A DNA stretch of 64,000 bases, taken from contig CANQGK010000003.1 in the NCBI GenBank assembly GCA_947623175.1, positions 9,667 through 73,666 on the forward strand. Reading direction: 5' to 3'. The notes beneath the pieces are model-generated. The model had not been told where the DNA came from. It saw only the letters and a list, made by a program, of their open reading frames with translations, and ran no database searches. Shown piece after piece: positions 1 through 64,000 of the stretch. Within the stretch, counting starts at the first letter, position 1. The number at the start of each line of letters is the position of its first letter. Origin of the DNA: an uncultured Clostridia bacterium (GTDB lineage Bacteria; Bacillota; Clostridia; Oscillospirales; Acutalibacteraceae). The translations under genes were made by a program, and so were the position numbers.

Positions 1-957
1 CCTACAATGCCTGTAGTTGATATGCCTGCTATAAACTTCTTTTGAACAAAAGAATAAAATATGATTAAAGGTATTAAAAATACAAGACACGCCGCTATAA
101 TTACGTATTTTGCTATCATATCGGTACCGTTATCGATATAATAACTCATAATACTGCTCAGACTGTACCTGAAACGGTTAAGCATAACGCTGAGCGGCAG
201 ATTTTCGGAAAGATATATCTGCGGCAAATAATAATCGCTGTAATTGTAAATTACCGAAAAGATCAAAACGGTAACCGCCGCCGAACCGGACGAGGGAACG
301 ATTATTCGCACAAAGGTTTTCCAAGGACCCGCGCCGTCGATCCAGGCGGCTTCCTCGAGCTCCTTAGGAAGGCCTTTGAAAAACTGCGTATATATGTATA
401 TATAAAGTCCGCTTTTAAACCCTACGCCGAAAATAGCCGGCAGGTAAAAAGCCAGCGGCGAATCGGTAATACTCGGCCGCAAATCTATACCGGAAATTTT
501 TTTAAAAAGCCCCAATATCCCCAAAAAGTCCATATGCTGAAAATTCACGTAAGTCGGAATAATCAACATCGTAACCGGAACGAGAATATTCAAAAACATA
601 ATCGCCGATAAAATGGTTCTGCCGCGAAATTTAAACCGTGCAAGGCCGTAGGCGTAAACCGCACAGCTGCAAAACTGTATCAAGGCCGGTATAATTCCCA
701 CAATCAGGGTGTTTTTAAGGGAGCTCCAATACTCCATAGACTGCAGCGCCGCTTTTAAATTGTCCAAAACGAATTTTTTCGGAATCCACTCAACCGTAGG
801 ATCGTAAAAATCCGACACACTTTTAAAGGAAGTAGAAAGGATGTAAATAAAGGGATAGAGCAAAATATAACCGAAGGTAATAAGAAATATATATTGTACG
901 AGTGTTGTTATGATTTTTTCCGATGCACTTTTTTTGATATATTTTATCTTTCGCATC
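1..957 (-). CDS. carbohydrate ABC transporter permease (3' part cut by the window edge)
   Basis: Absent from the ORF track because it runs off the left edge. Translating the reverse strand from the ATG at 955-957 gives MRKIKYIKKSASEKIITTLVQYIFLITFGYILLYPFIYILSTSFKSVSDFYDPTVEWIPKKF...YAYGLARFKFRGR, a typical MalG-like sugar permease N-terminus. It lies 11 nt downstream of nagA. Confidence 0.75.
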
Positions 958-968
958 CTAACACTCCT

Positions 969-2180
969 TTACAGCGCCGTATTATCGGCGTTTTTCGGAT
1001 CGGATAATCCGTATAGGTCAATTCCGCCCGCTATTACTCTTTTAAGGTTAAGCTCCCGGTCAAAAACCGCAAGATCCGCATCCCTGCCCTTTTCGACAGC
1101 GCCCTTGTTTTTAATTCCGATAAAGTTAAGCGGCGTTGCCGAAAGCATTTTGGAGGCTGTGACAATGTCAATGCCGTAAACTCCCACAAGCACCTTAAAG
1201 CATCTGTCCATAGTGGCGATACTTCCCGCAAACGACGACATATCCGTAAGCTTTGCGACGCCGTCGTCCACGATTACGTCGGTACCTTTTTCGAGACTGC
1301 CCAATTTTCCGCTTTTGGCGTCGGTTCCGGCGATACGCATACCGTCCGTAATTCCCATTACCTTGTCGACGCCCTTTATTTTAAGCGCCAACCGCAAAAC
1401 ATCCCGCGGAATATGCCTGCCGTCGCAAATAAGCTCTACCGCAACCGCGTCGTTGAGATACGCCGCCTCGACAACTCCGGCGAGCACCTTCTGCCCTTCC
1501 TTTCGGTAGCCGGTAACCGCATTGTAAAAATGGGTTACATGCGAAAAGCCGTTTTCTATTCCCGCCTGCGCATGCTCGCTTGTGGCGGCGGAATGGGCTA
1601 TCGAACAGATAATGCCGTTTTCTTTACACTTTTTTGCGAAGATATCCGAGCCTTCAAGCTCGGGAGCGGCGTCCCATCTGAGAAGACAGCCGTCCGCCGC
1701 CTTAATAAGCCTATCGATTTCGGCTTCGTCGGGCAGCCGCAAAACGTCGCCCGGCTGTGCGCCGCTGCTTTTTGCATTTGCCCCCGAAAGATATGGGCCC
1801 TCGAAGTGAACGCCGGGAGCAACCGCTGAATATTTACTCTTTGCTTTAAAGCGCTTAAAAGCGTCTAAAAATTTTAATAAATCCGTTTCCGTCGCTGACA
1901 TGGCGGTCGGCAAAAGGGTGGTGGTTCCATGTTTTAAATGAGTCTTTACCGCTGTTTCGAAGGCTTCGGGTGTGGCGTCCATAAAATCCGCTCCCCCGCC
2001 CCCGTGAACATGAAGGTCGGCAAAGCCCGGAACAAGATAATCGCCGCCTATATCGATTACGTTGCCGTAAGAGGCGTTGTAATACGGATCCGCAATTTTA
2101 CCGTCCTCTATTAAAACGTCGGTCAGGCGCACCCCGTCCGGAAATACGGCGTTTGCGTTTTTTATCAGCAGTCCGCCCAT
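969..2180 (-). CDS. nagA: N-acetylglucosamine-6-phosphate deacetylase
   Basis: 403 aa with the DLHVHGGGGADFMD metal-binding motif and overall NagA-like sequence. Its start overlaps the upstream gene's stop by 1 nt (TAATG). Confidence 0.9.
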   Translation of the reverse strand: MGGLLIKNANAVFPDGVRLTDVLIEDGKIADPYYNASYGNVIDIGGDYLVPGFADLHVHGGGGADFMDATPEAFETAVKTHLKHGTTTLLPTAMSATETDLLKFLDAFKRFKAKSKYSAVAPGVHFEGPYLSGANAKSSGAQPGDVLRLPDEAEIDRLIKAADGCLLRWDAAPELEGSDIFAKKCKENGIICSIAHSAATSEHAQAGIENGFSHVTHFYNAVTGYRKEGQKVLAGVVEAAYLNDAVAVELICDGRHIPRDVLRLALKIKGVDKVMGITDGMRIAGTDAKSGKLGSLEKGTDVIVDDGVAKLTDMSSFAGSIATMDRCFKVLVGVYGIDIVTASKMLSATPLNFIGIKNKGAVEKGRDADLAVFDRELNLKRVIAGGIDLYGLSDPKNADNTAL

Positions 2181-3031
2181 TATTTATTGTAAACTCTGAT
2201 TTCCGGAATCGGGCACTTGGTAGCTTCGGCAAGGGTGTAAATTATCGCGTCCTTGTGGTTTCTGAAAAGCGAACACGGAACCTTTGCGGTAATTTCGCCG
2301 TGCAATATTTTTCTCAGCGCCCCGGCATTCCAATCACGCGGCATTATCATAATAATCTTTTTCGCCTTCATAATTTCCTTCATGCCTACCGTAATGCAAT
2401 ATTGCGGAATACCCTCAAGGTCGGCGCCGCAGTTCATATAAGCGTTGATGGTTTTGGTTTCGCGGCTGATTTTAAGTACGCGGGTAGGTCTGTTTGCAAA
2501 CTCCTCGTTATCGCAAATCTCGTCGGGCTCGGGCGGCTCGTTAAAGGCGTAATGGCCGTTAATGCCCACTCCGCCGAACACCAAATCCAATTTGCCGTAC
2601 TTTTCTATAATTTCCATAACCTTTTCGGGGTGTTCGGGATCGGGGAAAATCCGATTTTCAGGCAAAACGTTGAGCTCTTCGTCGATGACGTTGTAGAAAA
2701 TTCTGTCCATACCTCCGCGGAAGGAAAGCGGATCGGTTTTATCGAGATAAGTCTTATCGTCCTTCAGGTATTCGTCCATATTGATAAATACGCAATTTTT
2801 CAGAGAAATTCTGTATTTATTGACAAGCTCCGCCATCCTGAAATACGGACCTAACGGGCCGTAGGGTACTACCATAACGGTGGGCTCGCCCTTGGCGTTG
2901 TTTTCCTGAATTACGGTGAGGACCTCAATAGCTACCTTCCAATAAATGTCGACCTCCGCTATGGAAACGTCAAGCCTGATACTTGACCCTTCTCCTAACT
3001 TCTCGGGTGCTATAGAATTGTAATTCTTCAT
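2180..3031 (-). CDS. nagB: glucosamine-6-phosphate deaminase/isomerase family protein
   Basis: 283 aa with NagB/6-phosphogluconolactonase-family features (VVPYGPLGPY, INMDEY, GGVGINGHYAFNEP). An AAAGGAG RBS lies 8 nt upstream of the ATG. Confidence 0.8.
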   Translation of the reverse strand: MKNYNSIAPEKLGEGSSIRLDVSIAEVDIYWKVAIEVLTVIQENNAKGEPTVMVVPYGPLGPYFRMAELVNKYRISLKNCVFINMDEYLKDDKTYLDKTDPLSFRGGMDRIFYNVIDEELNVLPENRIFPDPEHPEKVMEIIEKYGKLDLVFGGVGINGHYAFNEPPEPDEICDNEEFANRPTRVLKISRETKTINAYMNCGADLEGIPQYCITVGMKEIMKAKKIIMIMPRDWNAGALRKILHGEITAKVPCSLFRNHKDAIIYTLAEATKCPIPEIRVYNK

Positions 3032-4769
3032 GTGTCTTACTCCTTTGTATATTTTGGGAAATTTCTTGATTTAATTTTTGACGAAATTCGAACATCTGCG
3101 AGTTTGTCGGGCAGAATCGGTAGTTTACTTCACCTATGGTATCCTTTATAAATTCGAGCACCGCTTCTCTGCCTATAAGCGACTCTAACTTTTGCAAAGC
3201 TCTGTAATCGTTAATGCCCTCGTAAAGCACCTTCATCCTCAGCGAAGGAATCGCTTTTCCGCTGGTATCGGGATATACCACGTAGGAAGTGCCGACAAGC
3301 TGATTGTAGCCGCACGGATTGGCTATCGGATTAAAAAGTCCGTGGCTCAAAAAGTCGTAATAGTAGTTGTAACCCCAATGGATAAAGCCCTTTGCGCCGC
3401 CGACGTACATTTGCAGTCCGATGACCCGGTTTCGCGCGGAGGTGGTGGCGATAATTCGGTTCGCGTAACCCTCGGTAAGCTGAGCTCCCGTGTAATATAC
3501 CCAATAATCGTCGCAGTTCTCGACAAATTTATCCATATCCTCCGAGCTTACGATTACTATGGGCTTTTTTACGCTTCCGTTTTTATAACATTCAAAATGC
3601 GAAAGCGCGTCGCCGCACATATAATCCTTAAGCTCCTTTCCCACCGTTTTTTGGGCTTTTTCGTAATACGGCAAAACGTCGACGTTCGGTTCGTCCGAAA
3701 TGTGGAATAATATTTTATCTTCCAAATCCATCTCTTTAAGAAAGCGTTTGAGCTCCTTTAAATAGGATTTTAAAAAGAAAGCGTATTCCTCGCTTGCGGA
3801 ATCGGTATCCCAACCGAATATCCGCTTGTATTCGCCGTCTACCGTCGCCATTATTTTAGGCGCGTGCTTTGCGCCCCACTGTGTAAAGAAATGGCTGTGC
3901 TCAAAATTTTCGATTCCGCATTCGCGGCATATTTCTATGTACTTTTTCATAAGTGAAAAATCGAAAACATACTTTCCGTTTTGGAGGCTTACCGACACAA
4001 GTTGTGCGGTTTTTCGTTCCTCGCCCTCGGATGTGTCGAGCGGAGGGGTAAACGCCGGCAGTAAAATCATATTCATGCCCGTTTTTGCCGCTTCGGTAAC
4101 GAAGGAACGCATTATCGCGAAAAATCTTTCCGAAAAAACCTCTATACCGTATGTATCGGCTATGCAGTCGCAATGAAACCAGGATGTGTAATAAAGCGAC
4201 TGCTTAGGCAGCTCGCCGTCTATCACTTCAAGCTTAAGAGCTTCCTCTCCTATACATGCGCGATCCTTTGAGTCGAAAAAAAGCACTTTTATATTATATT
4301 TTCCGGCTTTTATTTTTTCCCCGTTCTCATTTACCGTAAACCAGAGGGATTGATAAGAGTCTCTCACCGCGCACAAAAGGCATTGCTGATCGCGCTCCAT
4401 CCAGCGCGCTTCCTCAAAAAAACCGCCGTCGGCCACGTCCGATATCTCCGCGTTCGTTTTGCGCTCCAGCAGCATATCCGGGTAAAGCCCGGGAGTCTTT
4501 CTTTCGAAAAAACCGTCCGAATCGGCATAGTCCGCTCGCGTAACGGGCACGTAACCCACCTTATACTGTGAAATAAGGTTTATATCCAAATCGCTTTCCA
4601 CCCGAACGTAAATCGGATTTATACCGTCAAACGCATCGTCGCACTTAAAAGCCACCTGGAACGAAAACGGCTCGTTGCGCATTGTCGAAGCGGAAGTGAT
4701 TTTTTCTCCTTTGAACCCGTCCGGGAATATTTTAACCAAAGAAGATAAAAGTTCGGTCTTTAATTTCAT
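2970..4769 (-). CDS. DUF4091 domain-containing (glycoside-hydrolase-like) protein
   Basis: 599 aa. The N-terminus MKLKTELLSSLVKIFPDG...NEPFSFQVAFKC is typical of DUF4091 proteins. The reading frame overlaps the nagB start by 62 nt. Confidence 0.7.
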   Translation of the reverse strand: MKLKTELLSSLVKIFPDGFKGEKITSASTMRNEPFSFQVAFKCDDAFDGINPIYVRVESDLDINLISQYKVGYVPVTRADYADSDGFFERKTPGLYPDMLLERKTNAEISDVADGGFFEEARWMERDQQCLLCAVRDSYQSLWFTVNENGEKIKAGKYNIKVLFFDSKDRACIGEEALKLEVIDGELPKQSLYYTSWFHCDCIADTYGIEVFSERFFAIMRSFVTEAAKTGMNMILLPAFTPPLDTSEGEERKTAQLVSVSLQNGKYVFDFSLMKKYIEICRECGIENFEHSHFFTQWGAKHAPKIMATVDGEYKRIFGWDTDSASEEYAFFLKSYLKELKRFLKEMDLEDKILFHISDEPNVDVLPYYEKAQKTVGKELKDYMCGDALSHFECYKNGSVKKPIVIVSSEDMDKFVENCDDYWVYYTGAQLTEGYANRIIATTSARNRVIGLQMYVGGAKGFIHWGYNYYYDFLSHGLFNPIANPCGYNQLVGTSYVVYPDTSGKAIPSLRMKVLYEGINDYRALQKLESLIGREAVLEFIKDTIGEVNYRFCPTNSQMFEFRQKLNQEISQNIQRSKTHEELQFYSTREVRRRVKYQA

Positions 4770-4923
4770 TAACTATAACCAACTCTCGGCTTTATTTTTA
4801 CATTCTCAGTATAACATTTAACATATTGTATTTCAATTGCCAATATCGACTAATATTTGTACAATATCGATTTTTATTGACTTTATACGCGATATGTTAT
4901 ATTATTTAAACGAGGTGATAAAG

Positions 4924-5736
4924 ATGCCGAATTTGACATACACGTCCGAACAGAAATATAACGGGTATTTGCGCGTCAATTCATGCGGAAAGCAGTGGCT
5001 TTACGAACGTGATTACGATATCGACCTGCCGGACGGACGGATAGATTATACGATCCGATACACGCTTAAGGGGTTGGGGCATTGCGAAATCGACGGCGTC
5101 GGCGTTCCGGTAGGCGAAGGCAGTCTCGCCCTTTATTTTCCCGGAGTACGACAGTGCTACAATTTTAAAAAGAGCAATAAAACCGTAATACTGTGGGCGC
5201 ATTTCAGCGGCACGGAATGCGATTTGCTTCAAAACGTCATTCCCAAAACGCCCGCGGTCATAAAAATACAGGACCGCAAGGAATTTGAGTCGGCTTTTGA
5301 AAAAATGATTGTCGCGCATTATAAAAAGAACGCCTTTTCCGATACTCTCAAAAGCGGATATATGGACGTGATGATCTCACTTATAGGGCAAAGCAATATT
5401 ATTACCGACAACAGCAATCTTTCAAAAAACGAAAATCTGGAAAAAGTGCTGTCCTTAATGCACAACAATTACAACGAGCCTATAAACATTAAGAAGTATG
5501 CCGAAATCTGCTGTGTGAGCGAGGATCATTTTATCCGCATGTTCAAAAGCTATACGGGGCTTCCGCCTTATAACTATCAGCTTAAAATCCGGATCGACCA
5601 CGCCATAGAGATGCTCGAAAACACGCCCTTTAACATAAGCGACTGCGCCGAGACCGTCGGTTTTGCCGACGCCGCCTATTTCAGCAAGATTTTCAAGCGC
5701 TTTACCGGTCATCCGCCGTCGTACTATAAAAAATAA
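4924..5736 (+). CDS. AraC family transcriptional regulator
   Basis: C-terminal AraC-type double HTH (YAEICCVSEDHFIRMFK...ISDCAETVGFADAAYFSKIFKRFTGHPPS). Start chosen at the Met preceded by GAGGTGA; the tracked ORF starts earlier, at 4837. Confidence 0.85.
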   Translation: MPNLTYTSEQKYNGYLRVNSCGKQWLYERDYDIDLPDGRIDYTIRYTLKGLGHCEIDGVGVPVGEGSLALYFPGVRQCYNFKKSNKTVILWAHFSGTECDLLQNVIPKTPAVIKIQDRKEFESAFEKMIVAHYKKNAFSDTLKSGYMDVMISLIGQSNIITDNSNLSKNENLEKVLSLMHNNYNEPINIKKYAEICCVSEDHFIRMFKSYTGLPPYNYQLKIRIDHAIEMLENTPFNISDCAETVGFADAAYFSKIFKRFTGHPPSYYKK

Positions 5737-5768
5737 GCAGCCGGTTATCGACTGCTTATTTTTTTATT
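5735..5768. terminator. hairpin plus T-run between convergent genes
   Basis: aagcag-N11-ctgctt followed by attttttt. It sits between the convergent AraC and dehydrogenase genes. Confidence 0.5.
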
Positions 5769-5793
5769 GTCATTTTTTGATTTTCCGAAAAGC

Positions 5794-6888
5794 TTATTTT
5801 ACCAATAAGGTTTTGATATTGTTCTTATTTCTTGCGTCGGCAAAGGCTTCGTTGATTTGATCTATCGTATATTTGTTGCCGAGCTTTAGAATAGTGGGGT
5901 GCAAATTGGGATTGGCGCAAAGGAAATCCAGATAAGTCTTTACGTCGGATACCGAATATTGCGAAGAACCGATGATATGCAGCGCCTTAAAGGTGATCAT
6001 CTGAGGTTGAATTTCAATTCCGCCGGAGTTGCTGTACTGACCGGGTACCAAATATACGCCGCGGTTGCGCAGAATATCCATGCCCTGTACCACCGCCTGC
6101 GGCGCGCCCGAAGCTTCAAAGCACAAATCCACGCCGAGACCGTCGTTTTCCTTTTGGAGCGCTTTGGTAATATCCGCCGCGCTTTCGCGGGTTAAATCGT
6201 AAATGCAGTCCGCGCCGAGCGCCTTCGCTTCTTCTTTGCCGTTGTCGCCCGCGGTAATTACACAGACCTTTTTAACCCCGATTTTTTTAAGATACATAAC
6301 GGCAAAACAGCCTACGGGGCCCAGACCCTGCACTACCGCGACGCCTATTTTCGAAAAATCCACTCCGGCAAGAGTCGCCAATTTGCAGGCATGGATAGCC
6401 GTAGGTCCGGGGCAGGCAAAAATCGTCGTCATAACCGGATCCAATTCATCCGGAATTTTAATCAAATTGGCAAGCGGCGTATAGTTTACCTCGGTATATC
6501 CGCCGTAAAGGTATGGCGCTTCCTCGATGCTTCTGCCGTTTGTCACCTGCATATTAACGCAGTTCGCGTCGTCGCCCGTTTTACAAAGCAGGCACTCTCC
6601 GCAGGGCACCGCAATATCGGCAAGCACCGCGTCGCCTGCCTTTAACCCGTATTTTTTGCCTTCCTTCTCATCCAAATCGGTAAGTCTCCCCACAAATTCA
6701 TGTCCGATTATCGAGGGCGCCTCCACCGCGAGCTTGCCCCTGTGCATATGAACGTCAGTTCCGCATATTCCGCTGGCGATAAGCTCTGAGCGCCCGTAGC
6801 CCTTCGGTGTTGCCGTAACCTCAAATTCGCGCACCTCAAAATCCTTTTCAGGGCCCATAAATACTGCTGCTTTTGCTTTCATCTTCAT
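5794..6888 (-). CDS. zinc-dependent alcohol dehydrogenase (MDR superfamily)
   Basis: 364 aa with GICGTDVH, GHEFVG, the structural-zinc Cys cluster CGECLLCKTGDDANC, and the GLGPVG Rossmann motif. Confidence 0.85.
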   Translation of the reverse strand: MKMKAKAAVFMGPEKDFEVREFEVTATPKGYGRSELIASGICGTDVHMHRGKLAVEAPSIIGHEFVGRLTDLDEKEGKKYGLKAGDAVLADIAVPCGECLLCKTGDDANCVNMQVTNGRSIEEAPYLYGGYTEVNYTPLANLIKIPDELDPVMTTIFACPGPTAIHACKLATLAGVDFSKIGVAVVQGLGPVGCFAVMYLKKIGVKKVCVITAGDNGKEEAKALGADCIYDLTRESAADITKALQKENDGLGVDLCFEASGAPQAVVQGMDILRNRGVYLVPGQYSNSGGIEIQPQMITFKALHIIGSSQYSVSDVKTYLDFLCANPNLHPTILKLGNKYTIDQINEAFADARNKNNIKTLLVK

Positions 6889-6893
6889 TTCTC

Positions 6894-7658
6894 CTATTCT
6901 ACTGTTGTATTAAAATATTTTGAAAATATCCGTTTGATTTCTTCAATTTCCTCCGCCGTCTGCGGGGTAACGTTTTCGTACTCATAGGTAAGTCCGAGCG
7001 CCTTGTATTTTCCGCTTCCCATTCGGTGAAACGGAATTAAGTCCACCGTATTTACCCCGAGAGCTTCAAGCGTTCGGCAGATATTGCGCAACTCGGACTT
7101 ATGCGTATTAAAATCCGGAATAAGCGGGATCCTTATACGCAGGTACATCCCGTCGCCGATGAGTTTTTTGATATTATTCCGAATAAGACTCAAATCGCCG
7201 CCTATACGGGCGTACTTTTCACTCTCGTCGGTCTTGTAATCAAAAAGATAACCGTCGACGTATGGGTTTACCTTTTTAAAGGCGTCGTAGGGCAGATTGC
7301 CCGCAGTGTCTATAAATACCGAAACGCCGTTTTGCTGCAATTTTTCGGCAAGCTCCTTAACGCCGTCGGCTTGAAGCATCGCTTCTCCCCCGCTTATCGT
7401 CGCCCCGCCGCCGCTTTCGTCATAAAAGCATTTATCGGCAAGCAGGTTTTCGACAATTTCCTCTACGGTGAGCCGTTTGCCGCAAATTTCCTCTTTATTG
7501 AGATTTTCGTAACGTAAAATCTGCGGCTGTGTCGACAAAGTTTCGGGATTGTGGCACCACGGACAGCGCAGGTTACAGCCCTTTAAAAAAACCGTTGTGC
7601 GAATACCCGGCCCGTCGCCGACCGAAAAATGCTGTATGTTGGATAGGTTAAGCTCCAT
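6894..7658 (-). CDS. glycyl-radical enzyme activating protein (radical SAM)
   Basis: 254 aa. The N-terminal GPGIRTTVFLKGCNLRCPWCHNPE contains the CX3CX2C motif. It lies directly downstream of a glycyl radical enzyme gene. Confidence 0.9.
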   Translation of the reverse strand: MELNLSNIQHFSVGDGPGIRTTVFLKGCNLRCPWCHNPETLSTQPQILRYENLNKEEICGKRLTVEEIVENLLADKCFYDESGGGATISGGEAMLQADGVKELAEKLQQNGVSVFIDTAGNLPYDAFKKVNPYVDGYLFDYKTDESEKYARIGGDLSLIRNNIKKLIGDGMYLRIRIPLIPDFNTHKSELRNICRTLEALGVNTVDLIPFHRMGSGKYKALGLTYEYENVTPQTAEEIEEIKRIFSKYFNTTVE

Positions 7659-7667
7659 ATCGCCACC

Positions 7668-9776
7668 TTACGACTGTTGGGTGCGCTCAAGGATATCAAG
7701 CTGAATCCCTTTTCTCAGCGTTACGTAAAAAGCGGAAAATCCCGAAACGCGCACAACTAAATTTTGGTATTTTTCCGGATGAGCCATAGCGTCTATAAGC
7801 ACCTCGCGGGAGGTTGCGTTTATCTGCATTTCCTGTCCGCCCTTTTTAAAGTATGTTTTTACGAGCGCCAGCAGCTTTTCGCGCTTGCCGTCCTTGAACA
7901 TGGAGGGTGAGAATTTCTGATTAACCACCGTTCCGCTTGCAACCTTTATATAGTCGGGCTTTGTAACGCTGTTTACGGTGCCTGTGGCGCCGCAGGTATC
8001 TTTACCGTAAGTGGGCGACGCCGCGTCGGACAAAGGCTCCCCGCGCTTTCTGCCGTCGGGGGTTGCGTTTATAACCGCTCCCGCGTAAATATTGTTTGTA
8101 TTCGCCGCTATGGCTACGTAAATTCCGCCGCCGTCATGCGTTTTATACCGTGTAAAAAGCGAGCTCAAATAATCCACGAACCAAACCGCGTATTTATCGA
8201 CGAAATTATCGTTGTTGCCGTATTTGGGAGCGGCAAGCAGCTTTGCGCGCAGTTCCTCGTACCCTTCGAAATTGCTGTTTAAAGCGTCACGAAGCTCCGA
8301 AAGCGTAGCCTCTTTATCGATAAATACCACTTTTTCTATCGCCGCCAACGAATCGCTCGTAGTGCCGACCCCCATAAGCGCCACGCCGTGTACCGACGGA
8401 TAAATACTGCCGCCGTCGTTTATATCAAGTCCGCGGCCTATGCAGTCATAGCAAAAGCAGGATAAAAACGGCTGCTTGTAATACTTGGGATTTAGGTTGT
8501 TGTTGCTGTTGTTAAACCAAGCGATGTAGGTATCTGCGCCATGCTTTAGCTGTTTTTCGAACCTGTCCATAAATTCGTCCATGGTTTTAATTTCGCTTAT
8601 ATCGCCGAGCGCCGGGCCTACCGAGCCGTTGACGGCGCTTACGCCGTTATTGAATAGGTAATCGAAAAATTTCGGCGTGTCGAACCGCCCGTCCGACCAG
8701 GGCGGCTGTTTGCCGGACATGAAATTTTCGATGCAGCCGACCATGGAGTAATTGTAAACGTCCTCGTCGGCGTAACCGTAACGCTTAAGCGCCGCGATAT
8801 TTACGCAGTCGTTCATAAGCGCGGGATAGCCTATTCCCGTACCTATAGACTTAAGGCAGGCGTCCAAAAATTCGTCCGGCGTGTCGGGCGTAATGCGTGC
8901 CGACAGGTTAGGCCCGGGTACGGCGCAATTGCGAACGGCGTCCAGAATGCAAAAGCTCAGCTCGTTTACCTGACATTTTTCGTTTACGTTCATGCCGCCT
9001 ATACATATATTGGCAACGTCCTTGTTTTCCAATTTTATAAAGCAGTTTTCGAGCAATTCTACCGCCCGCTCCTTGGTTAAGAGCCCCGCTTTGACGTCTT
9101 TTTCGTAAAAGGGATACAGGTATTGATCCATGCGTCCGAACGCCATAGCGTACCGGTCCTCCAAAATAAAGGCGGTATAACAGAGCCAAACGAGCTGGAG
9201 CGCTTCGGCGAAGCTCTGCGGCGCGCCGACGGCCAGCGCCTTACAGTTTTTCGCGATAAAATCGAGCCTTTCGTCGTCATATCCCGCTTCGCCCTTGTGA
9301 GCCTCGGCAGCCGCGGCGTAACGGCTTATCATTTGCAAAAAGCCCTCGAGGGTACGCTTCATCGCTTCCAGGGTTTCGACCTTTTCGGGATCGGACTTGT
9401 GCTTCTCGAGCGATAATTCGATCTCCTTTATCAAGCCGGGAACGCCGACTGCGAGGGTGTGCTCATAATTCGGAGTGTAGTGGTCGAGATTGGTCAGAAA
9501 ATCCCGCTCGCCGTACTGCTTGGTTATGGATTTTGCGTAGGAAAAAAGCGGCTCTTCTGCTTCCGTCCACAAGCAAAACTCGTTTCCCGCGATAATTTCA
9601 TGCGGGTATACGCGCGGTTCCGGCTCGGTAAAGAGTGAAAAAATCGCATTTGCCCGCGCCGCGGTTATGGGCGCCGCAGGATCTGCGGAATAGCCGAGAT
9701 AGCGAAAATAAAAAGACGCTCTTTTCCCCGGGGGCAGTATTGCGAGTTCTTTTCGTAAATTTTCGAACAGCTTCAT
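7668..9776 (-). CDS. glycyl radical enzyme (PFL-like superfamily, single-Cys GCxE eliminase/dehydratase type), substrate unknown
   Basis: The C-terminal VVRVSGFSAFYVTL is the glycine-radical motif. The Cys loop MVGCIENF has one Cys followed by Glu at +2. Start set at MKLFENL (about 702 aa); the tracked ORF extends to 9836. Confidence 0.85.
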   Translation of the reverse strand: MKLFENLRKELAILPPGKRASFYFRYLGYSADPAAPITAARANAIFSLFTEPEPRVYPHEIIAGNEFCLWTEAEEPLFSYAKSITKQYGERDFLTNLDHYTPNYEHTLAVGVPGLIKEIELSLEKHKSDPEKVETLEAMKRTLEGFLQMISRYAAAAEAHKGEAGYDDERLDFIAKNCKALAVGAPQSFAEALQLVWLCYTAFILEDRYAMAFGRMDQYLYPFYEKDVKAGLLTKERAVELLENCFIKLENKDVANICIGGMNVNEKCQVNELSFCILDAVRNCAVPGPNLSARITPDTPDEFLDACLKSIGTGIGYPALMNDCVNIAALKRYGYADEDVYNYSMVGCIENFMSGKQPPWSDGRFDTPKFFDYLFNNGVSAVNGSVGPALGDISEIKTMDEFMDRFEKQLKHGADTYIAWFNNSNNNLNPKYYKQPFLSCFCYDCIGRGLDINDGGSIYPSVHGVALMGVGTTSDSLAAIEKVVFIDKEATLSELRDALNSNFEGYEELRAKLLAAPKYGNNDNFVDKYAVWFVDYLSSLFTRYKTHDGGGIYVAIAANTNNIYAGAVINATPDGRKRGEPLSDAASPTYGKDTCGATGTVNSVTKPDYIKVASGTVVNQKFSPSMFKDGKREKLLALVKTYFKKGGQEMQINATSREVLIDAMAHPEKYQNLVVRVSGFSAFYVTLRKGIQLDILERTQQS

Positions 9777-9855
9777 AATATTCCCTTCTTTCTTAATTTC
9801 CGCTTTCAGTATATTCAAACCTCTGCAAAGTATCAATGCACAAGTTTAATAATTC

Positions 9856-9884
9856 TTGACAAAATTAATATAATAGATTATTAT
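9856..9884 (+). promoter_or_regulatory. putative sigma-A promoter of the second AraC gene
   Basis: TTGACA, 17-nt spacer, TATTAT, about 35 nt upstream of the 9919 start. Confidence 0.4.
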
Positions 9885-9918
9885 AAAACCATACCCACAC
9901 AAAAACGGAGGCGAAAAA

Positions 9919-10701
9919 ATGAAATACCTGACCGCGAAAATCCTACCCAAAATTGATTTTGCGCATACCTTCAGCGCCGATTCTTACCGGCTTAAAATAA
10001 AGCCGAAGCCGAATACGATCGAGATTGCTTATATTTCAAAGGGAAGCTTGCATTTTGATACCGACGGCGAGGATTTGCTTATAAAAAGCGGCAGTATTGT
10101 CCTCAACCCATATCTGCGACCGGTAATTTTCCATTCGGACGAATACCACGAGCATCACACCGTTTCGTTTTTAATGGAATTTTCCCTTTCCGACCTTCCC
10201 GAAAGCCCTTCCTCCGTTCCCCTGCCGAGCGTGATTTCATCGCCCAATGAGCGCTGTTACCGCCTTATCGACGATATTATACGGATCCACACCCTTAACG
10301 CCGACAGCGGACTCAAAACGGCGGGTATGTGCTTGCAGCTGCTTTATGAAATCGGCGCAAACCCCGACCGCCTAGACATAAGCCCTTATATAAAAAAGGT
10401 AAAAAACTACGTCTTTCGGCATCTTAACGAGCCTATCCGCCAGGCGGATATCGCAAACGCTCTCGGCATAACGCCGGAATATTTGTGCGACGTTTTTAAA
10501 AGATGCGAAAACACCACCGTTATGTCTTATGTAAACCGCGTAAAGCTTGACAAAATTAGGGCTGTTATGGAAAAGGAACACCTGCCGCTTTATAAAGCGT
10601 CCGAGCTGTACGGCTACGCCGATCCGAACTACGTAAGCCGCCTCTACAAAAAAATCTTCCACACCAATATTTCCGACCGCATAAAAAATAAAGACTCATA
10701 A
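9919..10701 (+). CDS. AraC family transcriptional regulator
   Basis: 260 aa with a C-terminal AraC HTH (IRQADIANALGITPEYLCDVFKR...ELYGYADPNYVSRLYKK). It is divergent from the GRE operon. Confidence 0.85.
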   Translation: MKYLTAKILPKIDFAHTFSADSYRLKIKPKPNTIEIAYISKGSLHFDTDGEDLLIKSGSIVLNPYLRPVIFHSDEYHEHHTVSFLMEFSLSDLPESPSSVPLPSVISSPNERCYRLIDDIIRIHTLNADSGLKTAGMCLQLLYEIGANPDRLDISPYIKKVKNYVFRHLNEPIRQADIANALGITPEYLCDVFKRCENTTVMSYVNRVKLDKIRAVMEKEHLPLYKASELYGYADPNYVSRLYKKIFHTNISDRIKNKDS

Positions 10702-10703
10702 AC

Positions 10704-10734
10704 GAACCCCCTCGGGATTTATCCGAGGGGGTTC
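10704..10734. terminator. bidirectional hairpin terminator
   Basis: gaaccccctcgg-N7-ccgagggggttc, a 12-bp perfect stem. It separates the AraC gene from the convergent TIR gene. Confidence 0.7.
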
Positions 10735-10757
10735 ATTAAGCACGTATCTTAGAAGAC

Positions 10758-12629
10758 TCAAGAGTCCAGCGTAATCCACAAAGCGGGGCGAACAGCGTCA
10801 TAATTGATGCCGACACCGTTACCATCGAAACTGACCGAACCGGCACAGTCGACAAGAGCAGCAGCGAGCTGAGAATAGCCGGGCGACCGGAGCCACCACC
10901 AGCACGCAGCTTCGCCGCTTGCTGTTTTATAATCTTCTTTCGTATATGCTCCCTGCGACTTTGCATAAGCAGTCGGAGCACATCTGCGTGATTCGTCGTT
11001 TGTGAAATACTTTTCCGCTTCATTAATGCTTAATAAGAATATTTTATCTTTTGTTGCTCTTCCGGAATTTGTATCGTGTTCGGGATTCTTATCTGCACTG
11101 ACGTTTGTCGTCGTTATTTTTTTCTGTTCCTCGGCACTGAAAGCATTATTGAGAAACGTTCCGTTAAGCCATGTTCTGAGAGTGCATTTTTCCCAAGTTA
11201 CGTCAGTAAAAGATTTATTATACGGTTGGCAGTCAAGCGCGTATTTGCTGATTATAAGAGCTTTATTACCTTTTTTCTCAAGAATAAGCCATGCAATTTT
11301 TTCTTTTGCTTTTCCGGTCTCATCTTGATAGTATGAGCCAAAATACAGCGAGTTTTTATTTTGCTCGTTTATTATTTCTTTCATGCGAGCAATCTCTTTA
11401 GCCTTTCGCTCGCTTATGTTGGCAATGTATCCTTCAACTTCTGCTTTCAACTTTTCGTCACCGAAGCGGAGAATTTTTTTATAATTGTCCTTTTCTTCAA
11501 ATGAATTGCAGCAATCGGCTAATAGTTCGCGATAGCTTACACCTATTTCCGCCATCAGCTTGCCAAGGTAAGCTTCGGCGTTTTCGGGATCAAGGTCGAG
11601 CACTTTTTCGCAATATTCATCGGCTTCTTTCCATTTTTTGTCTTCCAAAAACAGAAAGGCGCGTTTCAGCAGCGGTGCGACGTTGGCGTTTCCGCCAATC
11701 ATTGCCGTCTCTTTTTCAACCACCTTCGGCATATCTAAAGGAACGATTTTCTTTATCCCACGAATCAAATCCTGCATAAACCCGAGCTTTGACATATCCT
11801 GTGCTTGCAGATGGGAAAATTCTTCCGGCAAATCATAAGGATCCATATCCTTATAAGCGGGGATAAGCATCTTCTTGGCACCGTTTTTAATAAGGGAGAG
11901 ATAACGGCTCCATTCGTTCTTAACCCAAACGGCATTAAAATACTCGGGTTTTGTACCAAGTGCAACCATTACCTTTGCGGAATTAAGTGCCGCAAATATG
12001 TACGGCTCGTAAGCCGTGCCGAGCTTGTCTTCGAGCGTAATGCGCGAGAAAAACACTTTAAAGCCCTCCTGAGTCAGCTGATGGTAAAGATCGTTTGCCA
12101 AAACCGAATCGGGTGTACGACGACCGTTATTATCGGTTTCTTTATAACAAATAAAAACGTCAAAGGGTTCTTCTTTTTGAGAAATTGCAAGAATGCCTTT
12201 TTGGATTTCGTTGATTGCATTTGCTTCTTTTTCGTAAATGGCTTTTTGATAAGAGTCCGCATTATTCAAAGCGGATTTGTAATTATCGTCATCAAAAATA
12301 GACGTAAACTGCGCCCGGTTGACGGTCGGTACACGTTTCCGTGTTGCGGGATCCTCCACGTATTCTATACCGTAACGGCATAATACCAGCGACCAATACG
12401 CCTCCGCGTCGGTATTATCCTCATTGAGTATCTGCTCATAAATACCCATCGCCTTATCAAATTCGTTATTACGGCGAAAATGGTTCGCCCTGTCGTACAT
12501 ATTTGCGCGCTTTTCGTCGTCAAGCTTGGGAAGTGTTTGTTGAGTTCCGCAGTATTCGCACTCGGCAACCGTTTCGTTATTTTGAATTTCTAATGCGGCA
12601 CCGCACATTTTGCATTTAAAGATTGACAT
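10758..12629 (-). CDS. zinc-ribbon / TPR-like / TIR domain protein with a C-terminal DUF6273-like domain
   Basis: 623 aa. The N-terminus has CKMCG...CEYCG (zinc ribbon). Residues ~155-295 (PFDVFICYKETD...KVFFSRITL...AVWVKNEWSRYL) look like a bacterial TIR_2 domain with the conserved W...E. A helical TPR-like segment follows (EADEYCEKVLDLDPENAEAYLGKL). The C-terminal domain ends WWWLRSPG...RPALWITL. Confidence 0.8.
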   Translation of the reverse strand: MSIFKCKMCGAALEIQNNETVAECEYCGTQQTLPKLDDEKRANMYDRANHFRRNNEFDKAMGIYEQILNEDNTDAEAYWSLVLCRYGIEYVEDPATRKRVPTVNRAQFTSIFDDDNYKSALNNADSYQKAIYEKEANAINEIQKGILAISQKEEPFDVFICYKETDNNGRRTPDSVLANDLYHQLTQEGFKVFFSRITLEDKLGTAYEPYIFAALNSAKVMVALGTKPEYFNAVWVKNEWSRYLSLIKNGAKKMLIPAYKDMDPYDLPEEFSHLQAQDMSKLGFMQDLIRGIKKIVPLDMPKVVEKETAMIGGNANVAPLLKRAFLFLEDKKWKEADEYCEKVLDLDPENAEAYLGKLMAEIGVSYRELLADCCNSFEEKDNYKKILRFGDEKLKAEVEGYIANISERKAKEIARMKEIINEQNKNSLYFGSYYQDETGKAKEKIAWLILEKKGNKALIISKYALDCQPYNKSFTDVTWEKCTLRTWLNGTFLNNAFSAEEQKKITTTNVSADKNPEHDTNSGRATKDKIFLLSINEAEKYFTNDESRRCAPTAYAKSQGAYTKEDYKTASGEAACWWWLRSPGYSQLAAALVDCAGSVSFDGNGVGINYDAVRPALWITLDS

Positions 12630-12635
12630 AATAGT

Positions 12636-13322
12636 TTATACTCCTTTTATCACGTTCCCTAAAAATTCAAAAGCTGTTTTGGCAAAGCCCCCAAACGGTA
12701 ATAACGAAATGACAGAAAAAATGGCTTCCTTGCCGGCACTCATCAAAAATTTTTTTAATCCTTCTTTTGTAAAATCGCCAAGGAACGACTGTATAGCATT
12801 ATCCGATTTAGCTATTGACTTTATATTCTTCTTAGTTTCGGGAGAAAAAATATCCGTTAACGTTTCGTCTTCAATGCATATTTCGGTAAAACAATCAAGC
12901 GGCAATCGAAGCAATTTCCTGTTTAGTGAACATTCATCATACCATCCTTTTTCTTCGATGAAATGACGAGCCTCATTTAAAACATTAATGTCTTGAATTA
13001 ATATTTTGACATAATGATCCGACTCGTCATATTTTGCATTTTTTACCGATTCTGCAAATGAAATTTTCCAATCAAAACCTTTATGTGGATATTTCAGTTC
13101 CTTTCGCTCTTTCAGCGCTCTTATTCTTGACTGTGTTATGCCCAATTGCTTTGATAAAGCGTAATCGTCATACGGTTCTCCTACTTTAATACAATGCTCA
13201 ATGTATTCTGAAAAAAGTAAAACCTCTAAATCATTTTTGGATGTGCTCCCAAAATTTTGGCAGAAGTATAATTCCGATATTTTATCGAAACAAGACTGCT
13301 TTTCTTCATTTGAAAAATCCAT
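12636..13322 (-). CDS. hypothetical protein (possible HTH; hydrophobic/amphipathic C-terminal tail)
   Basis: 228 aa with no family I recognise. YALSKQLGITQSRIRALKERK resembles an HTH. The C-terminus is AIFSVISLLPFGGFAKTAFEFLGNVIKGV. Its stop lies 6 nt before the TIR gene start. Confidence 0.55.
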   Translation of the reverse strand: MDFSNEEKQSCFDKISELYFCQNFGSTSKNDLEVLLFSEYIEHCIKVGEPYDDYALSKQLGITQSRIRALKERKELKYPHKGFDWKISFAESVKNAKYDESDHYVKILIQDINVLNEARHFIEEKGWYDECSLNRKLLRLPLDCFTEICIEDETLTDIFSPETKKNIKSIAKSDNAIQSFLGDFTKEGLKKFLMSAGKEAIFSVISLLPFGGFAKTAFEFLGNVIKGV

Positions 13323-13333
13323 AGTAATCCACC

Positions 13334-14035
13334 TTACTTTAGTAGTCTACACTTCTTATTCCTATCCTCAATCAGTATAATCAACTCGTTCGCCGATTTT
13401 TTGGTATTATCCGCGTTGTTTGCGTTTACGGCGGCGGCAAGCTCGTTGATTTTCAAAGTGATTTGTGCTTCTTGCGCGGCTAATGCCGCATTGCTCATCG
13501 GATCTGAATATCTGACCGCTTCGTATACCTTTTTGCATTCGTTTTTAATCTCTTCGGTTTGTGCTCTCGCAATCAAGCCTTCCGAATCAACGGTTAAAGA
13601 TTTGATGAAAAAAGTCTGCGCTTTTGTTTTATCGTCAACCGCGGACACAACCTCCGCCGCCGCTTTGGCTTTTATAACCGCGATTGCGTTAAAGGCAAGG
13701 ATTATAAGGCAGACGATTATTCCTATCCAATTCGGCAAATTGGGTATTGCCATGCAAATCGCGCCGAATATAACGGTCAGAATAAGCCCCGTATAGCTTA
13801 TTTTAATAAGCGGTAAATTGTAAAACAGCTTTTGTAAATTTTCGGCTTTAAATGCGATAAACGCGCAGTAAAGCTGACCTATAAAGGCAAGGGTGATAAA
13901 TACGTAACCCGACCAAAAAGCCCCGCCGAATTTGGTCAAACCCGCCGATTCGTTCGGAGTTACAAAACAGATAATATTGAAAAGGGCAAAAAGAATTACC
14001 CAAGCGGCAAAGTATGATTTAAACGTCTTTTTCAT
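13334..14035 (-). CDS. membrane protein (about 4 TM helices plus a C-terminal coiled-coil)
   Basis: 233 aa. There are four hydrophobic stretches in the first ~125 aa, then an Ala/Glu/Lys-rich helical tail. It lies 16 nt downstream of the SPFH gene and 11 nt upstream of the next gene. Confidence 0.6.
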   Translation of the reverse strand: MKKTFKSYFAAWVILFALFNIICFVTPNESAGLTKFGGAFWSGYVFITLAFIGQLYCAFIAFKAENLQKLFYNLPLIKISYTGLILTVIFGAICMAIPNLPNWIGIIVCLIILAFNAIAVIKAKAAAEVVSAVDDKTKAQTFFIKSLTVDSEGLIARAQTEEIKNECKKVYEAVRYSDPMSNAALAAQEAQITLKINELAAAVNANNADNTKKSANELIILIEDRNKKCRLLK

Positions 14036-14051
14036 CTTTTATTCTCCTGAC

Positions 14052-15455
14052 TTATAGTTTTTCACCGCACTCGAGGCAGAACTTGGCTCCGCTCGGAAGC
14101 TCCGCACCGCATTTCGCGCATTTCGCAATAAGCGGCGCGCCGCACTCCATACAGAACTTGCCTTTGTTGGTTTTCTTACCGCAAGCGGGGCAAATAATTT
14201 CGTTTTCGTTCGGCAATTCTATTTTGGCGCCGCATTCGAGGCAGAAATTTGAATTTTCCGGAACTTCGCTGTTACAGTTAGGACACTTGATTTTAGCGGT
14301 TTGTTGAGGACTGTCATTCGCGGGCATAGTACCGAAGCCCTTGAACATTTCGCCCATTTGTCCGCTTACGGCGCCGGCGGCAGCCATACCGACGCCGAGA
14401 CCTATCATATCGCCGGCAACTCCGCCGCCCGAGCCGCTTATGTTCATATTACCGATACCTTCCGCATAGGCTTTTTGAACTTCGGCTTGAATTACGTCCT
14501 TTTCGTTATAGCCCTTTGCCCGCATTACTTCCGCTTCCGCAAAGCCGGACATTTTTGCAGCCTGAGCCTCTGTCTGCGCACGGATAAGCTCTCTTTCGGC
14601 TTCTCGGCGGGCTTTTTCGGTAACGGTGGTTTCCTGCTCGAGAATCGCCTGTCGCTCTGCGGCGGTAATACTCGCCTGCGATTCCGCCATTGCCGTCTTT
14701 ATGGTTGTTTCCGCTTCGACCATCTTCTTTTGAAGAGAGATCGTATGTAATTCACGAATCCGCTTAAAGTTGGGATCGCTTTCGGGCAAAACAACGGTAT
14801 TCACATAAAACTCGGGAATTGTAAGTCCGTATTCCTCGAAACCGGGAATAATACTTCTTCTCAAAACGTCGGACAATAAGCCGAGACTTTCATCCACTTC
14901 AAGAATATTTATGTTTTGCGACTTAATACAGCTTGAAAGGTTGGTTTTGACGGCGGTAGAAATCAAAGGACGGAAAGAAGCGGATAAAGATTTGGTAAAA
15001 CCGCCGCTTCTGTCATCCCAAGCAATGCCGTTCATCGTTCCTACGATTTTAACAAGCAGCTTGCGGGGATCCGAAACCATTAGGTTCATTTCACCCGAAG
15101 CGCCTATTTCAAGCGGAACTCCGAAGGTGGGATCGATAAATCTTACCTTGCTGTCGGTACCCCATTTTATAGCCATCTGAACGGTTTTATTTATAAAATA
15201 AACCTCGCAATGAAACGGCGTATCACCGCCGGTAGTGCGATTAAGCGCTTTACCGATTTTCGGTATGTTCTGTGTTTCAAGGGTATATCGCCCCGGCCCG
15301 AACAAATCCAAAGCCTGACCGTTCATAAAAAAGATTGCTTCCTGCGACTCATGAACGATTAACTGCGTGGTCGTATTAAAGTCCTCGCACGGATGTTTCC
15401 ATATAAATGTGCTGTTATCACCCTCGTATTTAATTATCTGTGCTATTTCTGCCAT
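14052..15455 (-). CDS. SPFH/band-7 domain protein with three C-terminal zinc ribbons (COG4260 / B. subtilis YdjI-like)
   Basis: 467 aa. The N-terminus IIKYEGDNSTFIWKHPCEDFNTTTQLIVHESQEAIFFMNGQ is typical of YdjI-type SPFH proteins. It continues with an EA-rich coiled coil, a Gly-rich segment, then CPNC...CLECG, CPACG...CMECG and CAKCG...CLECG. There is a GGAGG RBS. Confidence 0.8.
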   Translation of the reverse strand: MAEIAQIIKYEGDNSTFIWKHPCEDFNTTTQLIVHESQEAIFFMNGQALDLFGPGRYTLETQNIPKIGKALNRTTGGDTPFHCEVYFINKTVQMAIKWGTDSKVRFIDPTFGVPLEIGASGEMNLMVSDPRKLLVKIVGTMNGIAWDDRSGGFTKSLSASFRPLISTAVKTNLSSCIKSQNINILEVDESLGLLSDVLRRSIIPGFEEYGLTIPEFYVNTVVLPESDPNFKRIRELHTISLQKKMVEAETTIKTAMAESQASITAAERQAILEQETTVTEKARREAERELIRAQTEAQAAKMSGFAEAEVMRAKGYNEKDVIQAEVQKAYAEGIGNMNISGSGGGVAGDMIGLGVGMAAAGAVSGQMGEMFKGFGTMPANDSPQQTAKIKCPNCNSEVPENSNFCLECGAKIELPNENEIICPACGKKTNKGKFCMECGAPLIAKCAKCGAELPSGAKFCLECGEKL

Positions 15456-15476
15456 AAATTTACCTCCTCATAACAA

Positions 15477-15502
15477 GTATCAAAAGGTGTACTTTTTGAG
15501 AA
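15477..15502. repeat. hix-like recombination site, left (26 bp: 12-nt half-site, GT core, 12-nt half-site)
   Basis: GTATCAAAAGGT-GT-ACTTTTTGAGAA. Positions 15478-15499 are the perfect reverse complement of 15616-15637. Confidence 0.7.
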
Positions 15503-15625
15503 AATGCGGATTTTGACTTTTTAATGGGGCTTTTTTACAAATTTCTGTTAATAAACGGCGAAATATGTTGATTTTTCACTATTTATATGATATAATCCAA
15601 TTTATATAAGAGCTATCAAAAAGTA
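15490..15625. promoter_or_regulatory. putative invertible promoter segment (inverton), about 136 bp between the two crossover cores
   Basis: It is bounded by inverted 26-bp hix-like sites and sits adjacent to a serine invertase gene. It carries a strong promoter and is the only DNA upstream of the SPFH-TIR operon. Confidence 0.6.
15568..15596 (+). promoter_or_regulatory. near-consensus sigma-A promoter with extended -10, currently pointing away from the operon
   Basis: TTGATT (15568-73), 17-nt spacer ending in TGa, then TATAAT (15591-96). It is on the plus strand, so it reads towards the 3' end of the recombinase gene. Confidence 0.6.
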
Positions 15626-15638
15626 CACCTTTTGATAG
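15613..15638. repeat. hix-like recombination site, right (26 bp)
   Basis: CTATCAAAAAGT-AC-ACCTTTTGATAG. It is embedded in a 34-nt palindrome (15609-15642, 13-bp arms) that overlaps the recombinase stop codon. Confidence 0.7.
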
Positions 15639-15640
15639 CT

Positions 15641-16381
<741 letters not shown>

Positions 16382-16423
16382 TTAAAATTTAATATCCGTA
16401 TGCGTTCTATAAAGCGGCAATTT

Positions 16424-16960
16424 TCAATAATTTTCCGCGCTGATTTCAAAAAAGCTTTGCGGATGATTGCAGACGGGGCAAACCTCCGGCGCGGCGGTGC
16501 CTACGATGATATGACCGCAGTTGCGGCATTCCCAAATTTTAACCTCACTGCGGGCAAAAACCTGAGCCGTTTCGACGTTTTTCAAAAGGGCGCGGTAACG
16601 CTCCTCATGATGCTTCTCTATAGCCGCCACCATGCGGAAACGGCGGGCAAGCTCGGGGAAGCCCTCCTCCTCGGCGGTCTTGGCAAAGCCCTCGTACATA
16701 TCGGTCCACTCGTAATTTTCCCCGTCAGCCGCGGCGGCTAAATTTTCGGCGGTAGAGCCTATGCCCTCAAGCTCCTTAAACCAAAGCTTGGCATGCTCTT
16801 TTTCGTTGTCGGCGGTCTTTTGGAAAAGCGCCGCGATCTGCTCAAAGCCATCTTTTTTGGCTTTTGACGCAAAATAGGTGTACTTGTTGCGCGCCTGCGA
16901 TTCGCCCGCGAAGGCGGCTTCAAGGTTCTTTTCGGTTTGTGTTCCGGAATACTTACTCAT
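16424..16960 (-). CDS. rbr: rubrerythrin
   Basis: 178 aa with a ferritin-like diiron domain ([14 protein letters not shown]...EKEHAKLW...EKHHEERY) and a C-terminal rubredoxin-like CRNCG...CPVCNHP. Confidence 0.92.
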
Positions 16961-17065
16961 TTAAATTACCTCCTTAATCTTTCGGCAAACGCCGTCTGAA
17001 ACGCCTCTGCCATATTTTCAGTATACCACCTTTCTCCCCGCCTGTCAATGCCTTTGAAGTGGGGG

Positions 17066-17093
17066 ATTATAATATTATGAGCAGTGATGTTAA
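17066..17093 (-). promoter_or_regulatory. putative rubrerythrin promoter with an overlapping AT-rich palindrome (PerR/Fur-like operator?)
   Basis: Read on the minus strand: TTAACA, 16-nt spacer, TATAAT. The spacer and -10 contain TCATAATATTATAAT, which resembles a Fur/PerR-type box but has 7-0-7 rather than 7-1-7 spacing. Confidence 0.3.
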
Positions 17094-17213
17094 TAAAATT
17101 ATCTCTGTTGAGAATTTTCAAATGAAGCAACGCCTCTCGGTGTAATGATGTTGCTTACTTCGTTCGCAATGATGCGATGTTTGCTCATGTGCCTTTAGGG
17201 CAAACATCATTGA

Positions 17214-17243
17214 AAAAGCCAATTGCGTGTGCAATCGGCTTTT
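17214..17243. repeat. terminator-like hairpin, copy 1 (direct repeat flanking the IS remnant)
   Basis: aaaagccaattgc-gtgt-gcaatcggctttt. It differs from copy 2 (18338-18366) at 2 positions. Confidence 0.6.
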
Positions 17244-17267
17244 CAGTCTGTCTAAAAACCCCAAATC

Positions 17268-18199
17268 TCAAGCGAGGTTTGGGGTTTTTAGATATAGCCT
17301 TTCAAAAAACAGATAAAAACAGGCAGATATGGTGAGAGGGTGGGAACTTTTCCACCTATGAATTGCATATTTTTTGAGATTCATCGCTGCAAATTTAAGC
17401 CTAACCCAATTAGTGACTTGGGATAAGCCTCGGTATGGAGTATATCGCATTGCATATTTTTCTTTTGCGTCTGCGAATAGTCAATGCAATCAGATTACAA
17501 TACGTTTTGCGTGGAACAACGTCCGCGCCCGCTTTGTCGCACGGTCTTACCATACGACAGTATGCTCTCAACCGTGCTTCGCGCGGAACACGAACGGCGT
17601 TCTCACGCAAAATCTTCGACCCGAGTCGGAGCGGATTTTTTCGTCCGGCAAGGAAGAGGACGCAGGAATACTGTCGTATTTCAAGGACGATGACACAGGC
17701 GGCGGATAAATCCGTCCGCCTCGGGCGCATTGTAATCTGATTGCATTGACTACCCGTTCGATTGTTTCTTTTCGTCGATTATACAGTTCCTTGTATTGTG
17801 GCGTATGCCGTATATCCTCCCATCAAACGCTACACTGTCATGCACGTTGCCAGGGTTTACCGTAACATCCATTACGTATCCGTTTTTATCACAGCCCGTT
17901 TGTGCCTCGTATGCAAAACATTTCTTGTGCTCTCCTTTGTTAAATACGCCGCTCTCCGGGTCGGTGACAGATACGGTAATTTCTTTCTCTTCCGGCGCCT
18001 TCGATTTGTTAAAGGGCTTTTTATCGTGGTCTTCTCTGTCCTCGTTGATCTCTTCCATTAACTGCTTTTCGTATTTCTTTGCTGCCTGTGGTACTGCCTT
18101 CTTTACTGCTTTCTTCAAATTTGCGTTGGCTTTTATGTGTGTTCCGTCTATGAACACCGCCTCCGGCGACAAATATCCCGCATTATTGATTTCTCCCAA
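17268..18199 (-). pseudogene. IS1182-family transposase, fragmented (internal deletion/insertion, N-terminus missing)
   Basis: Fragment 17750-18199 contains FIDGTHIKANAN...DPESGVFNKGEHKKCFAYEAQTGCD...NPGNVHDS. Fragment 17268-17450 contains MRYTPYRGLSQVTNWVRLKFAAMNLKKYA, the family's C-terminus. Frame-compatible IPHFSTISYNFKHRY continues up to about 18310 without a start codon. Confidence 0.7.
17478..17752. repeat. 275-bp element bounded by perfect 24-bp inverted repeats (MITE-like), nested in the IS remnant
   Basis: tagtcaatgcaatcagattacaat (17478-17501) is the exact reverse complement of 17729-17752. The outermost TA on each side could be a TA target duplication. The interior is GC-richer than the surrounding DNA. 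Confidence 0.6.
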
Positions 18200-18337
18200 T
18201 ATCCAATAGAATATTTCCTCTATTGTGTTTTCCGTATATCTATGCTTAAAGTTATAGCTGATCGTGGAAAAGTGAGGAATTTGTTCATTATATACGCAAA
18301 AAAGCCCAGCTTTTTCTGGACTTTTTCGACAGACTGA

Positions 18338-18366
18338 AAGCCGATTGCGTTTGCAATCGGCTTTTT
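18338..18366. terminator. tRNA operon terminator hairpin (copy 2 of the duplicated hairpin)
   Basis: aaagccgattgc-gttt-gcaatcggcttttt, immediately downstream (on the minus strand) of tRNA-Tyr. Confidence 0.6.
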
Positions 18367-18367
18367 A

Positions 18368-18452
18368 TGGTGGGAGAGGATGGATTCGAACCATCGAAGC
18401 GAAACGCAGCAGATTTACAGTCTGTCCCCTTTGGCCACTCGGGAACTCTCCC
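18368..18452 (-). tRNA. tRNA-Tyr (GTA), class II with long variable arm, CCA encoded
   Basis: The reverse complement is GGGAGAGTTCCCGAGTGGCCAAAGGGGACAGACTGTAAATCTGC...GATGGTTCGAATCCATCCTCTCCCACCA. The acceptor stem is GGGAGAG/CTCTCCC, the anticodon loop is CTGTAAA, and the T-loop is TTCGAAT. Confidence 0.9.
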
Positions 18453-18487
18453 ATATTTACTTGTTTATTTGAAATCGCGGTCACAGC

Positions 18488-18563
18488 TGGAGCTGGTGGA
18501 CGGACTCGAACCCCCGACCTGCTGATTACAAATCAGCTGCTCTACCAACTGAGCTACACCAGC
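18488..18563 (-). tRNA. tRNA-Thr (TGT), CCA encoded
   Basis: The reverse complement is GCTGGTGTAGCTCAGTTGGTAGAGCAGCTGATTTGTAATCAGCAGGTCGGGGGTTCGAGTCCGTCCACCAGCTCCA. The anticodon stem is GCTGA/TCAGC and the loop is TTTGTAA. The T-stem has one mismatch. Confidence 0.85.
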
Positions 18564-18582
18564 AATTTCAAAGTGCCTAAAT

Positions 18583-18611
18583 AATATACCATAACAAAAG
18601 GACAATGTCAA
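18583..18611 (-). promoter_or_regulatory. sigma-A promoter of the tRNA-Thr/Tyr operon
   Basis: Read on the minus strand: TTGACA, 17-nt spacer, TATATT, about 20 nt upstream of the tRNA-Thr 5' end. Confidence 0.6.
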
Positions 18612-18754
18612 GATTTTTTTGCAAATTCGCCCTAATTTTTTTATAATTTTTTTTATAAAAAAGTTTTTGCACCTAATTTTTATACAAACATATTATGTTA
18701 TTGAAGTCGGTACAAAAACTGTACGACCTTCATTAATTATTGGGAGGCTTATAT

Positions 18755-19588
18755 ATGGCAGATTTAAAAAACGGCTGCCCTGCCGACGGCGGCTTTAAAG
18801 AAGCGGTTTGCATAGACGCCGGAAGAGTATACGATTCCTGTTGCGACCGCGATTGCCTTGAGGACCTTCGGTGCTTCTTTTTGCCCGAAACCCAAGAGCT
18901 TGTAGAGTCAGCTATGAGCGCAAAGCTTCGCGGCGCCGAGGTACTTAATGTTTCCATTGACGTTGAACCGGTAAATTTCAACAAAGGCTTTTATGCATGC
19001 GATCTTACCTTCTTCTTTTCGGTCGATCTTGACCTTTACACGTCGCCGCACTCATGTCCAGCGTCGGTATCGGGTATAACGTCCTACAGCAAGCGGGTTA
19101 TACTTTACGGAAGCGACGGCAACGTTAAGGTATTTTCAAGTCAGTCCGGCGGCTCCTGCGACGAAAACGCCGCAAATTCCGTTAAGGCGTCGAACAGCCC
19201 GAAATGCGTGGTTCAGGCGGTCGATCCCGTTCCGTTATCGGCAAGAATAGGCGAGGTTCACGACTGCTATGAAAGCATTCGCCGCGTTCCGAAAAACGTA
19301 TGCGACTGCATAGGTGGAAACGTCGTAACCGATATTCGCAACGGCAGTCCCGCAGTGTTTGTGACGTTAGGACTTTTTACCATAGTTCAATTGGTGCGAA
19401 ACGTTCAAATGCTTATTCCGGTTTACGACTTTTGTCTGCCCGAAAAAACCTGCTCCGACGTTATCGAGGGGCCATGCGACGCGTTTAAGAAAATCAAATT
19501 TCCTACAGACGATTTCTTCCCGCCGAGACCCTGCGATATTAACAATTCCGGCTGCGGATGCTGCTGCGAAACGGAAGAAAATAATTGA
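18755..19588 (+). CDS. cysteine-rich hypothetical protein
   Basis: 277 aa starting at MADLKNGC, preceded by a GGGAGG RBS. It has multiple Cys clusters (VCIDAGRVYDSCCDRDCLEDLRCFF near the start, CDINNSGCGCCCETEENN at the end). I do not recognise a family. Confidence 0.6.
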   Translation: MADLKNGCPADGGFKEAVCIDAGRVYDSCCDRDCLEDLRCFFLPETQELVESAMSAKLRGAEVLNVSIDVEPVNFNKGFYACDLTFFFSVDLDLYTSPHSCPASVSGITSYSKRVILYGSDGNVKVFSSQSGGSCDENAANSVKASNSPKCVVQAVDPVPLSARIGEVHDCYESIRRVPKNVCDCIGGNVVTDIRNGSPAVFVTLGLFTIVQLVRNVQMLIPVYDFCLPEKTCSDVIEGPCDAFKKIKFPTDDFFPPRPCDINNSGCGCCCETEENN

Positions 19589-19592
19589 TAAA

Positions 19593-19632
19593 AACCCGAA
19601 CAGCAGGAATTTTAGCTCCTACTGTTCGGGTT
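19593..19632. terminator. bidirectional hairpin terminator
   Basis: aacccgaacagcagga-N8-tcctactgttcgggtt, a 16-bp stem with 1 mismatch, between convergent genes. Confidence 0.65.
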
Positions 19633-19639
19633 AATTTAA

Positions 19640-21121
19640 CTATCCGTCCAAAGGCGAGGTATCGAGCTTATCGAATTGCTCGAAAAAGTCTCTGATTCCT
19701 GCAATGTCCTCTTTTATGCCGCCCGATTTATTGCTTTCGAAATTCATTGGCATAACGGGATCATGAACGCTGAGCCTTAACAAAAACCAACCGTTTTCGG
19801 TGGAAATTCGTATTCCCTCGCGGTTATCGTCCGCGATGCGGTATTTTTTATTCGCCGCCGCGAACGCTCCGAGCTTTTCTATTACCTTTTCGCCGTAAGC
19901 CTTAAAATCCGGCGTATTTATGTTAAGCCGTACCTCTTTTTCCTCTATAGGCTGTTTCACCCGGCTTAAAACGGCGTCGATATCGGTGCCTTTTACAAGC
20001 TCGATTACTATTTTGGTAACAAGATACGCGCCGTCGTCAAGGAAATAATTTTCTCTTAGAGCCGCATGGCCCGAGGTTTCTATTGCCAAGGGGCAGTCCT
20101 TGCCCTCGGCGTTAAGCTCTACGGCCTTATTTATAACGTTTTTATAGCCTCTGCGATAACGGTAATGCTCGCATTTTAAATCGTTTTCGATAAAATCCTT
20201 CAAGCCGTCACTCGTCACCGAATCGGTAACGATAACCGCGTTTTCTTTGCCGCCCGCCACAATATACGAAGCCAGGGCGATAAGCCGGTTGCGGTTTATC
20301 TCGTTGCCGTTTTTGTCAACGCAGGCGGCGCGGTCGACGTCGGTATCGAAAATCAGCCCCAAATCGGCGCCGGACTCCTTAACCGCGTCGGAAATGCTTT
20401 TCATAGCGTCGGCGTTTTCGGGGTTGGGTATATGGTTCGGGAACATACCGTCGGGATTTAAAAACCGACTGCCGGTTATATCCGCTCCCAATTTTTCGAG
20501 CACCTCATAGGCGTAAAACCCGCCCGCGCCGTTGCCGGCGTCCACCGCGATTTTATACCCTTTAAGCGGTTTTTCCTTTTCGGATTTATTTACCGCCTCG
20601 CAAATCATGCGGCGAAGCCTCGCGGCGTATACCGACATATAATCCGTTTTGACAGCCACTCCGGCGCATTTTGCCGTAATTTTTTCCTTTTTGTTTGCAA
20701 GCCCCGTGATTTCGGAAATATCCGATCCGTCAAGTCCGCCCTTCGGGGTGAAAAACTTAATTCCGTTCCGGTCAAACGGATGATGGCTTGCGGTGATATC
20801 CACGGCGGCGTCCGTCCTTAAATCCACCGTTGTCATAAACATGGCGGGTGTAGAGCTTAAGCCGCAGTCCAAGACGGTAACACCGGCGTCCGTAAGCGCT
20901 TTACAAACCTCGGCGGAAATTTGCTCGCCGGTTATGCGGGAATCATGCCCTACCGAGACCATAAGCGAATTAGCGCATTTTTTGAATTTATTTACATACC
21001 ACACGACAAACGCGGAGGTTATATCGTAAACCGCCTCCGGCGTGAGATTTACCGTATTTCCTCCCAAATCGCTCGTGAAGCCTCGAATGTCCGTACCGCT
21101 TTTAAGAGTACCGTAATCCAA
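19640..21121 (-). CDS. phosphoglucomutase/phosphomannomutase (alpha-D-phosphohexomutase family)
   Basis: 493 aa with the active-site loop DITASHHPFDRNGIKF, the metal loop FDTDVDRA and the sugar loop GHAALRENY. Confidence 0.88.
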   Translation of the reverse strand: MDYGTLKSGTDIRGFTSDLGGNTVNLTPEAVYDITSAFVVWYVNKFKKCANSLMVSVGHDSRITGEQISAEVCKALTDAGVTVLDCGLSSTPAMFMTTVDLRTDAAVDITASHHPFDRNGIKFFTPKGGLDGSDISEITGLANKKEKITAKCAGVAVKTDYMSVYAARLRRMICEAVNKSEKEKPLKGYKIAVDAGNGAGGFYAYEVLEKLGADITGSRFLNPDGMFPNHIPNPENADAMKSISDAVKESGADLGLIFDTDVDRAACVDKNGNEINRNRLIALASYIVAGGKENAVIVTDSVTSDGLKDFIENDLKCEHYRYRRGYKNVINKAVELNAEGKDCPLAIETSGHAALRENYFLDDGAYLVTKIVIELVKGTDIDAVLSRVKQPIEEKEVRLNINTPDFKAYGEKVIEKLGAFAAANKKYRIADDNREGIRISTENGWFLLRLSVHDPVMPMNFESNKSGGIKEDIAGIRDFFEQFDKLDTSPLDG

Positions 21122-21142
21122 AAAAATTCCCCCGATGTAATT

Positions 21143-21259
21143 TTAATTAAAAAAGTATCCCGCCGCGATAAAGCCTATAACCAAAAGGGCTATAGCCGCC
21201 GCGGTAAAAAGCATTGATTTTAAAAAAGCCTTATACGCCTTTTCGCTGTTACTCTTCAT
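21143..21259 (-). CDS. possible 38-aa single-TM small protein
   Basis: My translation is MKSNSEKAYKAFLKSMLFTAAAIALLVIGFIAAGYFFN. A GAGGTG RBS lies 7 nt upstream. It is below the size cutoff of the ORF track and sits just upstream of the phosphohexomutase gene. Confidence 0.35.
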   Translation of the reverse strand: MKSNSEKAYKAFLKSMLFTAAAIALLVIGFIAAGYFFN

Positions 21260-21388
21260 GCCAAAACACCTCAAGGATAGTTTTGGCATAAAAATCGGTA
21301 TTTAATCCCGAATGCGCCTGCCGCGTTTGCAAATATGTATAATAAACAATGCCATAATTTTATGGCATTGCTTTTCGGGATATGGTAA

Positions 21389-22033
21389 TTAAAGCGATTT
21401 AATAAAGGCGGCGTTTTGCTCTAAGGCGTCCGAAAACATAAAGTTACCCGCGACAAGAACATCCGCTCCGGCGTCTGCCGCCAAAGGAGCGGTTTCTTTA
21501 TTTATGCCGCCGTCAACCTCCAAAAGGATATTATAGCCTTTATCCTTTATTTCCTTTTTCAAGGCGGAAAGCTTATCCAAAGCGGAGGGCATAAAGCTCT
21601 GCCCGCCAAAACCCGGCTCCACCGACATTACGAGCACCATATCGCATAAAGGAAGCAGCGAAAATATTTCGCGTGGTTCGGTACAGGGCTTTATGGTAAG
21701 GCAGGATTTACAGCCGAGACCGCGTATTTCCTTTAAGGTCTCCGCCACATCGCCGCCCGCCTCGTAATGAATACCCAAATAATCTGCATAAACGGCGAAA
21801 TCCTTAATATATCTGTACGGACGGTCTATCATGAGATGAATATCGAGCGGCAAATCCGAGTGCTTTTTTATGGATTTTATAACCGGCACGCCGAAGGAGA
21901 TGTTAGGCACGAAAATTCCGTCCATAACGTCCAAATGGAGCATATCCGCTCCGGCGGATTTGAGCCGCGCAATATCCTCTTTTAAATTCAAATAATCCGA
22001 GCCTAACAACGATACGGAAAGCTGTACTGACAT
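21389..22033 (-). CDS. rpe: ribulose-phosphate 3-epimerase
   Basis: 214 aa with LHLDVMDGIFVPNISFG, DIHLM, VMSVEPGFGGQSF and VDGGIN motifs. Confidence 0.92.
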   Translation of the reverse strand: MSVQLSVSLLGSDYLNLKEDIARLKSAGADMLHLDVMDGIFVPNISFGVPVIKSIKKHSDLPLDIHLMIDRPYRYIKDFAVYADYLGIHYEAGGDVAETLKEIRGLGCKSCLTIKPCTEPREIFSLLPLCDMVLVMSVEPGFGGQSFMPSALDKLSALKKEIKDKGYNILLEVDGGINKETAPLAADAGADVLVAGNFMFSDALEQNAAFIKSL

Positions 22034-22094
22034 TAAAACTTCCTTTCTTTAAACCGTGAATGTATTTACAGATAATCCGATTACAGCATAAAGC

Positions 22095-22757
22095 TTAGCG
22101 GTTTGCGCGCTTATACTCTATTTGCTGTTCGATCATCATGTCCTTTACCTTCATAAGCCTTGCCCGGCTCGAGCGCTCGTTTTCCTCAAGCTTCATGGTA
22201 ATAAAGCGTATGGTATCCCGATACATCGGTATCAGCACATGCTCGAGCGCGTTTACTCTTCTGCGGGTTTTCTCGATTTCATCCGCCATGGTAATGACCG
22301 CTTTTTCCTTTTGGGCAAGCTCGAGCATTACGGGCAGTAAATCGGACAATCCCTTTACCGCGGTATCGAGCTCAAAAGAGGTGGAGGCAAAGCCGTAAGA
22401 GTAAATATCGCTGTTATGGGCGGTACGCGTTTTGATATTGTAAACGGGTATATTAACACTCATAACGTTTTGGGTATCTATGTCGAGATAAACTTCCTGC
22501 TTGGGGTAAAGCAGAGCGGCGTCGACGCTTTCCGCCGACATAACGCCCGAAGCCGAAAGAAAATCGGAATTTACCCGTTTCATTCCCGCTTCGAAGGTTT
22601 CGCGCAAAGTCTTGGCCTCTCTCACCGTTTCGAGAAAACGGCGCATAAGCTCGTCGCGCTTATCCTTAAGCAGCTTGTGACCCTTTACCGCGGTTATGAG
22701 CTGTTTTTTAAGCTTTGTCAGCTCCATGCGGGTGGGGTTTACGTTCATAACCGCCAT
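22095..22757 (-). CDS. ntpD: V-type ATP synthase subunit D
   Basis: 220 aa. NPTRMELTKLKKQL...ALEHVLIP is typical of subunit D. It is the last gene of the ntp operon. Confidence 0.9.
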   Translation of the reverse strand: MAVMNVNPTRMELTKLKKQLITAVKGHKLLKDKRDELMRRFLETVREAKTLRETFEAGMKRVNSDFLSASGVMSAESVDAALLYPKQEVYLDIDTQNVMSVNIPVYNIKTRTAHNSDIYSYGFASTSFELDTAVKGLSDLLPVMLELAQKEKAVITMADEIEKTRRRVNALEHVLIPMYRDTIRFITMKLEENERSSRARLMKVKDMMIEQQIEYKRANR

Positions 22758-22759
22758 TT

Positions 22760-24142
22760 TTACCGCTCCTTAAAATTATCGTAATACCTGTCGAGCAGGT
22801 CGTCGTCGATACGCTTAAGCTCGCTACGGGGCAAAATCGAGAGCAATTTCCAGCCGATATCGAGAGTTTGCTCGATAGTGCGGTTTGTATTGAAGCCCTG
22901 AGATACGTATTCCTTCTCGAATTTATCCGAAAATTCGGCGTATTTTTTATCGATATCGGTAAGGGCGGCTTCGCCCAAAATTACCATAAGCTCTTTTGCA
23001 TCCTTACCTCTGGCATAGGCGGCAAAAAGCTGGTTCATTGTGGCGGCATGGTCTTCTCTCGTTCTGCCCTCGCCTATTCCCTTATCCTTAAGACGCGACA
23101 GCGACGGCAAAACGTCGATAGGCGGCATTACGCCCTTTCTGTAAAGCTCACGGCTTAAAATTATCTGACCCTCGGTAATGTAGCCGGTAAGGTCGGGAAT
23201 GGGGTGGGTTTTATCATCCTCCGGCATTGAAAGAATGGGTATAAGGGTGATGGAACCCGATTTGCCCTCAAGTCTGCCGGCGCGCTCGTAAAGGGTGGCA
23301 AGGTCGGTATACATATAACCCGGATATCCGCGTCTGCCGGGAACCTCCTTGCGCGCGGCGGAAACCTCACGCAAAGCGTCGGCATAGTTGGTGATATCGG
23401 TCATGATAACCAATACCTGCATACCCAAATCAAACGCCAGATACTCCGCCGCGGTCAATGCAACCTTGGGAGTTGCCAACCTTTCGATAGCGGGATCGTT
23501 CGCGAGATTTACAAACATTACCGTGCGGTCCAAAGCGCCGGTTTCACGGAAAGAATTTATAAAGAAATTGGACTCCTCGAAGGTAATACCCATGGCGGCA
23601 AAAACAACGGCGAATTGCTCGTTATCGCCGCGAACCGCCGCCTGACGGGCTATCTGAGCGGCAAGATCCGCATGCGGCAAGCCGGAAGCGGAAAATATGG
23701 GTAATTTTTGCCCGCGAACCAGGGTGTTAAGTCCGTCAATGGCGGAAACGCCGGTCTGGATAAACTCCTGCGGATAGTTTCTTGCGGCGGGATTCATAGG
23801 TCTGCCGTTTACGTCAAGCCGTTTTTCGGGGATTATTTCCGGGCCGTTATCGATAGGTCTGCCGAGTCCGTCAAAGACGCGCGAGAGCATGTCGGGCGAT
23901 ACGCCCAGCTCCATTCCTCTGCCCAAAAACCTTACCTTTGACTCGGCAAGATTTATTCCCGCGGAGCTTTCAAAAAGCTGTACCAAAGCGTTTGAGCCGT
24001 TTATTTCGAGCACTCTGCAGCGGCGCGTACTGCCGTCGGGCAGCTCGATTTCGCCCAATTCGTCAAACTTAACGTTTTCGACCTCGCTTACCATCATAAG
24101 AGGGCCTGCTACCTCACGAATGGTTTTATACTCTTTAGGCAT
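22760..24142 (-). CDS. ntpB: V-type ATP synthase subunit B
   Basis: Start set at [18 protein letters not shown], overlapping the subunit A stop in TGATG; the tracked ORF extends to 24220. Conserved B-subunit sequence runs throughout. Confidence 0.92.
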
Positions 24143-25908
24143 CAAATCTCCTCCTTGCTTTCGGCGTTCTTTATATCGTTTTCTATATCCGCCAATATGG
24201 CTTTGTAAGCGCTTTCGCACTCGGCTTCGGCGGTGTACTTAAATCTGCCTATTTTTTCTCTTACGGGCATATTGACGATGTAATCGATCGAAATATTATT
24301 CTTTACGGCTTCGAGCGATTTATCGTAGAAGCTCACGATAAGATCCATAAGCATAAACTGCTTCTCGAGCGAGGTATAGGTATCCGTCTCGTGGAAAGCG
24401 TTTTGATGCAGATAGTCCTCTCTTATGGAGCGGGCGGCCTCGAGCTTCAGACGGTCGGGTGCGGAGAGCGCGTCCATACCTACGAGCTTTACTATTTCCT
24501 CAAGCTCGGCTTCCTCCTGCAAAAGAGTCATAAGTCGTCCGCGAAGCTTATACCAATCGGGCTTAACGTTTTTGTTGAACCACTCCGCCAGCGAATCGGC
24601 GTAAAGCGAATAGCTCGTAAGCCAATTTATGGCGGGGAAATGGCGCTTGTAGGCAAGCGAAGAATCAAGTCCCCAAAAGACCTTTACTATACGAAGGGTT
24701 GCCTGTGATACCGGCTCCGAAATATCGCCTCCAGGAGGTGATACCGCGCCGATAACCGAAAGGGCGCCCTCGTTATCCTCGGTGCCGTTTACTATGACCC
24801 TGCCGGCGCGCTCGTAAAACTGCGCAAGCCGCGAGCCCAAATAAGCGGGATAGCCCTCTTCGCCGGGCATTTCCTCAAGTCTGCCGGACATTTCGCGAAG
24901 CGCCTCCGCCCAACGCGAGGTGGAGTCCGCCATCAAGGCTACCGTATAACCCATATCGCGGAAATACTCCGCAATGGTGATGCCGGTATAAATCGACGCC
25001 TCACGCGCGGCAACCGGCATATCGGAGGTATTTGCTATAAGCACGGTTCTTTCCATAAGCGAATTACCCGTCCGCGGATCCTTAAGCTCGGGGAATTCGT
25101 TTAAAACGTCGGTCATTTCGTTGCCGCGTTCGCCGCAGCCTATATAAACTATAATATCCGCCGCCGCCCATTTTGCAAGCTGGTGCTGAACGACGGTTTT
25201 ACCCGAACCGAAGGGGCCCGGAACCGCGGCGACGCCGCCCTTGGCTATCGGAAAAAGGGTATCTATTACGCGCTGACCGGTTACGAGCGGAATATCCGGA
25301 GAGAGCTTGCGCTTGTAAGGTCTGCCCACACGAACGGGCCAGGTCTGCATAAGGGTAAGCTCTTTTACGCCGTTATCACTCTCAACCGTATAAACCGTTT
25401 GCGAAACGGTATAGTCGCCCTCGGCTATACTCGCTATTTTACCGCTTACTCCGGGGGGTACCATTATTTTGTGACGGACAATCGGCGTTTCTTCGACAAC
25501 GCCTACCTCATCGCCCGGCGCCACGGTATCGCCCGCCTGCTTTGACGGGGTGAAATGCCAGGCTTTTTCGCGAGAAAGGCTCGGAACGGAAACGCCGCGC
25601 TGTAAATTGGTTCCCGCGATTTTCATAATTTCCTTTAACGGGCGCTGTATACCGTCAAATATGGAACCTATAAGCCCGGGGCCCAGCTCAACGCTGAGCG
25701 GCATTCCGGTTGAAACGACCTTTTCGCCGGGGCCTAAGCCTGCGGTCTCCTCGTAAACCTGAATGGAAGCCTTGTCTCCGTGCATTTCTATTATTTCGCC
25801 TATAAGTCCCTTATCGCTTACGTGCACTACGTCAAACATATTCGCACTGCGCATACCTTCGGCTACAACCAGAGGACCTGCCACCTTAGTAATTATTCCT
25901 TCGGTCAT
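24142..25908 (-). CDS. ntpA: V-type ATP synthase catalytic subunit A
   Basis: 588 aa with the Walker A motif GPFGSGKTV and conserved A-subunit regions. Confidence 0.95.
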
Positions 25909-26243
25909 TTTGTACTCTCCTTATTAAATATAATGTCCGAGCCGACTGCCTTTTCCACCGCTTCGGAAAGTCGTTTTACGCCTATGCCGCTATTTGCTTT
26001 TACCGACGGTATAGGCACCACGCAAAGGTCGGGCGATTTATCGATCCGATCGACCTGCTTTTTGGCAAGAGCCGCCAAATACTCGGTTATATAAATCACG
26101 GCGTAACCGTTATCCACAGCCTGTTTTAAGACTTTATCCGCCGCTTCGTCCTCTTCGCACACAAAAATATCGAGGCCCAAAGCGGCAAAGCCCTTGATGC
26201 TGTCTCGGTCGCCTATACAGCAAATCTTAGCCATAAACTTCAC
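25905..26243 (-). CDS. V-type ATP synthase subunit F
   Basis: About 110 aa, [20 protein letters not shown]. The start is uncertain (GTG at 26243 or ATG at 26234). Confidence 0.8.
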
Positions 26244-27207
26244 GCAGCCTTTCTTTTATAATTTCCTGTGGCTGTCCCGTTTTAACGCCGCTGTATATTA
26301 TATTGAGATTTTTGATTTCGGTTTTTCGCGCTATCATATATCCCAAAAGCGGTTCGATACCGGAAGCTGCGCGTTTGCATACGGAAATTTTTTCGGTTAT
26401 GAGATCGTCGACGAATTTTTCGATTTTCCAGGGAGCCTGCTTGTATTTTTCCGCCGCCGTATCGCCCTTAAGCTCGGTGGTGCGCGAAAGTAGCTCCAAC
26501 ACCTTATCCTCGCCCGAAAGCGCCGCCGACTTAAGCTCTCTTTTCGACACGACGCCGGTTTCGGTTAAGGCGTTATCCAAAAACTCCGCCGTTTTCGCGG
26601 CTTTTGCCGCCCTTAACGCCGCTTTTATGTTATTGTAAAAAACCGTGGTTTTTATTATCTCTCGCACTATGCCCGCTTTGCATTCGCCGGCTTTTTTAAG
26701 CTGTGCTTCCATGCATGCGGCGTCGGCAATACTGTCTGCAAGCTGGGGATCGCCCTCCTGCGTCAAAGCCTCGTACGCCGCTTCGGCGGCGCTCGCCATA
26801 AACGGCGGCAGTAAATCAAAGCGTTTTTCCTTTACCGCGCGCTCGATAAACGAAACGTCGACGCTTGCGGGAACTATAAGCAGATTGCCGTAATCGACGC
26901 CCCTTAGCACCGCTTTTAAAATCGCTTTTAAATTATGAAAATCGTTTTCGTAAAAGAAGGGCTCAAACGCGGCCATATCGGGAGCAATATCGGTAATATA
27001 GCTCCAAAGCTCTCCGGTGTGACTTTTTATTGCCTCGGTGCATTCGGTCTGACCGATTCTGTCGCCTATTCCCTTATCCTTGAGCATGGAAAAAAGCTCT
27101 TTTGTACTGCCGGCGGAAAGGAGCTGCAAAAGGTCGTTATGCCCTAAAAGTCTGTTTTCTCTCGCGCGCAGATTTCCTATAGCAAAGCCGTAGGATTTTA
27201 CCAACAT
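26227..27207 (-). CDS. ntpC: V-type ATP synthase subunit C
   Basis: 326 aa in the operon position of NtpC. It is a helical protein with YGFAIGNLRARE at the N-terminus. Confidence 0.8.
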   Translation of the reverse strand: MLVKSYGFAIGNLRARENRLLGHNDLLQLLSAGSTKELFSMLKDKGIGDRIGQTECTEAIKSHTGELWSYITDIAPDMAAFEPFFYENDFHNLKAILKAVLRGVDYGNLLIVPASVDVSFIERAVKEKRFDLLPPFMASAAEAAYEALTQEGDPQLADSIADAACMEAQLKKAGECKAGIVREIIKTTVFYNNIKAALRAAKAAKTAEFLDNALTETGVVSKRELKSAALSGEDKVLELLSRTTELKGDTAAEKYKQAPWKIEKFVDDLITEKISVCKRAASGIEPLLGYMIARKTEIKNLNIIYSGVKTGQPQEIIKERLREVYG

Positions 27208-27222
27208 TGTCTCACCCGCTTT

Positions 27223-27792
27223 CTACAATTTTTCGGCTATGGCGTCAATAAGCCTCTCGCGTTTTTCATTTATAAGCGCTTCAAAGCCGCAATTTATAAG
27301 TATATCGTCATATTTGAGAATAAATCCGCCGTTGATATCGCCGAAATTTTCGCTCAAAGTAATATCAAGCTCCGAAAGCTTTTGCTTAAATTCGCGCGTG
27401 TCGCGCGAAGCGTCGGTTTTGCCGAGATACATAATTCCCGCCTTCGGTAGACGGTTTTTGGCGGCAAGCGACAGCAAAAAAGCAAAATATTCTTCGTCGG
27501 AATAGCCGTTGAGCTTTTCCGCGCTTTTTTTAAGAATTTCGCCGATAACGTCGCTTCTCACCCGCAAAACGGCATTGCGCTTTAAAAGCGCGGCGGAGGA
27601 TTCGGCGTTGGCGGCAATTACACCCGCCTTTTTTTCGGCTTCGGCAATTATTTCGTCTGCCTGCGCCTTGGCTTTTGCGTCGAATTCGAGTCTTTGAGCC
27701 TTTGCGCTGTTTTCGGCTTCGCTTATTATTTCTGCCGCTTGAGCTGCCGCCTCGGCTTTGATACCGTCAAGTATTTTTTCTTTGGCCGTCAT
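27223..27792 (-). CDS. ntpE: V-type ATP synthase subunit E
   Basis: 189 aa with an Ala/Glu/Lys-rich N-terminal helix and a globular C-terminus, in the operon position of NtpE. Confidence 0.8.
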   Translation of the reverse strand: MTAKEKILDGIKAEAAAQAAEIISEAENSAKAQRLEFDAKAKAQADEIIAEAEKKAGVIAANAESSAALLKRNAVLRVRSDVIGEILKKSAEKLNGYSDEEYFAFLLSLAAKNRLPKAGIMYLGKTDASRDTREFKQKLSELDITLSENFGDINGGFILKYDDILINCGFEALINEKRERLIDAIAEKL

Positions 27793-27807
27793 ACTTAATC
27801 ACCACTG

Positions 27808-30283
<2,476 letters not shown>

Positions 30284-30319
30284 TTACATCACCTCACTTA
30301 AATCTCATTCGTAAAAGCG

Positions 30320-30673
30320 CTATTCGCTTAAAACCGCAATTACGGCTTTTTGCGCGTCTTCGCTTTTTTCTTCATAGCCGGCTTTGAGCTTAAGGCTTTC
30401 CTTTTGCGCCTCGTCGCTCGCCGCGGCAAGCGCTTTTTCGGCGTCAAGCTTTGCTTTTTGCATAATCTGCTCTGCCCGAGCGTTTGCTTCGGCTATTACG
30501 GCGTCAAATGCCGACTTTGCGTCGGCGGCGGAATTTGCGATAATTTCTTCCGCTCGAAGTTTGGCTTTTTCAACCGATTCGGCTGCCTTTTCTTCCGCTT
30601 CTGCAATTTCCTCAACCGTTTTCTTAGCCAAGCTATCACCCCTTTTATCGTTTGAATAAGGCAATACAATCAA
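30320..30673 (-). CDS. V-type ATP synthase small stalk subunit (G/H-like; NtpF position)
   Basis: An Ala/Glu/Lys-rich helical protein and the first gene of the operon. The true start is probably the TTG at 30631 (preceded by AGGGGTG), giving about 104 aa. Confidence 0.65.
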   Translation of the reverse strand: MIVLPYSNDKRGDSLAKKTVEEIAEAEEKAAESVEKAKLRAEEIIANSAADAKSAFDAVIAEANARAEQIMQKAKLDAEKALAAASDEAQKESLKLKAGYEEKSEDAQKAVIAVLSE

Positions 30674-30878
30674 GCTTAAACTTTTGCGGTTTACACTTAA
30701 TTGAATTATATATATTTTACACCCAAAGAAAATAAATGTAAATATGTAAAAGTTTTAAATTTTTGTTAAAAATTCTACAATTTTTTAGCATATTTTATTC
30801 GTGATGAAAAAAACACTTCTTTTTTTCATCATTATTTGTTATAATAAAGTGTATATAGCTTGCTTTTAAGAAAACACG

Positions 30879-31646
30879 GTGATTGTTGTGAATATTTTAA
30901 TTGACGGACTGAATATCGAATATACCGACACGGGCAGGGGCATTCCCGTATTATTGCTTCACGGTTGGAATTCTTCATACGAAGTTTACCGCGGCGTTAT
31001 TTCCGCCCTGTCCGACCGCTGTCGCCTTGTGGCGCTTAACTTCCCCGGCTGCGGCGGCTCGGACGTTATGAATAAGCCATGGACGTTAGACGACTACTGT
31101 GATCTGGTTTTAAAATTTATGAAGACTGTAGGTCTTGAAAACCCCGTAATGATAGGCCATTCGCACGGCGGCAGAACAATACTTAAAATGGTATCCTCCG
31201 GTATGGTAAGCCCGCCGAAAATAGTCCTGCTCGACTCGGCAGGGCTTATACCGAAAAAATCCTTAAAGCAAAAGCTCAAAGCCAAAAGCTTTAAAATAAT
31301 AAAGGGCATACTTACGCTTCCCGGCATTAAAAATCACAGCGAGGCGCTATTGGACAAAGCCCGGCGGCATTACGGCTCGGCGGATTACAACGCCGCTCCC
31401 GAGGTGCTTCGCAAAACCATGGTTTCGCTTGTAAATACCGATTTGCGCGACGAGCTTTACAAAATAAACTGCCCCACCCTGCTTATTTGGGGCGATAAGG
31501 ACACCGCAACCCCGCTTAGCGACGCGGAAATAATAAAAAGCCGTATCAAAGATTCGGGGCTTTGCGTTTTAAAGGGCGCCGGGCATTATTCCTTTTGCGA
31601 AAAGCCGTACGAAGCCCATGCAATACTCAGAAGCTTTATAAGCTGA
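30879..31646 (+). CDS. alpha/beta hydrolase
   Basis: 255 aa with HGW near the N-terminus, the nucleophile elbow GHSHGG, and a C-terminal GAGHY. Confidence 0.8.
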   Translation: MIVVNILIDGLNIEYTDTGRGIPVLLLHGWNSSYEVYRGVISALSDRCRLVALNFPGCGGSDVMNKPWTLDDYCDLVLKFMKTVGLENPVMIGHSHGGRTILKMVSSGMVSPPKIVLLDSAGLIPKKSLKQKLKAKSFKIIKGILTLPGIKNHSEALLDKARRHYGSADYNAAPEVLRKTMVSLVNTDLRDELYKINCPTLLIWGDKDTATPLSDAEIIKSRIKDSGLCVLKGAGHYSFCEKPYEAHAILRSFIS

Positions 31647-31692
31647 CGCGCAGTTTTTATGTTTACGGCAAAATGCAGAATGGAGATTATTT

Positions 31693-33261
31693 ATGAATTA
31701 TTTCTTTTTGACAGCGCTGATTGCGGCATGCTTTTACGGCTTGTTTTCGCTTACCCGCCAGCTTCAAATGCTTCAACAAAATTCCTACTACCCGTCAAGA
31801 TACACCCGCTGGCTTAGGTCCAACCTGCCCATTTTTTCCACAGCGGCGTATTTTTTGATTTCACTGCTTGTTTTCTTGAAATACTATTCGCTTACGGCGG
31901 TATTTTCAATAGCTTTCGCGGCGATATGCGCGGTAAACGCCGTAAAGGTGCAGAAAAAATCCGTTAAAAAGCTGATATTTACCGCGAGAATAAAGCGGCT
32001 TTACGCATGCGCTTTTATAATTTACATTATCCCGCTCGGATTTTTTATATTTTTTAAAAATACGCTTTTCGGCAATATTTCCGCCTCTGTACTTCTGCTT
32101 CTTGCCTTTATATCCCCGATTACCGTTTATATCTGTCGGACGCTTATGTCGCCCGTCGAAAAGCTTATATCGAAGCACTACGTAAACGACGCCAAAAGAA
32201 TTTTAAAGGAACACAACAATTTAAAGGTCATAGGCGTTACCGGAAGCTACGGCAAAACCGGAGTAAAGTTTATCTTAAACCGCATTTTGAGCGAAAAATA
32301 CAATACCGTCTGCACTCCGCAGAGCTTTAATACGCCGATGGGCGTAGTCAGAACCGTGCGAAGCGCGCTTAAGCCGCAAACGCAAATTTTTATATGCGAA
32401 ATGGGCGCCAAAAATATCGGCGATATCAAGGAAATATGTGATATCGTCCACCCCGATTACGGAATTATAACCTCGGTGGGAGCGCAGCATCTCGAAACCT
32501 TTAAAAGTATAGACAACGTATATAAAACCAAGTTTGAGTTGGCGGACGCGGTAAAGCTAAAGGGCGGCAAAACCTTTGTAAACGCCGACAGCGCCGAGAT
32601 CAAAGCCCGTATAAAGAACGGCGAATACCTGCTTTACGGAACCGCGGGCAATTGCGATTTTTATGCCGAAAATATTTCTTACGGCAGAAACGGTTCGGAA
32701 TTTGATTTGAATTTGGGGAATGAAAAAATCCATCTTACCTCCCGACTTTTGGGGCTTCACAGTATTATAAACATCACCGGCGCCGCGGCGTTGGCTTATA
32801 CCTTGGGCGTTTGCGTAGACGATATAAAATACGCCGTAGCATCCCTTAAAGCCTACGAGCACCGGCTCGAGATGAAGCAATCGATAGCCGGCTCGCTTTT
32901 GATAGACGACGCTTACAACGCCAACCCCGAGGGCTCGATAGAGGCGGTGCGGGTGCTCGGTTCGTTTGACGGCATGAAAAAGGTCATCATAACCCCGGGG
33001 CTTATAGAATTGGGCGAAAAAGAATACGAATATAATTACAACTTGGGTCTTGAAACGGCAAAGAAGTGTGATATAATAATTTTTGTCGGCAAAAACCGTT
33101 CAAAGCCCTTGCAGGACGCCGTAAACTCCACCGATTTTGATAAATCCCACTTGTTTGTGGCGGAAAGCTTTGCGGAAAGCATGAAAATTTACTCCGAATT
33201 TGCCGACGGCAACACGGTTCTTTTGATAGAAAACGATTTGCCCGACAATTATTTAAATTAA
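31693..33261 (+). CDS. murF: Mur ligase family protein (MurF-like) with an N-terminal multi-TM extension
   Basis: 522 aa. The first ~150 aa are hydrophobic (about 4-5 TM helices). Then come VIGVTGSYGKTG (P-loop), CEMGA, GAQHLE and DDAYNANP. It lies immediately upstream of ddl. Confidence 0.7.
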   Translation: MNYFFLTALIAACFYGLFSLTRQLQMLQQNSYYPSRYTRWLRSNLPIFSTAAYFLISLLVFLKYYSLTAVFSIAFAAICAVNAVKVQKKSVKKLIFTARIKRLYACAFIIYIIPLGFFIFFKNTLFGNISASVLLLLAFISPITVYICRTLMSPVEKLISKHYVNDAKRILKEHNNLKVIGVTGSYGKTGVKFILNRILSEKYNTVCTPQSFNTPMGVVRTVRSALKPQTQIFICEMGAKNIGDIKEICDIVHPDYGIITSVGAQHLETFKSIDNVYKTKFELADAVKLKGGKTFVNADSAEIKARIKNGEYLLYGTAGNCDFYAENISYGRNGSEFDLNLGNEKIHLTSRLLGLHSIINITGAAALAYTLGVCVDDIKYAVASLKAYEHRLEMKQSIAGSLLIDDAYNANPEGSIEAVRVLGSFDGMKKVIITPGLIELGEKEYEYNYNLGLETAKKCDIIIFVGKNRSKPLQDAVNSTDFDKSHLFVAESFAESMKIYSEFADGNTVLLIENDLPDNYLN

Positions 33262-33262
33262 G

Positions 33263-34465
33263 GTGATAACAGTGAAAACCAACGTAGCAGTTTTTTTCGG
33301 ATGCCGCTCGGTAGAACACGAGGTTTCGATTATTTCCGCCGTTCAAGCGATGCACGCCATTGATCGCGATAAATACGACGTAACCCCCGTATACGTGGCA
33401 AAATCGGGTGAAATGTACACCGGCGACGCGCTTTTTACAATTGAAGAATACCGCGATTTGCCTCAGTTGCTTAAAAAGTGCGATAAGGTAGTGCTTATGC
33501 GCGAGGACGATAAAGTGGTCTTAAGCTTTTTGAAAACCGGCATTTTTGCCAAAAAGCAAAAAGTACAGATAGACGTCGCTTTTCCCATAGTTCACGGCAC
33601 CAATTGCGAGGACGGCACGATAGCGGGATTTTTCGAATTTTTAAATCTCCCCTACGTCGGCTGTGACGTGCTCTCCGCCGCTGTCGGTATGGATAAAGCC
33701 GTTTTCAAGGACGTTCTTAAAAACGCGGGACTGCCGGTGCTCGATTATATTTGCATAAGAGCCCGCGAATATGCGGCGAACAAAGCCGACGCGGTTAAGC
33801 GAATAACCGAAAAAATAGGCTTCCCACTTATTGTAAAGCCGGTCAATTTAGGCTCGAGCGTAGGCATTTCCAAGGTCGACTCCCCCGAAGCGCTCGACGA
33901 AGCCGTCGGCCTCGCCTTTTCGTTTGCGGATAAGATTTTGATAGAGCACGCCGTTACCGCCATAAGAGAAATCAACTGCTCGGTACTCGGCAATCCCGAT
34001 TCCTGTATTGCGAGCGTATGCGAGGAGCCTGTTATGAGCGACGAGATACTTTCGTATAAGGACAAATATATGGGCGGCTCCAAAAGCGGCGCGAGCAAGG
34101 GCATGGCGTCCTTGGGCAGAAAAATCCCCGCCGATATCGACGACGCAAAGGCGGAAGAAATCAAAAAGCTTTCCTGCGAAATTTTCAAGGCGGTGGGCGC
34201 CTGCGGCGTTGTGAGAATTGACTTTATTCTCGATACCGATACCGACGCCGTATACGCAAACGAAATAAATACGATTCCAGGCTCGCTCGCTTTTTACCTT
34301 TGGGACGCCGCGAATATCCCTTACAAAGAGCTTTGCGACCGCCTTATTGATTTGGCTTTTGCAAGACAGCGCAGCCGCGAAAACATATCGTATACCATCG
34401 ATACCAATATACTCTCCGGCGTATCGTTCGGCACAAAGGGCGCTAAAGGAGCTAAAATGCCATGA
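33263..34465 (+). CDS. ddl: D-alanine--D-alanine ligase
   Basis: ATP-grasp Ddl signature (VAVFFGCRSVEHEVSIISA, FPIVHGTNCEDGTIAGFFE, KPVNLGSSVGI, NEINTIPG). An alternative GTG start at 33272 is possible. Confidence 0.88.
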   Translation: MITVKTNVAVFFGCRSVEHEVSIISAVQAMHAIDRDKYDVTPVYVAKSGEMYTGDALFTIEEYRDLPQLLKKCDKVVLMREDDKVVLSFLKTGIFAKKQKVQIDVAFPIVHGTNCEDGTIAGFFEFLNLPYVGCDVLSAAVGMDKAVFKDVLKNAGLPVLDYICIRAREYAANKADAVKRITEKIGFPLIVKPVNLGSSVGISKVDSPEALDEAVGLAFSFADKILIEHAVTAIREINCSVLGNPDSCIASVCEEPVMSDEILSYKDKYMGGSKSGASKGMASLGRKIPADIDDAKAEEIKKLSCEIFKAVGACGVVRIDFILDTDTDAVYANEINTIPGSLAFYLWDAANIPYKELCDRLIDLAFARQRSRENISYTIDTNILSGVSFGTKGAKGAKMP

Positions 34466-35646
34466 TGCCGCTGCTTGTAAAGCTGTTTGTAAAAAACAGC
34501 GAAAACGTTAAGGACAGCAAGGTGCGCGCCGCGTACGGCGCCTTGGGAAGCATTACGGGAATATTCTGTAACCTTTTGCTTTGCGTATTCAAGATTGCTG
34601 TCGGCGCGATAGCCGGCAGTATTTCTATTTTGGCGGACGGATTCAACAATCTTTCGGATATGGCGTCCTCGGTCATTACCATGATAGGCTTTAAAATGGC
34701 GAACAAACCCGCCGACAGGGATCATCCCTTCGGACATGGCAGAATGGAATATATAAGCGCGTTTATAGTCTCCTCGCTTATATTGCTCGTAGGCGCCGAG
34801 CTGCTCAAGTCCTCGGTCATGGCTTTAATAAACAAAGAAGCGGCGCCCGAATATTCGCATATCGCAATTGCGGTTTTGGCGGTATCGGTGCTTATAAAGC
34901 TTTACATGTTCTTTTTTAACCGAAAATTGGGCAAAAAAATAAACTCCGACGCTTTGCTTGCCAACGCACAGGATTCTTTGAACGACTGCATAACGACCGG
35001 CGCCATATTACTGTCGGTGGGAATATCCATAGCGGTAAAGCCGACCTTTAACCTTGACGCCGTTATGGGCATACTCGTAGCGATATTTATAATCTATTCG
35101 GGCATAAGCTCCGCCAAAAGCACTCTGGATCGCATACTCGGCACCAAGCCCGAAAAATCGCTTATTAAGGAAATAGAAAATATCATCCTTTCCTTTAAGG
35201 AATTTCACGGCATACACGACCTTATGGTGCATAATTACGGCCCCGGAAGGCAGTTTGCGTCGGTTCACGTGGAAGTGCCGCAAAACAGCGATATAGTAAA
35301 ATGCCATGAAAAAATAGATCTGTGCGAAAAGCTTGTAAGCGAACGGCTGGACATTCAGCTTGTAATTCATATGGATCCTATAGATACCGACGATAAAACC
35401 GTGACCGAAACGCGCGAAACCATAGCAAACCGCCTTAAAACGATACATCCGGCTATGACGATCCACGATTTCAGAATGACTCCCGTCTGCCGCGATCGCA
35501 CAAATCTTATTTTCGACGTCGTGGTGCCCTCCGATTTAAAGCTTGGCACCGATGAATTGAGCGAAAAAATCAAAGCCGAAGCCCAAGAAATAAATCCCTC
35601 GTACATGTGCGTTATTACCTTTGATAACGACTATACGGGAAACTGA
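34462..35646 (+). CDS. cation diffusion facilitator family transporter
   Basis: 394 aa with SILADGFNNLSD, DRDHPFGHGRMEY and a C-terminal cytoplasmic domain. Its start overlaps the ddl stop by 4 nt. Confidence 0.85.
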   Translation: MMPLLVKLFVKNSENVKDSKVRAAYGALGSITGIFCNLLLCVFKIAVGAIAGSISILADGFNNLSDMASSVITMIGFKMANKPADRDHPFGHGRMEYISAFIVSSLILLVGAELLKSSVMALINKEAAPEYSHIAIAVLAVSVLIKLYMFFFNRKLGKKINSDALLANAQDSLNDCITTGAILLSVGISIAVKPTFNLDAVMGILVAIFIIYSGISSAKSTLDRILGTKPEKSLIKEIENIILSFKEFHGIHDLMVHNYGPGRQFASVHVEVPQNSDIVKCHEKIDLCEKLVSERLDIQLVIHMDPIDTDDKTVTETRETIANRLKTIHPAMTIHDFRMTPVCRDRTNLIFDVVVPSDLKLGTDELSEKIKAEAQEINPSYMCVITFDNDYTGN

Positions 35647-35711
35647 AAAACGGATTTGCCGTATACGAAATATTTTGTCGAATTTTGACTTTTCTTCGAA
35701 AATCCGCCGAA

Positions 35712-35755
35712 ATTTTAAAAAATTTTTAAATTGATTTTAAAAAATTTTTAAATTG
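35712..35755. repeat. perfect tandem duplication of a 22-bp AT-rich unit
   Basis: attttaaaaaatttttaaattg occurs twice (35712-33 and 35734-55), just upstream of the veg promoter. Confidence 0.9.
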
Positions 35756-35760
35756 ACTTC

Positions 35761-35789
35761 TTGCATTTTTTTACTGTTTTTGTTAAAAT
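35761..35789 (+). promoter_or_regulatory. putative veg promoter (extended -10)
   Basis: TTGCAT, 17-nt spacer ending in TGt, then TAAAAT. Confidence 0.5.
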
Positions 35790-35883
35790 AATTATATAAA
35801 TCTCGCCCGAGCAAGCCTGTGGGATCGCCCCCGTCGGCTCAGCCGGGCGGTTTATTCTTTATTCTCAACAAGAGGGTGTTAAG

Positions 35884-36129
35884 ATGACTTCGTTGGATCT
35901 AATCAAGCAAAAAATAAATACGCTGTATCAAACGCACGCGGTGATCCACATCAGCATAGCGATGTCGCATCCGAAAGTGTCCGTGCGAAACGACCTTGCC
36001 GTTATAAGCGGGATATATCCGCATATTTTTCAGGTCGAGGAGTGCGGCGGTAAAGGTCGCCGCCACACCCTGCAATACACGGATATTTTGACCGAAAACG
36101 TAAAAATCGCCGAGCTTGATGAAATGTAA
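35884..36129 (+). CDS. veg: Veg family protein
   Basis: 81 aa with SGIYPHIFQVEE...YTDILTENVKI, similar to B. subtilis Veg. Confidence 0.85.
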   Translation: MTSLDLIKQKINTLYQTHAVIHISIAMSHPKVSVRNDLAVISGIYPHIFQVEECGGKGRRHTLQYTDILTENVKIAELDEM

Positions 36130-36157
36130 AAGAGTGAAATTTAAAATAATGAATTTT

Positions 36158-36196
36158 AAAACACGGCGGCGGGAAAAGTTCCCGCCGCCGTGTTTT
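36158..36196. terminator. bidirectional hairpin terminator
   Basis: aaaacacggcggcggg-aaaagtt-cccgccgccgtgtttt, a 16-bp perfect stem. Confidence 0.8.
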
Positions 36197-36241
36197 ATTT
36201 GCGGCCTTAAAAATCTGTCCACCGCCCGGGCAAAACCTGCT

Positions 36242-36730
36242 TTAAACCGAAAAATTTATTTCCTTGCCGCTCGCTTTATAAAGGCGGTATTTAACTCCGG
36301 CGGAATCGAACATTCTTTTCGACGCCAAAACGCTGTCCGAGTCGGCGTATTTGTCTGACATATAGATCACTTCCGCTATGCCCGACTGAATGATTGCCTT
36401 TGCGCATTCGTTACAGGGAAACAGGGTTGTATAGACGGTACAGCCCTTTACCCCGCCCACCGCGCAGTTCAAAATGGCGTTAAGCTCGGCGTGGCAAACG
36501 TACAGGTATTTGGAATTAAGGGCTTCGCCCTCTTTATTCCATGGATATTCGTCGTCGCTGCAGCATTTCGGCATACCGTTATATCCCATGGAAAGTATGC
36601 GCTTATCCGCATTAACTATACATGCCCCGACCTGAGTGGACGGATCCTTGCTTCGCATTGCCGAAAGGGTGGCAATGCCCATAAAATACTCATCCCAGCT
36701 TAAATAATCCTGTCTTTTCAAAAGTCTCAC
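36242..36730 (-). CDS. dCMP deaminase (ComEB-like)
   Basis: 162 aa with the HAELNAI and PCNECAKAI zinc motifs. Confidence 0.9.
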   Translation of the reverse strand: MRLLKRQDYLSWDEYFMGIATLSAMRSKDPSTQVGACIVNADKRILSMGYNGMPKCCSDDEYPWNKEGEALNSKYLYVCHAELNAILNCAVGGVKGCTVYTTLFPCNECAKAIIQSGIAEVIYMSDKYADSDSVLASKRMFDSAGVKYRLYKASGKEINFSV

Positions 36731-36731
36731 C

Positions 36732-37919
36732 TCATATTGTTTTTTTATCCGCTGCCGATAAAATCACCGCGGCGATTATCATTAAAATCGGGAATATACT
36801 GCCCGATAAAAAGCCGATATTCAAACCGTAAGAGTCGGCGACTATGCCCAATACCCACGGTCCTAAGCTGCAGCCGATATCGCCGAGCAGAGCAAAGCTC
36901 GAGAACATAACGGCGCCGCCGTTTTTTAAATCCTTTGCCCCTGCCGAAAGGATTCCGGGCCAGAAAACGCTTACGGTAAATCCGCAAAAAGCACAGCAAA
37001 TAAGCGCGACAAACGGTATATGGCATATCGCCACGGTAAGATAACATAAGAAGCAAAGGGTGCTTAAAACGATAACGGTCTTGTTAAACGAGAGCTTTTC
37101 CGCTCTTTTTGCGTACCAGACTCTGCCGGCGCCCATAAGCAGTGCAAAGGCGCAGGGGCCCGCCAAATCGCCGACGGTTTTCGGAACCTTCAGCGCCTGC
37201 TGAGCGAACATGGACGCCCACTGTGACATTGCTACCTCGCATGCGCCCGCGCAGAGCATCATGACCAGATAAAAATAATATCTTTTATCGTTTAAAAGGG
37301 TTTTAATCGAGCCCTTTTCCTCGTCTTTTGCAAACTCGACAAGCGGAACCTTTAAAAAGGCGAAGATATTTATAAAGGGAACAATCGCCCAAACGACCGG
37401 TATAAAATACCACAGCTCAAAACCCGTAAAAAATATAAGCACGGTGGTGATTATTATGGTAAACGCCTGCCCCCAGCAGAAAAAGGAGTGAAGTATCGCC
37501 ATATTGCCCGATTTATTATCCGTAGGCAGGGCTTCCACTATAGGGCTTATTATAACCTCGATAAGCCCGCTTCCGAAGGCGGTTATTATTATGGATATTA
37601 TAATCGCGGAATAGGTATTGCTCATAATTTGCGGCAGTATGCCGAACAGCACAAGCCCGACGGTTGCCGAAATATGCGCCAAAACCGCACAGCCTCTGCA
37701 GCCGAAAACTTTGAGAATTTTGGGCGCCGATAAATCGATAATTATCTGCGCTGTAAAATTAAAAATTATAATTCGCGCCAGCTGCTCATAGCTCAAACCG
37801 TAAATGCTTTGCAAAGCGATAAAAAGAATGGGCAGAAAATTATTTACTATAGCCTGTACTACGTATCCCGTATAGCAGGCAAGCTTTGTTGAGCGATATT
37901 TATTTTTCATTGATTTCAT
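36732..37919 (-). CDS. MFS transporter
   Basis: 395 aa, about 12 predicted TM helices, general MFS-like composition. Confidence 0.7.
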   Translation of the reverse strand: MKSMKNKYRSTKLACYTGYVVQAIVNNFLPILFIALQSIYGLSYEQLARIIIFNFTAQIIIDLSAPKILKVFGCRGCAVLAHISATVGLVLFGILPQIMSNTYSAIIISIIITAFGSGLIEVIISPIVEALPTDNKSGNMAILHSFFCWGQAFTIIITTVLIFFTGFELWYFIPVVWAIVPFINIFAFLKVPLVEFAKDEEKGSIKTLLNDKRYYFYLVMMLCAGACEVAMSQWASMFAQQALKVPKTVGDLAGPCAFALLMGAGRVWYAKRAEKLSFNKTVIVLSTLCFLCYLTVAICHIPFVALICCAFCGFTVSVFWPGILSAGAKDLKNGGAVMFSSFALLGDIGCSLGPWVLGIVADSYGLNIGFLSGSIFPILMIIAAVILSAADKKTI

Positions 37920-38562
37920 TTATAATGTCGATTAACCGTTCGGGTTTTTCGGCTATGTAGGAAGCGCCGTTTTCGAGTAATTCTTGCTTTTCTCTGAATC
38001 CCCAAAGCACACCTATACCGATACAACCGGAATTTACGGCGGTTTTACAGTCCATACCGGAGTCGCCTATAAATACGCATTCCGACGGGTTTACGCCCAA
38101 ATTCGACATTACCTCGAGCGTAAGGGTGGGATCCGGCTTTGTGGGATAGCCCTCCCGCTTTCCGCATACTGCGTCGAATTTATCGCCCAAAAGCTTAGAT
38201 ACCACCTCGTCTGTCATCTCCTGCGCCTTATTGGAGATAACGGCGGTCTTAAATCCCGCTTTTTTTAAGCTTCCCACAACTTCCGCCATGCCGTCGTAAA
38301 CGTAGGATTTATCCTTATAATGGACACGGTAATGATCCATAAAAATTTTAAGCGCCTTTTCTTTGGTTGCCTCATCCCTGCTGTCCTCGGGTAAGGCTCT
38401 TTCGATAAGCTTCGGCATACCGTTACCCACAAACATTTTGAATTTTTCGGTTTTATGGGTGGGGAAACCGAGGGTTTTTAAGGCGTAATTGGTACTTGCC
38501 GCCAAATCCTCCAGGGAATTGACAAGCGTTCCGTCCAAATCAAATAAAACAGCTTTTATCAT
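37900..38562 (-). CDS. HAD family hydrolase (phosphoglycolate phosphatase-like)
   Basis: 220 aa with MIKAVLFDLDGTLVNS (DxDGT), ISNK and GDSGMD. Confidence 0.85.
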   Translation of the reverse strand: MIKAVLFDLDGTLVNSLEDLAASTNYALKTLGFPTHKTEKFKMFVGNGMPKLIERALPEDSRDEATKEKALKIFMDHYRVHYKDKSYVYDGMAEVVGSLKKAGFKTAVISNKAQEMTDEVVSKLLGDKFDAVCGKREGYPTKPDPTLTLEVMSNLGVNPSECVFIGDSGMDCKTAVNSGCIGIGVLWGFREKQELLENGASYIAEKPERLIDIINEINEK

Positions 38563-38637
38563 TTTTAAAATCCTTTATATACAAAAAACCCCTAAGCCTA
38601 AAGACAAAGACTCAGGGTTATTTGCAAGAAATTAAGC

Positions 38638-38826
38638 TTAAACAGCTCTGGTAACTTTACCTGAACGCAGGCAGCGGGTGCAAACATTGATACGGCGCGG
38701 CGAACCATTTACGATTGCCTTAACCTTCTTTACATTGGGCTTCCAGGTTCTGTTGGTACGTCTGTGTGAGTGAGATACCTTAATACCGAAAGCAATTTCT
38801 TTGTTGCAGATATCACATTTAGCCAT
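38638..38826 (-). CDS. rpmB: 50S ribosomal protein L28
   Basis: The 62-aa product is MAKCDICNKEIAFGIKVSHSHRRTNRTWKPNVKKVKA... The tracked ORF has a spurious N-terminal extension to 38925. Confidence 0.92.
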   Translation of the reverse strand: MAKCDICNKEIAFGIKVSHSHRRTNRTWKPNVKKVKAIVNGSPRRINVCTRCLRSGKVTRAV

Positions 38827-38937
38827 GGTCTGCACCTCCTTATATCTGATTAGCGCGGAACAATATATCCGCATAGCAAAAATTATAATAACACATTTAT
38901 TTACAAAAATCAAGTATTTTTTCAATAATATTGAATT

Positions 38938-39924
38938 TTAGCCGTTTTCGCTCTTTCCGGGGCGGTTCATAAGGTCTTTTAGGGCGGTTTTTGCGTCCTT
39001 GCCTTCATAAAGAATAGCATAACATTCCCTTACTATAGGCATTTCGATATTATATTCTTTTGAAAGGCTGTACGCCATTTCCGCGGCGTAATAGCCCTCT
39101 ACCGTGCCCACTTCCGCGAGAGCGGTTTTGACCGGAGTTCCGCTTCCCACCTTAAATCCGAAGCGGTTGTTGCGGCTGTGCTTTGAAATACATGTCACGA
39201 TAAGGTCGCCCACACCCGCAAGCCCCGAAAAGGTAGATTGCCTTGCCCCGATGCAGACGCCGAGCCTGCACATTTCGGCAAGTCCTCTCGTAATGAGCGC
39301 GGCTTTTGTATTGTCGCCGAGAGCGAGTCCGTCGCATATACCGGCGGCTATCGCGATGATATTTTTAATCGCGCCGCCCAATTCCACGCCGATTACGTCG
39401 TTTGAGGTATATATTCGCAAAACCTCCGAAGAAAGTATGCTTTGCACCGCCTGCGCCGCCGCCAAAGATTCCGACGCCGCCACAAGAAAGGTGGGAACGG
39501 CGCGCGCCACTTCCTCCGCGTGAGACGGGCCCGACAGGACAACCAGGGGTATATCGGGCAATTCTTCGGTTATTACCTGTGACAGTCGGTTGAGGGTTTG
39601 CTTTTCGAGCCCTTTTGCAACGTTTATCACTATTCCGAAATCGGAATAATTTTTAAGCTTTGCCGCCACCTCGCGCACCGCTACGGACGGTACGGCTATG
39701 ATAGTAAGTACGTCGCCGTTTACACAGGATAAATCGTCCGTTACGGTAATATCCTCGGGCAGAAAAACGCCGTTCAAGAGCTTTTCGTTTGTGCGCTTTT
39801 GAGAAAGTAACTCGACTTCCTCCTTAAAAGGCGACCACAGGCTTACCTTACAGCCCTTTTTATAAGCGGAGATTGCCAACGCCATACCCCAGCCGCCGGA
39901 GCCTAAAACAGATACCTTAACCAA
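38938..39924 (-). CDS. gpsA: NAD(P)H-dependent glycerol-3-phosphate dehydrogenase
   Basis: 328 aa with VLGSGGWGMALA, GPSHAEEV and GGAIKNIIAIAAG. Confidence 0.92.
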   Translation of the reverse strand: MVKVSVLGSGGWGMALAISAYKKGCKVSLWSPFKEEVELLSQKRTNEKLLNGVFLPEDITVTDDLSCVNGDVLTIIAVPSVAVREVAAKLKNYSDFGIVINVAKGLEKQTLNRLSQVITEELPDIPLVVLSGPSHAEEVARAVPTFLVAASESLAAAQAVQSILSSEVLRIYTSNDVIGVELGGAIKNIIAIAAGICDGLALGDNTKAALITRGLAEMCRLGVCIGARQSTFSGLAGVGDLIVTCISKHSRNNRFGFKVGSGTPVKTALAEVGTVEGYYAAEMAYSLSKEYNIEMPIVRECYAILYEGKDAKTALKDLMNRPGKSENG

Positions 39925-39926
39925 AG

Positions 39927-40574
39927 CTATTTGCCCCCTTTTCCGATTTTTCTTTCCGTACCCGCAAGCAGGCGTTTGATATTATCAATGTGCTTTATTA
40001 TTACTATGGCGCCCATAATCAACGATAATATTATCTGCGGCAAAAGCAAGCCACTATCACTGTGAAAAACCATAGAAAGCCCGACGACTACGATCGCGGC
40101 GATTATCGAGCTTAACGATACAATCCTCGAAACCAAAAGGCTTATCGCAAAGGCGGTTAATCCCAACACTATCGCGGGCCATGAGCATACCGCGTATATT
40201 CCCACGCTTACAGCGACGCCCTTTCCGCCCTTGAAGCCGAAAAATACCGGAAAAACGTGGCCCAACATACAAGCCACACCGCAGATATAAGCGCCGTATA
40301 TGGGCTGCGCCCATACCGCTCCCGTCGCGGTTAAAATATAATCAAATATGATTTTGCCCAAAAAACAGGCGATAAAGCCCTTGAGCACATCGCATACGAA
40401 GGTAAGGGCTCCCGGTAAAAATCCGGCGTTGCGCATTACGTTGGTAGTGCCGGCGTTGCCGCTGCCCAGGGTTCGCACGTCCTTTTTAAGAAAAACCTTT
40501 GCGAATATAACCGCAAAGTTGATACTTCCCAAAAGATAGGCGGCTATTACGGTAATTACTGCGGTAGTTATCAC
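39927..40574 (-). CDS. plsY: glycerol-3-phosphate acyltransferase PlsY
   Basis: 215 aa, a membrane protein with GSGNAGTTNV and FKGGKGVA. Confidence 0.92.
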   Translation of the reverse strand: MITTAVITVIAAYLLGSINFAVIFAKVFLKKDVRTLGSGNAGTTNVMRNAGFLPGALTFVCDVLKGFIACFLGKIIFDYILTATGAVWAQPIYGAYICGVACMLGHVFPVFFGFKGGKGVAVSVGIYAVCSWPAIVLGLTAFAISLLVSRIVSLSSIIAAIVVVGLSMVFHSDSGLLLPQIILSLIMGAIVIIKHIDNIKRLLAGTERKIGKGGK

Positions 40575-41896
40575 TTTTTGTCTCCCCTTTCACGAATAAC
40601 GAAGCGTACCGGCGTACCCTCAAGACCGAAAGTGGCGCGAATTTGATTTTCAAGGTAGCGCTGATACGAAAAGTGAAATAAATCGATTTTATTGCAGAAA
40701 CAAACGAACGTGGGCGGCTTTGCGGAAGCCTGCGTCATATAATAAATTTTAAGACGCTTTCCCTTATCCGAGGGCGGCTGTACTCTGGCGGTGGCGTCCG
40801 CCAAAATATCGTTAAGCATACCGGTGGATATGCGCATGCTGTTCTGCTCGTTAACGTATTTTATAAGGTCGAAAAGCCTGTCTACCCTTTGACCGGTTTT
40901 GGCGGAAATAAAAATTATCGGCGCGTAGGACATAAACGAAAAATCGTTCATGAGCTTTTTGCGCATAGCGTCCATGGTATTGCCGTCCTTTTCGACGGCG
41001 TCCCATTTGTTGACGGCGATAATGCATGCCTTGCCCTCCTCGAGCGCAAGCCCCGCAACCTTGGAGTCCTGCTCGGTAAAGCCGTCTGTGGCGTCTATCA
41101 TAATAACGCAGACGTCGGCGCGCTCAATAGCCATTTTTGCCCTTATAACGCTGTATTTTTCTATTTTTTCCTCTACCTTTGATTTGCGTCTGAGACCCGC
41201 GGTATCGATAAATCTGTAACGTACACCGTTTTTTTCGATCAGCGTATCGATAGCGTCGCGGGTGGTGCCGGCAACATCCGATACTATGGAGCGCTCCTCG
41301 CCCGCGATTTGATTTATGAGGGAGGATTTTCCGACGTTGGGCTTACCGATAAGCGCGACGTTGATTATACTTTCATCCTCCTCGGCAAATTCCTCTTCGG
41401 GAATGTGCGCCGTAACGCAGTCGAGCAGATCGCCCGTGCCGTGGCCGTGTATCGAGGATACCGCTATCGGATCTCCGAGCCCCAAATTGTAAAATTCGTA
41501 AAATTCCGCAGGCTTATCCCCTATTGTATCGCATTTGTTTACGCAAAGCACCACCGGCTTGCCGCATTTCCTGAGCATTGCGGCGACCTCCTCGTCGGCG
41601 GCGGTAACTCCCGCTCTTATATCGGTGACAAAAATAATTACCGAAGCCGTATCCATAGCAAGCTGTGCCTGAGAGCGCATACTGCTTAAAATAATATCGT
41701 CGGTTTTGGGCTCGATGCCGCCGGTGTCGACAAACATCATTTTTTTGCCGAGCCATTCCGCGTCGCCGTAAATGCGGTCGCGCGTAACGCCGGGCGTATC
41801 GTCTACGATAGAAAGCCTTTTCCCTATAATTTTGTTAAAAAGCGTGGATTTGCCGACGTTAGGTCTGCCCACAACGGCAACTACGGGTTTCGCCAT
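40571..41896 (-). CDS. der: ribosome biogenesis GTPase Der (EngA)
   Basis: 441 aa with two GTPase domains (GRPNVGKST, GKPNVGKSS) and a KH-like C-terminus. Confidence 0.95.
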   Translation of the reverse strand: MAKPVVAVVGRPNVGKSTLFNKIIGKRLSIVDDTPGVTRDRIYGDAEWLGKKMMFVDTGGIEPKTDDIILSSMRSQAQLAMDTASVIIFVTDIRAGVTAADEEVAAMLRKCGKPVVLCVNKCDTIGDKPAEFYEFYNLGLGDPIAVSSIHGHGTGDLLDCVTAHIPEEEFAEEDESIINVALIGKPNVGKSSLINQIAGEERSIVSDVAGTTRDAIDTLIEKNGVRYRFIDTAGLRRKSKVEEKIEKYSVIRAKMAIERADVCVIMIDATDGFTEQDSKVAGLALEEGKACIIAVNKWDAVEKDGNTMDAMRKKLMNDFSFMSYAPIIFISAKTGQRVDRLFDLIKYVNEQNSMRISTGMLNDILADATARVQPPSDKGKRLKIYYMTQASAKPPTFVCFCNKIDLFHFSYQRYLENQIRATFGLEGTPVRFVIRERGDKK

Positions 41897-41899
41897 ACC

Positions 41900-43219
41900 T
41901 TACATCTCCTGTCCGAGTATTTTTTCCGTTAAACGGTATCCGTCGTTTTCTACGGGTGTGATCTTAATGTTCAATCTCTCCGACAGCTCGTCGAGCGTAA
42001 CGCTGTCAAGAAACATTTTGCCGTCGGCGTCCAGCATAACCGCCGGAATAAGCAATTCCTCGCCTAAATCCTCCGATTTAAGCCGGTCGTAAATATCGGT
42101 TGCCGTAACCAGCCCCGCAACGTCGACAAGTCCGCCGAAAAAGTTATTTTTTACGGGATATACCCTACATTCGAGATTATCCCACTTTTTCATTATATTG
42201 TCAACTATGCGGTTTATAAAAGGATACGCCGCTTCGCCCGTAGCTATTGAAATTCTGCGCTTTTTGTAAAGCTTATGATCATAAGCGTCCAAAGCGTCCG
42301 CCGCCTCGCTCATAAGCAGCGATACGAGCCCCACGCCGTCCTCAAGCTGTGAAAAATCCTCGTAATACGAAGCCTTCGGCAATTCACTTTCTGCCAAAAG
42401 ATAAAATTCGTCCGACGCGAAAACCTTGCGGACGCCGTACTTTTTTATACATTCGTTTCCGAATTTTTCGGTTGTCTCAATTGTTTTAATTGCGTTTTGC
42501 TTATCAAAGGGCGAAATATGCTCAAGATTATCCCGATACCGCGTAAGTCCTACGGGAACCGCCGCTATGCTTTCGACGTTTTCGAGCGCCGTAAGATCGC
42601 CGAGGGTTCTTTTTAATTCCTCGCCGTCGTTAATTCCCGGCACCAGCACCAATTGGCAGTTAAGCTTAATGCCGGCGTCGTTAAAGCGGTTTATTATCGA
42701 CAGCGCCGCTCCCGCGTTTTTGTTTTTCATCATTTTGACGCGAAGCTCGGGATTGGTGGTATGCACCGAAATATTTACGGGGCTTATGTGCATTTTAATA
42801 ATACGCTCTATTTCATGCTCCGTAATATTCGTAAGGGTAATATAGTTGCCGAACAGAAAGGAAAGCCGCGAATCGTCATCCTTGTAATAAAGGCTGTCGC
42901 GCAAGCCCTTCGGCAGCTGGTCTATAAAACAAAAAATGCATTTGTTGCGGCAGGAATGCTTTTTATCCATAAGATAGGTTTCGAACTCAAGACCTAATTC
43001 CTCGTATTCGTCCTTTTTGATCTTAACCTTCTTGATTTTGCCCGAGGCGTTTATATATTCGAGCGTAATGCGCGAATTATTTTGATAAAAACGGTAATCC
43101 AGCACGTCCGTTATCTCGTTGCCGTCAATCGATACAAGCGTATCTCCGGCATGAACGCCCTTTTTGGCGGCAATGCTTTTCGGCTGTACCGCATTTATTA
43201 TAACCGACACATAAAACAC
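41900..43219 (-). CDS. DUF512 domain-containing protein (PDZ plus radical-SAM-like)
   Basis: 439 aa with an N-terminal PDZ-like region (AAKKGVHAGDTLVSIDGNEI), then CRNKCIFCFIDQ. It is upstream of der, as in many Clostridia. Confidence 0.8.
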   Translation of the reverse strand: MFYVSVIINAVQPKSIAAKKGVHAGDTLVSIDGNEITDVLDYRFYQNNSRITLEYINASGKIKKVKIKKDEYEELGLEFETYLMDKKHSCRNKCIFCFIDQLPKGLRDSLYYKDDDSRLSFLFGNYITLTNITEHEIERIIKMHISPVNISVHTTNPELRVKMMKNKNAGAALSIINRFNDAGIKLNCQLVLVPGINDGEELKRTLGDLTALENVESIAAVPVGLTRYRDNLEHISPFDKQNAIKTIETTEKFGNECIKKYGVRKVFASDEFYLLAESELPKASYYEDFSQLEDGVGLVSLLMSEAADALDAYDHKLYKKRRISIATGEAAYPFINRIVDNIMKKWDNLECRVYPVKNNFFGGLVDVAGLVTATDIYDRLKSEDLGEELLIPAVMLDADGKMFLDSVTLDELSERLNIKITPVENDGYRLTEKILGQEM

Positions 43220-43240
43220 CTCGCAATCAAAAGCTTTTGT

Positions 43241-43269
43241 AAAAAATAAGAGGAGGATTGCTCCTCCTC
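43241..43269 (-). terminator. rpmF terminator
   Basis: On the minus strand: gaggagga-caat-tcctcctc followed by ttatttttt. Confidence 0.65.
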
Positions 43270-43280
43270 ATGTAAAACAA

Positions 43281-43460
43281 TTATTCGCTTACCTTTACAA
43301 CCTCACGGCCGTTATACTGACCGCAGGCGGGGCAAAGTCTGTGAGGGCGCTTATATTCACCGCAGGAACACCTTACAAGTGTGGGCGCATTCAATTTCCA
43401 TACATTATTTCTTCTCTTATCACGTCTTGCTTTGGAAGTTTTTCTCTTCGGTACTGCCAT
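43281..43460 (-). CDS. rpmF: 50S ribosomal protein L32
   Basis: At 59 aa it is below the ORF-track cutoff. My translation is [59 protein letters not shown]. Confidence 0.92.
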
Positions 43461-43480
43461 TTCGGCACCTCCTTAAAGTT

Positions 43481-43990
43481 TTAGTCGTCGTTTTGGTCCT
43501 TTAAAAGCTCGGCAAGCACAGCCAATCGCGGATCAATTTCCTTTTTGACGCAATTGCACTCGCCCTCGTTAAGATTTTTGCCGCACTTAAAGCAGATACC
43601 CTTGCATTCCTCGTCGCATAAGTGCTTCATAGGCAGACTTACGACAACCTCGGAATACACAAGCTCATCCAAGTTAAGCTTCATATCGGGAGTTATGAGT
43701 ATCGTGTCGCTTTCCTCGGCTTCTATGGAAACCGCAAGGGACTTATCCAAAGTCACAGTGTGCTCGCGCCGGGTGTTGGTACCGCAGCGGTCGCATGGCG
43801 CTTCGTATTCAAAAACTACGGAAGCTTCCAATCTTACGAGGCTTGCCTTGTTGAATATTTTGCCCTTAAGCTTTACGGGTTTTTTGAGCGGATATTCACC
43901 CATATACTCAAGGTCGCTCATATCCAGGCTATACTCAAGCGGTTGGGAAGAATTATCATTGACAAAAATATGCTTTAAATCAATAATCAT
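43481..43990 (-). CDS. yceD: YceD/DUF177 family protein
   Basis: 169 aa with Cys pairs (CDRCG, CKGICFKCGKNLNEGEC), directly upstream of rpmF. Confidence 0.85.
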   Translation of the reverse strand: MIIDLKHIFVNDNSSQPLEYSLDMSDLEYMGEYPLKKPVKLKGKIFNKASLVRLEASVVFEYEAPCDRCGTNTRREHTVTLDKSLAVSIEAEESDTILITPDMKLNLDELVYSEVVVSLPMKHLCDEECKGICFKCGKNLNEGECNCVKKEIDPRLAVLAELLKDQNDD

Positions 43991-44017
43991 GCTTCCACCT
44001 CTATTTGCGCAAAGTTT

Positions 44018-44046
44018 ATTTTAACATTAAGAAAGCGCTTTGTCAA
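44018..44046 (-). promoter_or_regulatory. putative yceD-rpmF promoter
   Basis: Read on the minus strand: TTGACA, 17-nt spacer, TAAAAT. Confidence 0.5.
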
Positions 44047-44120
44047 GAATTTTTATTGCAATAAGCGAAAATTTACGAAAATTTACGAAAAAATACGTTT
44101 ATTGCCCTGTTTTCCCCTTT

Positions 44121-45158
44121 TTACACAAAATAATAGTTGGTATCCCACGCCGGCAGGCTTTTGAAATGCCGCATGTAAATTTTATAATCGTCTCTTATAT
44201 CAAGCACCGCGCGCGGCAGGCTTATAAGGTCCTCGGTACGGTGGTAACAGGCGGTAAGAATTTTGGGTCTGTATTTCAAAATCGTCTCCTTCGCCCCCGC
44301 AATCGCGTTCTTTTCCTCGCCCTCTATATCCATTTTAATATAAGTAACTTCTTCGCCGTCAAGCAAGGCGTCCACCGTGATATATTCCGCCAAGGTTTCC
44401 CCCGTAAACGCCGCAGAGCCTCTTGCGTGCTTCATACCGAAGGGCGCTTTGCCGCAGAAATTCGAAATGCAATAATTATAACATTTTATATTTTCATACT
44501 TTTCGACGCCTGCCGCAAGCTTTTTAAAGGTTTTGGCGTCGCCCTCCGCCGCCGTTATTTTTTTGTAATTCGCCGTCCTGCTTATAAAATCCCTTACCGT
44601 GTCTCCGTTATAGGCGCCGAGATCGAGAAAGCTCTCATCCTCCGAAAGCTTAAAAAAGCTATCGTACGGCTCGTCAAAATCCGTTTCGCAGTCGTAAAGG
44701 TAATTCAGTTTTCCGCTTATTTTGTATTTTATCGTATTTATAAAGGTTTTTTTGGAAAGCTCGTCCGCCAAAAGTTCGTAAACCTTATCAAGATCCGATT
44801 TGTTATTATAATAGTATTCTTCGTCAAACATCCCGCCGCCTATTACCGGCACGTCGGGCGCGTACAGCTCATCTTCTGCGGAAATGCGCTTTATATTCTC
44901 CAAAACCTCGTCTCGCGCGCTTCCGAAGCAAAGCAGTACCGCCATACTGCCGAACCGTTCTTTTAACTCCGCGTAAGAAGAAATTTTAAATCCGTGAAAG
45001 GTTTTGTCTCTTACAAATCCGTCGCTTGCAAAAACGCCGTCGAACGGTATGCCGCGCTCCTTTAAAACCTTTATTATTTTATCGGCGCCGTTGCCCATGC
45101 CGTAAAGCACTATCGGCTTTTTTACGGTTTTCAGATATTTCCAAAGCTCCCACTCCAT
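44121..45158 (-). CDS. FkbM family methyltransferase
   Basis: FLDLGAYNGDTVRDF (SAM-binding), YIKMDIEGEEKNAIAGAK and LTACYHRTEDL. Start set at MEWELWKY; the tracked ORF extends to 45209. Confidence 0.75.
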   Translation of the reverse strand: MEWELWKYLKTVKKPIVLYGMGNGADKIIKVLKERGIPFDGVFASDGFVRDKTFHGFKISSYAELKERFGSMAVLLCFGSARDEVLENIKRISAEDELYAPDVPVIGGGMFDEEYYYNNKSDLDKVYELLADELSKKTFINTIKYKISGKLNYLYDCETDFDEPYDSFFKLSEDESFLDLGAYNGDTVRDFISRTANYKKITAAEGDAKTFKKLAAGVEKYENIKCYNYCISNFCGKAPFGMKHARGSAAFTGETLAEYITVDALLDGEEVTYIKMDIEGEEKNAIAGAKETILKYRPKILTACYHRTEDLISLPRAVLDIRDDYKIYMRHFKSLPAWDTNYYFV

Positions 45159-45324
45159 AAAGCAATCCTTTATAACTAAAACTTTATTAAGAATTATAAC
45201 ACTCGGCATATATCATTTCAAGTTAATTTTTCGTTTATAAAAGGATAAATTTAAATAAAAAAGGTATTGAAGAGAATTTCAAAATATGTTAAACTTAAGA
45301 AAATATAAAATACGGAGGATTTTT

Positions 45325-46794
45325 ATGAAAAAGGTACTTTCATTCGATTTCGGCGCGTCAAGCGGCAGAGCAATGCTCGCAACCTACAGCGACGGTAAAA
45401 TTTCCATGGAGGAAATTCACCGCTTTTCAAACGACACCGTAATCGTAAACAAAACCATGTATTGGGACGTTTTGCGCCTGTTTTTCGAAATTAAAACAAG
45501 CATTACAAAAGCGGTATTAAACGGCGGATTTGACGCAATAGGTATAGATACCTGGGGCGTCGATTTCGGACTTATCGACAAGCACGGCAGGCTTTTGGGC
45601 AATCCCGTCCACTATCGCGACAGCCGCACCGAGGGTATTCCCGAAAAGGTATTTAAAGAGGTTTCAAAGGAAGAAATATACAAACACACCGGTTCGCAGT
45701 TTATGCGGATAAACACCCTTTATCAGCTTATGTATTTAAAATACAACGAGCCGGAGCTTCTCGAAAATACCGAAAAGCTTATTCTTATGCCGGATTTATT
45801 CGCTTATATGCTCACGGGCGAAATACATGCCGAGGCGAGCATGGCGTCAACCACCAATCTTTACGATCCTTACAAAAGAGATTGGGATTTTGAGCTTATA
45901 GAAAAATTGGGGCTTCCGAAGCGCATTTTCCCCCCGATAATCAAAGCCGGCAACGTTTACGGAATGCTCACCGACGAAATTTGCGAGGAATTGGGCTGTA
46001 AGAAAGTGCCGGTCATTTCGGTTTGCGGTCACGATACCGCAAGCGCGGTTGCGGCGGTGCCCTCTTTGTCCGACGATTTCGTGTATATCAGCTGCGGCAC
46101 CTGGAGCCTTTTCGGAATCGAAACCAAAGAACCGATTATAAACGACGAGGTATTAAAGCTTAACTTTACAAACGAGGGCGGCTTTAAGGATACCGTAAGA
46201 TTTTTAAAGAACATTATGGGATTGTGGCTTATACAGGAATCCCGCCGTCAATGGAAACGCGAGGGCGAAGACGTCGGCTTTGACCTGCTCGAAAAAGAGG
46301 CGCTCGCAAGCGAACCCTTTAAATGCTTTGTCGACGTGGACGACGCTTCGTTTGAGCCCGCCGGCAATCTTCCGAAAAGAGTTTGTGAGTATTGCGAAAA
46401 AACCGGTCAATACGTTCCGAAAACGCGGGGCGAAATTATGCGCTGTATTTATCAAAGCATTGCGATGAAATACAAATACACCTTTGATAAGCTTAACCGC
46501 ATAGGCGAACATACCTACAACAAAATAAATATGCTGGGCGGCGGAATAAAGGATAAGCTGTTATGCCGTATGACCGCCGACGCCTGCAACGCCGAGGTGC
46601 TCGCCGGCCCCACCGAAGCAACGGTTATGGGCAATATCGCGGTAGCTTATTACTGCTTGGGCGAAATTAAGGATTTTGCGGAAATACGCAGAACCGTTTC
46701 AAATTCCACCGATATAGCGCATTACATGCCTTCCGACAGCGAAGCGTGGAACGAAGCTTACTCAAAATACCTCGAAGTGACAAATCAAAAATAA
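45325..46794 (+). CDS. FGGY-family carbohydrate kinase, rhamnulokinase-like
   Basis: MKKVLSFDFGASSGRAML...IGIDTWGVDFGL...YRDSRT and a C-terminal GGGIKDKLLCRMTADA. GGAGG RBS; the tracked ORF starts at 45286. Confidence 0.8.
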   Translation: MKKVLSFDFGASSGRAMLATYSDGKISMEEIHRFSNDTVIVNKTMYWDVLRLFFEIKTSITKAVLNGGFDAIGIDTWGVDFGLIDKHGRLLGNPVHYRDSRTEGIPEKVFKEVSKEEIYKHTGSQFMRINTLYQLMYLKYNEPELLENTEKLILMPDLFAYMLTGEIHAEASMASTTNLYDPYKRDWDFELIEKLGLPKRIFPPIIKAGNVYGMLTDEICEELGCKKVPVISVCGHDTASAVAAVPSLSDDFVYISCGTWSLFGIETKEPIINDEVLKLNFTNEGGFKDTVRFLKNIMGLWLIQESRRQWKREGEDVGFDLLEKEALASEPFKCFVDVDDASFEPAGNLPKRVCEYCEKTGQYVPKTRGEIMRCIYQSIAMKYKYTFDKLNRIGEHTYNKINMLGGGIKDKLLCRMTADACNAEVLAGPTEATVMGNIAVAYYCLGEIKDFAEIRRTVSNSTDIAHYMPSDSEAWNEAYSKYLEVTNQK

Positions 46795-46876
46795 AATCCG
46801 AAATCCGCGCAAAACAGTGTTGCGTATGTTTCTTTTCGTTTTAAATTTCTTTTGTTTTTCGCAGGTGTTTAATTAA

Positions 46877-47794
46877 ATGTTTGTCAACGTACTTACCCAG
46901 GTGGTAATTTTATTTATACTTATAATGCTCGGCGCGGCGCTTACAAAAAGCGGTATTCTTACCGAAAGCGGAGTTACAAGCATCACCGATACCGTACTTA
47001 TGCTTGTAACTCCCTGTCTTATAATTAAATCCTTTATCCGCCCGTTCGATAAATCGCTGCTTAAGGAGCTTGTCATAAGCTTTGCAATAGCCGTTTTGGC
47101 GCATGTGGGCTTTATTATTTTAAGCCGGCTTTTATTACATTCAAAGGAAAAATCCGTCGAGCGGGTTTTGCGCTTCGGAGCGGTATTTTCCAACTGCGGA
47201 TATATGTCGCTCCCCTTACAGCAGTCGATTTTAGGCGATATGGGCGTATTTTACGCCGCATCATTTATAGCTATCTTTAACCTTTTCGCATGGAGCTACG
47301 GAATAATTCTTATAAGCGGCGACAAAAAGTATTTTACCCCCAAAAAGCTGTTGATCAATCCGGGGCTTATAGGAATCGCCGTAGGGCTTGTGATTTTCCT
47401 CTTTTCCATTCCCGTGCCGAAGGTATTGTCCGAACCGATTTCTTACATAGCGGCGCTTAATACCCCGCTTCCTATGATAATCATAGGATATCATCTGACC
47501 AAAAGCAATTTGTTTGCGGGGCTTAAAAACGCAAAATGCATGCTGGCGATTTTATTGAGACTTGTCATTTTACCGCTTTTGGTATTGGGCGTCGCCTATC
47601 TTTTCGGAATACGCGGCGATATGCTCGTATCCACGGCTATTTCCTGCAGCGCGCCCATAGCGGCGATTACGACTATGTTCGCTTATAAATTTTCCGCCGA
47701 TACATCGCTTTCCGTAAATATGGTATCGCTGAGCACGGTATTTTCCCTGATAACCATGCCTTGTATTATAACTTTTGCGCAATATATTGCATAA
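46877..47794 (+). CDS. AEC (auxin efflux carrier) family transporter
   Basis: 305 aa, a polytopic membrane protein with an AEC-like N-terminus (MFVNVLTQVVILFILIMLGAALTK). Confidence 0.75.
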   Translation: MFVNVLTQVVILFILIMLGAALTKSGILTESGVTSITDTVLMLVTPCLIIKSFIRPFDKSLLKELVISFAIAVLAHVGFIILSRLLLHSKEKSVERVLRFGAVFSNCGYMSLPLQQSILGDMGVFYAASFIAIFNLFAWSYGIILISGDKKYFTPKKLLINPGLIGIAVGLVIFLFSIPVPKVLSEPISYIAALNTPLPMIIIGYHLTKSNLFAGLKNAKCMLAILLRLVILPLLVLGVAYLFGIRGDMLVSTAISCSAPIAAITTMFAYKFSADTSLSVNMVSLSTVFSLITMPCIITFAQYIA

Positions 47795-47836
47795 AAACCG
47801 TCCTCCGGTGTCAAAATATCACCGAGGTGATTTATT

Positions 47837-48301
47837 TTGACATTAACGCAAAAAGAAACGGATTTATTAAAGGATTTAAAGGATCAGGAAAAGCTTTGTG
47901 TTGAAAAATACACAAAATACGCATCGTCCGCGCTTGACGCGCAATTAAAAGAGCTTTTTACCTCTATTGCAAACGTGGAACGGCAGCATCTCAACACCAT
48001 TTCTCAAATGCAAAGCGGTAATCTTCCCTCAGCGCAGTCCGAAGGCGGTTCACAGCAAACCATAAAAACCTCCTTCGCCTCTACCTACGGCATGGGCGAT
48101 ACTCCCGACAAGCAGGCGGACTGCTATCTTTGCTCGGATCTTTTGGCAGACGAAAAGCATGTTTCGAGTCTTTACAATACCTGTATTTTCGAATTTAAAG
48201 CCGAGCAAAACCGAAATACCTTAAACCACATTCAAAAAGAAGAACAACAGCATGGCAAAGCCATTTACGATTATATGGCGGCAAATAACATGTATTCTTA
48301 A
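47837..48301 (+). CDS. spore coat protein, CotF-like
   Basis: 154 aa with a TTG start after GAGGTGA. The Coat_F-like sequence is LTQKETDLLKDLKDQEKLCVEKYTKYAS...ERQHLNTISQM. Confidence 0.75.
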   Translation: MTLTQKETDLLKDLKDQEKLCVEKYTKYASSALDAQLKELFTSIANVERQHLNTISQMQSGNLPSAQSEGGSQQTIKTSFASTYGMGDTPDKQADCYLCSDLLADEKHVSSLYNTCIFEFKAEQNRNTLNHIQKEEQQHGKAIYDYMAANNMYS

Positions 48302-48516
48302 CCGACGCAAGCAGGGTACGATGTGCCCTGCTTATATTATATACAGCATATACTGCAACGATCGTGCCTCCCTTTGAAAATTCAAATAAAGCCGATAATT
48401 TACAATCTTCGATATTTTCTTTTCGCGATTTTAGGAAAAAAATATTGAAGATTGTATTTTTTTAGGTTTACATTTTTTCAACTTTTTCCTTTCTATAAGC
48501 AAAGGAGTTGGTTGAA

Positions 48517-49038
48517 ATGACAAACGAGCTTTTGAAAAATCTTATAGCCGGCTTCCAAAAAGGTGATTGGGAAGTATTTCCGGTTATATATGACGAATTT
48601 AAAAAACTTATTACCCTATATTCCTACCGCATAAACGACGAAGACGCCAATGCGGAGCTTATGTTATTTTTTATTGAACTTTTGTATAGTATAGACATGG
48701 ATAGATTTAATTATATAGATTCGAACAGCCTTTCAAAATACATAGCGGTCTGCATAAGAAATAAATATATAGAATTATCCAAAAAATTCGGTCAATACCG
48801 CTCAAACCTCCTGCACTTATGCGAGAACTGTGTTTGCGCGGACACTTTAAATTGCTACATAAGGTTGGAAACCGTCGAGCTGTTAAAGGAACTGTCATTA
48901 CGTCAAAGAGCGGTTATTGTTTATAAATACATATACAAATACACCGATACGGAAATTTCTGAAATGTTGGGGGTGAGCAGGCAGGCGATAAATCGCCTTA
49001 AAAACCGCGCTTTGAAGCAATTACGCAAGCTTTATTAA
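48517..49038 (+). CDS. small sigma-70 family RNA polymerase sigma factor
   Basis: About 173 aa. The region 4 HTH is LSLRQRAVIVYKYIYKYTDTEISEMLGVSRQAINRLKNRALKQLR. An AAAGGAG RBS lies 9 nt upstream. Confidence 0.8.
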   Translation: MTNELLKNLIAGFQKGDWEVFPVIYDEFKKLITLYSYRINDEDANAELMLFFIELLYSIDMDRFNYIDSNSLSKYIAVCIRNKYIELSKKFGQYRSNLLHLCENCVCADTLNCYIRLETVELLKELSLRQRAVIVYKYIYKYTDTEISEMLGVSRQAINRLKNRALKQLRKLY

Positions 49039-49060
49039 ACAATTTAAGGAGGAAAATTTT

Positions 49061-49771
49061 ATGCAAAGTCCTTACAAAGGAAAATTCAAAGTGACTCAAA
49101 CCTTCAAAGGCTCCGCCCACGACGGGCTTGACCTTGTGGGCTTGGAGTCAAAGGAAATCCATGCCACGGTAAACGGCGTCGTCGAGCGCGCCGGCTGGGA
49201 AAACGCATCGGATAAAAAACAGGGCTTCGGTCAATACGTGCGAATAAAGCAGGATAATTCGACCGACCGCTATTATTACGGGCATTTGTCCGAAATCAAG
49301 GTAAAAACGGGGCAAACGGTAAGAAGCGGCGACATTATAGGCATCGAAGGAAGCACCGGCTACTCGACAGGCTCACATTGCCACTACTGCGTAAGGGGAA
49401 ACGCTTCCAAAAACGAAATACGCGATATTAACACCATAAGCGGCATACCCAATAAGACAGGCACTTATGAAAATACTTACTATTACCTTGTTAAAAAGTC
49501 ATGGAAAGCAAATACCGTTCGCAAAACGGCGTATATATCGCAGGCGCGCATAGCGGCGCGCCGCTACGGTTACGTAATCTACGACGAGTACGGCAAAACG
49601 ATTTATTCCTACAGAGAAAGCGACAAGCCCTATTATTACGTCAAAAAATCCTGGAAAGGCGTTACCGTAAAAGCCACGTCCTATATAAGTCAGGCGCGCA
49701 TTACGGCAAAGCGGTACAAATACGTAATTTACGACCATACCGGCAAAACCGTTTATTCCTACCGAGAATAA
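49061..49771 (+). CDS. M23 family metallopeptidase with two C-terminal ~47-aa repeats
   Basis: HDGLDL...GQYVRIK...YYGHLSE...GSTGYSTGSHCHY is the LytM/M23 signature. Residues ~140-186 and ~190-236 are near-identical repeats (YYxVKKSWK..ISQARI.A.RY.YVIYD..GKT.YSYRE). Confidence 0.85.
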   Translation: MQSPYKGKFKVTQTFKGSAHDGLDLVGLESKEIHATVNGVVERAGWENASDKKQGFGQYVRIKQDNSTDRYYYGHLSEIKVKTGQTVRSGDIIGIEGSTGYSTGSHCHYCVRGNASKNEIRDINTISGIPNKTGTYENTYYYLVKKSWKANTVRKTAYISQARIAARRYGYVIYDEYGKTIYSYRESDKPYYYVKKSWKGVTVKATSYISQARITAKRYKYVIYDHTGKTVYSYRE

Positions 49772-49888
49772 ACTTATCCAAAGCTATTTGCGCAAGACGG
49801 GAACGGCGTAGTTATATGCCGATTTAAATTTTTGCCGTTTGAATTTTTTACCCGCTGCGCGATTTAAAACGGCGGAAAGGTGATTTAT

Positions 49889-50080
49889 ATGAAAAATTTT
49901 TTAAAACGATTTAAAAGCTGGGCGTTATGGCTTTCTATAGCGGCACTCGTGGTATTCTGCGTAAAAACCTTCACGGGCGTGGATATAGGCGATAAAGTGA
50001 ACGGTTTTCTGAACGTCCTGCTGCCGGTGCTCGTCGCTTTCGGTATAGTGAATAATCCTACCGATAAAAGCGCATTTTAA
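49889..50080 (+). CDS. holin-like small membrane protein (phi LC3-type)
   Basis: 63 aa from MKNFLKRFKSWALWLS, with two hydrophobic helices and a C-terminal GIVNNPTDKSAF. An AAAGGTG RBS is present. Confidence 0.6.
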   Translation: MKNFLKRFKSWALWLSIAALVVFCVKTFTGVDIGDKVNGFLNVLLPVLVAFGIVNNPTDKSAF

Positions 50081-50142
50081 AAAAAGAACCGGTTTTTACT
50101 TCTCTCGGCTTTGACTTTTTTGCTGTTTACCGGTCCTGTATA

Positions 50143-50171
50143 TTGACTTTTGGCGTTTAAAATATTATACT
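50143..50171 (+). promoter_or_regulatory. putative promoter of the LCP gene
   Basis: TTGACT, 17-nt spacer, TATACT. Confidence 0.45.
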
Positions 50172-50209
50172 GTAATTAACAGAAACGTTGAAACTTTGGA
50201 GAGAGCTTA

Positions 50210-51673
50210 ATGACACACAAGACCGAAAACCCTCGCACGCGCCCATTTATTGCAAAATGCATAGTTCCCGTTATCGCTTTGATTTTGACAATAGCTCTGA
50301 CTGTGCAGTTATTCGTATCAAAACTGATTCCGACGGCATACGTCATTGCGATTTGCGCCGTATTTCTGCTTTTTACCGCCCTCACCGCGATGCTTACCTT
50401 CCGCAAAAAGCGCGGCGCATTCTGGATCGGTATTATAATCGGCATTGATTTGAGCATTTTGCTTATAATTATAAATATCATGCTCCGGCATGGTCTTTCA
50501 ACACTTGACAAAGTGACCTCTCCCAAAACCGAACAGGTGAATATGACCGTTTACGTGCGCAAAGACGATCCGGCGCTCTCGCTTAAGGATACCCTAACCT
50601 ATAAATACGGTTCTTTGGAGTCGGCGGACGGCAACGTCAACGAGCTGTGCGTCAAGGAAATCGAAGCGCGAACGGGCGGTAAAATCTCCCCCAAGGATTA
50701 CGGCACGCCGATAAAGCTTATAGACTCGCTTTTGGAAAAGGAGACCGACGCGATTATTCTTAACGCGGCTTATATCGACGTTATAAGCGAGGCGGAGGGA
50801 TACGAAAATATCGCCGAACGCATCCGCGAGCTTGACCGAATTATTATAGACGTCGATATAATCTCCGAAAAACCGGCTAAAGAGCCGCAAAAGACAAGCA
50901 ACGCCTTTACGGTATTTATAAGCGGTATCGACAGTCGGACGGGGCTTATAACCCGAAGCCGCAGCGACGTGAATATCATCGCCGCGATAAATCCGGATAC
51001 GCGCCGGATACTCTTGGTATCCACTCCGCGCGATTATTTCGTACCTCTCTCGATATCGAACGGCGTAAGGGATAAGCTTACTCACGCCGGCATATACGGC
51101 GTTCGGGTTTCGATGGATACGCTGTCAATGCTCTATGATATACCGATAGATTACTATTTCAGGCTTGATTTTACCGGCTTTAAAAACATTATAGATAATC
51201 TCGGCGGGGTTACCGTCTATTCGGATTACGAATTTGATTCCGTCTATCACTTTGAAAAGGGCGAAAATCTTTTGGACGGTGAAAAGGCGTTGTGCTTTGT
51301 CCGCGAAAGGCATTCCTTTGCGTCGGGAGACCACCAGCGCGGCAAAAATCAAATGGCGCTTATCAGCGCAGTTATCAAAAAGGCGCAGTCCAAAGAGGTT
51401 CTCACAAACTATATACCCTTGATGAAATCCATAGAGGGCAGCTTTGAAACCTCGGTACCGTACGATATGGTGGCCTCGCTTGTCCGCACCGCGCTGAAGG
51501 CGGACAGCGGCTGGAACACGGAAACCTACAGCGTATCCGGCAAAGGCGACAGTCAGGTGACCTGGTCGCAAGGCGTTCGCGCCTACGTGATCTGGCCCGA
51601 CCAAGATAAAGTAAACACCGCAAAGGAGCTCTTAACCGACGTCATCTCCGGCAAACCCGCAAAAGCGCCGTAA
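50210..51673 (+). CDS. LCP (LytR-CpsA-Psr) family protein
   Basis: 487 aa with N-terminal TM helices and an LCP core (FISGIDSR...RSDVNIIAAINPDTRRILLVSTPRDYFV...LTHAGIYG...RERH). Confidence 0.85.
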   Translation: MTHKTENPRTRPFIAKCIVPVIALILTIALTVQLFVSKLIPTAYVIAICAVFLLFTALTAMLTFRKKRGAFWIGIIIGIDLSILLIIINIMLRHGLSTLDKVTSPKTEQVNMTVYVRKDDPALSLKDTLTYKYGSLESADGNVNELCVKEIEARTGGKISPKDYGTPIKLIDSLLEKETDAIILNAAYIDVISEAEGYENIAERIRELDRIIIDVDIISEKPAKEPQKTSNAFTVFISGIDSRTGLITRSRSDVNIIAAINPDTRRILLVSTPRDYFVPLSISNGVRDKLTHAGIYGVRVSMDTLSMLYDIPIDYYFRLDFTGFKNIIDNLGGVTVYSDYEFDSVYHFEKGENLLDGEKALCFVRERHSFASGDHQRGKNQMALISAVIKKAQSKEVLTNYIPLMKSIEGSFETSVPYDMVASLVRTALKADSGWNTETYSVSGKGDSQVTWSQGVRAYVIWPDQDKVNTAKELLTDVISGKPAKAP

Positions 51674-51723
51674 CTTAAATTCCAAAAAGACAGGTCGCTG
51701 TAAAAACAGCCTAAAAAGGAAAC

Positions 51724-51760
51724 GACCGGCTTTCATCCGTTTTTAGATGAGAGCCGGTCT
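51724..51760. terminator. hairpin terminator between convergent genes
   Basis: gaccggctttcatc-N8-gatgagagccggtc. Confidence 0.55.
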
Positions 51761-51823
51761 TGTGATTATTTGATTATTATAAACGGTTTGCAGACGGAAA
51801 TTTATGCCGCAGAAAACCACGGT

Positions 51824-52571
51824 TCAGCGAAATCCCAAGCTTTGAAGTCGAGCATAGCTGCGGCGCAGGCAGTCGAAGGGATCCTCGCCGTTGCAATCGT
51901 CCTGCTCGACTAACATATAACGGGTGCCCGCCTGCTCGGCTTTTTGGAATATCCGGTCAAAATTGATATTCCCCTCGCCGATTACCGCCATTTTGCGGCC
52001 GTAGGCATAATCCTTCAAATGGATGCATGGAACCCGCCCGGAGAGCAGTTCGAGATACTGCGCTGGATCGCCGCCGCCCGCCTGCACCCAGAAGGTATCG
52101 AGCGTGAAGCCCAAGTCCTCGGGGGGCGAAATCCTCCGCCAATTTTTGCAAAACAGTCTTGCCGGCAATTTTTCGGAACTCTTGGTCGTGGTTGTGATAC
52201 ATGAAATATTTGCCGCCCTGCCGAAGCGCCTCGGCGACCGGTTTGTAGGTTTCCGAAAAAGCGTCGTATCGTTCGACGCTGTCGTCGAAGGGGTAAAAGC
52301 CGAGACCTACGTAATCACAGCCGAAGAGATCATGATTGCGGATCACCCGATCTGTGTCGTTTTGCAAATCGTCGGCGGGAATATGTGTGAGAACGCACCG
52401 CAGTCCGTTTTTTTGAAGCTGTGTCCTAAGCCATTCGGCGTCATAAGCGCAGGTGCCGGAGACCTGTACACAGCGATAACCGATGTCGGCAATTTTTTTA
52501 AGCGTTTCGGACAGTCCGTCCAAATCCCGACAAAATTCCCGCACGGTGAACATTTGCGCTCCGATTTCCAT
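51824..52571 (-). pseudogene. sugar phosphate isomerase/epimerase (xylose-isomerase-like TIM barrel), frameshifted
   Basis: Two overlapping ORFs (51957-52571 and 51824-52168) lie in different frames. Removing one C from the C6 run (G6 on plus, 52121-52126) joins ...KLAEDFAP to EDLGFTLDTFWVQAGGG..., giving one protein of about 249 aa. Confidence 0.75.
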
Positions 52572-52574
52572 AAT

Positions 52575-53429
52575 TCATCCTCCGATAGATTGCAATATTT
52601 TTTTAAGCGCGCCGCAGGCGTAATCAAACGCCTCGTCCGCCGACAAAAAGCGATACTTTTCAATACCTCCGGTACTGCCCGCGCGTTCCAACTCGGCAAA
52701 ACCGTCAAAATACGCAAGGTGCGGCTCCACGGTAAGCACCGTTCCGCCCTGCGCCAAAAAAGCTCCTATAATATCCGGCAAAGCGCCGTCGCCCTCACCG
52801 GCGGGAACAACGCTGCCGTCGCGCTTGGCATCCTTGATATGCATATAGCGGATAAAACCGCGCAGCTGTTCCCACGCCGCCGCAGGCTCCACACCGCACT
52901 GAACAAAGTTTGCGGGATCGAAAACCCCTTTAAGCGCCGGCAAAGCCCGAAACAGGTGCAGACAGCGCTCCGGCGTGTCGCCGTAAATTTCCTTTTCGTT
53001 TTCGTGACAGAGGGTTACGCCGCTGTCCTTTGCGATTTCCGTGAATTTGCCGAGTCGGTCGATAACCTCGTTACGGTAATTTTCCGCCGGCTCGTTCTGC
53101 GGGATATAAAAGGAAAACAGGCGGATGTTTTCGGCGTCCAAAAGCCTCGCCGTATCAAGCGTGCGCTTGAATTTTTCCAAATGCGGCGCAAAGTCATCGT
53201 CGATCCGGATTTTTCCGATAGGCGAACCTATCGAGCGGACACAAAGACCGTTTTCGTCAAGCTTTTTCCGAATTTCCCTCACCTTTTCGGGCGCTATATC
53301 GGAAATATTTTCCCCGTCGACTCCGCGGATTTCGAGCCCGTCCAGACCGTTTCGCCGCATAGCGGCGATCTGTCCGTCAAGCTTCGCACTCGCCTCGTCC
53401 GCAAAGGCGTAAAGACTTACATTATACAT
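52575..53429 (-). CDS. sugar phosphate isomerase/epimerase (TIM barrel)
   Basis: 284 aa, with LEIRGVDG, LCHENE and HIKD-type motifs of the AP endonuclease 2/xylose isomerase-like fold. Confidence 0.8.
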   Translation of the reverse strand: MYNVSLYAFADEASAKLDGQIAAMRRNGLDGLEIRGVDGENISDIAPEKVREIRKKLDENGLCVRSIGSPIGKIRIDDDFAPHLEKFKRTLDTARLLDAENIRLFSFYIPQNEPAENYRNEVIDRLGKFTEIAKDSGVTLCHENEKEIYGDTPERCLHLFRALPALKGVFDPANFVQCGVEPAAAWEQLRGFIRYMHIKDAKRDGSVVPAGEGDGALPDIIGAFLAQGGTVLTVEPHLAYFDGFAELERAGSTGGIEKYRFLSADEAFDYACGALKKILQSIGG

Positions 53430-53534
53430 TTTTTTACCTCCTGATAGGCGGAAAACCCGCCAAACGGCGAAACTACGCCGATAAATTCCGTATTAAACAT
53501 AATTTTAACATGCCGAATTGCCGATTTGACGGTT

Positions 53535-54713
53535 CTACCAATTGACCTTCCAGCGCGCCGTGTAATTGCCGTCGCTTTGGCTCGTCCGACTCTCTGCGGG
53601 TTTGGCTTTGGATTTTGCCGCGCGTTCCGCCAGCATTTGATCAAATTCACGGCTGTCAAAGGGCAGTTTTATCGGAATATTCCCCTTCCAAGCCGACAGA
53701 TACGCCGCATTTGAAATGGTCAATTCTCTAATGCCCTCGACTCCGGGCGCTATCAGCGGCGCGCCTCTCAAAATCGCGTCGGCGAAGTTGCGCAGAATGC
53801 CGTTGTGCGCGCTCCCGCCGTTTTCCGGCGTAAATTCCTCATATGCCGTAGGTATTTGCGGAGATGATTCGGCGGAATTAAAGCAGACCTCGCGCTCGTC
53901 CTGCGCTAAAGCGTAAGATTTAAGCGTTCCGTTTTCCAAAACAAGCTTGCCTCGCGTGCCGGAAATTTCCAACCTGTTCGTGCCGGGATATTCGCCGGTG
54001 GAGGTCAAAAAGGTTCCCGTGGCGCCGTTTTCATATTTTGCAAAGAGCGAAACGTCGTCCTCCACCTCGATATTGTGATATTTCGCTGTGTCGAGGTACG
54101 CCGTGATCTCCTGCGGCATGCCGCAGATCCATTGCCACAGATCCAGATTGTGCGGCGCCTGATTAAGAAGCACGCCGCCGCCCTCGCCCGCCCATGTAGC
54201 GCGCCAATCGGCGGAATCGTAATACTTCTGCGTACGGTACCAATTCGTAACAATCCAAACACTGCGCTTAAGCTGTCCGAGCTCGCCGCTTTTTACAAGC
54301 TCCCGCGCGCGTATAAACAGCGGGTCGGTACGCTGATTGAACATAATGGCAAATACCAAATTTCGCATATTTGCAAAGGCGTTAAGCTCAGCCGCCTTGG
54401 TGACGGTAACGTCGATCGGCTTTTCGACAAGTACATGCCGCCCCGATTTCAGCACATCCAGCGCAATGTCGCAATGCAGTCGGTGCGGAACCGCGACTAT
54501 TACCGCGTCGAGCGGCGCCGACGTCAGCATTTGCCTGTAATCGGAAAAAACGGGAACCTTCGGGAAAGCGGCTTTACAGCGCTCGACGCGCTCCGGCGCA
54601 ATATCGCAAAGCGCGGCAAGCCGTAAATCCCCCGCCGTGCCGGTGAAAATGCTTTTCGCATGGGCGTAACCGATGTTTCCAACGCCTATAATACCGGTTT
54701 TTACCTTGTCCAT
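53535..54713 (-). CDS. Gfo/Idh/MocA family oxidoreductase
   Basis: MDKVKTGIIGVGNIG is the Rossmann motif, followed by EKP and GGGVLLNQAPHNLD. Start set after a GGAGGG RBS; the tracked ORF extends to 54764. Confidence 0.85.
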   Translation of the reverse strand: MDKVKTGIIGVGNIGYAHAKSIFTGTAGDLRLAALCDIAPERVERCKAAFPKVPVFSDYRQMLTSAPLDAVIVAVPHRLHCDIALDVLKSGRHVLVEKPIDVTVTKAAELNAFANMRNLVFAIMFNQRTDPLFIRARELVKSGELGQLKRSVWIVTNWYRTQKYYDSADWRATWAGEGGGVLLNQAPHNLDLWQWICGMPQEITAYLDTAKYHNIEVEDDVSLFAKYENGATGTFLTSTGEYPGTNRLEISGTRGKLVLENGTLKSYALAQDEREVCFNSAESSPQIPTAYEEFTPENGGSAHNGILRNFADAILRGAPLIAPGVEGIRELTISNAAYLSAWKGNIPIKLPFDSREFDQMLAERAAKSKAKPAESRTSQSDGNYTARWKVNW

Positions 54714-54726
54714 ACCGATCCCTCCG

Positions 54727-55902
54727 TTATTTTTGACCGGTATAGGATCCGTTTGTATCGGCAAAAACGGCTTTTACGTCGGTTTTTCTGCGGGAGGTCG
54801 CCACGCGTTTTTGCAGTTCCTCGTAGTAGAGATCCTCGTCAAACGGAATTTCCACCGCTCTGCCGAGGAAGGAGGACAAATGCATAGCATTTGAAAGCGT
54901 AAGGCCGTTAATGCCCTCACTGCCGTCGGCTATAAGCTCGCCGCCGCGCAAAATGGCGTTTCCCCAGGCGTTGAGCACGTCGACGTGCTGGAGGTTATCA
55001 CCGTCGGTTTCTACAACACTGCGGGTGCTTTTGACCGTATCGAAGGGACCTTTATTTGTCTTGGAAAAGACCGGCTCGGGCATTTCGTATTCCTCAAGAA
55101 GGAGCTTGCCGTCCTCGACAACGATTTTGGCGCGATCCATCTGAATTTCAAAGCGGTTGGTGCCGTGAGCGTCGCCGGTAGTGGTGACAAAGACGCCGGT
55201 AGCGCCGTTTTCGTATTCCACATAGGCGGTGACGTCGTCCTCCACCTCGATGTCATGCCATTTACCGTAGTGCAGATGCGCCTCAACACGCACCGGCATA
55301 CCGCAGATCCATTGCCACAGGTCAAGCTGGTGGGGGCATTGATTGAGGAGAACGCCTCCTCCCTCGCCCGCCCATGTGGCGCGCCAGCTTCCCGAATCGT
55401 AATATGCCTGAGGGCGGTACCAATTGGTGATGATCCAATTTGTGCGGCGAATTTGCCCGTAATCACCCGAATCCACAAGCTCCTTAAGCTTGCGGTAAAT
55501 GCGGTTTGTGCGCTGGTTGAACATCACTCCGAAAACTATGTCGGGGTGCGCCGCCGCGACTTCGTTCATCTCGCGTACCTGTCGAGTGTAGACGCCGGCG
55601 GGCTTTTCCACCATAACATGAATACCCCGCTCAATGCAGGCAACGGCGTATTTCGGATGGTCATAGTGCGGAACGGCGACAATACAGGCGTCAAGCAAGC
55701 CGCTGTCCAGCATTTGCATCGCATCGTCGAAGTAAGCGGGCTGTGCGCCGCCCTCCTGCCCGCGCAGCCAATTAAGACGCTCCGGATTTATATCGGCAAC
55801 CGCGGCAAGCGTCAAATCGGGGCATTTCCCGCTCAAAATATTTACCGCATGCGCGGAGCCCATATTGCCTATGCCGATAATTCCTACCTTAATTTTATTC
55901 AT
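54727..55902 (-). CDS. Gfo/Idh/MocA family oxidoreductase (paralog of the previous gene)
   Basis: MNKIKVGIIGIGNMG, EKP and GGGVLLNQCPHQLD. It is clearly paralogous to 53535-54713. Confidence 0.85.
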   Translation of the reverse strand: MNKIKVGIIGIGNMGSAHAVNILSGKCPDLTLAAVADINPERLNWLRGQEGGAQPAYFDDAMQMLDSGLLDACIVAVPHYDHPKYAVACIERGIHVMVEKPAGVYTRQVREMNEVAAAHPDIVFGVMFNQRTNRIYRKLKELVDSGDYGQIRRTNWIITNWYRPQAYYDSGSWRATWAGEGGGVLLNQCPHQLDLWQWICGMPVRVEAHLHYGKWHDIEVEDDVTAYVEYENGATGVFVTTTGDAHGTNRFEIQMDRAKIVVEDGKLLLEEYEMPEPVFSKTNKGPFDTVKSTRSVVETDGDNLQHVDVLNAWGNAILRGGELIADGSEGINGLTLSNAMHLSSFLGRAVEIPFDEDLYYEELQKRVATSRRKTDVKAVFADTNGSYTGQK

Positions 55903-56037
55903 ATAAAAACCTCCTCGGTATTTGTTGACTGTTTTATTGTATTATAGCAGGTTCTATATATGTAATGCAATTGTTTATCGTATGCAAAAACATTGCAAAT
56001 CGTACCCGATAATACGAAAATTTATCTGTCTGCACCA

Positions 56038-56068
56038 AAAAAAGCGGCGCCTCACAGCGTCGCTTTTT
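56038..56068. terminator. hairpin terminator downstream of the pilus/sortase operon
   Basis: aaaaaagcggcgcc-tcaca-gcgtcgcttttt (imperfect stem). Confidence 0.5.
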
Positions 56069-56113
56069 GCTTTTATCGCAAAATATAAATCAACTTCTTC
56101 GTTTTCGTTTGTT

Positions 56114-56710
56114 TTATTGCGGGTTATCCTGTTCGCGAACCTGTCTACAGCGCACGGTAACGCGCGTTCGTCCGCCGATCGTGCAGGAGAAGAGAGTCAG
56201 ATCCCAATCGTCGCTTTTCATTTCCGCCACGGCGGTCGGTGCGAGAATTTCCACTTTTGCAACCTCATACAAAAATACGTTTCCCGCAACGTCGGTGAAG
56301 CTTACGCTATCGCCCGGCTCTAAATTTTTAAGCCTGCCGAAATGCGAGGTATAATTGTGCGCGCAAAGCACAAAACCGGGGCGATATGCCGTTCCGGAAT
56401 ATCGGCATGGGGCAATTCTCATCCGCGTATAATCCCAGGTATCCATTACCGGCAGTTTAAGCTCCAAAGTCGGGATGCTCACCTTTCCGATATACAAATA
56501 CCCGTCGATTTCCTCGGTGGGCATTTCCATATCGGGATTTAAAATATAATCGGGCAAAGCCTCATTCGAGCGCATCTGCGTAAGCACCTCGCCTGCCGAT
56601 TTCCCCGCCCGTCGGTCATCCCAAAGGTTATAGCCGGAAAGCGCGATGGCGCCTATCAGAAGGAGGCAGCCGACAGTTATAAGCGCCGCCGCACCTTTCC
56701 GCCTATGCAT
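56114..56710 (-). CDS. sortase (small, housekeeping-like; class not assigned)
   Basis: 198 aa with an N-terminal TM helix, His in LCAHNY, the catalytic TLFSCT, and Arg in RVTVRC. Confidence 0.8.
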   Translation of the reverse strand: MHRRKGAAALITVGCLLLIGAIALSGYNLWDDRRAGKSAGEVLTQMRSNEALPDYILNPDMEMPTEEIDGYLYIGKVSIPTLELKLPVMDTWDYTRMRIAPCRYSGTAYRPGFVLCAHNYTSHFGRLKNLEPGDSVSFTDVAGNVFLYEVAKVEILAPTAVAEMKSDDWDLTLFSCTIGGRTRVTVRCRQVREQDNPQ

Positions 56711-57629
56711 CGGAGCCGTCCTTGCCCCTAAGCAGGAGTAAAATTCCGAAAAAGAGCGATACCGCGCCCGCTAAGGCAAGCACCGGCACCGGCCACCAGA
56801 GCATTCCCGTCTGCGGAAGCTTCGGCTCGTCCGGCGACGGCGGGGGCGGATTGTCGTTGGTATTGGTTAAGGTAAAAACCGACTTCTGCCTGGTGACCTG
56901 AACCGTATAATCCTCAGGCACCTGTTTTTCGATAAGCTGCCAATCGTATACGGCGTCTAAGTTTTCCCAGGTATAAGACCAGCCGTTTGCCGCGTTAAGC
57001 TTTTGTTCGTCGTAGATTTTTCCGTCGCAAAGCAATTGCACGGTGACCTCCCGAGGGCGATCGGCTTCATTGCCCTTGTCTTTCCAGATTTTCAAGGCAC
57101 TGCGGGTAAGGGTTTTCTCGGTAAGCTTGCGGGATTCGTACTTAGGCTCGGTTACCACCTCATAGTCCTTTTCGCCGCTTGCCGTGGTATAAGGCATATT
57201 TACGAGCATCGGCTGAGGAAATAACCGCGCGTCGCCCGATTCTACGGAGCTTCCCACCAGCAGGTAAAGCCCGTCGGAAAGCCCTTCAAAACGCAATTCC
57301 CCGTTTTCGTCCGTACTGCCCGCGGCTAAAGGCGCAATTTCATCTCTTGCCGCATATGCCGAAAGTGTGGAAGCGATGGCTTTCCATTCGTCGCTGTTCG
57401 GATCCTCCGTCGTTTTCACGGGGTAATCGGAAAATGCGCCCGTAAGCTTATAGGCACTGCCGTTCCATTCTGCCGCTTTGTATATGCGAAAAGAAGCCTC
57501 GGCAACAGGCAATCCCTTATGCTCGAACAAAACGGTGATCGAACCCGTTTCGGCGGCAAAAACCGGCAGCGAGGCTAAGGCAAAAAACAATATGCAAAAT
57601 ACAATCGGCAAAATGCGTTTTTTCATCAA
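56703..57629 (-). CDS. LPXTG-anchored minor (base-type) pilin
   Basis: 308 aa with a signal peptide, Cna-B-like repeats, a Pro-rich stalk, then LPQTG, a hydrophobic helix and a charged tail. Confidence 0.8.
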   Translation of the reverse strand: MMKKRILPIVFCILFFALASLPVFAAETGSITVLFEHKGLPVAEASFRIYKAAEWNGSAYKLTGAFSDYPVKTTEDPNSDEWKAIASTLSAYAARDEIAPLAAGSTDENGELRFEGLSDGLYLLVGSSVESGDARLFPQPMLVNMPYTTASGEKDYEVVTEPKYESRKLTEKTLTRSALKIWKDKGNEADRPREVTVQLLCDGKIYDEQKLNAANGWSYTWENLDAVYDWQLIEKQVPEDYTVQVTRQKSVFTLTNTNDNPPPPSPDEPKLPQTGMLWWPVPVLALAGAVSLFFGILLLLRGKDGSDA

Positions 57630-57650
57630 TTGTTTTCCTCCTTGCGCTGC

Positions 57651-58526
57651 TTAGTCGGGCTTTTTCCCTCTTTTTATGTGTTTGCGTATTAAAATAACGG
57701 CTGCAACGATTCCCGCGAACAAAACCGCCGGCAGGAATACAAACCACCGGTTCCACTTGGACGTGACGGCACGCACTATGGAAGTCTCATCCGATTTTTG
57801 CGCGGCGGGCGTTTCGATGCGGCGGCCGGTAACAACCAGCCTGTGAGTGTTGATGCCGTACGGCGTGCAGGTCATAAGCGTGCAAAGCTCCTGTCCTTCC
57901 TCGATCCGCAGATTTTTAAGCTCATCCGGCGCCATACGCTGCATTTTCTCCACCCGATAGGTAAGGGTTTCGTTCAAAACGTGCAGTGAAAAGGTATCCC
58001 CGATCTCAAGCTGATCAAGGTCGGTGAACAATCTCGCGGAGGGCAGACCGCTGTGCCCCGCAAGAACGGTATGCACGCTTTTCCCGGGTACGGGAAGGCT
58101 CGACGCTTCCAGATGTCCTACACCGGTTTGCAGGACGGTTTCCGCGGTGCCGTGGTAAATTGCCAAATATATTTTTGCCTTTGGAATCTCGATATATCCC
58201 ATAATGCCCGTGCCGTCAATGTCAAGCCGAGTCTTGTATTCCGCCCGTTTTTCCGCGGTAAGCTCGGTAATATAGGGCGTCTTAAGGGCAAGCTCTTCGT
58301 TGTACAAGCCTGCCGCGTCTAAAATTTCATTATATTTTTCATCGTCGAGGCGGTTCACCTTTTTTTGGTAATCCGATATAATTTCATGGTTTACGGAGTC
58401 GTTGATTTTATCCGCTACCGTCGGATAGAGCAAAAGCGCAAGACCTGCAAGCATCAACAAAGAAACAACCGCCGCGGAAAGAATTTGAGATGATTTTTTT
58501 GTCTTTTTGTCCTTTTGCTTTTTCAT
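57651..58526 (-). CDS. class C (pilus-polymerising) sortase
   Basis: 291 aa with LAGHSG, TLMTCTPYGINTHRLVVTG and a C-terminal TM anchor. Confidence 0.9.
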   Translation of the reverse strand: MKKQKDKKTKKSSQILSAAVVSLLMLAGLALLLYPTVADKINDSVNHEIISDYQKKVNRLDDEKYNEILDAAGLYNEELALKTPYITELTAEKRAEYKTRLDIDGTGIMGYIEIPKAKIYLAIYHGTAETVLQTGVGHLEASSLPVPGKSVHTVLAGHSGLPSARLFTDLDQLEIGDTFSLHVLNETLTYRVEKMQRMAPDELKNLRIEEGQELCTLMTCTPYGINTHRLVVTGRRIETPAAQKSDETSIVRAVTSKWNRWFVFLPAVLFAGIVAAVILIRKHIKRGKKPD

Positions 58527-58533
58527 AAATCTT

Positions 58534-59397
58534 TCACTTTCTCCGCCGCTTTTTAAGGATAACGACTACCGTAACGGCTACGAGCAAAAGGGGCAGAGCG
58601 ATTATAACCGCCCATAAAGCGATGGGCATCGGCGCCGGAATTTTCTCTATCGGTTCTTTTTTATCCGGCAGTCGTTCCGCAGGCGTTTCGATGCGAACGC
58701 CGGTCACGAGCAGTCTGTGAGAATTGATCCCGTAGGGCGTGCAGGTCATAAGGGTGCAAAGATCCCGCTCGGAGTCGATTTCCTGATTTTCGGCTTCCTC
58801 CGGCAAAACGACTGTCGTCGACTCGGTTTTGTAGGTCAGCACCTCGCCCAAAATATGCAGCTCGAAGGTGTCGCCGATTTTCAGTTGGTCGATGTTGCTG
58901 AAAAGCTTGGATGACGGAAGCCCCGTGTGCCCGGACAAGATCGTATGAGTTCCTATGCCGCCCACAGGCAATGAGGAGCCCTCGATGTGTCCTATTCCGG
59001 CTTGCAGGACGCTTTCCTCGGTGCCGTGATAGACCGGCAGGTAAATCCCCGCCTTTTTGATCTCGATATAGCCCATCATGCCGTTGCCGGTAGGATCCAG
59101 CAGAGACTCGTACTCCGAGCGCTGTTCGGCGCTTAATTCCCCTATTCGGGCGGAGTGCTTTAATAGCTCGGTATTATATTCGTGCGCCGCCGCAAGCATT
59201 TGACGACGCGCGGAATCGTCCAGCTTTTGCACCTCGCGCTGATAGTCCTCGATATTCTTTTTATAATCAAGTGAGTTGATATAATCCGCTGCCGTGGGAT
59301 ACAGCAGCAGGGAAAGTCCTATGAGCAGAACAAGCGTCACAATAACGGCGGAAATCAGACTGTGACTTTTTTGTTTTGACTTTTTCTCCCGTTTCAT
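58534..59397 (-). CDS. class C sortase (second copy)
   Basis: LSGHTG, TLMTCTPYGINSHRLLVTG and a C-terminal TM anchor. Start set at MKREKKSK; the tracked ORF extends to 59460. Confidence 0.9.
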   Translation of the reverse strand: MKREKKSKQKSHSLISAVIVTLVLLIGLSLLLYPTAADYINSLDYKKNIEDYQREVQKLDDSARRQMLAAAHEYNTELLKHSARIGELSAEQRSEYESLLDPTGNGMMGYIEIKKAGIYLPVYHGTEESVLQAGIGHIEGSSLPVGGIGTHTILSGHTGLPSSKLFSNIDQLKIGDTFELHILGEVLTYKTESTTVVLPEEAENQEIDSERDLCTLMTCTPYGINSHRLLVTGVRIETPAERLPDKKEPIEKIPAPMPIALWAVIIALPLLLVAVTVVVILKKRRRK

Positions 59398-59485
59398 AAG
59401 GCGCTCCCTGCCGCCGTATCCGGGAGGCTTTTTAATCGCTCTCACGGATACGACAGACAATATTAATGGTTTTTATGCGTTTTGT

Positions 59486-61669
59486 TTATGCGTTTTCTTC
59501 GGCTTTTCTGCGTTTTTTGGAAGCGATTACCAGATAGGTAACTGCGCCGGAGATCAACGCGATACCGAGAACGTAGAAGATCATCGTACCGATGCCGCCG
59601 GTGAAGGGCAGGAACGGTGCTTTGCGGTTCTGAAGTGTACCGGGAATCTGACCGTTTGACAAATCGACGCTTTCATTATTAAATGTGGCGTCTTTTCTGC
59701 CGGCGCCCTTAGTATCCGGAGTAAGCTTTGCGCTGAGCTTGGTGAGCTCCGGCTTTGGATCGGCGCCTTCTGCATTGGTCTGCGTGGTAGCTTCAATCGT
59801 AAATTCGATGTCGGCCATGGTATTGTAGCCTGCCGGGGTGATCGCCTCGGTCAAAGTGTAATTGCCGGCGTCAAGACCGCTTGTAACCGGGATTTTACCG
59901 TTCTCGCCGGATTCGAGCAGATAGGGCTTAAGCGCCTCTATTGCAGCATTAAGCGCTTTGCTTACCGTGGAGTCCGCTTTACCCTGATCCTCTTTGGATG
60001 CATTGTCAAAAGCTTTCTTTTTCGCAATATAGTTGTCGATCTTGCCCTTAACGTCATCCAATCCGGCTCCTGTTTCTTTGCTCTGCTCAATCCAACCTTT
60101 CAGGCGGCGACCGATAACCTCCTTCGGTTCGGCCTCCGGATCTTTATAGACATCTTCAAATTGAGCATAATAGGTTTTGTCATCGGCGCCCTTTTTGCTG
60201 AGTAAGAAGCCCGCACCTTCCAGAGCGCTCGCATGTGCTTCGTCGCTGCCGGTCTTGGTGAGATCGAGCGCGAAGGAATAAACGACAACTTCCTTTTCTT
60301 CGGTTGTACCTCTCGTACTGTGGTTCGGGTCGTTCGAGTATTCGAGATAGACGTCGTTCGGGTTGCCGGTCGAGCCGATTACCGCATTCTCATTTACGGT
60401 AACGCTATAGTCTACGGTAAACAGCACGTTGCCCTGATCGTAGGATTTTGCCGTGTCAAACGGAATGAGTTCAGATGTACCACCGCCGGATGTAAGCGTA
60501 CCCTTCAATTGTTTAAGATCGGTGAACTTGATGTCGATCAACGTCTTACCGATGTCGGTTTCGCTATATTTTCCTTCTGAAGTCGCGACATATTCCGCAG
60601 TCACCGGCGTAACAGTAACCTCATATCCCGTCAATTCTGCTGGATCAATCTTATAAGTAACTGTGGTATCTTCTGCCGTCTTCAAAGTAACGGTAACGGT
60701 CAAATTGGATGTATCTGCGTCATAAGTAAGGCCCTTGCTGAGGGTATCGTGGAAGAAATACTCATATTTGTCAAAATCGCCGTAGTTTTTCGGCAGGGTG
60801 CCGGTTATTCGGTAGTTTACGGTGTCGGTGATGCCTACCGAGTCGCCCTTGAGGAGAACGTCCGCACCTTCCGCATCTTTTCCTGCGACGATATTTTTAT
60901 CCACGGTCGGAACCGAGGCTTTAAGATTAATGGTCTGATCGCCCATAACTGCGAGGATGTACTCCGAAACGGCGTCGTCTTTATCATGTTTACCGTTTTC
61001 GACGATCAAGTAATAACCGGTGTCGGGAACCGTAATAGACGACTCGTCATCCGCGGGATCGTCCGCATCATAGCTGACGCTTGATTTTGTGCCGTCACCT
61101 ATGATAAATCCGCCATCCGACTTACCGCCTTCCTTATTGCCTTCCATTACAAAACGAGAAAATTCCTGCAAGAAAGAATTGGACAGACCTACGAGGAAGT
61201 TAGCCAGATCGGCGGCGGAGCTGAATGAATTGCCATCTTCGATATATTTCTGTATATAGCTTTCGCCTGAGGCGTCAAAGAATCTGGGCCAATCGTTTTT
61301 ATTAGCGGCTTTCAAACCTGCCATTAAATCGGCACCATTACTGATATTGGCGCCCCACTCAATGTTGGCAAGGTTGTAATTGTTCCAATTATGGGCATCC
61401 CATTCGTTCTCGGTTACATTGCCACCGGGGGTATTCTCAGTTTCCTTGTTGGGGGTTCCGGTAAATAGCTGGTATGCGGTGAATTGCTCTTTATCCATTC
61501 CCGGCAAGCCATCATTGTTCTTGATGGTAATTGTCAGGTTCGCTTGTTTGTCGGGATCCACTTTGGTACCCGTAGGCTCGGCGAACACGGGTAGGGCTGC
61601 GGCGAATACCAGCAGCAGTACCATGGCGAGACTTAAGAGTCTCGGCAAGATAGGTTTTCTTGTTTTCAT
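59486..61669 (-). CDS. LPXTG-anchored major pilin (backbone) candidate
   Basis: About 727 aa starting at MKTRKPILPRLLSLAMVLLLVFAAALPVFA (signal peptide). The C-terminus has LPFTGG, a hydrophobic helix and KKRRK. The tracked ORF extends to 61822. Confidence 0.8.
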   Translation of the reverse strand: MKTRKPILPRLLSLAMVLLLVFAAALPVFAEPTGTKVDPDKQANLTITIKNNDGLPGMDKEQFTAYQLFTGTPNKETENTPGGNVTENEWDAHNWNNYNLANIEWGANISNGADLMAGLKAANKNDWPRFFDASGESYIQKYIEDGNSFSSAADLANFLVGLSNSFLQEFSRFVMEGNKEGGKSDGGFIIGDGTKSSVSYDADDPADDESSITVPDTGYYLIVENGKHDKDDAVSEYILAVMGDQTINLKASVPTVDKNIVAGKDAEGADVLLKGDSVGITDTVNYRITGTLPKNYGDFDKYEYFFHDTLSKGLTYDADTSNLTVTVTLKTAEDTTVTYKIDPAELTGYEVTVTPVTAEYVATSEGKYSETDIGKTLIDIKFTDLKQLKGTLTSGGGTSELIPFDTAKSYDQGNVLFTVDYSVTVNENAVIGSTGNPNDVYLEYSNDPNHSTRGTTEEKEVVVYSFALDLTKTGSDEAHASALEGAGFLLSKKGADDKTYYAQFEDVYKDPEAEPKEVIGRRLKGWIEQSKETGAGLDDVKGKIDNYIAKKKAFDNASKEDQGKADSTVSKALNAAIEALKPYLLESGENGKIPVTSGLDAGNYTLTEAITPAGYNTMADIEFTIEATTQTNAEGADPKPELTKLSAKLTPDTKGAGRKDATFNNESVDLSNGQIPGTLQNRKAPFLPFTGGIGTMIFYVLGIALISGAVTYLVIASKKRRKAEENA

Positions 61670-61740
61670 TTTTTGTTTTTCCTCCTCGAAAATACTTTTT
61701 TGGTTTTGGGTTGCTGTGTTTTTACAGAAGCAGGTGGTTT

Positions 61741-64000
61741 TCACATTGATCTTCGCCTCCTCCCGTAAACAATCGCGGCGACAAGCGGCAAAGTAACCAG
61801 CAATACGCCGAGAATATACCATGGCGTCCAGCCGAGTCCGCCTACAAACGGCGGTATCAGCGTCGGAGCGTTGACGAACCGAATATAAACGTTATCGCTA
61901 TCCGGAACGGTTCCCGTAACGCTGCGCGTGTCACGGTCAAAGCGGACGAAAGAAGCCGAATCTTCGGAAATCAAATTTCCGCTTCCGTTCTCCGTGCGCT
62001 GGAGCCGGTAATCATCGTCGTAATCTTCCGAAACGGTATATTGCGTTCCGAGAGGTATTTTGGAAATGCTGATTTTTTCATTGTGATGCAGTGTAAATTC
62101 AGCCGTCCAGACTCCGCTCTCTACATTCCACGAAAGCTTTTCCTCCGTTACCGTTTCGTCGGGAGCAAACCGCTGTACGACAAGCTTTTCAGGAGTGGCT
62201 CCCGCGGCGGACGAAATCAGCTTTACCGTGAATTTAAAGACTTTATCGGGATCCGGATCGATATTTTCCACATACTTTTCGACGGTCAAAATACCGGCGG
62301 GTTTCGTGTTTTTAAACAACACCTTGTTCTCGGTGGTCTTCGTCCAATCGCCGCCAAACGCGGTTCGCGTTACGGTGTTTTTAACCGAATAGCTTTCGCC
62401 CTCGTCGATCGGGTAGTTCGGATGCTCCTGCTCGGTTACGGTGCAGACCGTATCAATCGGAAGCGAATAAAACACGATGCTTTCGTCGGCTTTCAACGTA
62501 AAGAGGTAGGTTTGCAGATTTTTCTCGGGTGAAAGCGTCGACAGCTTCTTAACGTCATCGGTATTAGGCAGGGGCGCTTTTGCCAATTCGGCGGTTTTGC
62601 CCTTCCAATAATATACCGGCGAGGTTAAATACCGCGCGGGCGTCGCGCCTTCTGCGGGAAGCAGGAAGGATACACGGAAGGTAAAGTCCTTATCCCGGTC
62701 TGCGTCGTTAATCTGCGTGCCGTTGACACCCGTAAGCTCCTTGGAAACAATCAGTACGTCGGGGATATAGGTATTGGTGTAATTTACCTGCTCCGTGAAG
62801 TAGCCCGTATTGCCGAACACGGAATAAACGTCGCTGTAATCATATTTGCCGCTTTCCGGATTTTCAGCCGTAAGTGTCGTACTGTGCTGCGTTTCACCTT
62901 CTACGCCGAAATGCGCCGTCGGGTTGAGAACGTAATGTGACATCCCGCTCTGTTCGCCCGTGTAGTGGGGATCGACCAGCTTACCGCCATAATAGAAGTA
63001 GTGGCGCGTCGAGCCGTCATCCTGTGCAAGATCGCACCCACCGGCGTCCAATTGTTTTAAACAGCTTGGGTTTTGCGCCACCTCTCCGGAAGCTTCCGGC
63101 TGGTGGTGGTTGCCTAAAGCGCCAGCCGCCATGGTGGCGTAAGATTCCCATATCGTGGCGTTGGTGTGGGCAAAGGGTTCCGATTTTCCATCAACCCGAA
63201 TCTCCTGCACACCCGGTTTATAGACTGTATCCGAGCCGCGCTGCTGAACATGACTGATTTCTTTCAAGAAATAGCTCTTTTTGATTTGTGTATCGCTCAG
63301 CTTTTCGGTAAAGCGGTAGGTAATACGGTTTCCAAGACCGGTCAGCATAAGCCCTTCGCCGTGCTTTAACGTAAATTCGGCAGTGTGGGCAGCTATGTAG
63401 TCGTTGTCAATTTTGAGCTTTTCTCCGTTTGCAAGCGTCAATTCTCCGGACGAATTTCCGAACAAATCCGGCCGGTCGGCGGAGGGGATGATTTTGTCGT
63501 ACAACCCGGTGCCTTTCAGCTCGTATCCTTGCAAATGCTTGCAATCTGCGAACGCACCGCCGTTCGAACATTCTTTCAAATGCTCCGCCAATTCGGCGGT
63601 ATAACCGAAATAGAGAGGCACGGTCATATACTGTGTGCGGCTTCTGTAAGGCGAGTAAACCGTGGAATCGATGCCCGCCGGGTCGGGAATGACGGTCACC
63701 AGCGTAAAATGCTGCTCTTTCAGATCTTTATAAGTGACGTTCAGTTTAGCGGAGTCATACGCCCAATCCTCGGCCGACGTGACCTCGCCAAACGGAATCA
63801 GCACAGCCTCTTTCGTCCAATATTCCCGGCTGCCGGCGCGACGGTTGTCCATTTCATCCGGTTTACCCGTAATAGCCGGAGCAAACTGTTGCCCGCCGTT
63901 ATCGCCAGCGGGCAAATCGCTTGTGTCCATCTCCGTGGGATAATATGCCGTGGTGCCCACGCCGCTAAGCTCTGTCGTGCCTTTTTCATAAGTGGAAGCA
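61741..64000 (-). CDS. large pilus-associated surface protein (tip adhesin candidate), 5' end outside the window
   Basis: The frame stays open to the window edge (upstream residues ...ASTYEKGTTELSG). Its Thr/Val-rich beta-type sequence resembles Cna-B/isopeptide domains. The C-terminal hydrophobic helix and RRRR tail are preceded by IPPFVGG instead of LPXTG. Confidence 0.75.
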   Translation of the reverse strand, partial: ASTYEKGTTELSGVGTTAYYPTEMDTSDLPAGDNGGQQFAPAITGKPDEMDNRRAGSREYWTKEAVLIPFGEVTSAEDWAYDSAKLNVTYKDLKEQHFTLVTVIPDPAGIDSTVYSPYRSRTQYMTVPLYFGYTAELAEHLKECSNGGAFADCKHLQGYELKGTGLYDKIIPSADRPDLFGNSSGELTLANGEKLKIDNDYIAAHTAEFTLKHGEGLMLTGLGNRITYRFTEKLSDTQIKKSYFLKEISHVQQRGSDTVYKPGVQEIRVDGKSEPFAHTNATIWESYATMAAGALGNHHQPEASGEVAQNPSCLKQLDAGGCDLAQDDGSTRHYFYYGGKLVDPHYTGEQSGMSHYVLNPTAHFGVEGETQHSTTLTAENPESGKYDYSDVYSVFGNTGYFTEQVNYTNTYIPDVLIVSKELTGVNGTQINDADRDKDFTFRVSFLLPAEGATPARYLTSPVYYWKGKTAELAKAPLPNTDDVKKLSTLSPEKNLQTYLFTLKADESIVFYSLPIDTVCTVTEQEHPNYPIDEGESYSVKNTVTRTAFGGDWTKTTENKVLFKNTKPAGILTVEKYVENIDPDPDKVFKFTVKLISSAAGATPEKLVVQRFAPDETVTEEKLSWNVESGVWTAEFTLHHNEKISISKIPLGTQYTVSEDYDDDYRLQRTENGSGNLISEDSASFVRFDRDTRSVTGTVPDSDNVYIRFVNAPTLIPPFVGGLGWTPWYILGVLLVTLPLVAAIVYGRRRRSM

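Follow-up and report, generated by a model that had tools for sequence, protein, structure and literature searches.

CLec sensors that are diversified by diversity-generating retroelements (DGRs) and joined to TIR effectors have been published for other phyla (PMC10907252, PMC7159879), and a further precedent for this combination is available (PMC7517822). One candidate lectin module is DUF6273, which has been described as CLec-like and as subject to DGR diversification in gut phages (bioRxiv 10.1101/2024.10.15.618418; PMC10743442). Among cellular DGR targets, surface proteins form the majority (PMC8144416), and the ICE-borne DGRs of Bacteroides diversify pilus-tip adhesins, not immune sensors (PMC11601372). 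Targets lying far from the reverse transcriptase (RT) are also well known (PMC7159879). Here we describe a four-gene operon, located in a 64-kb stretch of DNA (the window), whose last gene combines a TIR domain with DUF6273. This operon is widely conserved in gut Clostridia and may act as an anticipatory immune sensor.

A conserved operon and its components

The operon comprises the following genes, all taken from the ORF list:

14052-15455, minus strand: gene 1, 467 aa
13334-14035, minus strand: gene 2, 233 aa
12636-13322, minus strand: gene 3, 228 aa
10758-12629, minus strand: gene 4, 623 aa

All four ORFs are intact, tightly spaced and without frameshifts. The intergenic gaps (gene 1/gene 2, gene 2/gene 3 and gene 3/gene 4) measure 16, 11 and 6 nt and thus leave no space for separate promoters within the operon; an earlier, sequence-only reading of this DNA had given four minus-strand ORFs with these gaps, and both coordinates and gaps were reproduced exactly. 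The same reading had placed the operon in an AT-richer island with an invertase, IS debris and tRNA genes, and these elements are indeed present: GC content is 0.39-0.40 across 11-14 kb of the window vs ~0.48 in the flanks, a truncated DDE transposase is found at 17750-18199, tRNA-Tyr and tRNA-Thr at 18368-18563, and a resolvase lies upstream of gene 1 (see below). PADLOC and NCBIfam models returned no system-level match for the operon, in agreement with the earlier view that it corresponds to none of the Thoeris, CBASS, Pycsar, SPARTA and retron systems.

The proposal that the genes form one unit gained support from comparative data, as the order gene 1-gene 2-(gene 3)-gene 4 was found again in ~16 distinct contig lineages, down to 26-40% identity for genes 1 and 2, a recurrence far in excess of what coincidence would give. 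Genes 1, 2 and 4 are linked in every gene 2- or gene 4-anchored context sampled, and gene 4 is always preceded by genes 1 and 2 in the sampled relatives. The conserved core consists of a recombinase, an invertible promoter, the SPFH protein, the 4-TM protein and the TIR-lectin protein. Related cassettes are carried on conjugative elements and islands, with ToxN and a PIN/Phd pair among their neighbours, a setting reminiscent of conflict systems. The most frequent cassette travels on a conjugative element together with sortase and CHAP genes.

Gene 1 encodes a YdjI-type Band_7_1 (SPFH) protein (Pfam, 129.7 bits; cutoff 24) with a coiled coil, a Gly-rich segment and three C-terminal zinc ribbons, as had been called before, and without a TM helix. 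It is conserved as a partner in all sampled cassettes (40-64% identity), the zinc ribbons being missing from the 376-402-aa versions of loci L023, L048, L051 and L056. Gene 2 matches no Pfam family. Its earlier description as a 4-TM protein with a helical tail is borne out by hydrophobic helices at residues 8-26, 44-62, 79-97 and 103-121 and by a structure model (pLDDT 76) with four TM helices, a long stalk helix and a three-helix bundle, the latter predicted to lie in the cytoplasm. A structure search with this model found no fold relative in the PDB; the family, which contains 3484 unnamed cluster representatives, is a universal partner in the cassettes sampled (26-67% identity).

Gene 3, previously counted among the four genes of the operon, is an accessory protein that is optional in the family and not part of the core. 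It is absent from L048, L051 and L056 and replaced in L058, and among gene 3-anchored loci with adequate flanks all four genes occur together in 15/22 and gene 3 stands alone in 6/22. Its family has 269 cluster representatives. The gene 3 protein gave no match in Pfam, PADLOC, NCBIfam or PHROGs, consistent with the earlier failure to recognise a family, whereas the HTH-like stretch also reported could not be confirmed by structure search. The gene 3 model (pLDDT 87) is helical, contains a small sheet and has an amphipathic helix at the C-terminus; its sole fold match is SidN/Lpg1083. Because neither protein has informative fold relatives, the roles assigned below to genes 2 and 3 are guesses.

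Gene 4 and its DGR-diversified lectin domain

The product of gene 4 is built, in this order, of a zinc ribbon (C6, C9, C24, C27), TPR, TIR, a second TPR part and DUF6273, with these features of importance:

11787-12158, minus strand: TIR domain (Pfam TIR_2, residues 158-281, 46.5 bits, cutoff 28, 6e-12)
11913-11915, minus strand: codon of the catalytic-type Glu239, within WVKNEW
10770-11267, minus strand: DUF6273, C-type-lectin-like and predicted to bind a ligand (Pfam, residues 455-620, 112 bits, 2.9e-32)
10780-10905, minus strand: DGR-type variable region (VR), encoding CWWWLRSPGYSQLAAALVDCAGSVSFDGNGVGINYDAVRPA, with a conserved 3' end

The TIR domain recognised in the sequence-only reading is genuine: it scores above the Pfam cutoff and keeps Glu239, the motif WVKNEW being found in 119/120 gene 4 homologs and FDVFICY in 114/120. 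No other part of the protein is as well conserved: identity is 84-95% across most cassettes and 66-74% in the copies that have diverged furthest, such as those of L010 and L039 and the second paralogs of L017-type loci. Some cassettes carry tandem paralogous TIR receptors on one scaffold. The DUF6273 region also matches the PHROG 'Hoc-like head decoration' (3.9e-9).

In 118/120 gene 4 homologs a single TM helix (KD19 2.1-3.5) separates the TIR-TPR part from DUF6273. A KAAKKRKK flank on the N-terminal side of this helix indicates, by the positive-inside rule, a cytoplasmic N-terminus, so that the TM-bearing homologs would expose the hypervariable lectin outside the cell and keep the zinc ribbon, TPR and TIR parts inside. 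As a whole, the family thus resembles a surface receptor more than a cytoplasmic abortive-infection sensor. Sensing outside the cell would be out of the ordinary for abortive infection, a point against the receptor model proposed below. The window protein itself has no TM helix: in alignment with its TM-bearing relatives, ~190 aa comprising the linker and the helix are absent in frame. Versions that lack the helix or have a cytoplasmic lectin exist elsewhere (L010, P0126 and the first DUF6273 of P0123); the 623-aa form is on record once, with no other assembly carrying it.

DUF6273 of gene 4 is a DGR variable region, which the earlier reading had missed, and this makes it the obvious sensor. 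Gene 4 belongs to a large Clostridial family of DGR variable proteins, in which error-prone RT copies the template repeat (TR) and rewrites ~18 AAY codons located at the DUF6273 tip. At locus L023, VR, bAvd, TR and an RVT_1 RT directly follow gene 4, and mismatches between VR and TR fall on TR adenines in 13/13 cases (17/18 in L032). Loci L023, L053 and L055 represent one 6,885-nt cassette from different samples; pairwise they show 17-22 differences, all within the 126-nt VR and none elsewhere, of which 16-22 are at TR adenines. Homologs of 829 aa (70 sequences) and of 796 aa (28 sequences) likewise vary only within their last ~50 residues. The VR-homologous region is the sole hypervariable part of the family, with 18 hypervariable columns at which 99.4% of residues are reachable from AAY codons. 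The window VR aligns without gaps to the L023 TR, with 23/30 mismatches at template adenines (27% expected, p = 2e-8); its flanks are identical to those of this TR and its 3' end to that of an active target. Neither a TR nor an RT is present within the 64-kb window.

A predicted invertible promoter upstream of gene 1

The region upstream of the operon contains the following elements:

15641-16276, minus strand: serine recombinase (invertase), 211 aa, Pfam Resolvase 98.8 bits, immediately upstream of the switch
15616-15637, no strand: distal inverted-repeat arm, a perfect 22 nt, TCAAAAAGTACACCTTTTGATA, 100% complementary
15500-15615, no strand: invertible core, 116 nt, between the repeats
15478-15499, no strand: proximal inverted-repeat arm, 22 nt upstream of the gene 1 ATG
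15568-15596, plus strand: best sigma-70-like promoter (TTGATT, 17 nt, TG-n-TATAAT), facing away from gene 1

The 22-nt repeat motif has two matches in the window, namely the two arms, vs 0.03 expected. Invertase homologs (57-68% identity) occupy the same position in L027, L048 and L051, where AAAAGTGTACTTTT-type repeats and cores of 111-118 nt at the same place are conserved as well. More generally, a recombinase with an inverted-repeat-flanked promoter segment is usually found upstream of the relatives' operons, and a second, unrelated type of inverted repeat adjoins a tyrosine recombinase in L017, L020, L023, L029 and L030. The invertible promoter fits an earlier remark on a promoter 'locked ON'. 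The promoter at 15568-15596 has 10/12 consensus matches and an extended -10, and scores for the window switch are 11 antisense vs 9 sense; judged by consensus promoter matches alone, as are all ON/OFF calls given here, the window segment appears to be OFF. By the same measure all four serine-invertase switches were assembled OFF, and both orientations were seen within no single lineage among those compared.

Proposed mechanism and competing explanations

On balance, we think it probable that the operon encodes a phase-variable receptor, diversified by a DGR and held by an SPFH scaffold, in which ligand binding triggers the TIR domain; the function is read from sequence. The recombinase would flip the promoter and thereby restrict expression of the operon to a subset of cells, and gene 2 would anchor an oligomeric gene 1 scaffold beneath the membrane. 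This scaffold would hold the gene 4 receptor with its TIR domains kept apart or poised. Once the lectin domain binds a ligand that fits, a phage or other foreign surface or protein being the likeliest candidate, receptors would cluster and TIR active sites assemble, leading to NAD+ cleavage and growth arrest or death, or to a signal. The DGR would provide an anticipatory repertoire of specificities, and gene 3 could serve as an optional adaptor or regulator.

The window copy is atypical in that intact ORFs and a diversified VR are combined with the lack of a TM linker and of TR and RT in 64 kb and with a promoter that appears OFF. It is best read as a remote or orphan target and, if active at all, would sense inside the cell. 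It is rather doubtful, yet worth serious consideration, that this copy is a decaying relic: deprived of its DGR and of gene 4's TM segment, and with its promoter OFF, the operon would be inactive and would still be present only because the loss is recent. The missing TR/RT and ~190 aa, the single record of the 623-aa form, the best promoter being directed away from gene 1 and the IS debris close by would all agree with decay; however, the ORFs are intact and tightly spaced, the gene 4 deletion is in frame, the 3' end of the VR matches an active target exactly, other lineages (L010, P0126) also have variants without the TM helix, and DGR targets remote from their RT have precedents (PMC7159879). 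Since all four serine-invertase switches were assembled OFF, this may simply be the common state.

An unlikely reading of the family as a whole makes gene 4 a surface adhesin or colonisation factor. Its lectin ectodomain, diversified by the DGR, would attach to host glycans, mucus, other bacteria or conjugation partners, and the role of phase variation and hypermutation would lie in adhesion and immune evasion, as in other variable surface proteins. The TIR domain would then be a cytoplasmic oligomerisation or regulatory module, and the SPFH protein and gene 2 would organise a membrane patch. Such a role would suit the predicted extracellular lectin of 118/120 homologs, the invertible promoters, as typically found for surface structures, the conjugative element with sortase and CHAP genes, and the known preference of cellular DGRs for surface proteins (PMC8144416), pilus-tip adhesins of Bacteroides included (PMC11601372). 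The high conservation of the TIR domain and its invariant catalytic-type Glu are nevertheless hard to explain for a passive anchor; in some versions (the window, L010, P0126, the first DUF6273 of P0123) the TM helix is missing or the lectin is cytoplasmic, LPXTG and wall-anchor motifs were not noticed, and tandem paralogous TIR receptors with one scaffold resemble sensor arrays.

We consider improbable the model of the sequence-only reading, in which perturbation of the membrane is detected by the SPFH and 4-TM proteins, which then switch on a cytoplasmic TIR effector for abortive infection, DUF6273 being accessory. The YdjI-type identity of gene 1, the invariant gene 1-gene 2-gene 4 linkage, the presence of Glu239 and the presumably cytoplasmic window protein are compatible with it, but nothing indicates such sensing by the SPFH protein, genes 1 and 2 evolve like structural partners, no PspA-type stress component lies nearby in the window or the relatives' loci, and sensor-like properties are confined to the hypermutated lectin, which in most homologs is predicted to be outside the cell. 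Chance juxtaposition of a generic SPFH module (genes 1 and 2) with an unrelated gene 3-gene 4 pair, for which one could cite the solitary gene 3 of 6/22 loci and the frequency of SPFH proteins as housekeeping genes, is effectively refuted by a synteny that persists with different recombinases, islands and ICEs and by gaps too short for separate promoters.

As regards known systems, the favoured receptor model joins a DGR lectin sensor to a TIR effector, a combination already published, so that the earlier label 'undescribed' applies to this particular architecture and not to the concept (PMC10907252, PMC7159879). That the ICE-borne DGRs of Bacteroides target adhesins and not immune sensors counts against the receptor model (PMC11601372).

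The operon and its putative promoter segment

The four genes, g1 to g4, code for an SPFH protein, a 4-TM protein, a 228-aa protein and a Zn-ribbon-TPR-TIR-TPR-DUF6273 protein, respectively. The features that concern us are the following (window positions):

14052-15455, minus strand: g1, 467 aa; SPFH protein, Band_7_1 plus three C-terminal Zn-ribbons (Pfam)
13334-14035, minus strand: g2, 233 aa; four hydrophobic helices, no Pfam match
12636-13322, minus strand: g3, 228 aa; no Pfam match
10758-12629, minus strand: g4, 623 aa; TIR_2, TPRs flanking the TIR, DUF6273 (Pfam)
15641-16276: resolvase-type invertase (Pfam)
17750-18199: truncated DDE transposase
18368-18563: tRNA-Tyr and tRNA-Thr

The sequence-only reading had placed four minus-strand ORFs exactly at these positions, with intergenic gaps of 16, 11 and 6 nt, and its domain calls for g1 (SPFH, three Zn-ribbons) and g4 (Zn-ribbon, TPR and TIR) are backed by Pfam: Band_7_1 scores 129.7 bits in g1 (cutoff 24), TIR_2 scores 46.5 bits at residues 158-281 of g4 (cutoff 28), and DUF6273 is matched at residues 455-620 of g4 (E = 2.9e-32), with TPRs on both sides of the TIR. 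Hydrophobic helices number four in g2, as that reading had proposed, and zero in the window's g1, g3 and g4. The description of the surroundings as an AT-richer island with an invertase, tRNA genes and transposase debris likewise holds, GC dropping to 0.39-0.40 across 11-14 kb of the window. None of the four proteins is named in the public sources checked, and PADLOC, NCBIfam and PHROGs gave no system-level match for them, in agreement with the suggestion that the operon represents no catalogued system. On one side, the island borders on a rubrerythrin gene with a 19-bp hairpin of perfect stem behind it (features at 16424-16960 and 17251-17292), and on the other, on an AraC-type regulator in convergent orientation and a glycyl-radical (PFL-like) enzyme (7668-10701); these belong to the ordinary chromosomal gene set, and nothing evident ties them to the operon.

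Exactly between the stop codon of the invertase and the start codon of g1 lies a perfect 22-nt inverted repeat (arms 15478-15499 and 15616-15637) around a 116-nt core, and the repeat motif is unique to this place in the window (2 matches versus 0.03 expected). The best promoter match in the core, by consensus, is TTGATT, 17 nt, TG-n-TATAAT (extended -10), so that the operon has, as far as consensus matching tells, a recombinase-associated, inverted-repeat-flanked promoter segment. As this match faces away from g1, the operon appears to be OFF in the assembly. The same serine-invertase design is found in three related loci (L027, L048 and L051, L numbers standing for the loci fetched for comparison), with invertases 57-68% identical, AAAAGTGTACTTTT-type repeats and cores of 111-118 nt, and all four switches of this kind appear OFF as assembled, judging from consensus promoters. 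A second, unrelated switch, consisting of 22-28-nt ACATAAT...ATTATGT repeats around cores of 177-269 nt beside a tyrosine recombinase, occurs in L017, L020, L023, L029 and L030, where the promoter points toward g1 and all five operons appear ON. The recruitment of two recombinase classes to the same operon argues that switchable expression has been selected for, and it is from these arrangements that we infer promoter switching. One orientation was seen per lineage, both in closely related groups and in three contigs with proteins identical to the window's (L001, L002 and L047), which carry the window's orientation. Note also that these three contigs, which come from different samples, all break at the same base, equivalent to window position 15597, 142 nt upstream of g1 and inside the invertible core; the distance misfits a simple k-mer explanation, and the common break may reflect mixed orientations or upstream strain variation.

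g4 as a DGR-type variable protein

A search for g4 homologs returned at least 8000 candidates, in which scores of separate 90%-identity clusters share identical length. Residues off consensus amount to 16-30% in the last ~50 residues and to <1% everywhere else (70 proteins of 829 aa, 28 of 796 aa). The 829-aa class has 18 hypervariable columns with up to 15 different residues each, and 99.4% of the residues in these columns are among the 15 amino acids that AAY codons can reach by adenine mutagenesis. This confinement of variation to one variable region (VR) is explained by the related loci L023 and L032, which point to a diversity-generating retroelement (DGR), a system of template repeat (TR) and reverse transcriptase (RT). 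Both have a second copy of the 3' end of g4 some 600 nt further downstream, 85-89% identical to the first, and the VR/TR mismatches fall at adenines of the downstream copy in 13 of 13 cases (L023) and 17 of 18 (L032). The L023 repeat is preceded by an ORF resembling the accessory protein bAvd and followed by an RVT_1 RT (bAvd at 9e-9 and RVT_1 at 5e-20 in L023, L053 and L055); by gene order and profile matches, its variable protein, Avd, TR and RT are a canonical DGR cassette. L023, L053 and L055 carry, in different samples, the same 6,885-nt cassette (g1 through RT), and each pair shows 17-22 differences, all within the 126-nt VR and none outside, with 16-22 per pair at template adenines and with identical templates. 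In these same loci, a gene for a 350-aa FRG-domain protein, conserved with the RT, overlaps the end of the RT gene by 11 nt (L023 13012-14064; L053 and L055 14721-15773), and may be an unrecognised DGR accessory gene; a TnpV and a calpain-like Peptidase_C2 gene are found further downstream.

The window's VR (10780-10905) sits at the 3' end of the g4 ORF, at the end of the lectin-like domain DUF6273. It can be aligned without gaps to the template repeat of L023 (TR_L023, which starts GTGCTGGTGGTGGCTCCGGTCGCCCGGCAATAATCAG), with both flanks identical, and 23 of the 30 mismatches lie at template adenines, where 27% would be expected (binomial p = 2e-8). The VR encodes CWWWLRSPGYSQLAAALVDCAGSVSFDGNGVGINYDAVRPA and the template CWWWLRSPGNNQNNAANVNNDGSVNYNGNNVNNDNDAVRPA, the differences being almost all at Asn (AAY) codons, those rewritten by DGR mutagenesis. 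The concentration of mismatches at template adenines, together with the identical flanks, indicates that this VR has been diversified. Neither a template repeat nor, as a sign of a DGR RT, a YxDD-containing ORF of >200 aa is found in the 64-kb window; on this evidence the cognate DGR is elsewhere in the genome or lost. Remote DGR targets are common (PMC7159879), and DUF6273 has been described as CLec-like (bioRxiv 10.1101/2024.10.15.618418). The window g4 is on record as a single sequence, and exact look-up of the 623-aa protein and of the window invertase found no other record.

The most conserved part of g4 is its TIR segment, with 84-95% identity in most cassettes, compared with 25-70% for DUF6273; where copies diverge most, for example in L010, in L039 and in the second paralogs of L017-type loci, the TIR identity is 66-74%. 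The motif WVKNEW contains Glu239, the residue proposed for mutation from the sequence alone, and is kept in 119 of 120 homologs, the remaining one having WVRNEW; by the position of the motif, E239 is the presumed catalytic glutamate. The best PDB sequence match of the segment is to a vertebrate TLR TIR and is weak (E = 9e-4). Sequence comparison shows g4 to be a variable protein of DGR type whose TIR domain is conserved.

Conservation, topology and mobility of the cassette

The g3 family is tight and unnamed, with 269 cluster representatives of about 228 aa each, and with its alignment 9 loci from genomes and 30 from metagenomes were retrieved. The order g1-g2-g3-g4 is repeated in L008, L017-L024, L027-L031, L039 and L042 (tblastn with the window proteins), in some cases with a second tandem g4 paralog. 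Enough flanking DNA was present in 22 g3-anchored loci: all four genes are found in 15, g4 only in one, and a solo g3 in six. A second sampling, made from the other side and anchored on g4 homologs and on g2 homologs, has SPFH, g2 and TIR-DUF6273 in every context, g3 being missing from L048, L051/L052 and L056/L057 and replaced in L058 by a different 169-aa gene. This led us to reject g3 as a core component: the invariant core is g1-g2-g4, and g3 is accessory. Of the four-gene unit expected by the sequence-only reading, g1, g2 and g4 stand together in all sampled contexts, and g3 proved dispensable. By co-occurrence, g4 is obligatorily linked to SPFH and 4-TM proteins. The records name Lachnospiraceae, Oscillospiraceae, Ruminococcus and other Clostridia as hosts.

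The six solo g3 copies (L012, L013, L015, L016, L037, L043) are more divergent (44-63% identity) and lie in unrelated contexts devoid of SPFH, g2 or TIR neighbours; beside some of them are small XRE-type HTH genes on the other strand (L012, L016), the R subunit of a type I restriction system (L013) and a BspA-type LRR surface protein (L016). Other arrangements are also seen. In L009, g3 is directly followed by a Zn-ribbon-TM-DUF6273 gene (10694-11581) with an in-frame stop at codon 17 and no TIR, and then by SPFH, g2, an unknown gene of 186 aa and two TIR paralogs that are tail-anchored and lack an ectodomain. In L039, a group II-intron-type RT fragment (4473-5168, YADD motif), unrelated to the DGR RT, lies just upstream of the SPFH gene (5404-7278, 624 aa), which has Zn-ribbons at the N-terminus as well as at the C-terminus. 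The Zn-ribbons of g1 are optional, as versions of 376-402 aa end in a weak SHOCT match instead.

Structure models give some indications for the partner proteins. The g2 model (pLDDT 76) has four TM helices, the last of which runs into a long stalk helix and then into a well-predicted three-helix bundle that should be cytoplasmic; its fold relatives in the PDB (Foldseek) are generic helical bundles, with nothing informative among them. The g3 model (pLDDT 87) consists of helices and a small sheet, and its similarities to HTH proteins in the fold search are weak and not significant, so that the earlier 'HTH-like' label is not confirmed. The sole significant fold match of g3 is the Legionella effector SidN/Lpg1083 (E = 4e-7, TM 0.43), a likeness that was set aside as a clue to its role, there being no transferable function. 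A PDB sequence search with g1 returned Zn-ribbon noise and weak prohibitin matches. Roles assigned below to g2 and g3 are putative.

In 118 of the 120 best g4 homologs, and in nearly all locus-derived g4, one strongly hydrophobic helix (KD19 2.1-3.5) is located between the TIR-TPR-helical linker and DUF6273. It is preceded by the Lys/Arg-rich stretch KAAKKRKK, from which the positive-inside rule predicts a cytoplasmic Zn-ribbon-TPR-TIR part and a hypervariable lectin outside. The outer module is usually a TPR-like stalk with one or two DUF6273 domains; its variants are RCC1 repeats (L008), a ~500-aa region without Pfam family (L024/L054) or almost nothing (the two L009 paralogs). Both DUF6273 domains follow the TM helix in the g4-type protein P0127 (L048 9001-11943). 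In L042 (10424-10875), the stalk of a TM-DUF6273 protein has tandem repeats of 99 nt (33 aa) that share 92-95% identity; this suggests a variable length of the ectodomain stalk. The window's 623-aa g4 is one of the two TM-less exceptions among the 120, and the alignment places an in-frame absence of ~190 residues at the linker and TM helix. TM-less g4 is also found in L010 and in the protein P0126, and in P0123 (L051 8961-12221) a TM helix at 766-784 separates two DUF6273 domains, predicted to lie one on each side of the membrane; a cytoplasmic lectin is thus not unique to the window, yet rare.

For the window copy itself, one may ask whether it is a decaying relic. Its g4 without TM helix, the absence of a DGR within reach and a promoter that appears OFF all point in this direction; we nevertheless hold it somewhat unlikely that the copy is such a relic.

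The cassette met most often (L023, L053, L055, L059) travels on a conjugative element, which also carries genes for relaxase, ParB, a TraG/VirB4-like protein, sortase and CHAP-lysozyme. A single g2 variant of this cassette is listed in 535 index blocks of the assembly collection, which, with the at least 8000 g4-like candidates, makes the g4 family very common. L054 has the same conjugative element as the L023 type, with a different g4 ectodomain and no DGR. One form of the element (L023, L053, L055) encodes a 796-aa g4 with DUF6273 plus bAvd, TR, RT and FRG; the other (L024, L054) encodes a 1026-aa g4 with the ~500-aa outer region and lacks the DGR. The two forms suggest that the sensor end is swapped as a cassette. 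Other copies lie near ToxN or a PIN/Phd pair. The N-terminal 440 aa of g4 had no tblastn match in annotated plasmids or phages (INPHARED), and the g2 alignment search found one IMG/VR contig only, which argues that the cassette is not phage-borne as a rule.

Proposed mechanism and comparison with known systems

In the mechanism that we propose, g2 would anchor an oligomeric SPFH scaffold holding the receptor, and ligand binding by the lectin domain would cluster receptors and bring the TIR active sites together, leading to cleavage of NAD+ or to a signal made by the TIR. The DGR would supply a repertoire of specificities, and promoter inversion would limit the cost. The same logic has been published for multicellular bacteria, in which DGR-diversified CLec domains are combined with TIR, caspase-like or NTPase modules (PMC10907252, PMC7159879, PMC7517822). 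For the earlier idea that the SPFH protein senses membrane damage we found no specific support. Taken to its full extent, the proposal is that of a Toll-like-receptor counterpart in gut Clostridia: a single-pass protein whose extracellular lectin, continuously re-diversified by the DGR, would recognise phages or foreign surfaces before entry, with a cytoplasmic TIR in an SPFH (flotillin-like) microdomain, phase-variable and spread by conjugative elements. That all these elements hold jointly is possible, and we offer it tentatively; if true, it would be an anticipatory, repertoire-based surface immune receptor in bacteria.

The main rival is a role in adhesion or colonisation. In Bacteroides, pilus adhesins are the proteins diversified by ICE-borne DGRs (PMC11601372), and surface proteins make up the majority of cellular DGR targets (PMC8144416). 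Against an adhesin stand the TIR domain, more constrained than any other part of g4, and the existence of cytoplasmic g4 variants; we consider this role unlikely.

DGRs, CLec targets, DUF6273 as a DGR target and TIR-bearing variable proteins are already known. In the openly accessible literature we found no account that brings together the predicted TIR-in single-pass layout, the obligatory SPFH and 4-TM proteins, the two kinds of putative invertible promoter and carriage by Clostridial conjugative elements; nor did that literature contain anything relevant on DGR with SPFH, DGR with TIR in Lachnospiraceae, or SPFH with TIR against phage. To date, the organisms for which DGR sensor-effector systems have been inferred are mainly multicellular cyanobacteria and purple sulfur bacteria, where the systems are intracellular and NTPase-based. 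The g4 family would extend the DGR-sensor idea to abundant human and animal gut Clostridia and would add, in most members, a receptor-like layout with the hypervariable lectin out and the TIR in. With the obligatory SPFH and 4-TM scaffold, a concrete client would be at hand for bacterial SPFH proteins, and promoter inversion and horizontal spread on conjugative elements would add two layers of population heterogeneity. The system is compact enough for direct tests of NADase activity, phage protection, adhesion and SPFH-client interaction.

With the invertons of gut bacteria (Hin/Mpi-type serine and Fim-type tyrosine recombinases) the operon shares a recombinase beside a short segment with perfect inverted repeats, and a promoter-like site in this segment, directly upstream of the regulated operon. 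It differs in that two unrelated recombinase classes serve one operon family, and in that both orientations were seen in no single lineage.

The YdjI-type SPFH protein of the pspA-ydjGHI operon of B. subtilis resembles g1 in having Band_7_1 without a TM helix of its own, beside an integral membrane partner. Differently from the YdjI type, g2 has no recognisable family, g1 ends in a triple Zn-ribbon or a SHOCT-like C-terminus, and no PspA/IM30 gene was found in or beside any sampled cassette or among the scanned window proteins.

The resemblance to animal Toll-like/IL-1 receptors is an analogy of layout only: an ectodomain that binds the ligand, one TM helix and a TIR in the cytoplasm, as predicted for the 118 of 120 best homologs. 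The ectodomain is a lectin-like DUF6273 (RCC1 in L008) and not LRR or Ig, diversity arises via reverse transcription, the window copy is TM-less, and homology is claimed for the TIR fold only.

Thoeris also has a TIR protein as presumed sensor or enzyme, and tandem TIR paralogs sharing one partner set recur in L017, L027 and L050; specificity in the g4 family would in contrast come from the DGR-mutated lectin domain. Membership in Thoeris was rejected, since ThsB is below threshold (PADLOC ThsB E = 0.011; NCBIfam ThcB4 26.2 bits versus a cutoff of 220) and ThsA is missing, no SIR2, SLOG or Macro Pfam match and no PADLOC match being found in g1, g2 or g3.

Similar in the diversified domain are the DGR CLec variable proteins (Mtd of Bordetella phage BPP-1, Treponema TvpA, and the DUF6273 'tentaclins' and Hoc-like proteins of gut phages), which likewise have the VR at the extreme C-terminus of a lectin-like domain and adenine-specific mutagenesis rewriting AAY codons. 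As in these systems, bAvd, TR and RT lie directly downstream in L023, L053 and L055, the window copy being without local TR and RT. Unlike phage tail or head targets, g4 is a cellular, multidomain protein with a predicted cytoplasmic Zn-ribbon-TPR-TIR module, always co-operonic with SPFH and 4-TM partners.

Finally, the putative DGR-diversified sensors of antigens in the conflict systems of multicellular bacteria (Doré et al. 2024, PMC10907252; Kaur et al. 2020, PMC7159879; for cyanobacteria, PMC7517822) join a hypervariable CLec/FGS domain to an immune-type effector, TIR being explicitly listed among the effectors, and targets without adjacent RT are common both there and in the g4 family. 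STAND/VMAP membership was rejected because the defining components are missing, no MoxR, STAND or GTPase NTPase and no vWA being found among the operon proteins or the neighbours of the sampled cassettes. The published systems, from cyanobacteria and Chromatiales, are built on STAND, MoxR or vWA NTPases and described as lying inside the cell, whereas the g4 family comes with a TM helix, with SPFH and 4-TM proteins as partners and with putative invertible promoters, and is found in unicellular gut Clostridia, on conjugative elements.

Follow-up and report, generated by a model that had tools for sequence, protein, structure and literature searches.

Altogether, our analyses suggest that P0001, the product of one gene in the 64,000-nt stretch of Clostridia DNA analysed here (the window), is probably, though by no means certainly, a receptor-like member of a TIR family in which a ligand-sensing lectin tail is wired to a putative TIR NADase, a proposal drawn from sequence and predicted structure. 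In organisms from bacteria to humans, immune signalling relies on TIR domains as its common enzymatic core. The evidence for the proposal comes from the TIR domain and its conserved Glu, from a DGR-type variable region at the tip of the C-terminal domain, from a conserved operon with an SPFH protein and a 4-TM protein, and from a very large family of relatives.

Results

Domain organization of P0001

The ORF list and its translation place an intact ORF of 623 aa (P0001) on the minus strand at 10758-12629, and all features of the protein given below lie on that strand. From N- to C-terminus, the gene encodes a zinc ribbon, a TPR-like domain, a TIR domain, a TPR region, a long helix and a DUF6273 domain, and the AF2 model, for which a 54-row alignment served as the input, has a mean pLDDT of 91.2. 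These domain features are far above chance. The N-terminal domain (residues 1-152; 12174-12629), delimited by near-invariant residues and by a separate AF2 model (pLDDT 90.2), consists of a four-Cys zinc ribbon, three TPR-like helices, a conserved beta-hairpin (GIEYVxDP...PTxxR) and a long helix. The zinc-ribbon residues C6, C9, C24 and C27 (12549-12614), arranged as CKMC at 6-9 and CEYC at 24-27, are all invariant or near-invariant across the family; the original prediction had recognized the ribbon as CxxC-N13-CxxC, and the spacer counts 14 residues rather than 13. Structure searches with the N-terminal domain returned generic TPR matches only (Z <= 8.8) and no specific function, and the ribbon is invariant, unlike a variable sensor, leaving the sensor role suggested for it unsupported. 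Across genera, the N-terminal module is 70-80% identical.

Beyond the TIR domain lies a second TPR-like helical region (residues 317-372; 11514-11681), which appears as helices in the model and is matched by Pfam TPR_19, TPR_2 and TPR_1 at residues 320-356, as had been anticipated for residues ~320-370; a further Pfam TPR match at residues 45-79 had gone unlisted. It is followed by long helices (residues 381-424; 11358-11489), defined by BLASTP against the paralogue P0009, by relatives' sequences and by the model, and their end at residue 424 is the junction where relatives have a coiled coil and a TM helix.

A TIR domain with a putative catalytic Glu

The TIR domain (residues 155-296; 11742-12167) was assigned by TIR_2, Foldseek and VIA. 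Pfam TIR_2 (PF13676) covers residues 158-281 (E 6e-12; 46.5 bits against a cut-off of 28), and VIA aligned residues 154-300 with SPARTA TIR-APAZ (Z 16.8), L6 (Z 16.2) and RUN1 (Z 15.0) as well as with SARM1 (Z 14.6; residues 155-295 against 561-700) and AbTir (Z 14.0). Foldseek matches include SARM1, AbTir, BtTir and RUN1, with 24-26% identity and a TM of 0.66-0.69 for the SARM1 TIR, and the best PDB sequence match in a profile search is the TLR15/TLR2 TIR (7ylf, E 8.5e-7). The TIR fold predicted at residues ~155-295 is therefore borne out by TIR_2, the AF2 model and VIA scores of Z 14-17.

Glu239 (codon 11913-11915) lies in the motif W235-V-K-N-E239, within AVWVKNEWSRYL, which begins at residue 233. 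In HMMER alignments, E239 stands opposite the E of WCLDE in AtTIR (3jrn) and RPV1 (5ku7), of WPARE in Brucella TcpB/BtpA (4lzp/4lqc) and of WTEYE in BtTir (7uxr), which we take to be the catalytic residues of those TIRs. This alignment of the W-x3-E (WCxxE) motif, whose Glu belongs to the alpha-C helix in catalytic TIRs, agrees with the earlier placement of Glu239 at the catalytic position. Nearly all of the 155 relatives sampled contain the motif WV[KR]NEW, and in the family alignment E239 does not vary. Compared with the NAD+-cleaving TIRs (SARM1, AbTir, BtTir, TcpB/BtpA, RUN1/RPV1/L6 and SPARTA TIR-APAZ), P0001 has a matching fold (Z 14-17), the Glu position of the W-x3-E motif in common and the beta-A motif FDVFICYKETD; however, sequence identity is only 15-26%, and the P0001 TIR is flanked by a zinc ribbon and TPR before and a TPR after, flanks that are absent from those proteins. 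P0001 thus appears to carry the residues expected of an NAD+-cleaving TIR, Glu239 included, and is a putative NADase.

A lectin-like DUF6273 domain with a DGR-type variable region

The C-terminal domain (residues 427-623; 10761-11351) was assigned to DUF6273, a lectin-like domain, by Pfam, VIA and BFVD. The DUF6273-type domain foreseen in the original prediction is confirmed by Pfam (residues 455-620, E 2.9e-32); VIA superposed 170 residues on the DUF6273 N-terminal domain of the T. ramosa IgA peptidase (9qa6) with Z 17.1 and an rmsd of 2.6 A, and the top BFVD matches are phage DUF6273 proteins. Since DUF6273 has been described as similar to C-type lectin (PMC10743442), we took the lectin fold of the P0001 tail from that description together with the match to 9qa6.

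Codon tables and comparisons with the paralogue and with the template repeat of a relative (L055) delimit a DGR-type variable region at 10780-10905, with variable codons at 10800-10877 and invariant flanks that are identical to relatives' template repeats, including the 3' GC-rich CGCCCCGC end. In this region, P0001 and the paralogue differ by 21 mismatches, 12 at codon position 1, nine at position 2 and none at position 3, whereas in the adjacent 420 nt position 3 accounts for 25 of 57 mismatches (P about 5e-6 by our own arithmetic). Against the L055 template repeat, 23 of the 30 mismatches fall at template adenines. The scaffold of the region is the same as in DGR-diversified relatives. As in a DGR target, then, P0001 has a C-terminal variable region, a lectin-type fold and variation in template-adenine codon positions and, on this codon evidence, the last ~35 residues of its DUF6273 domain are a DGR-type variable region. 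The C-terminal domain had previously been put forward as a candidate sensor, which is plausible, and the variable region within it had been missed.

The genome yielded no RVT_1 match and no tblastn match with a relative's RT or Avd. The variable region has no direct repeat in the window, nor elsewhere in the genome except in the paralogue; with no third copy of the variable repeat there is no template repeat in this genome, which is 94% complete in 54 contigs, making a loss of RT, Avd and template likely, short of proven. Because RT, Avd and template repeat are missing from the genome, the variable tip of P0001 appears frozen and not in the process of being rewritten. Contigs matching the gene came from one rabbit-gut sample and were fragmented over the gene; among the sequencing runs listed, no RNA run matched it. 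The sole alternative variable region in them replaces 10804-10868 by 68 letters that equal the paralogue's variable region, and contigs of this sample join the paralogue's variable region to the flank of the P0001 locus.

P0001 lacks the TM helix of most relatives

A single TM helix separates the TIR module from the C-terminal domain in about 110 of the 155 sampled relatives (~70%) and in the paralogue P0009. A Kyte-Doolittle scan of P0001 found no hydrophobic TM-like segment. The protein had been called cytoplasmic from the outset; the lack of a TM helix stands, and P0001 is in this respect an exception within a mostly membrane-spanning family. Because the helix is absent, the receptor-like topology that is the norm in the family, a single TM before the binding domain, does not apply to P0001, and with the TM and coiled-coil segment missing its binding domain would be intracellular. 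P0009, a 728-aa protein encoded beside rimP-nusA-infB in the same genome, contains ~107 residues, including the TM helix, that are missing from P0001 by BLASTP. The two genes share a 600-nt stretch at 100% identity, which indicates recent recombination between them. TM-less forms are also seen, independently, in other lineages (P0010, P0244, P0139, P0158 and locus L059), which makes a cytoplasmic DUF6273 an established variant.

The TIR gene closes a conserved SPFH/4TM/TIR operon

Rather than standing alone, the TIR gene comes last in a conserved SPFH/4TM/TIR operon. Reading upstream on the minus strand, a gene for a 228-aa HTH-like protein of no family (12636-13322) stops 6 nt short of the TIR start codon; its homologues hold the same position in five of 80 metagenome loci. 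Next come a 4-TM protein with a coiled-coil tail (13334-14035), identified by translation and synteny as a conserved partner, encoded next to the TIR protein in 69 of the 80 metagenome loci and six of seven related genomes examined, and a soluble SPFH protein (14052-15455) identified by Pfam and conserved synteny, with a Band_7_1 domain (E 1.6e-37), a low-complexity stretch and C-terminal zinc ribbons (Zn_Ribbon_1 and DZR). The window thus has the order Band_7_1 SPFH, 4-TM and TIR on one strand, and the same order is found in related genomes and metagenome loci. A small serine recombinase with a Resolvase domain (15641-16276, minus strand; Pfam E 3.8e-28) is encoded upstream of the operon, as in six of the 80 metagenome loci; in a seventh it is found on the other strand, downstream. 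A repeat search found perfect 22-nt inverted repeats at 15478-15499 and 15616-15637, in the interval that separates the recombinase gene from the operon, making 15478-15637 a candidate invertible promoter segment. At the other end, in the space where the TIR and AraC genes converge, a GC-rich hairpin read in the sequence at 10704-10734 may terminate transcription in both directions; a terminator scan made no call there.

Searches with PADLOC and NCBIfam found no match to a known defence family for any protein of the operon. A Thoeris-type signalling TIR was considered and rejected: the PADLOC ThsB match has an E of 0.011 and 12.8 bits, the NCBIfam ThcB4 match scores 26 bits against a cut-off of 220, and the gene lies beside those for an SPFH protein, a 4-TM protein and the HTH-like protein of no family, with no ThsA-like partner.

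A large family, hypermutated in some members

At least 8000 homologues of P0001 are among the matches listed in one search. More than 150 clusters (50% identity) have the same N-terminal module (E < 1e-198), and 9,489 clusters match at E <= 1e-30, a number that includes proteins sharing DUF6273 only. The TIR-DUF6273 family is very large in Clostridia and abundant in gut, rumen and digester, and its fusion, which had been thought unusual, ranks among the commonest TIR architectures in gut Clostridia. Some members replace DUF6273 by BspA-type LRR, Flg_new, WG repeats or TPR, which fits a common signalling module with exchangeable binding domains.

To our knowledge, DGRs are the only prokaryotic system for targeted protein hypermutation. 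Among 70 near-identical 829-aa homologues, entropy is 0.016 bits/site across residues 1-780 but rises to 1.015 in the last 49, and at 16 hypervariable positions 1113 of 1120 residues are reachable from AAY codons. We sought the relatives' DGR loci by a pattern scan of genome contigs and a related-locus search in metagenomes. In template/variable repeat pairs adjoining TIR-DUF6273 genes, mismatches fall at template adenines in 14/14, 19/19, 25/26, 18/18, 17/19 and 16/17 cases. Full loci with SPFH, 4TM, TIR/DUF6273, Avd, TR and RT were found at L041 and L053; Pfam confirms the L041 bAvd and the RTs of L041 and of L042, which is part of the L053 contig. RT genes in three related genomes (G024, G037 and G080) were rejected as a DGR link, lying on other contigs and with no template matching the TIR gene's variable region. 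An adjacent DGR is present in only four of 48 metagenome loci with enough downstream sequence, and hypermutation is therefore the exception in the family.

Discussion

In the model that we favour, the conserved N-terminal module (zinc ribbon, TPR-like, TIR and TPR) would lie in the cytoplasm, and DUF6273 would act as a lectin-like ligand-binding domain, placed outside the cell by the single TM helix in most relatives. P0001 would be produced together with the soluble SPFH scaffold and the 4-TM protein, from an operon behind the candidate invertible promoter. Ligand binding at the variable tip would cause the protein to cluster, probably on an SPFH/4TM platform, and the clustered TIR domains would then turn on NAD+ cleavage, leading either to NAD+ depletion or to a nucleotide signal, and cells might respond by arresting growth or by mounting a stress or defence response. 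An anti-phage role of the family is an unproven proposal. In a stronger version, which we find doubtful, the family would consist of innate-immune receptors, phase-variable and a programmable counterpart of Toll-like receptors, in which exchangeable DGR-lectin or LRR domains sense phage or foreign ligands outside the cell, or inside it for TM-less forms such as P0001, and fire a TIR NADase on the SPFH platform. Counting against the favoured model are the conservation of the N-terminal module, unusually high for a defence protein, the lack of matches to known defence families, the missing RT, Avd and template repeat of this genome and the small share of loci with an adjacent DGR.

Somewhat unlikely, in our estimate, is that the family serves envelope surveillance and not immunity, SPFH, 4-TM and TIR proteins forming a membrane-stress platform like YdjGHI/SamGHI, the TIR domain serving chiefly for oligomerization or as an adaptor, or else as a metabolic switch under regulation, and the lectin domain binding the wall of the cell itself, or environmental or host glycans. 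The SPFH partner (P0004) fits the description in PMC8581546 of the B. subtilis membrane-stress protein YdjI/SamI, a soluble Band_7_1 protein that likewise combines a low-complexity stretch with zinc ribbons at its C-terminus, a resemblance that points to envelope housekeeping over immunity, and according to PMC13713150 membrane partners recruit this SPFH protein in B. subtilis. In the Clostridia operon as in PspA-YdjGHI (SamGHI), a soluble SPFH protein of the Band_7_1 type that ends in a zinc finger accompanies membrane proteins potentially able to recruit it, and the extreme conservation of the N-terminal module, the lack of matches to known defence families among the operon proteins and the position of the paralogue next to rimP-nusA-infB, outside any defence island, fit the same picture. 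However, the Clostridia operon contains no pspA, and the available text on the B. subtilis operon mentions no TIR. Moreover, the Glu and the W-x3-E motif around it are invariant, which speaks for an enzyme, hypermutation by DGRs and the exchange of LRR or lectin domains are typical for the recognition of varying foreign ligands, and a candidate invertible promoter suits costly or surface-exposed functions.

The receptor reading would also fail for this copy if P0001 were a non-functional recombinant, as it could be: a decaying or neutral product that lost the coiled coil and TM in an exchange between paralogues, leaving an ectodomain in the cytoplasm, the DGR lost and the receptor defunct. The ~107 residues missing relative to P0009, the identical 600-nt stretch, the genome's lack of a DGR and the source-sample contigs that link the paralogue's variable region with the P0001 flank are all consistent with such an origin; nevertheless, the ORF is intact and retains all near-invariant residues of the family, the gene is still translationally coupled in its operon, 6 nt behind the upstream gene, and TM-less forms have arisen repeatedly, and we therefore regard decay as quite improbable. 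Very improbable indeed is the original prediction taken as a whole, that of a stand-alone cytoplasmic TIR NADase of unusual fusion with the zinc ribbon and DUF6273 as sensor or partner modules. The TIR fold, the Glu position, the lack of a TM helix and DUF6273 as a binding domain all speak for it, but its "unusual" and "stand-alone" parts are already refuted by the frequency of the fusion in gut Clostridia and by the conserved operon, and the family is mostly membrane-spanning, with a zinc ribbon too invariant to resemble a sensor.

Our literature search found no description of the TIR-DUF6273 architecture, and the family in gut Clostridia is apparently undescribed; the nearest precedents are DGR-diversified DUF6273 proteins of phages and DGR sensors of multicellular bacteria. 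With the phage proteins, TIR-DUF6273 relatives share a variable region at the C-terminal end of DUF6273, an Asn-rich template (AAY codons) with adenine-specific mismatches, and an Avd, template repeat and RT adjoining the target. By contrast, the target here is cellular, with a cytoplasmic TIR module and SPFH and 4TM partners, and not a tail or decoration protein; the genome of P0001 has no RT or template repeat, and without TM helix or signal peptide its lectin domain would be intracellular. In multicellular bacteria, DGR-diversified putative antigen sensors carry CLec domains fused or linked to STAND NTPases, CHAT or TIR (PMC10907252; PMC7159879). Both systems couple a hypervariable lectin-fold sensor to a TIR effector domain, and in both the variable domain occurs in cytoplasmic and extracytoplasmic forms. 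However, TIR-DUF6273 proteins have SPFH and 4-TM partners and no STAND, MoxR or vWA component, they occur in unicellular Clostridia of gut and digester, DUF6273 takes the place of a lectin domain of the FGE-sulfatase type, and a DGR is found in only a minority of loci. Finally, the family at large resembles animal Toll-like/IL-1 receptors in having a binding domain outside (LRR in some), one TM and a TIR inside, yet the domain order is reversed, with the TIR N-terminal in the Clostridia family, no adaptors are known for it, and P0001 itself has no TM helix. The likeness is one of architecture, not of whole-protein descent.

Although the domain fusion is common, the TIR-DUF6273 family is worth study. 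It brings together a DGR-type target and a TIR domain in one polypeptide, encoded in an operon with a flotillin-like scaffold, and the presence of TM-less and TM-bearing paralogues in one genome provides a natural comparison of sensing inside and outside the cell. Should the TIR prove active and ligand-gated, the family would be a tractable system in which to study a receptor whose binding site can be rewritten, and a function could be named for thousands of microbiome genes now annotated as "DUF6273 domain-containing".

Results

The ORF at 10758-12629 (reverse strand) encodes a 623-residue protein in which Pfam recognizes TPR families at residues 45-79 and 320-356, TIR_2 at residues 158-281 (E 6e-12) and DUF6273 at residues 455-620 (E 2.9e-32). 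The zinc ribbon (C6-x2-C9-x14-C24-x2-C27) is detected weakly by Pfam, and its four cysteines are invariant or nearly so across the family. AVWVKNEWSRYL starts at residue 233, the Glu239 codon lies at 11913-11915 (reverse strand), as checked in the sequence, and a hydropathy scan found no TM-like segment in the protein. ORF, Pfam domains, Glu239 codon and hydropathy scan bear out the original prediction, which had placed the glutamate correctly and foreseen no TM helix; its CxxC-N13-CxxC spacer was one residue too short.

The predicted TIR fold is upheld by two structural comparisons. An AlphaFold2 model built from a 54-sequence alignment (average pLDDT 91.2) matched the SARM1 TIR domain in a Foldseek search of the PDB (24-26% identity, TM-score 0.66-0.69), with AbTir, BtTir, RUN1, RPV1 and Roq1 among the further matches, and VIA-align, computed on model residues 154-300, gave Z scores of 16.8 for SPARTA TIR-APAZ (rmsd 2.5 Å over 132 residues), 16.2 for L6, 15.0 for RUN1, 14.6 for SARM1 (model residues 155-295 against SARM1 561-700) and 14.0 for AbTir. 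In HMMER comparisons using the protein's single sequence and a 20-sequence TIR profile, W235-V-K-N-E239 aligned with W-C-L-D-E of AtTIR and RPV1, W-P-A-R-E of Brucella TcpB, W-T-E-Y-E of BtTir and W-C-Q-Y-E of TLR15/TLR2. The glutamate aligned with E239 is the published catalytic residue in these plant and Brucella proteins. Because WV[KR]NEW is found in essentially all sampled family members, E239 is invariant in the family alignment A2 and the motif aligns as described, the TIR domain is catalytically plausible on sequence grounds.

The fusion, originally predicted to be unusual, is common: one homology search returned at least 8000 homologues, and an exhaustive search of 50%-identity representatives returned 9489 proteins at E <= 1e-30. 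The best 150 of these 9489 all have E < 1e-198, share ~45-81% overall identity and nearly all match residues 1 to ~410, i.e. zinc ribbon, TPR, TIR and TPR. Among 155 sampled members, ~110 have exactly one strongly hydrophobic helix downstream of this N-terminal module, and 34 have none after it. In close relatives, among them P0009, P0047, P0041, P0008 and P0013, a KKRKK-hydrophobic-helix motif has a coiled coil on one side and DUF6273 on the other, while in other members the helix is followed by BspA-type LRRs, Listeria-Bacteroides repeats, WG repeats, TPRs or polytopic membrane domains. Because most members have one helix and the domains after it vary, we conclude that the family is receptor-like, with a constant cytoplasmic N-terminal module and exchangeable binding domains. 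Five relatives outside the window (P0160, P0178, P0209, P0155 and P0191) join the N-terminal TIR module and a TM helix to non-DUF6273 domains, and the TIR, TM, LRR layout of some of this set resembles that of Toll-like receptors.

The source genome encodes a second TIR-DUF6273 protein, P0009 (728 residues), which has a TM helix. Its gene (C26:29777-31963 of source genome G000, equivalent to L025:11778-13964, forward strand) is solitary, between rimP-nusA-infB on one side and a RadC gene on the other. The two proteins are nearly identical across residues 1-294, where 13 codons differ and one of the 13 differences is non-synonymous, and their genes share one 600-nt stretch of 100% identity. Together these features imply recent recombination between the two copies, and the identical stretch suggests gene conversion. 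Compared with P0009, the window copy lacks ~107 residues (coiled coil, TM helix and linker) at residues 415-427. TM-less architectures recur elsewhere (P0010, P0244, P0139, P0158 and locus L059), so a cytoplasmic DUF6273 is a recurrent variant and not necessarily the result of damage.

Three genes lie upstream of the TIR gene on the same strand. They encode an SPFH (Band_7_1) protein carrying zinc ribbons at its C terminus, a 4-TM protein whose tail is a coiled coil and, between the 4-TM and TIR genes, a 228-residue protein without a family match (12636-13322, reverse strand); the SPFH protein resembles B. subtilis YdjI/SamI. The SPFH-4TM-TIR order is kept in other genera; 69 of 80 metagenome loci have 4TM and 58 have SPFH, and five (L055, L070, L076, L086 and L132) carry a homologue of the 228-residue gene in the same place. 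In the 80 loci, TIR paralogues often stand two or three in tandem; at L059, L082, L110 and L121 they follow one SPFH-4TM pair, suggesting alternative-receptor arrays on one scaffold. Seven of the 80 loci have a gene for a small serine recombinase, which precedes the operon in six of them and follows it on the opposite strand in the other. The window has this recombinase gene too, and between it and the operon two perfect 22-nt inverted repeats (15478-15499 and 15616-15637) enclose 116 nt, a candidate invertible promoter segment and an arrangement consistent with phase-variable expression of the operon. Adjoining the TIR gene on its downstream side, 5794-10701 encodes a glycyl-radical enzyme and the corresponding activase, together with a zinc alcohol dehydrogenase and two AraC regulators; these genes appear to have no connection with the TIR gene.

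Relatives carry the signature of a diversity-generating retroelement (DGR). In 70 near-identical 829-residue homologues, mean entropy is 0.016 bits/site over residues 1-780 and 1.015 bits/site over the last 49, where 16 hypervariable positions are set in the fixed scaffold WWWLRSPG-xx-Q-xx-AA-x-V-xxx-GSV-xxx-G-xx-V-xxxx-DAVRPALW. At these positions, 1113 of 1120 residues are among the 15 amino acids that AAY codons reach via adenine changes. A degenerate search pattern based on the predicted template matched six genome loci, at least two and probably three of which have TIR-DUF6273 genes. Four of the six hold template/variable pairs whose mismatches are nearly all at template adenines (21/23, 19/19, 25/25 and 16/17), all four with an adjoining RT gene; Pfam confirmed RVT_1 in both RTs tested (L038 and L042) and also in L041. 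Five further metagenome TIR-DUF6273 genes have adjacent templates (adenine mismatches 14/14, 19/19, 25/26, 18/18 and 17/19), and an adjacent DGR is present in only 4 of the 48 metagenome loci having at least 1.5 kb downstream. L041 and L053 encode, on a single strand and in order, SPFH, 4TM, TIR/TM/DUF6273, bAvd, template repeat and RT. L041 (DAONQC010000005.1) has a 100-N assembly gap at its TIR-DUF6273 variable region, probably because population heterogeneity broke the assembly; an intact Avd-template-RT cassette and a tyrosine integrase adjoin the gap. L055 carries a DGR cassette together with the 228-residue gene homologue.

The window gene retains this scaffold in its variable region (10780-10905), whose invariant flanks are identical to those of the L055/L075 template. 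Against P0009, 31 codons of the region contain 21 mismatches, which fall at position 1 (12) or position 2 (nine) and never at position 3; third positions account for 25 of the 57 mismatches in the neighbouring 420 nt of this domain. By our own arithmetic, the chance of 0/21 is 0.56^21, or ~5e-6. Compared with the L055 template, the region has 30 mismatches, of which 23 fall at adenines, although adenines make up only 27% of the template. Judged from these patterns, the tip of the window protein was written by a DGR-type process. It now seems fixed in the source genome (94% complete, 54 contigs), in which RVT_1 gave no match, tblastn with the RT or Avd of a relative gave no hit, and the variable-region repeat had no third copy. 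In a contig from runs X3 and X4 of the rabbit-gut source sample, 68 other letters replace 10804-10868 and join the unique 3' flank of the window locus, and a loose end at this position in run X2 reads the P0009 variable region; this replacement reflects either chimeric assembly through the 3' end that the two copies share or a genuine swap of their variable regions.

Discussion

Our results establish a TIR fold with an aligned, invariant Glu, a DGR signature, a conserved operon and the membrane topology of most relatives, and the identity and anatomy of the window protein are secure. The protein likely acts as an NADase sensor: ligand binding at the variable tip would cluster the protein on an SPFH/4TM platform, and clustering would drive TIR-TIR assembly and switch on NAD+ cleavage.

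DUF6273 is already published as a lectin-fold DGR target in gut phages (PMC10743442, PMC11792537, bioRxiv 10.1101/2024.10.15.618418), multicellular bacteria are known to join TIR effectors to lectin sensors diversified by DGRs (PMC10907252, PMC7159879), and membrane-anchored cellular DGR targets have been described in general (PMC8144416). That the TIR-DUF6273 proteins are immune receptors is a minority possibility, as there is no match to known defence families, the N-terminal module is more strongly conserved than is usual for a defence protein, and the SPFH partner, with its membrane-stress associations, points away from defence. We found no paper combining DGR and TIR in Lachnospiraceae, or DGR and SPFH in an SPFH/4TM/TIR-DUF6273 architecture. 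What the window adds is codon-position evidence for a DGR-written tip, though in a genome where no DGR was found, together with a TM-less form of the protein and a TM-bearing paralogue that shares with it a 600-nt identical tract.

What the first reader, a model, noticed from the sequence alone, without database searches (positions are those of the whole stretch)
15477..15638. Hin-type invertible promoter (inverton) controlling the SPFH-TIR operon, captured in the OFF orientation
Seen in the sequence:

- The intergenic DNA between the operon start (15455) and the serine recombinase stop (15641) contains two 26-bp sites in inverted orientation: GTATCAAAAGGT-GT-ACTTTTTGAGAA (15477-15502) and CTATCAAAAAGT-AC-ACCTTTTGATAG (15613-15638).
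- Of these, 22 nt are perfectly complementary (15478-15499 versus 15616-15637).
- Each site is itself a dyad around a non-palindromic 2-bp core (GT/AC), which is the architecture needed for directional serine-recombinase inversion.
- The ~136-bp segment between the cores carries TTGATT, a 17-nt spacer, then TGaTATAAT on the plus strand (15568-15596). This promoter fires away from the operon and antisense into the recombinase gene.
- Only about 20 nt, including the RBS, lie between the left site and the operon start codon. The operon therefore has no fixed promoter of its own.

Established knowledge (from memory): the half-sites resemble the Hin hix consensus half-site TTATCAAAAACC at 9 of 12 positions.

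Inference: inversion would place the promoter on the minus strand with a 5' UTR of about 55-60 nt, switching the operon ON. That would make a candidate immune or abortive-infection module phase-variable, which would limit its fitness cost.
Basis: partly seen in the sequence, partly recalled or inferred. Interest (0 to 1): 0.88.

Follow-up and report, generated by a model that had tools for sequence, protein, structure and literature searches.

The report
Serine-recombinase promoter switch before SPFH-TIR operon
A 136-bp DNA segment carrying a promoter sits between a small serine recombinase gene and a four-gene SPFH/TIR operon and is almost certainly a flip-flop genetic switch, here in the OFF position; it belongs to a very large, apparently undescribed family of such switches in gut Clostridia.

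Summary
Flipping was not seen at this exact locus: all five contigs that cover it have the window's orientation. The family evidence is strong. At least 35 metagenome loci, and more than 8000 homologous recombinases, share the layout recombinase – site – 93-190 bp – site – cargo ORF. The central dinucleotides are the most variable site positions, yet they are complementary between partner sites in 32 of 32 pairs. Site spacing is phased at 10.5 bp. At a locus with a 76%-identical recombinase, a nearly identical site and an SPFH cargo, one metagenome contig is exactly the predicted inversion product of nine others. A hairpin at the proximal site exists only in the OFF state. "Hin-type" holds for site architecture and mechanism, not protein subfamily (closest to Sin/Bin3). 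The cargo matches no known defence system, so its immune role is unproven. The window's recombinase carries Trp at an otherwise invariant Arg. Verdict: real inverton, a new variant of a known kind.

The parts
15641..16249 (-). Small serine recombinase of 202 aa, the presumed invertase. It lies outside the invertible segment and is co-directional with the operon. The longer ORF to 16276 is probably not used.
   Evidence: Pfam Resolvase 3.8e-28. Aligns with gamma-delta resolvase over residues 4-194, which includes the C-terminal DNA-binding domain, and its best PDB match is Sin/Bin3 at 5e-30. Called as 202 aa in an independent assembly. A GGAGGTG ribosome-binding site precedes the ATG at 16249.
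15863..15865 (-). Codon 129 of the recombinase. It encodes Trp where every family homologue has Arg. This is the E-helix position equivalent to Tn3 resolvase R119.
   Evidence: Arg in 32 of 32 homologues. The ENA strain has Arg. A second NCBI allele also has Trp. Tn3 R119A/K mutants are active but defective in synapsis (PMC2794168).
15613..15638 (.). Recombinase-proximal recombination site: CTATCAAAAAGT-AC-ACCTTTTGATAG. The crossover dinucleotide is at 15625-15626.
   Evidence: The family consensus is TATCAAAARGT-NN-ACYTTTTGATA.
15609..15642 (.). Extended 16-bp-arm palindrome around the proximal site (AGAGC...GCTCT). It is built from a fixed outer flank and an invertible inner flank, so it exists only in the assembled (OFF) state. 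It looks like a terminator in both directions.
   Evidence: Flagged by the terminator scan on the + strand. Hairpin energy is -19.4 kcal/mol as assembled and -5.7 after in-silico flipping. The same asymmetry holds in 25 of 31 family loci.
15491..15624 (.). Invertible segment between the two crossover dinucleotides. The core-to-core distance is 136 bp, about 13.0 helical turns.
   Evidence: Helical phasing across the family has R = 0.71 at 10.5 bp.
15568..15596 (+). Sigma-70-type promoter TTGATT-17-TGaTATAAT inside the segment. As assembled it fires toward the recombinase 3' end, away from the operon. After inversion it would fire into the operon with a 5' UTR of about 57 nt.
   Evidence: A promoter at the equivalent position and orientation is found in 27 of 32 family loci.
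15477..15502 (.). Distal recombination site: GTATCAAAAGGT-GT-ACTTTTTGAGAA. The crossover dinucleotide is at 15489-15490.
15456..15476 (-). 21-nt leader containing the ribosome-binding site (GGAGG) of the first operon gene. There is no room for a fixed promoter.
   Evidence: In the family, the cargo ORF starts 0-75 nt after the distal site.
14052..15455 (-). Operon gene 1: SPFH/Band-7 protein with four C-terminal zinc ribbons (467 aa).
   Evidence: Pfam Band_7_1 1.6e-37, plus DZR and Zn_Ribbon_1. More than 550 relatives in gut Clostridia genomes.
13334..14035 (-). Operon gene 2: 233-aa protein with four predicted transmembrane segments and a coiled-coil tail. It is almost always linked to the SPFH gene.
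   Evidence: Hydropathy. Present next to the SPFH gene in about 70 of 80 loci.
12636..13322 (-). Operon gene 3: 228-aa soluble protein with no family match. It is rare in homologous modules.
   Evidence: Found in only 1-3 of 80 loci.
10758..12629 (-). Operon gene 4: 623-aa protein with an N-terminal zinc ribbon, TPR repeats, a TIR domain, more TPR repeats and DUF6273.
   Evidence: Pfam TIR_2 6.1e-12, DUF6273 2.9e-32 and TPR families. The TIR-containing part is linked to SPFH genes in 53 of 80 loci.
10700..10735 (-). Strong intrinsic terminator that ends the operon: GAACCCCCTCGG...CCGAGGGGGTTC followed by a T-rich tail. Coordinates are approximate.
   Evidence: Sequence printed. The gene gaps of 16, 11 and 6 nt indicate a single transcription unit.

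Best explanation
This is a site-specific DNA inversion switch, an inverton.

**Inferred mechanism.** The adjacent 202-aa serine recombinase binds as dimers to the two 26-bp dyad sites and synapses them across a very short loop of 136 bp, about 13 helical turns. It makes 2-bp staggered cuts at the central GT/AC dinucleotides, rotates the subunits and religates. That inverts 15491-15624.

**The two states.** The segment carries a strong promoter. As assembled, the promoter points at the recombinase 3' end. There it meets a 16-bp hairpin that exists only in this orientation, and the same hairpin lies in the path of read-through from the recombinase gene. The operon is therefore OFF. After inversion the hairpin is dismantled and the promoter transcribes the operon: SPFH, a 4-TM protein, a 228-aa protein and the TIR/DUF6273 protein. 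The leader would be about 57 nt and runs through the distal site.

**Shown versus inferred.**

- Shown here: the anatomy, the family-wide conservation, the covariation, the helical phasing, and natural inversion of homologous switches.
- Inferred: that this particular copy flips, that the hairpin terminates transcription, and what the operon does.
For: - **Anatomy and rarity.**
- **Conserved architecture.** A 56-74%-identical recombinase has its 3' end about 45-100 nt from a site in 35 metagenome loci, and 29 of them have a second site 116-190 bp further on. The cargo ORF starts 0-75 nt after the distal site.
- **Core covariation.** Site positions 12-13 are the most variable columns, with six core types. 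Partner sites still show 0 of 64 mismatches there, against 83 of 704 at other positions (P = 3e-4).
- **Helical phasing.** Core-to-core distances give R = 0.71 at 10.5-10.6 bp with phase about 0. Rayleigh p is about 5e-8, and 0 of 5000 jittered nulls reach this value.
- **Natural inversion, SPFH locus.** The P0033 locus has a 76%-identical recombinase, the site TATCAAAAGGT-GT-ACCTTTTGATA and an SPFH/zinc-ribbon cargo. Nine contigs have one orientation. L209 has the other and equals the in-silico inversion of L206 at the cores over 262 nt, with the half-sites swapped.
- **Natural inversion, orphan locus.** The L113-type and L100-type contigs differ only in segment orientation. The promoter faces away from or toward a signal-peptide gene.
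- **OFF-specific hairpin.** The proximal palindrome is extended by 4.6 bp as assembled and 0.7 bp when flipped. L038, the one locus assembled ON, shows the reverse.
- **Recurrence with this cargo.** Other SPFH modules also carry such a switch: L134, L201, L205 and the P0033 locus.
Against: - No contig shows the flipped state at this exact locus. The window and L001-L004 all have the same orientation.
- The window's recombinase has Trp at an otherwise invariant Arg. This may slow or cripple switching in this strain.
- 27 of 32 family loci are assembled with the promoter pointing away from the cargo. This skew has no proven explanation.
- The hairpin's U-tracts are modest.
- A weak operon-sense promoter-like match, TTGATA-16-GATTAT at 15619-15592, could make the OFF state leaky.
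- No transcript data are available.
Confidence: 0.85

Rival explanations
1. The switch is real, but the assembled orientation is not OFF for the operon. The operon is transcribed by read-through from the co-directional recombinase promoter. The invertible promoter acts mainly as a convergent or antisense regulator of that transcript or of the recombinase.
For: - The recombinase and the cargo are co-directional in every locus examined.
- 27 of 32 loci are assembled with the promoter facing the recombinase, which is odd for a neutral two-state switch.
- The tails of the OFF-state hairpin are only moderately U-rich.
Against: - In the orphan L113/L100 group a strong bidirectional terminator precedes the switch, so only the invertible promoter can drive the cargo. 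Both states occur there.
- The OFF-specific extended hairpin lies exactly between the recombinase and the cargo.
- The promoters are near consensus and, once flipped, face a cargo ribosome-binding site 40-80 nt away.
Confidence: 0.07
2. This is a relic or locked switch. The sites are intact, but the R129W substitution has disabled the recombinase in this strain, so the operon is permanently silent or only leaky unless another recombinase acts in trans.
For: - Arg is invariant in 32 of 32 homologues, and the window has Trp.
- The conspecific ENA strain has Arg.
- Only one orientation is seen at this locus.
Against: - Tn3 resolvase R119A and R119K mutants still recombine in vivo (PMC2794168).
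- The Trp allele occurs in two different NCBI alleles, so it persists.
- Both sites remain perfect, with 22 of 22 nt complementary.
Confidence: 0.06
3. The repeats are not a recombination substrate. They are a transcription terminator plus a chance or duplicated repeat, a long-range RNA stem in a recombinase-operon transcript, or the terminal inverted repeats of a MITE. The recombinase would then be an ordinary resolvase of a mobile element.
For: - The proximal site scores as a terminator.
- A read-through RNA would pair the two sites.
- Related recombinase loci sit next to MobA/MobL relaxases.
- The protein is closest to the Sin/Bin3 resolvases.
Against: - Exact natural inversion occurs at the cores in homologous loci.
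- Each site is itself a dyad, which an RNA stem does not need.
- The 10.5-bp phasing of site spacing is a property of DNA, not RNA.
- The sites lie downstream of the gene in inverted orientation, unlike res sites.
- There is no target-site duplication.
Confidence: 0.02

Closest known systems
Hin/Gin/Cin/Pin (Din) DNA invertases and their hix/gix/cix sites
   Same: - Small serine recombinase.
- 26-bp site made of two 12-bp inverted half-sites around a 2-bp crossover core.
- The half-site TATCAAAAA is shared with the right half of hix (9 of 12).
- Inversion of a promoter (Hin) switches downstream genes.
- As with Gin, Cin and Pin, the recombinase gene lies outside the segment.
   Different: - The protein is not in the Din subfamily: Gin scores 2e-14 against 5e-30 for Sin/Bin3.
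- The bases next to the core are GT/AC rather than CC/GG, and the core is variable rather than AA or GA.
- The segment is 93-190 bp and helically phased, against 1-4 kb.
- The host is a Clostridium-class Firmicute, where Fis is not expected (from general knowledge; not tested).
- An orientation-specific hairpin is part of the design.
Mpi, the master serine DNA invertase of Bacteroides fragilis, and its capsule-promoter invertons
   Same: - Serine recombinase of about 200 aa that flips short promoter-containing segments in front of surface-structure operons.
- One enzyme appears to serve several loci. Orphan switches exist here too, and a recombinase-linked switch is 80% identical to an orphan one.
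- The NCBIfam Mpi model aligns end to end with the window's recombinase.
   Different: - The score is 42.9 bits against a family cutoff of 272, so this is not an Mpi-family member.
- The repeat motif and the phylum differ.
- Here the typical arrangement is one recombinase gene directly abutting its switch.
Clostridioides difficile RecV switches (cwpV, flgB)
   Same: - Phase-variable inversion switches in Clostridia.
- The orientation-dependent formation of a terminator-like RNA structure resembles the cwpV mechanism (from general knowledge; flgB context in PMC7446863).
   Different: - RecV is a tyrosine recombinase.
- In those switches the promoter is outside the invertible segment; here it is inside.
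Sin / Bin3 / beta-type small serine resolvases of Firmicutes plasmids and transposons
   Same: The closest proteins with solved structures. Some family members sit next to relaxase genes.
   Different: Resolvases act on directly repeated res sites with accessory sub-sites upstream of their gene and delete DNA. Here two simple dyad sites lie in inverted orientation downstream of the gene and invert it.

Membership tests
Din (Hin/Gin/Cin/Pin) DNA invertases | Small serine recombinase with an N-terminal catalytic domain and a C-terminal helix-turn-helix domain. | tested here: met
   Pfam Resolvase 3.8e-28. Full-length alignment to gamma-delta and Tn3 resolvases over residues 3-200. The YIRVSS catalytic-serine motif is present.
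Din (Hin/Gin/Cin/Pin) DNA invertases | 26-bp crossover site: two inverted 12-bp half-sites around a 2-bp core that must be identical in the two partner sites. | tested here: met
   Partner cores are complementary in 32 of 32 site pairs.
Din (Hin/Gin/Cin/Pin) DNA invertases | Site matches the dix consensus TTC---AAACC-AA-GGTTT---GAA. | tested here: not met
   The half-site matches the right half of hix at 9 of 12 positions. The invariant bases next to the core are GT/AC rather than CC/GG, and the core is GT, AC, CT, TT, AT or AG rather than AA or GA.
Din (Hin/Gin/Cin/Pin) DNA invertases | The protein groups with Din invertases by sequence. | tested here: not met
   PDB search: Sin/Bin3 5e-30, gamma-delta/Tn3 about 1e-20, Gin 2e-14. 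No Hin-family NCBIfam hit.
Din (Hin/Gin/Cin/Pin) DNA invertases | Fis-bound recombinational enhancer in cis. | not testable with these tools
   No enhancer model is available. Fis is not expected in Clostridia (general knowledge). The short, phased loop suggests a different way of assembling the synapse.
Mpi-family master DNA invertase | Score above the NCBIfam NF009949 cutoff. | tested here: not met
   42.9 bits against a cutoff of 272, although the alignment covers 2-192 of 203 model positions.
Mpi-family master DNA invertase | One recombinase flips several distant promoter segments. | tested here: inconclusive
   Orphan switches without a nearby recombinase exist (L113, L052, L027), and L085 resembles L113 at 80% identity. 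No second site pair occurs in this 64-kb window.
Inverton / invertible promoter (operational definition as used by PhaseFinder) | Inverted repeats flank a short segment that contains a promoter next to a gene start. | tested here: met
Inverton / invertible promoter (operational definition as used by PhaseFinder) | An invertase gene lies nearby. | tested here: met
   The recombinase stop codon is 2 nt from the proximal site.
Inverton / invertible promoter (operational definition as used by PhaseFinder) | Both orientations are observed in sequence data. | tested here: inconclusive
   Not seen at this locus: five contigs, one orientation. Seen at homologous loci, L206 versus L209 and L113 versus L100.
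Known anti-phage defence systems (PADLOC; Thoeris) | Operon proteins match models of defence-system components. | tested here: not met
   No PADLOC hit for any of the four proteins. Thoeris type III ThcB4 scores 26 bits against a cutoff of 220. Only the generic Pfam TIR_2 domain is found.

The most novel reading that the evidence does not exclude
Gut Clostridia carry a very large, so far uncharacterised family of Sin/Bin-like serine invertases. Each abuts an ultrashort, helically phased cassette that toggles a promoter and a terminator hairpin at the same time. This family has repeatedly captured a conserved SPFH – 4-TM – TIR module, at least four times: the window, L134, L201/L205 and the P0033 mobile element. 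The most novel reading is that this module is a costly TIR-based immune or abortive-infection system, and that phase variation keeps it silent in most cells as a bet-hedging strategy.
Probability: 0.3. Interest if true: 0.75.

Novelty: new variant of a known kind. Interest (0 to 1): 0.6.

Why it matters
Invertible promoters are a classic bet-hedging device, but well-characterised serine-recombinase examples are few: Hin, and Mpi in Bacteroides. This locus opens onto a family with thousands of members in gut Clostridia. The family has clear and testable design rules:

- an invariant GT-NN-AC centre with a free but partner-matched crossover dinucleotide;
- sites spaced by whole helical turns across loops of only 9-18 turns;
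- a hairpin that exists in one orientation only.

These rules could improve inverton prediction from assemblies without reads, and they offer compact genetic switches for Firmicutes.

Biologically, the switch puts a widespread, uncharacterised SPFH–membrane–TIR module under stochastic ON/OFF control. That suggests the module is costly when expressed, and it gives a handle (locked-ON and locked-OFF constructs) for finding out what it does.

Tried and rejected
- **Possible third site.** The match at 16873-16889 lies inside the rubrerythrin gene and fails the motif search. I treated it as chance.
- **Exact-protein look-ups for the recombinase.** The 202-aa and 211-aa forms, P0001 and P0122, returned nothing. 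The NCBI contigs that carry it could not be fetched, so the second Trp-allele genome was not inspected.
- **The shared contig break.** Three ENA assemblies break at the same 55-nt vertex, 15543-15597. I modelled what a mixture of ON and OFF reads at these repeats would do to a k=55 graph. It predicts breaks at 15478-15532 and 15583-15637 instead, so the break is not evidence of flipping. No second copy of the interior exists in any fetched locus. The break remains unexplained.
- **L026 versus L095 as an ON/OFF pair.** Beyond the site, L026 continues into the reverse complement of another recombinase 3' end. This is a different rearrangement or a misassembly, not a simple flip.
- **L020/L072/L091/L030 flank swaps.** The contigs diverge about 38 nt beyond the site, so this is not a crossover at the site.
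- **"Split" SPFH genes in L209 and L215.** I considered that the cargo was disrupted in the ON contig. The splits are N-runs from scaffolding.
- **Terminator upstream of the invertible promoter.** Nothing convincing came out of the folds.
- **Literature.** The site motif is not printed in any relevant paper or in the held supplements of the hCom2 inverton survey.
Full report
**1. The observation**

- The distal site GTATCAAAAGGT-GT-ACTTTTTGAGAA is at 15477-15502. The proximal site CTATCAAAAAGT-AC-ACCTTTTGATAG is at 15613-15638.
- 22 nt of the two sites are perfectly complementary, with 116 nt between the arms.
- The promoter TTGATT-17-TGaTATAAT lies on the + strand at 15568-15596.
- The first operon gene starts at 15455, 21 nt beyond the distal site, preceded by GGAGG.
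- The recombinase stop codon is 2 nt beyond the proximal site.
- The site motif, allowing up to 3 mismatches, occurs nowhere else in the 64-kb window. The expected count is 0.06, and 0 of 100 shuffles match the observed count.

**2. The genes**

- *Recombinase.* The gene at 15641-16249 (minus strand) encodes a 202-aa small serine recombinase (Pfam Resolvase 3.8e-28). It aligns end to end with the gamma-delta and Tn3 resolvases, and its closest solved relative is Sin/Bin3.
- *Operon.* The operon is tight, with gaps of 16, 11 and 6 nt, and it ends in a strong terminator. It encodes:
  - an SPFH protein with four zinc ribbons;
  - a 233-aa protein with four predicted transmembrane segments;
  - a 228-aa soluble protein;
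  - a protein with a zinc ribbon, TPR repeats, a TIR domain and DUF6273.
- *Defence models.* None of the four proteins matches a PADLOC defence model. The only NCBIfam echo is a sub-threshold Thoeris ThcB4 hit.

**3. Is it a recombination switch? Evidence from related sequences**

- In 35 of these contigs a 56-74%-identical recombinase ends about 45-100 nt from a site. In 29 of them a second site follows 116-190 bp later.
- In nearly all, a co-directional ORF begins 0-75 nt after the distal site.
- The cargo genes are unrelated to one another. Most are secreted or surface proteins: vWA/pilin-like, BspA leucine-rich repeats, SLH, a capsule PGA_cap protein and a TadZ-like protein. A MerR regulator also appears.
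- The recombinase family is very large. The protein search returned 8000 proteins at E ≤ 1e-40, which is its candidate cap.

*Two statistical signatures of recombination.*

- **Core covariation.** The central dinucleotide is the most variable part of the site across loci (GT, AC, AT, CT, TT, AG). Between the two partner sites of a locus it is never mismatched: 0 of 64 positions, against 83 of 704 (11.8%) at other positions, P = 3e-4. The flanking GT…AC bases are invariant. This is what 2-bp staggered cleavage and religation by a serine recombinase requires.
- **Helical phasing.** The core-to-core distance in 33 loci is phased at 10.5-10.6 bp with phase about 0 (R = 0.71, Rayleigh p about 5e-8, 0 of 5000 jittered nulls reach this), even though the interior sequences are unrelated. 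The sites therefore lie on the same face of the helix, as expected if they must synapse across a loop of only 9-18 turns. The window's 136 bp is 12.95 turns. One caveat is that the loci are not phylogenetically independent, although their interiors share no detectable similarity.

*Direct evidence of flipping in nature.*

- **P0033 locus.** The recombinase is 76% identical to the window's, the proximal site differs from the window's at one position, and the cargo is a 390-aa SPFH/zinc-ribbon protein. Nine contigs from different samples have one orientation and L209 has the other. Inverting L206 in silico between the two cores reproduces L209 exactly over 262 nt, and the half-sites are exchanged at the core.
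- **Orphan switch.** Five contigs (L113 type) and four contigs (L100 type) have collinear flanks and an inverted interior. The promoter TTGCAT-17-TATCAT faces a bidirectional terminator in one state. In the other it faces a signal-peptide gene whose ribosome-binding site and ATG lie about 38 nt beyond the site.

**4. State and logic of the switch**

- *Orientation tally.* In 27 of 32 loci the best promoter in the segment faces the recombinase, at a conserved position. Only L038 faces its cargo, and four are ties. The window is in this majority state, which is OFF.
- *OFF-specific hairpin.* In the majority state the palindrome of the proximal site is extended by pairing between the fixed outer flank and the invertible inner flank.

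| Measure | As assembled | After in-silico flipping |
|---|---|---|
| Proximal-site extension, mean | 4.6 bp | 0.7 bp |
| Distal-site extension, mean | 1.6 bp | 0.7 bp |
| Proximal hairpin energy, mean | -17 kcal/mol | -8 kcal/mol |
| Window's proximal hairpin energy | -19.4 kcal/mol | -5.7 kcal/mol |

  - Twenty-five loci show a longer proximal extension as assembled, two show a shorter one and four are equal. L038, the locus assembled ON, shows the reverse.
  - In the window this extension is AGAGC…GCTCT at 15609-15642.
  - The flanks are A-rich upstream and T-rich downstream, so the hairpin looks like a terminator in both directions.
- *Inference.* In OFF the hairpin stops both the outward-firing promoter and read-through from the recombinase gene. 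Flipping removes it and aims the promoter at the cargo. This step is inferred, not shown.
- *The skew.* The strong bias toward OFF in assemblies fits an ON state that is rare or costly, but it is not explained by any data here.

**5. How the switch relates to the SPFH module**

- The SPFH gene has more than 550 relatives in genomes of gut Clostridia.
- Of the 80 best loci, about 70 keep the 233-aa membrane protein next to it and 53 keep the TIR-containing protein.
- Only L134, L205 and L201 have a site pair upstream. Their half-sites have diverged, and their cores are GT/AC, AG/CT and GT/AC.
- The closest relatives, L126 and L127 (93% and 92% identical), instead have a fixed promoter and a conserved palindrome upstream.
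- The switch is therefore an occasional add-on to a widespread module, acquired more than once. In the P0033 locus it sits next to a MobA/MobL relaxase.

**6. This particular copy**

- The window and four ENA contigs that reach into the switch all show the OFF orientation.
- The window's recombinase carries Trp129 where 32 of 32 homologues have Arg, and the conspecific ENA strain also has Arg. A second NCBI allele also carries Trp.
- The position corresponds to Tn3 resolvase R119: the spacing E128–W129…R135 matches E118–R119…R125. R119A and R119K mutants recombine in vivo, but they cleave about 30-fold more slowly and form unstable synapses (PMC2794168).
- This copy may therefore switch slowly, but I do not expect it to be dead.

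**7. Comparison with known systems**

- *Mechanism.* It works like Hin or Mpi: a serine recombinase inverts a promoter.
- *Membership.* It is not a Din-family member. The protein is closer to Sin/Bin3, and the core and its neighbouring bases differ from the Din consensus. It is not an Mpi-family member either, at 43 bits against a cutoff of 272.
- *Literature.* Large inverton surveys list Clostridia invertons only generically (PMC11892184, PMC11602134). No searchable paper prints this site motif.
- *Phage susceptibility.* Phase-variable control is known in Bacteroides through capsule and fimbrial switches (PMC13139388). I found no report of an SPFH–TIR module under such control.

**8. Verdict**

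Three qualifications apply:

- "Hin-type" is a mechanistic analogy, not family membership.
- Flipping at this exact locus is inferred from homologues.
- The immune role of the cargo is unproven.

I rate it a new variant of a known kind, with interest 0.6. Most of the interest lies in the size and the clear design rules of the family, and in the recurrent capture of an uncharacterised TIR module.

Noticed in passing
window 15863-15865 (recombinase codon 129): The codon encodes Trp where 32 of 32 family homologues, Hin and the conspecific ENA strain have Arg. The position is equivalent to Tn3 resolvase R119. The same Trp occurs in a second NCBI allele with a mosaic N-terminus (P0122).
   Followed up: yes
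window 15543-15597; L001-L004: Three independent ENA SPAdes assemblies break their contigs at the same 55-nt vertex, which coincides with the promoter module. The operon-side and recombinase-side contigs overlap by exactly k=55. A simple ON/OFF mixture at the repeats does not predict this vertex. A second copy of the promoter module elsewhere in the genome is one possible cause.
   Followed up: partly
L026 7188-7342 versus L095 61-215: Beyond its proximal site, L026 continues into the reverse complement of the 3' end of another recombinase gene (74% identical). This could be a large inversion between the sites of two different switches, or an assembly chimera.
   Followed up: no
L206-L223 (P0033 and P0037 loci): In two well-sampled family members, a MobA/MobL relaxase gene lies immediately upstream of the recombinase-switch-cargo unit. 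These switch modules therefore travel on mobilisable elements.
   Followed up: no
L126 5880-5990; L127 5940-5990: The closest SPFH operons without a switch have a fixed promoter (TTGTAA-17-TGcTATGAT). It is followed by a conserved palindrome (AGCAACATAATATGGAATATGTTGCT) just before the ribosome-binding site, which could be an operator for conventional regulation of the same module.
   Followed up: no
window 12636-13322: The 228-aa third gene of the operon is present in only 1-3 of the 80 homologous SPFH modules. It therefore looks like an insertion into a conserved three-gene core (SPFH, 4-TM protein, TIR). The DUF6273 tail of the TIR protein is also variable (17 of 80).
   Followed up: partly
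window 15619-15592 (minus strand): A weak operon-sense promoter-like match, TTGATA-16-GATTAT, uses the proximal half-site as its -35 element. Similar TTGATA-based matches recur in several family loci. It could give leaky expression in the OFF state.
   Followed up: no
L085 61-249 versus L113 2349-2538: A recombinase-linked switch and an orphan switch share 80% identity across both sites and the interior. This suggests that switch cassettes duplicate to new loci and are served in trans by one recombinase.
   Followed up: partly
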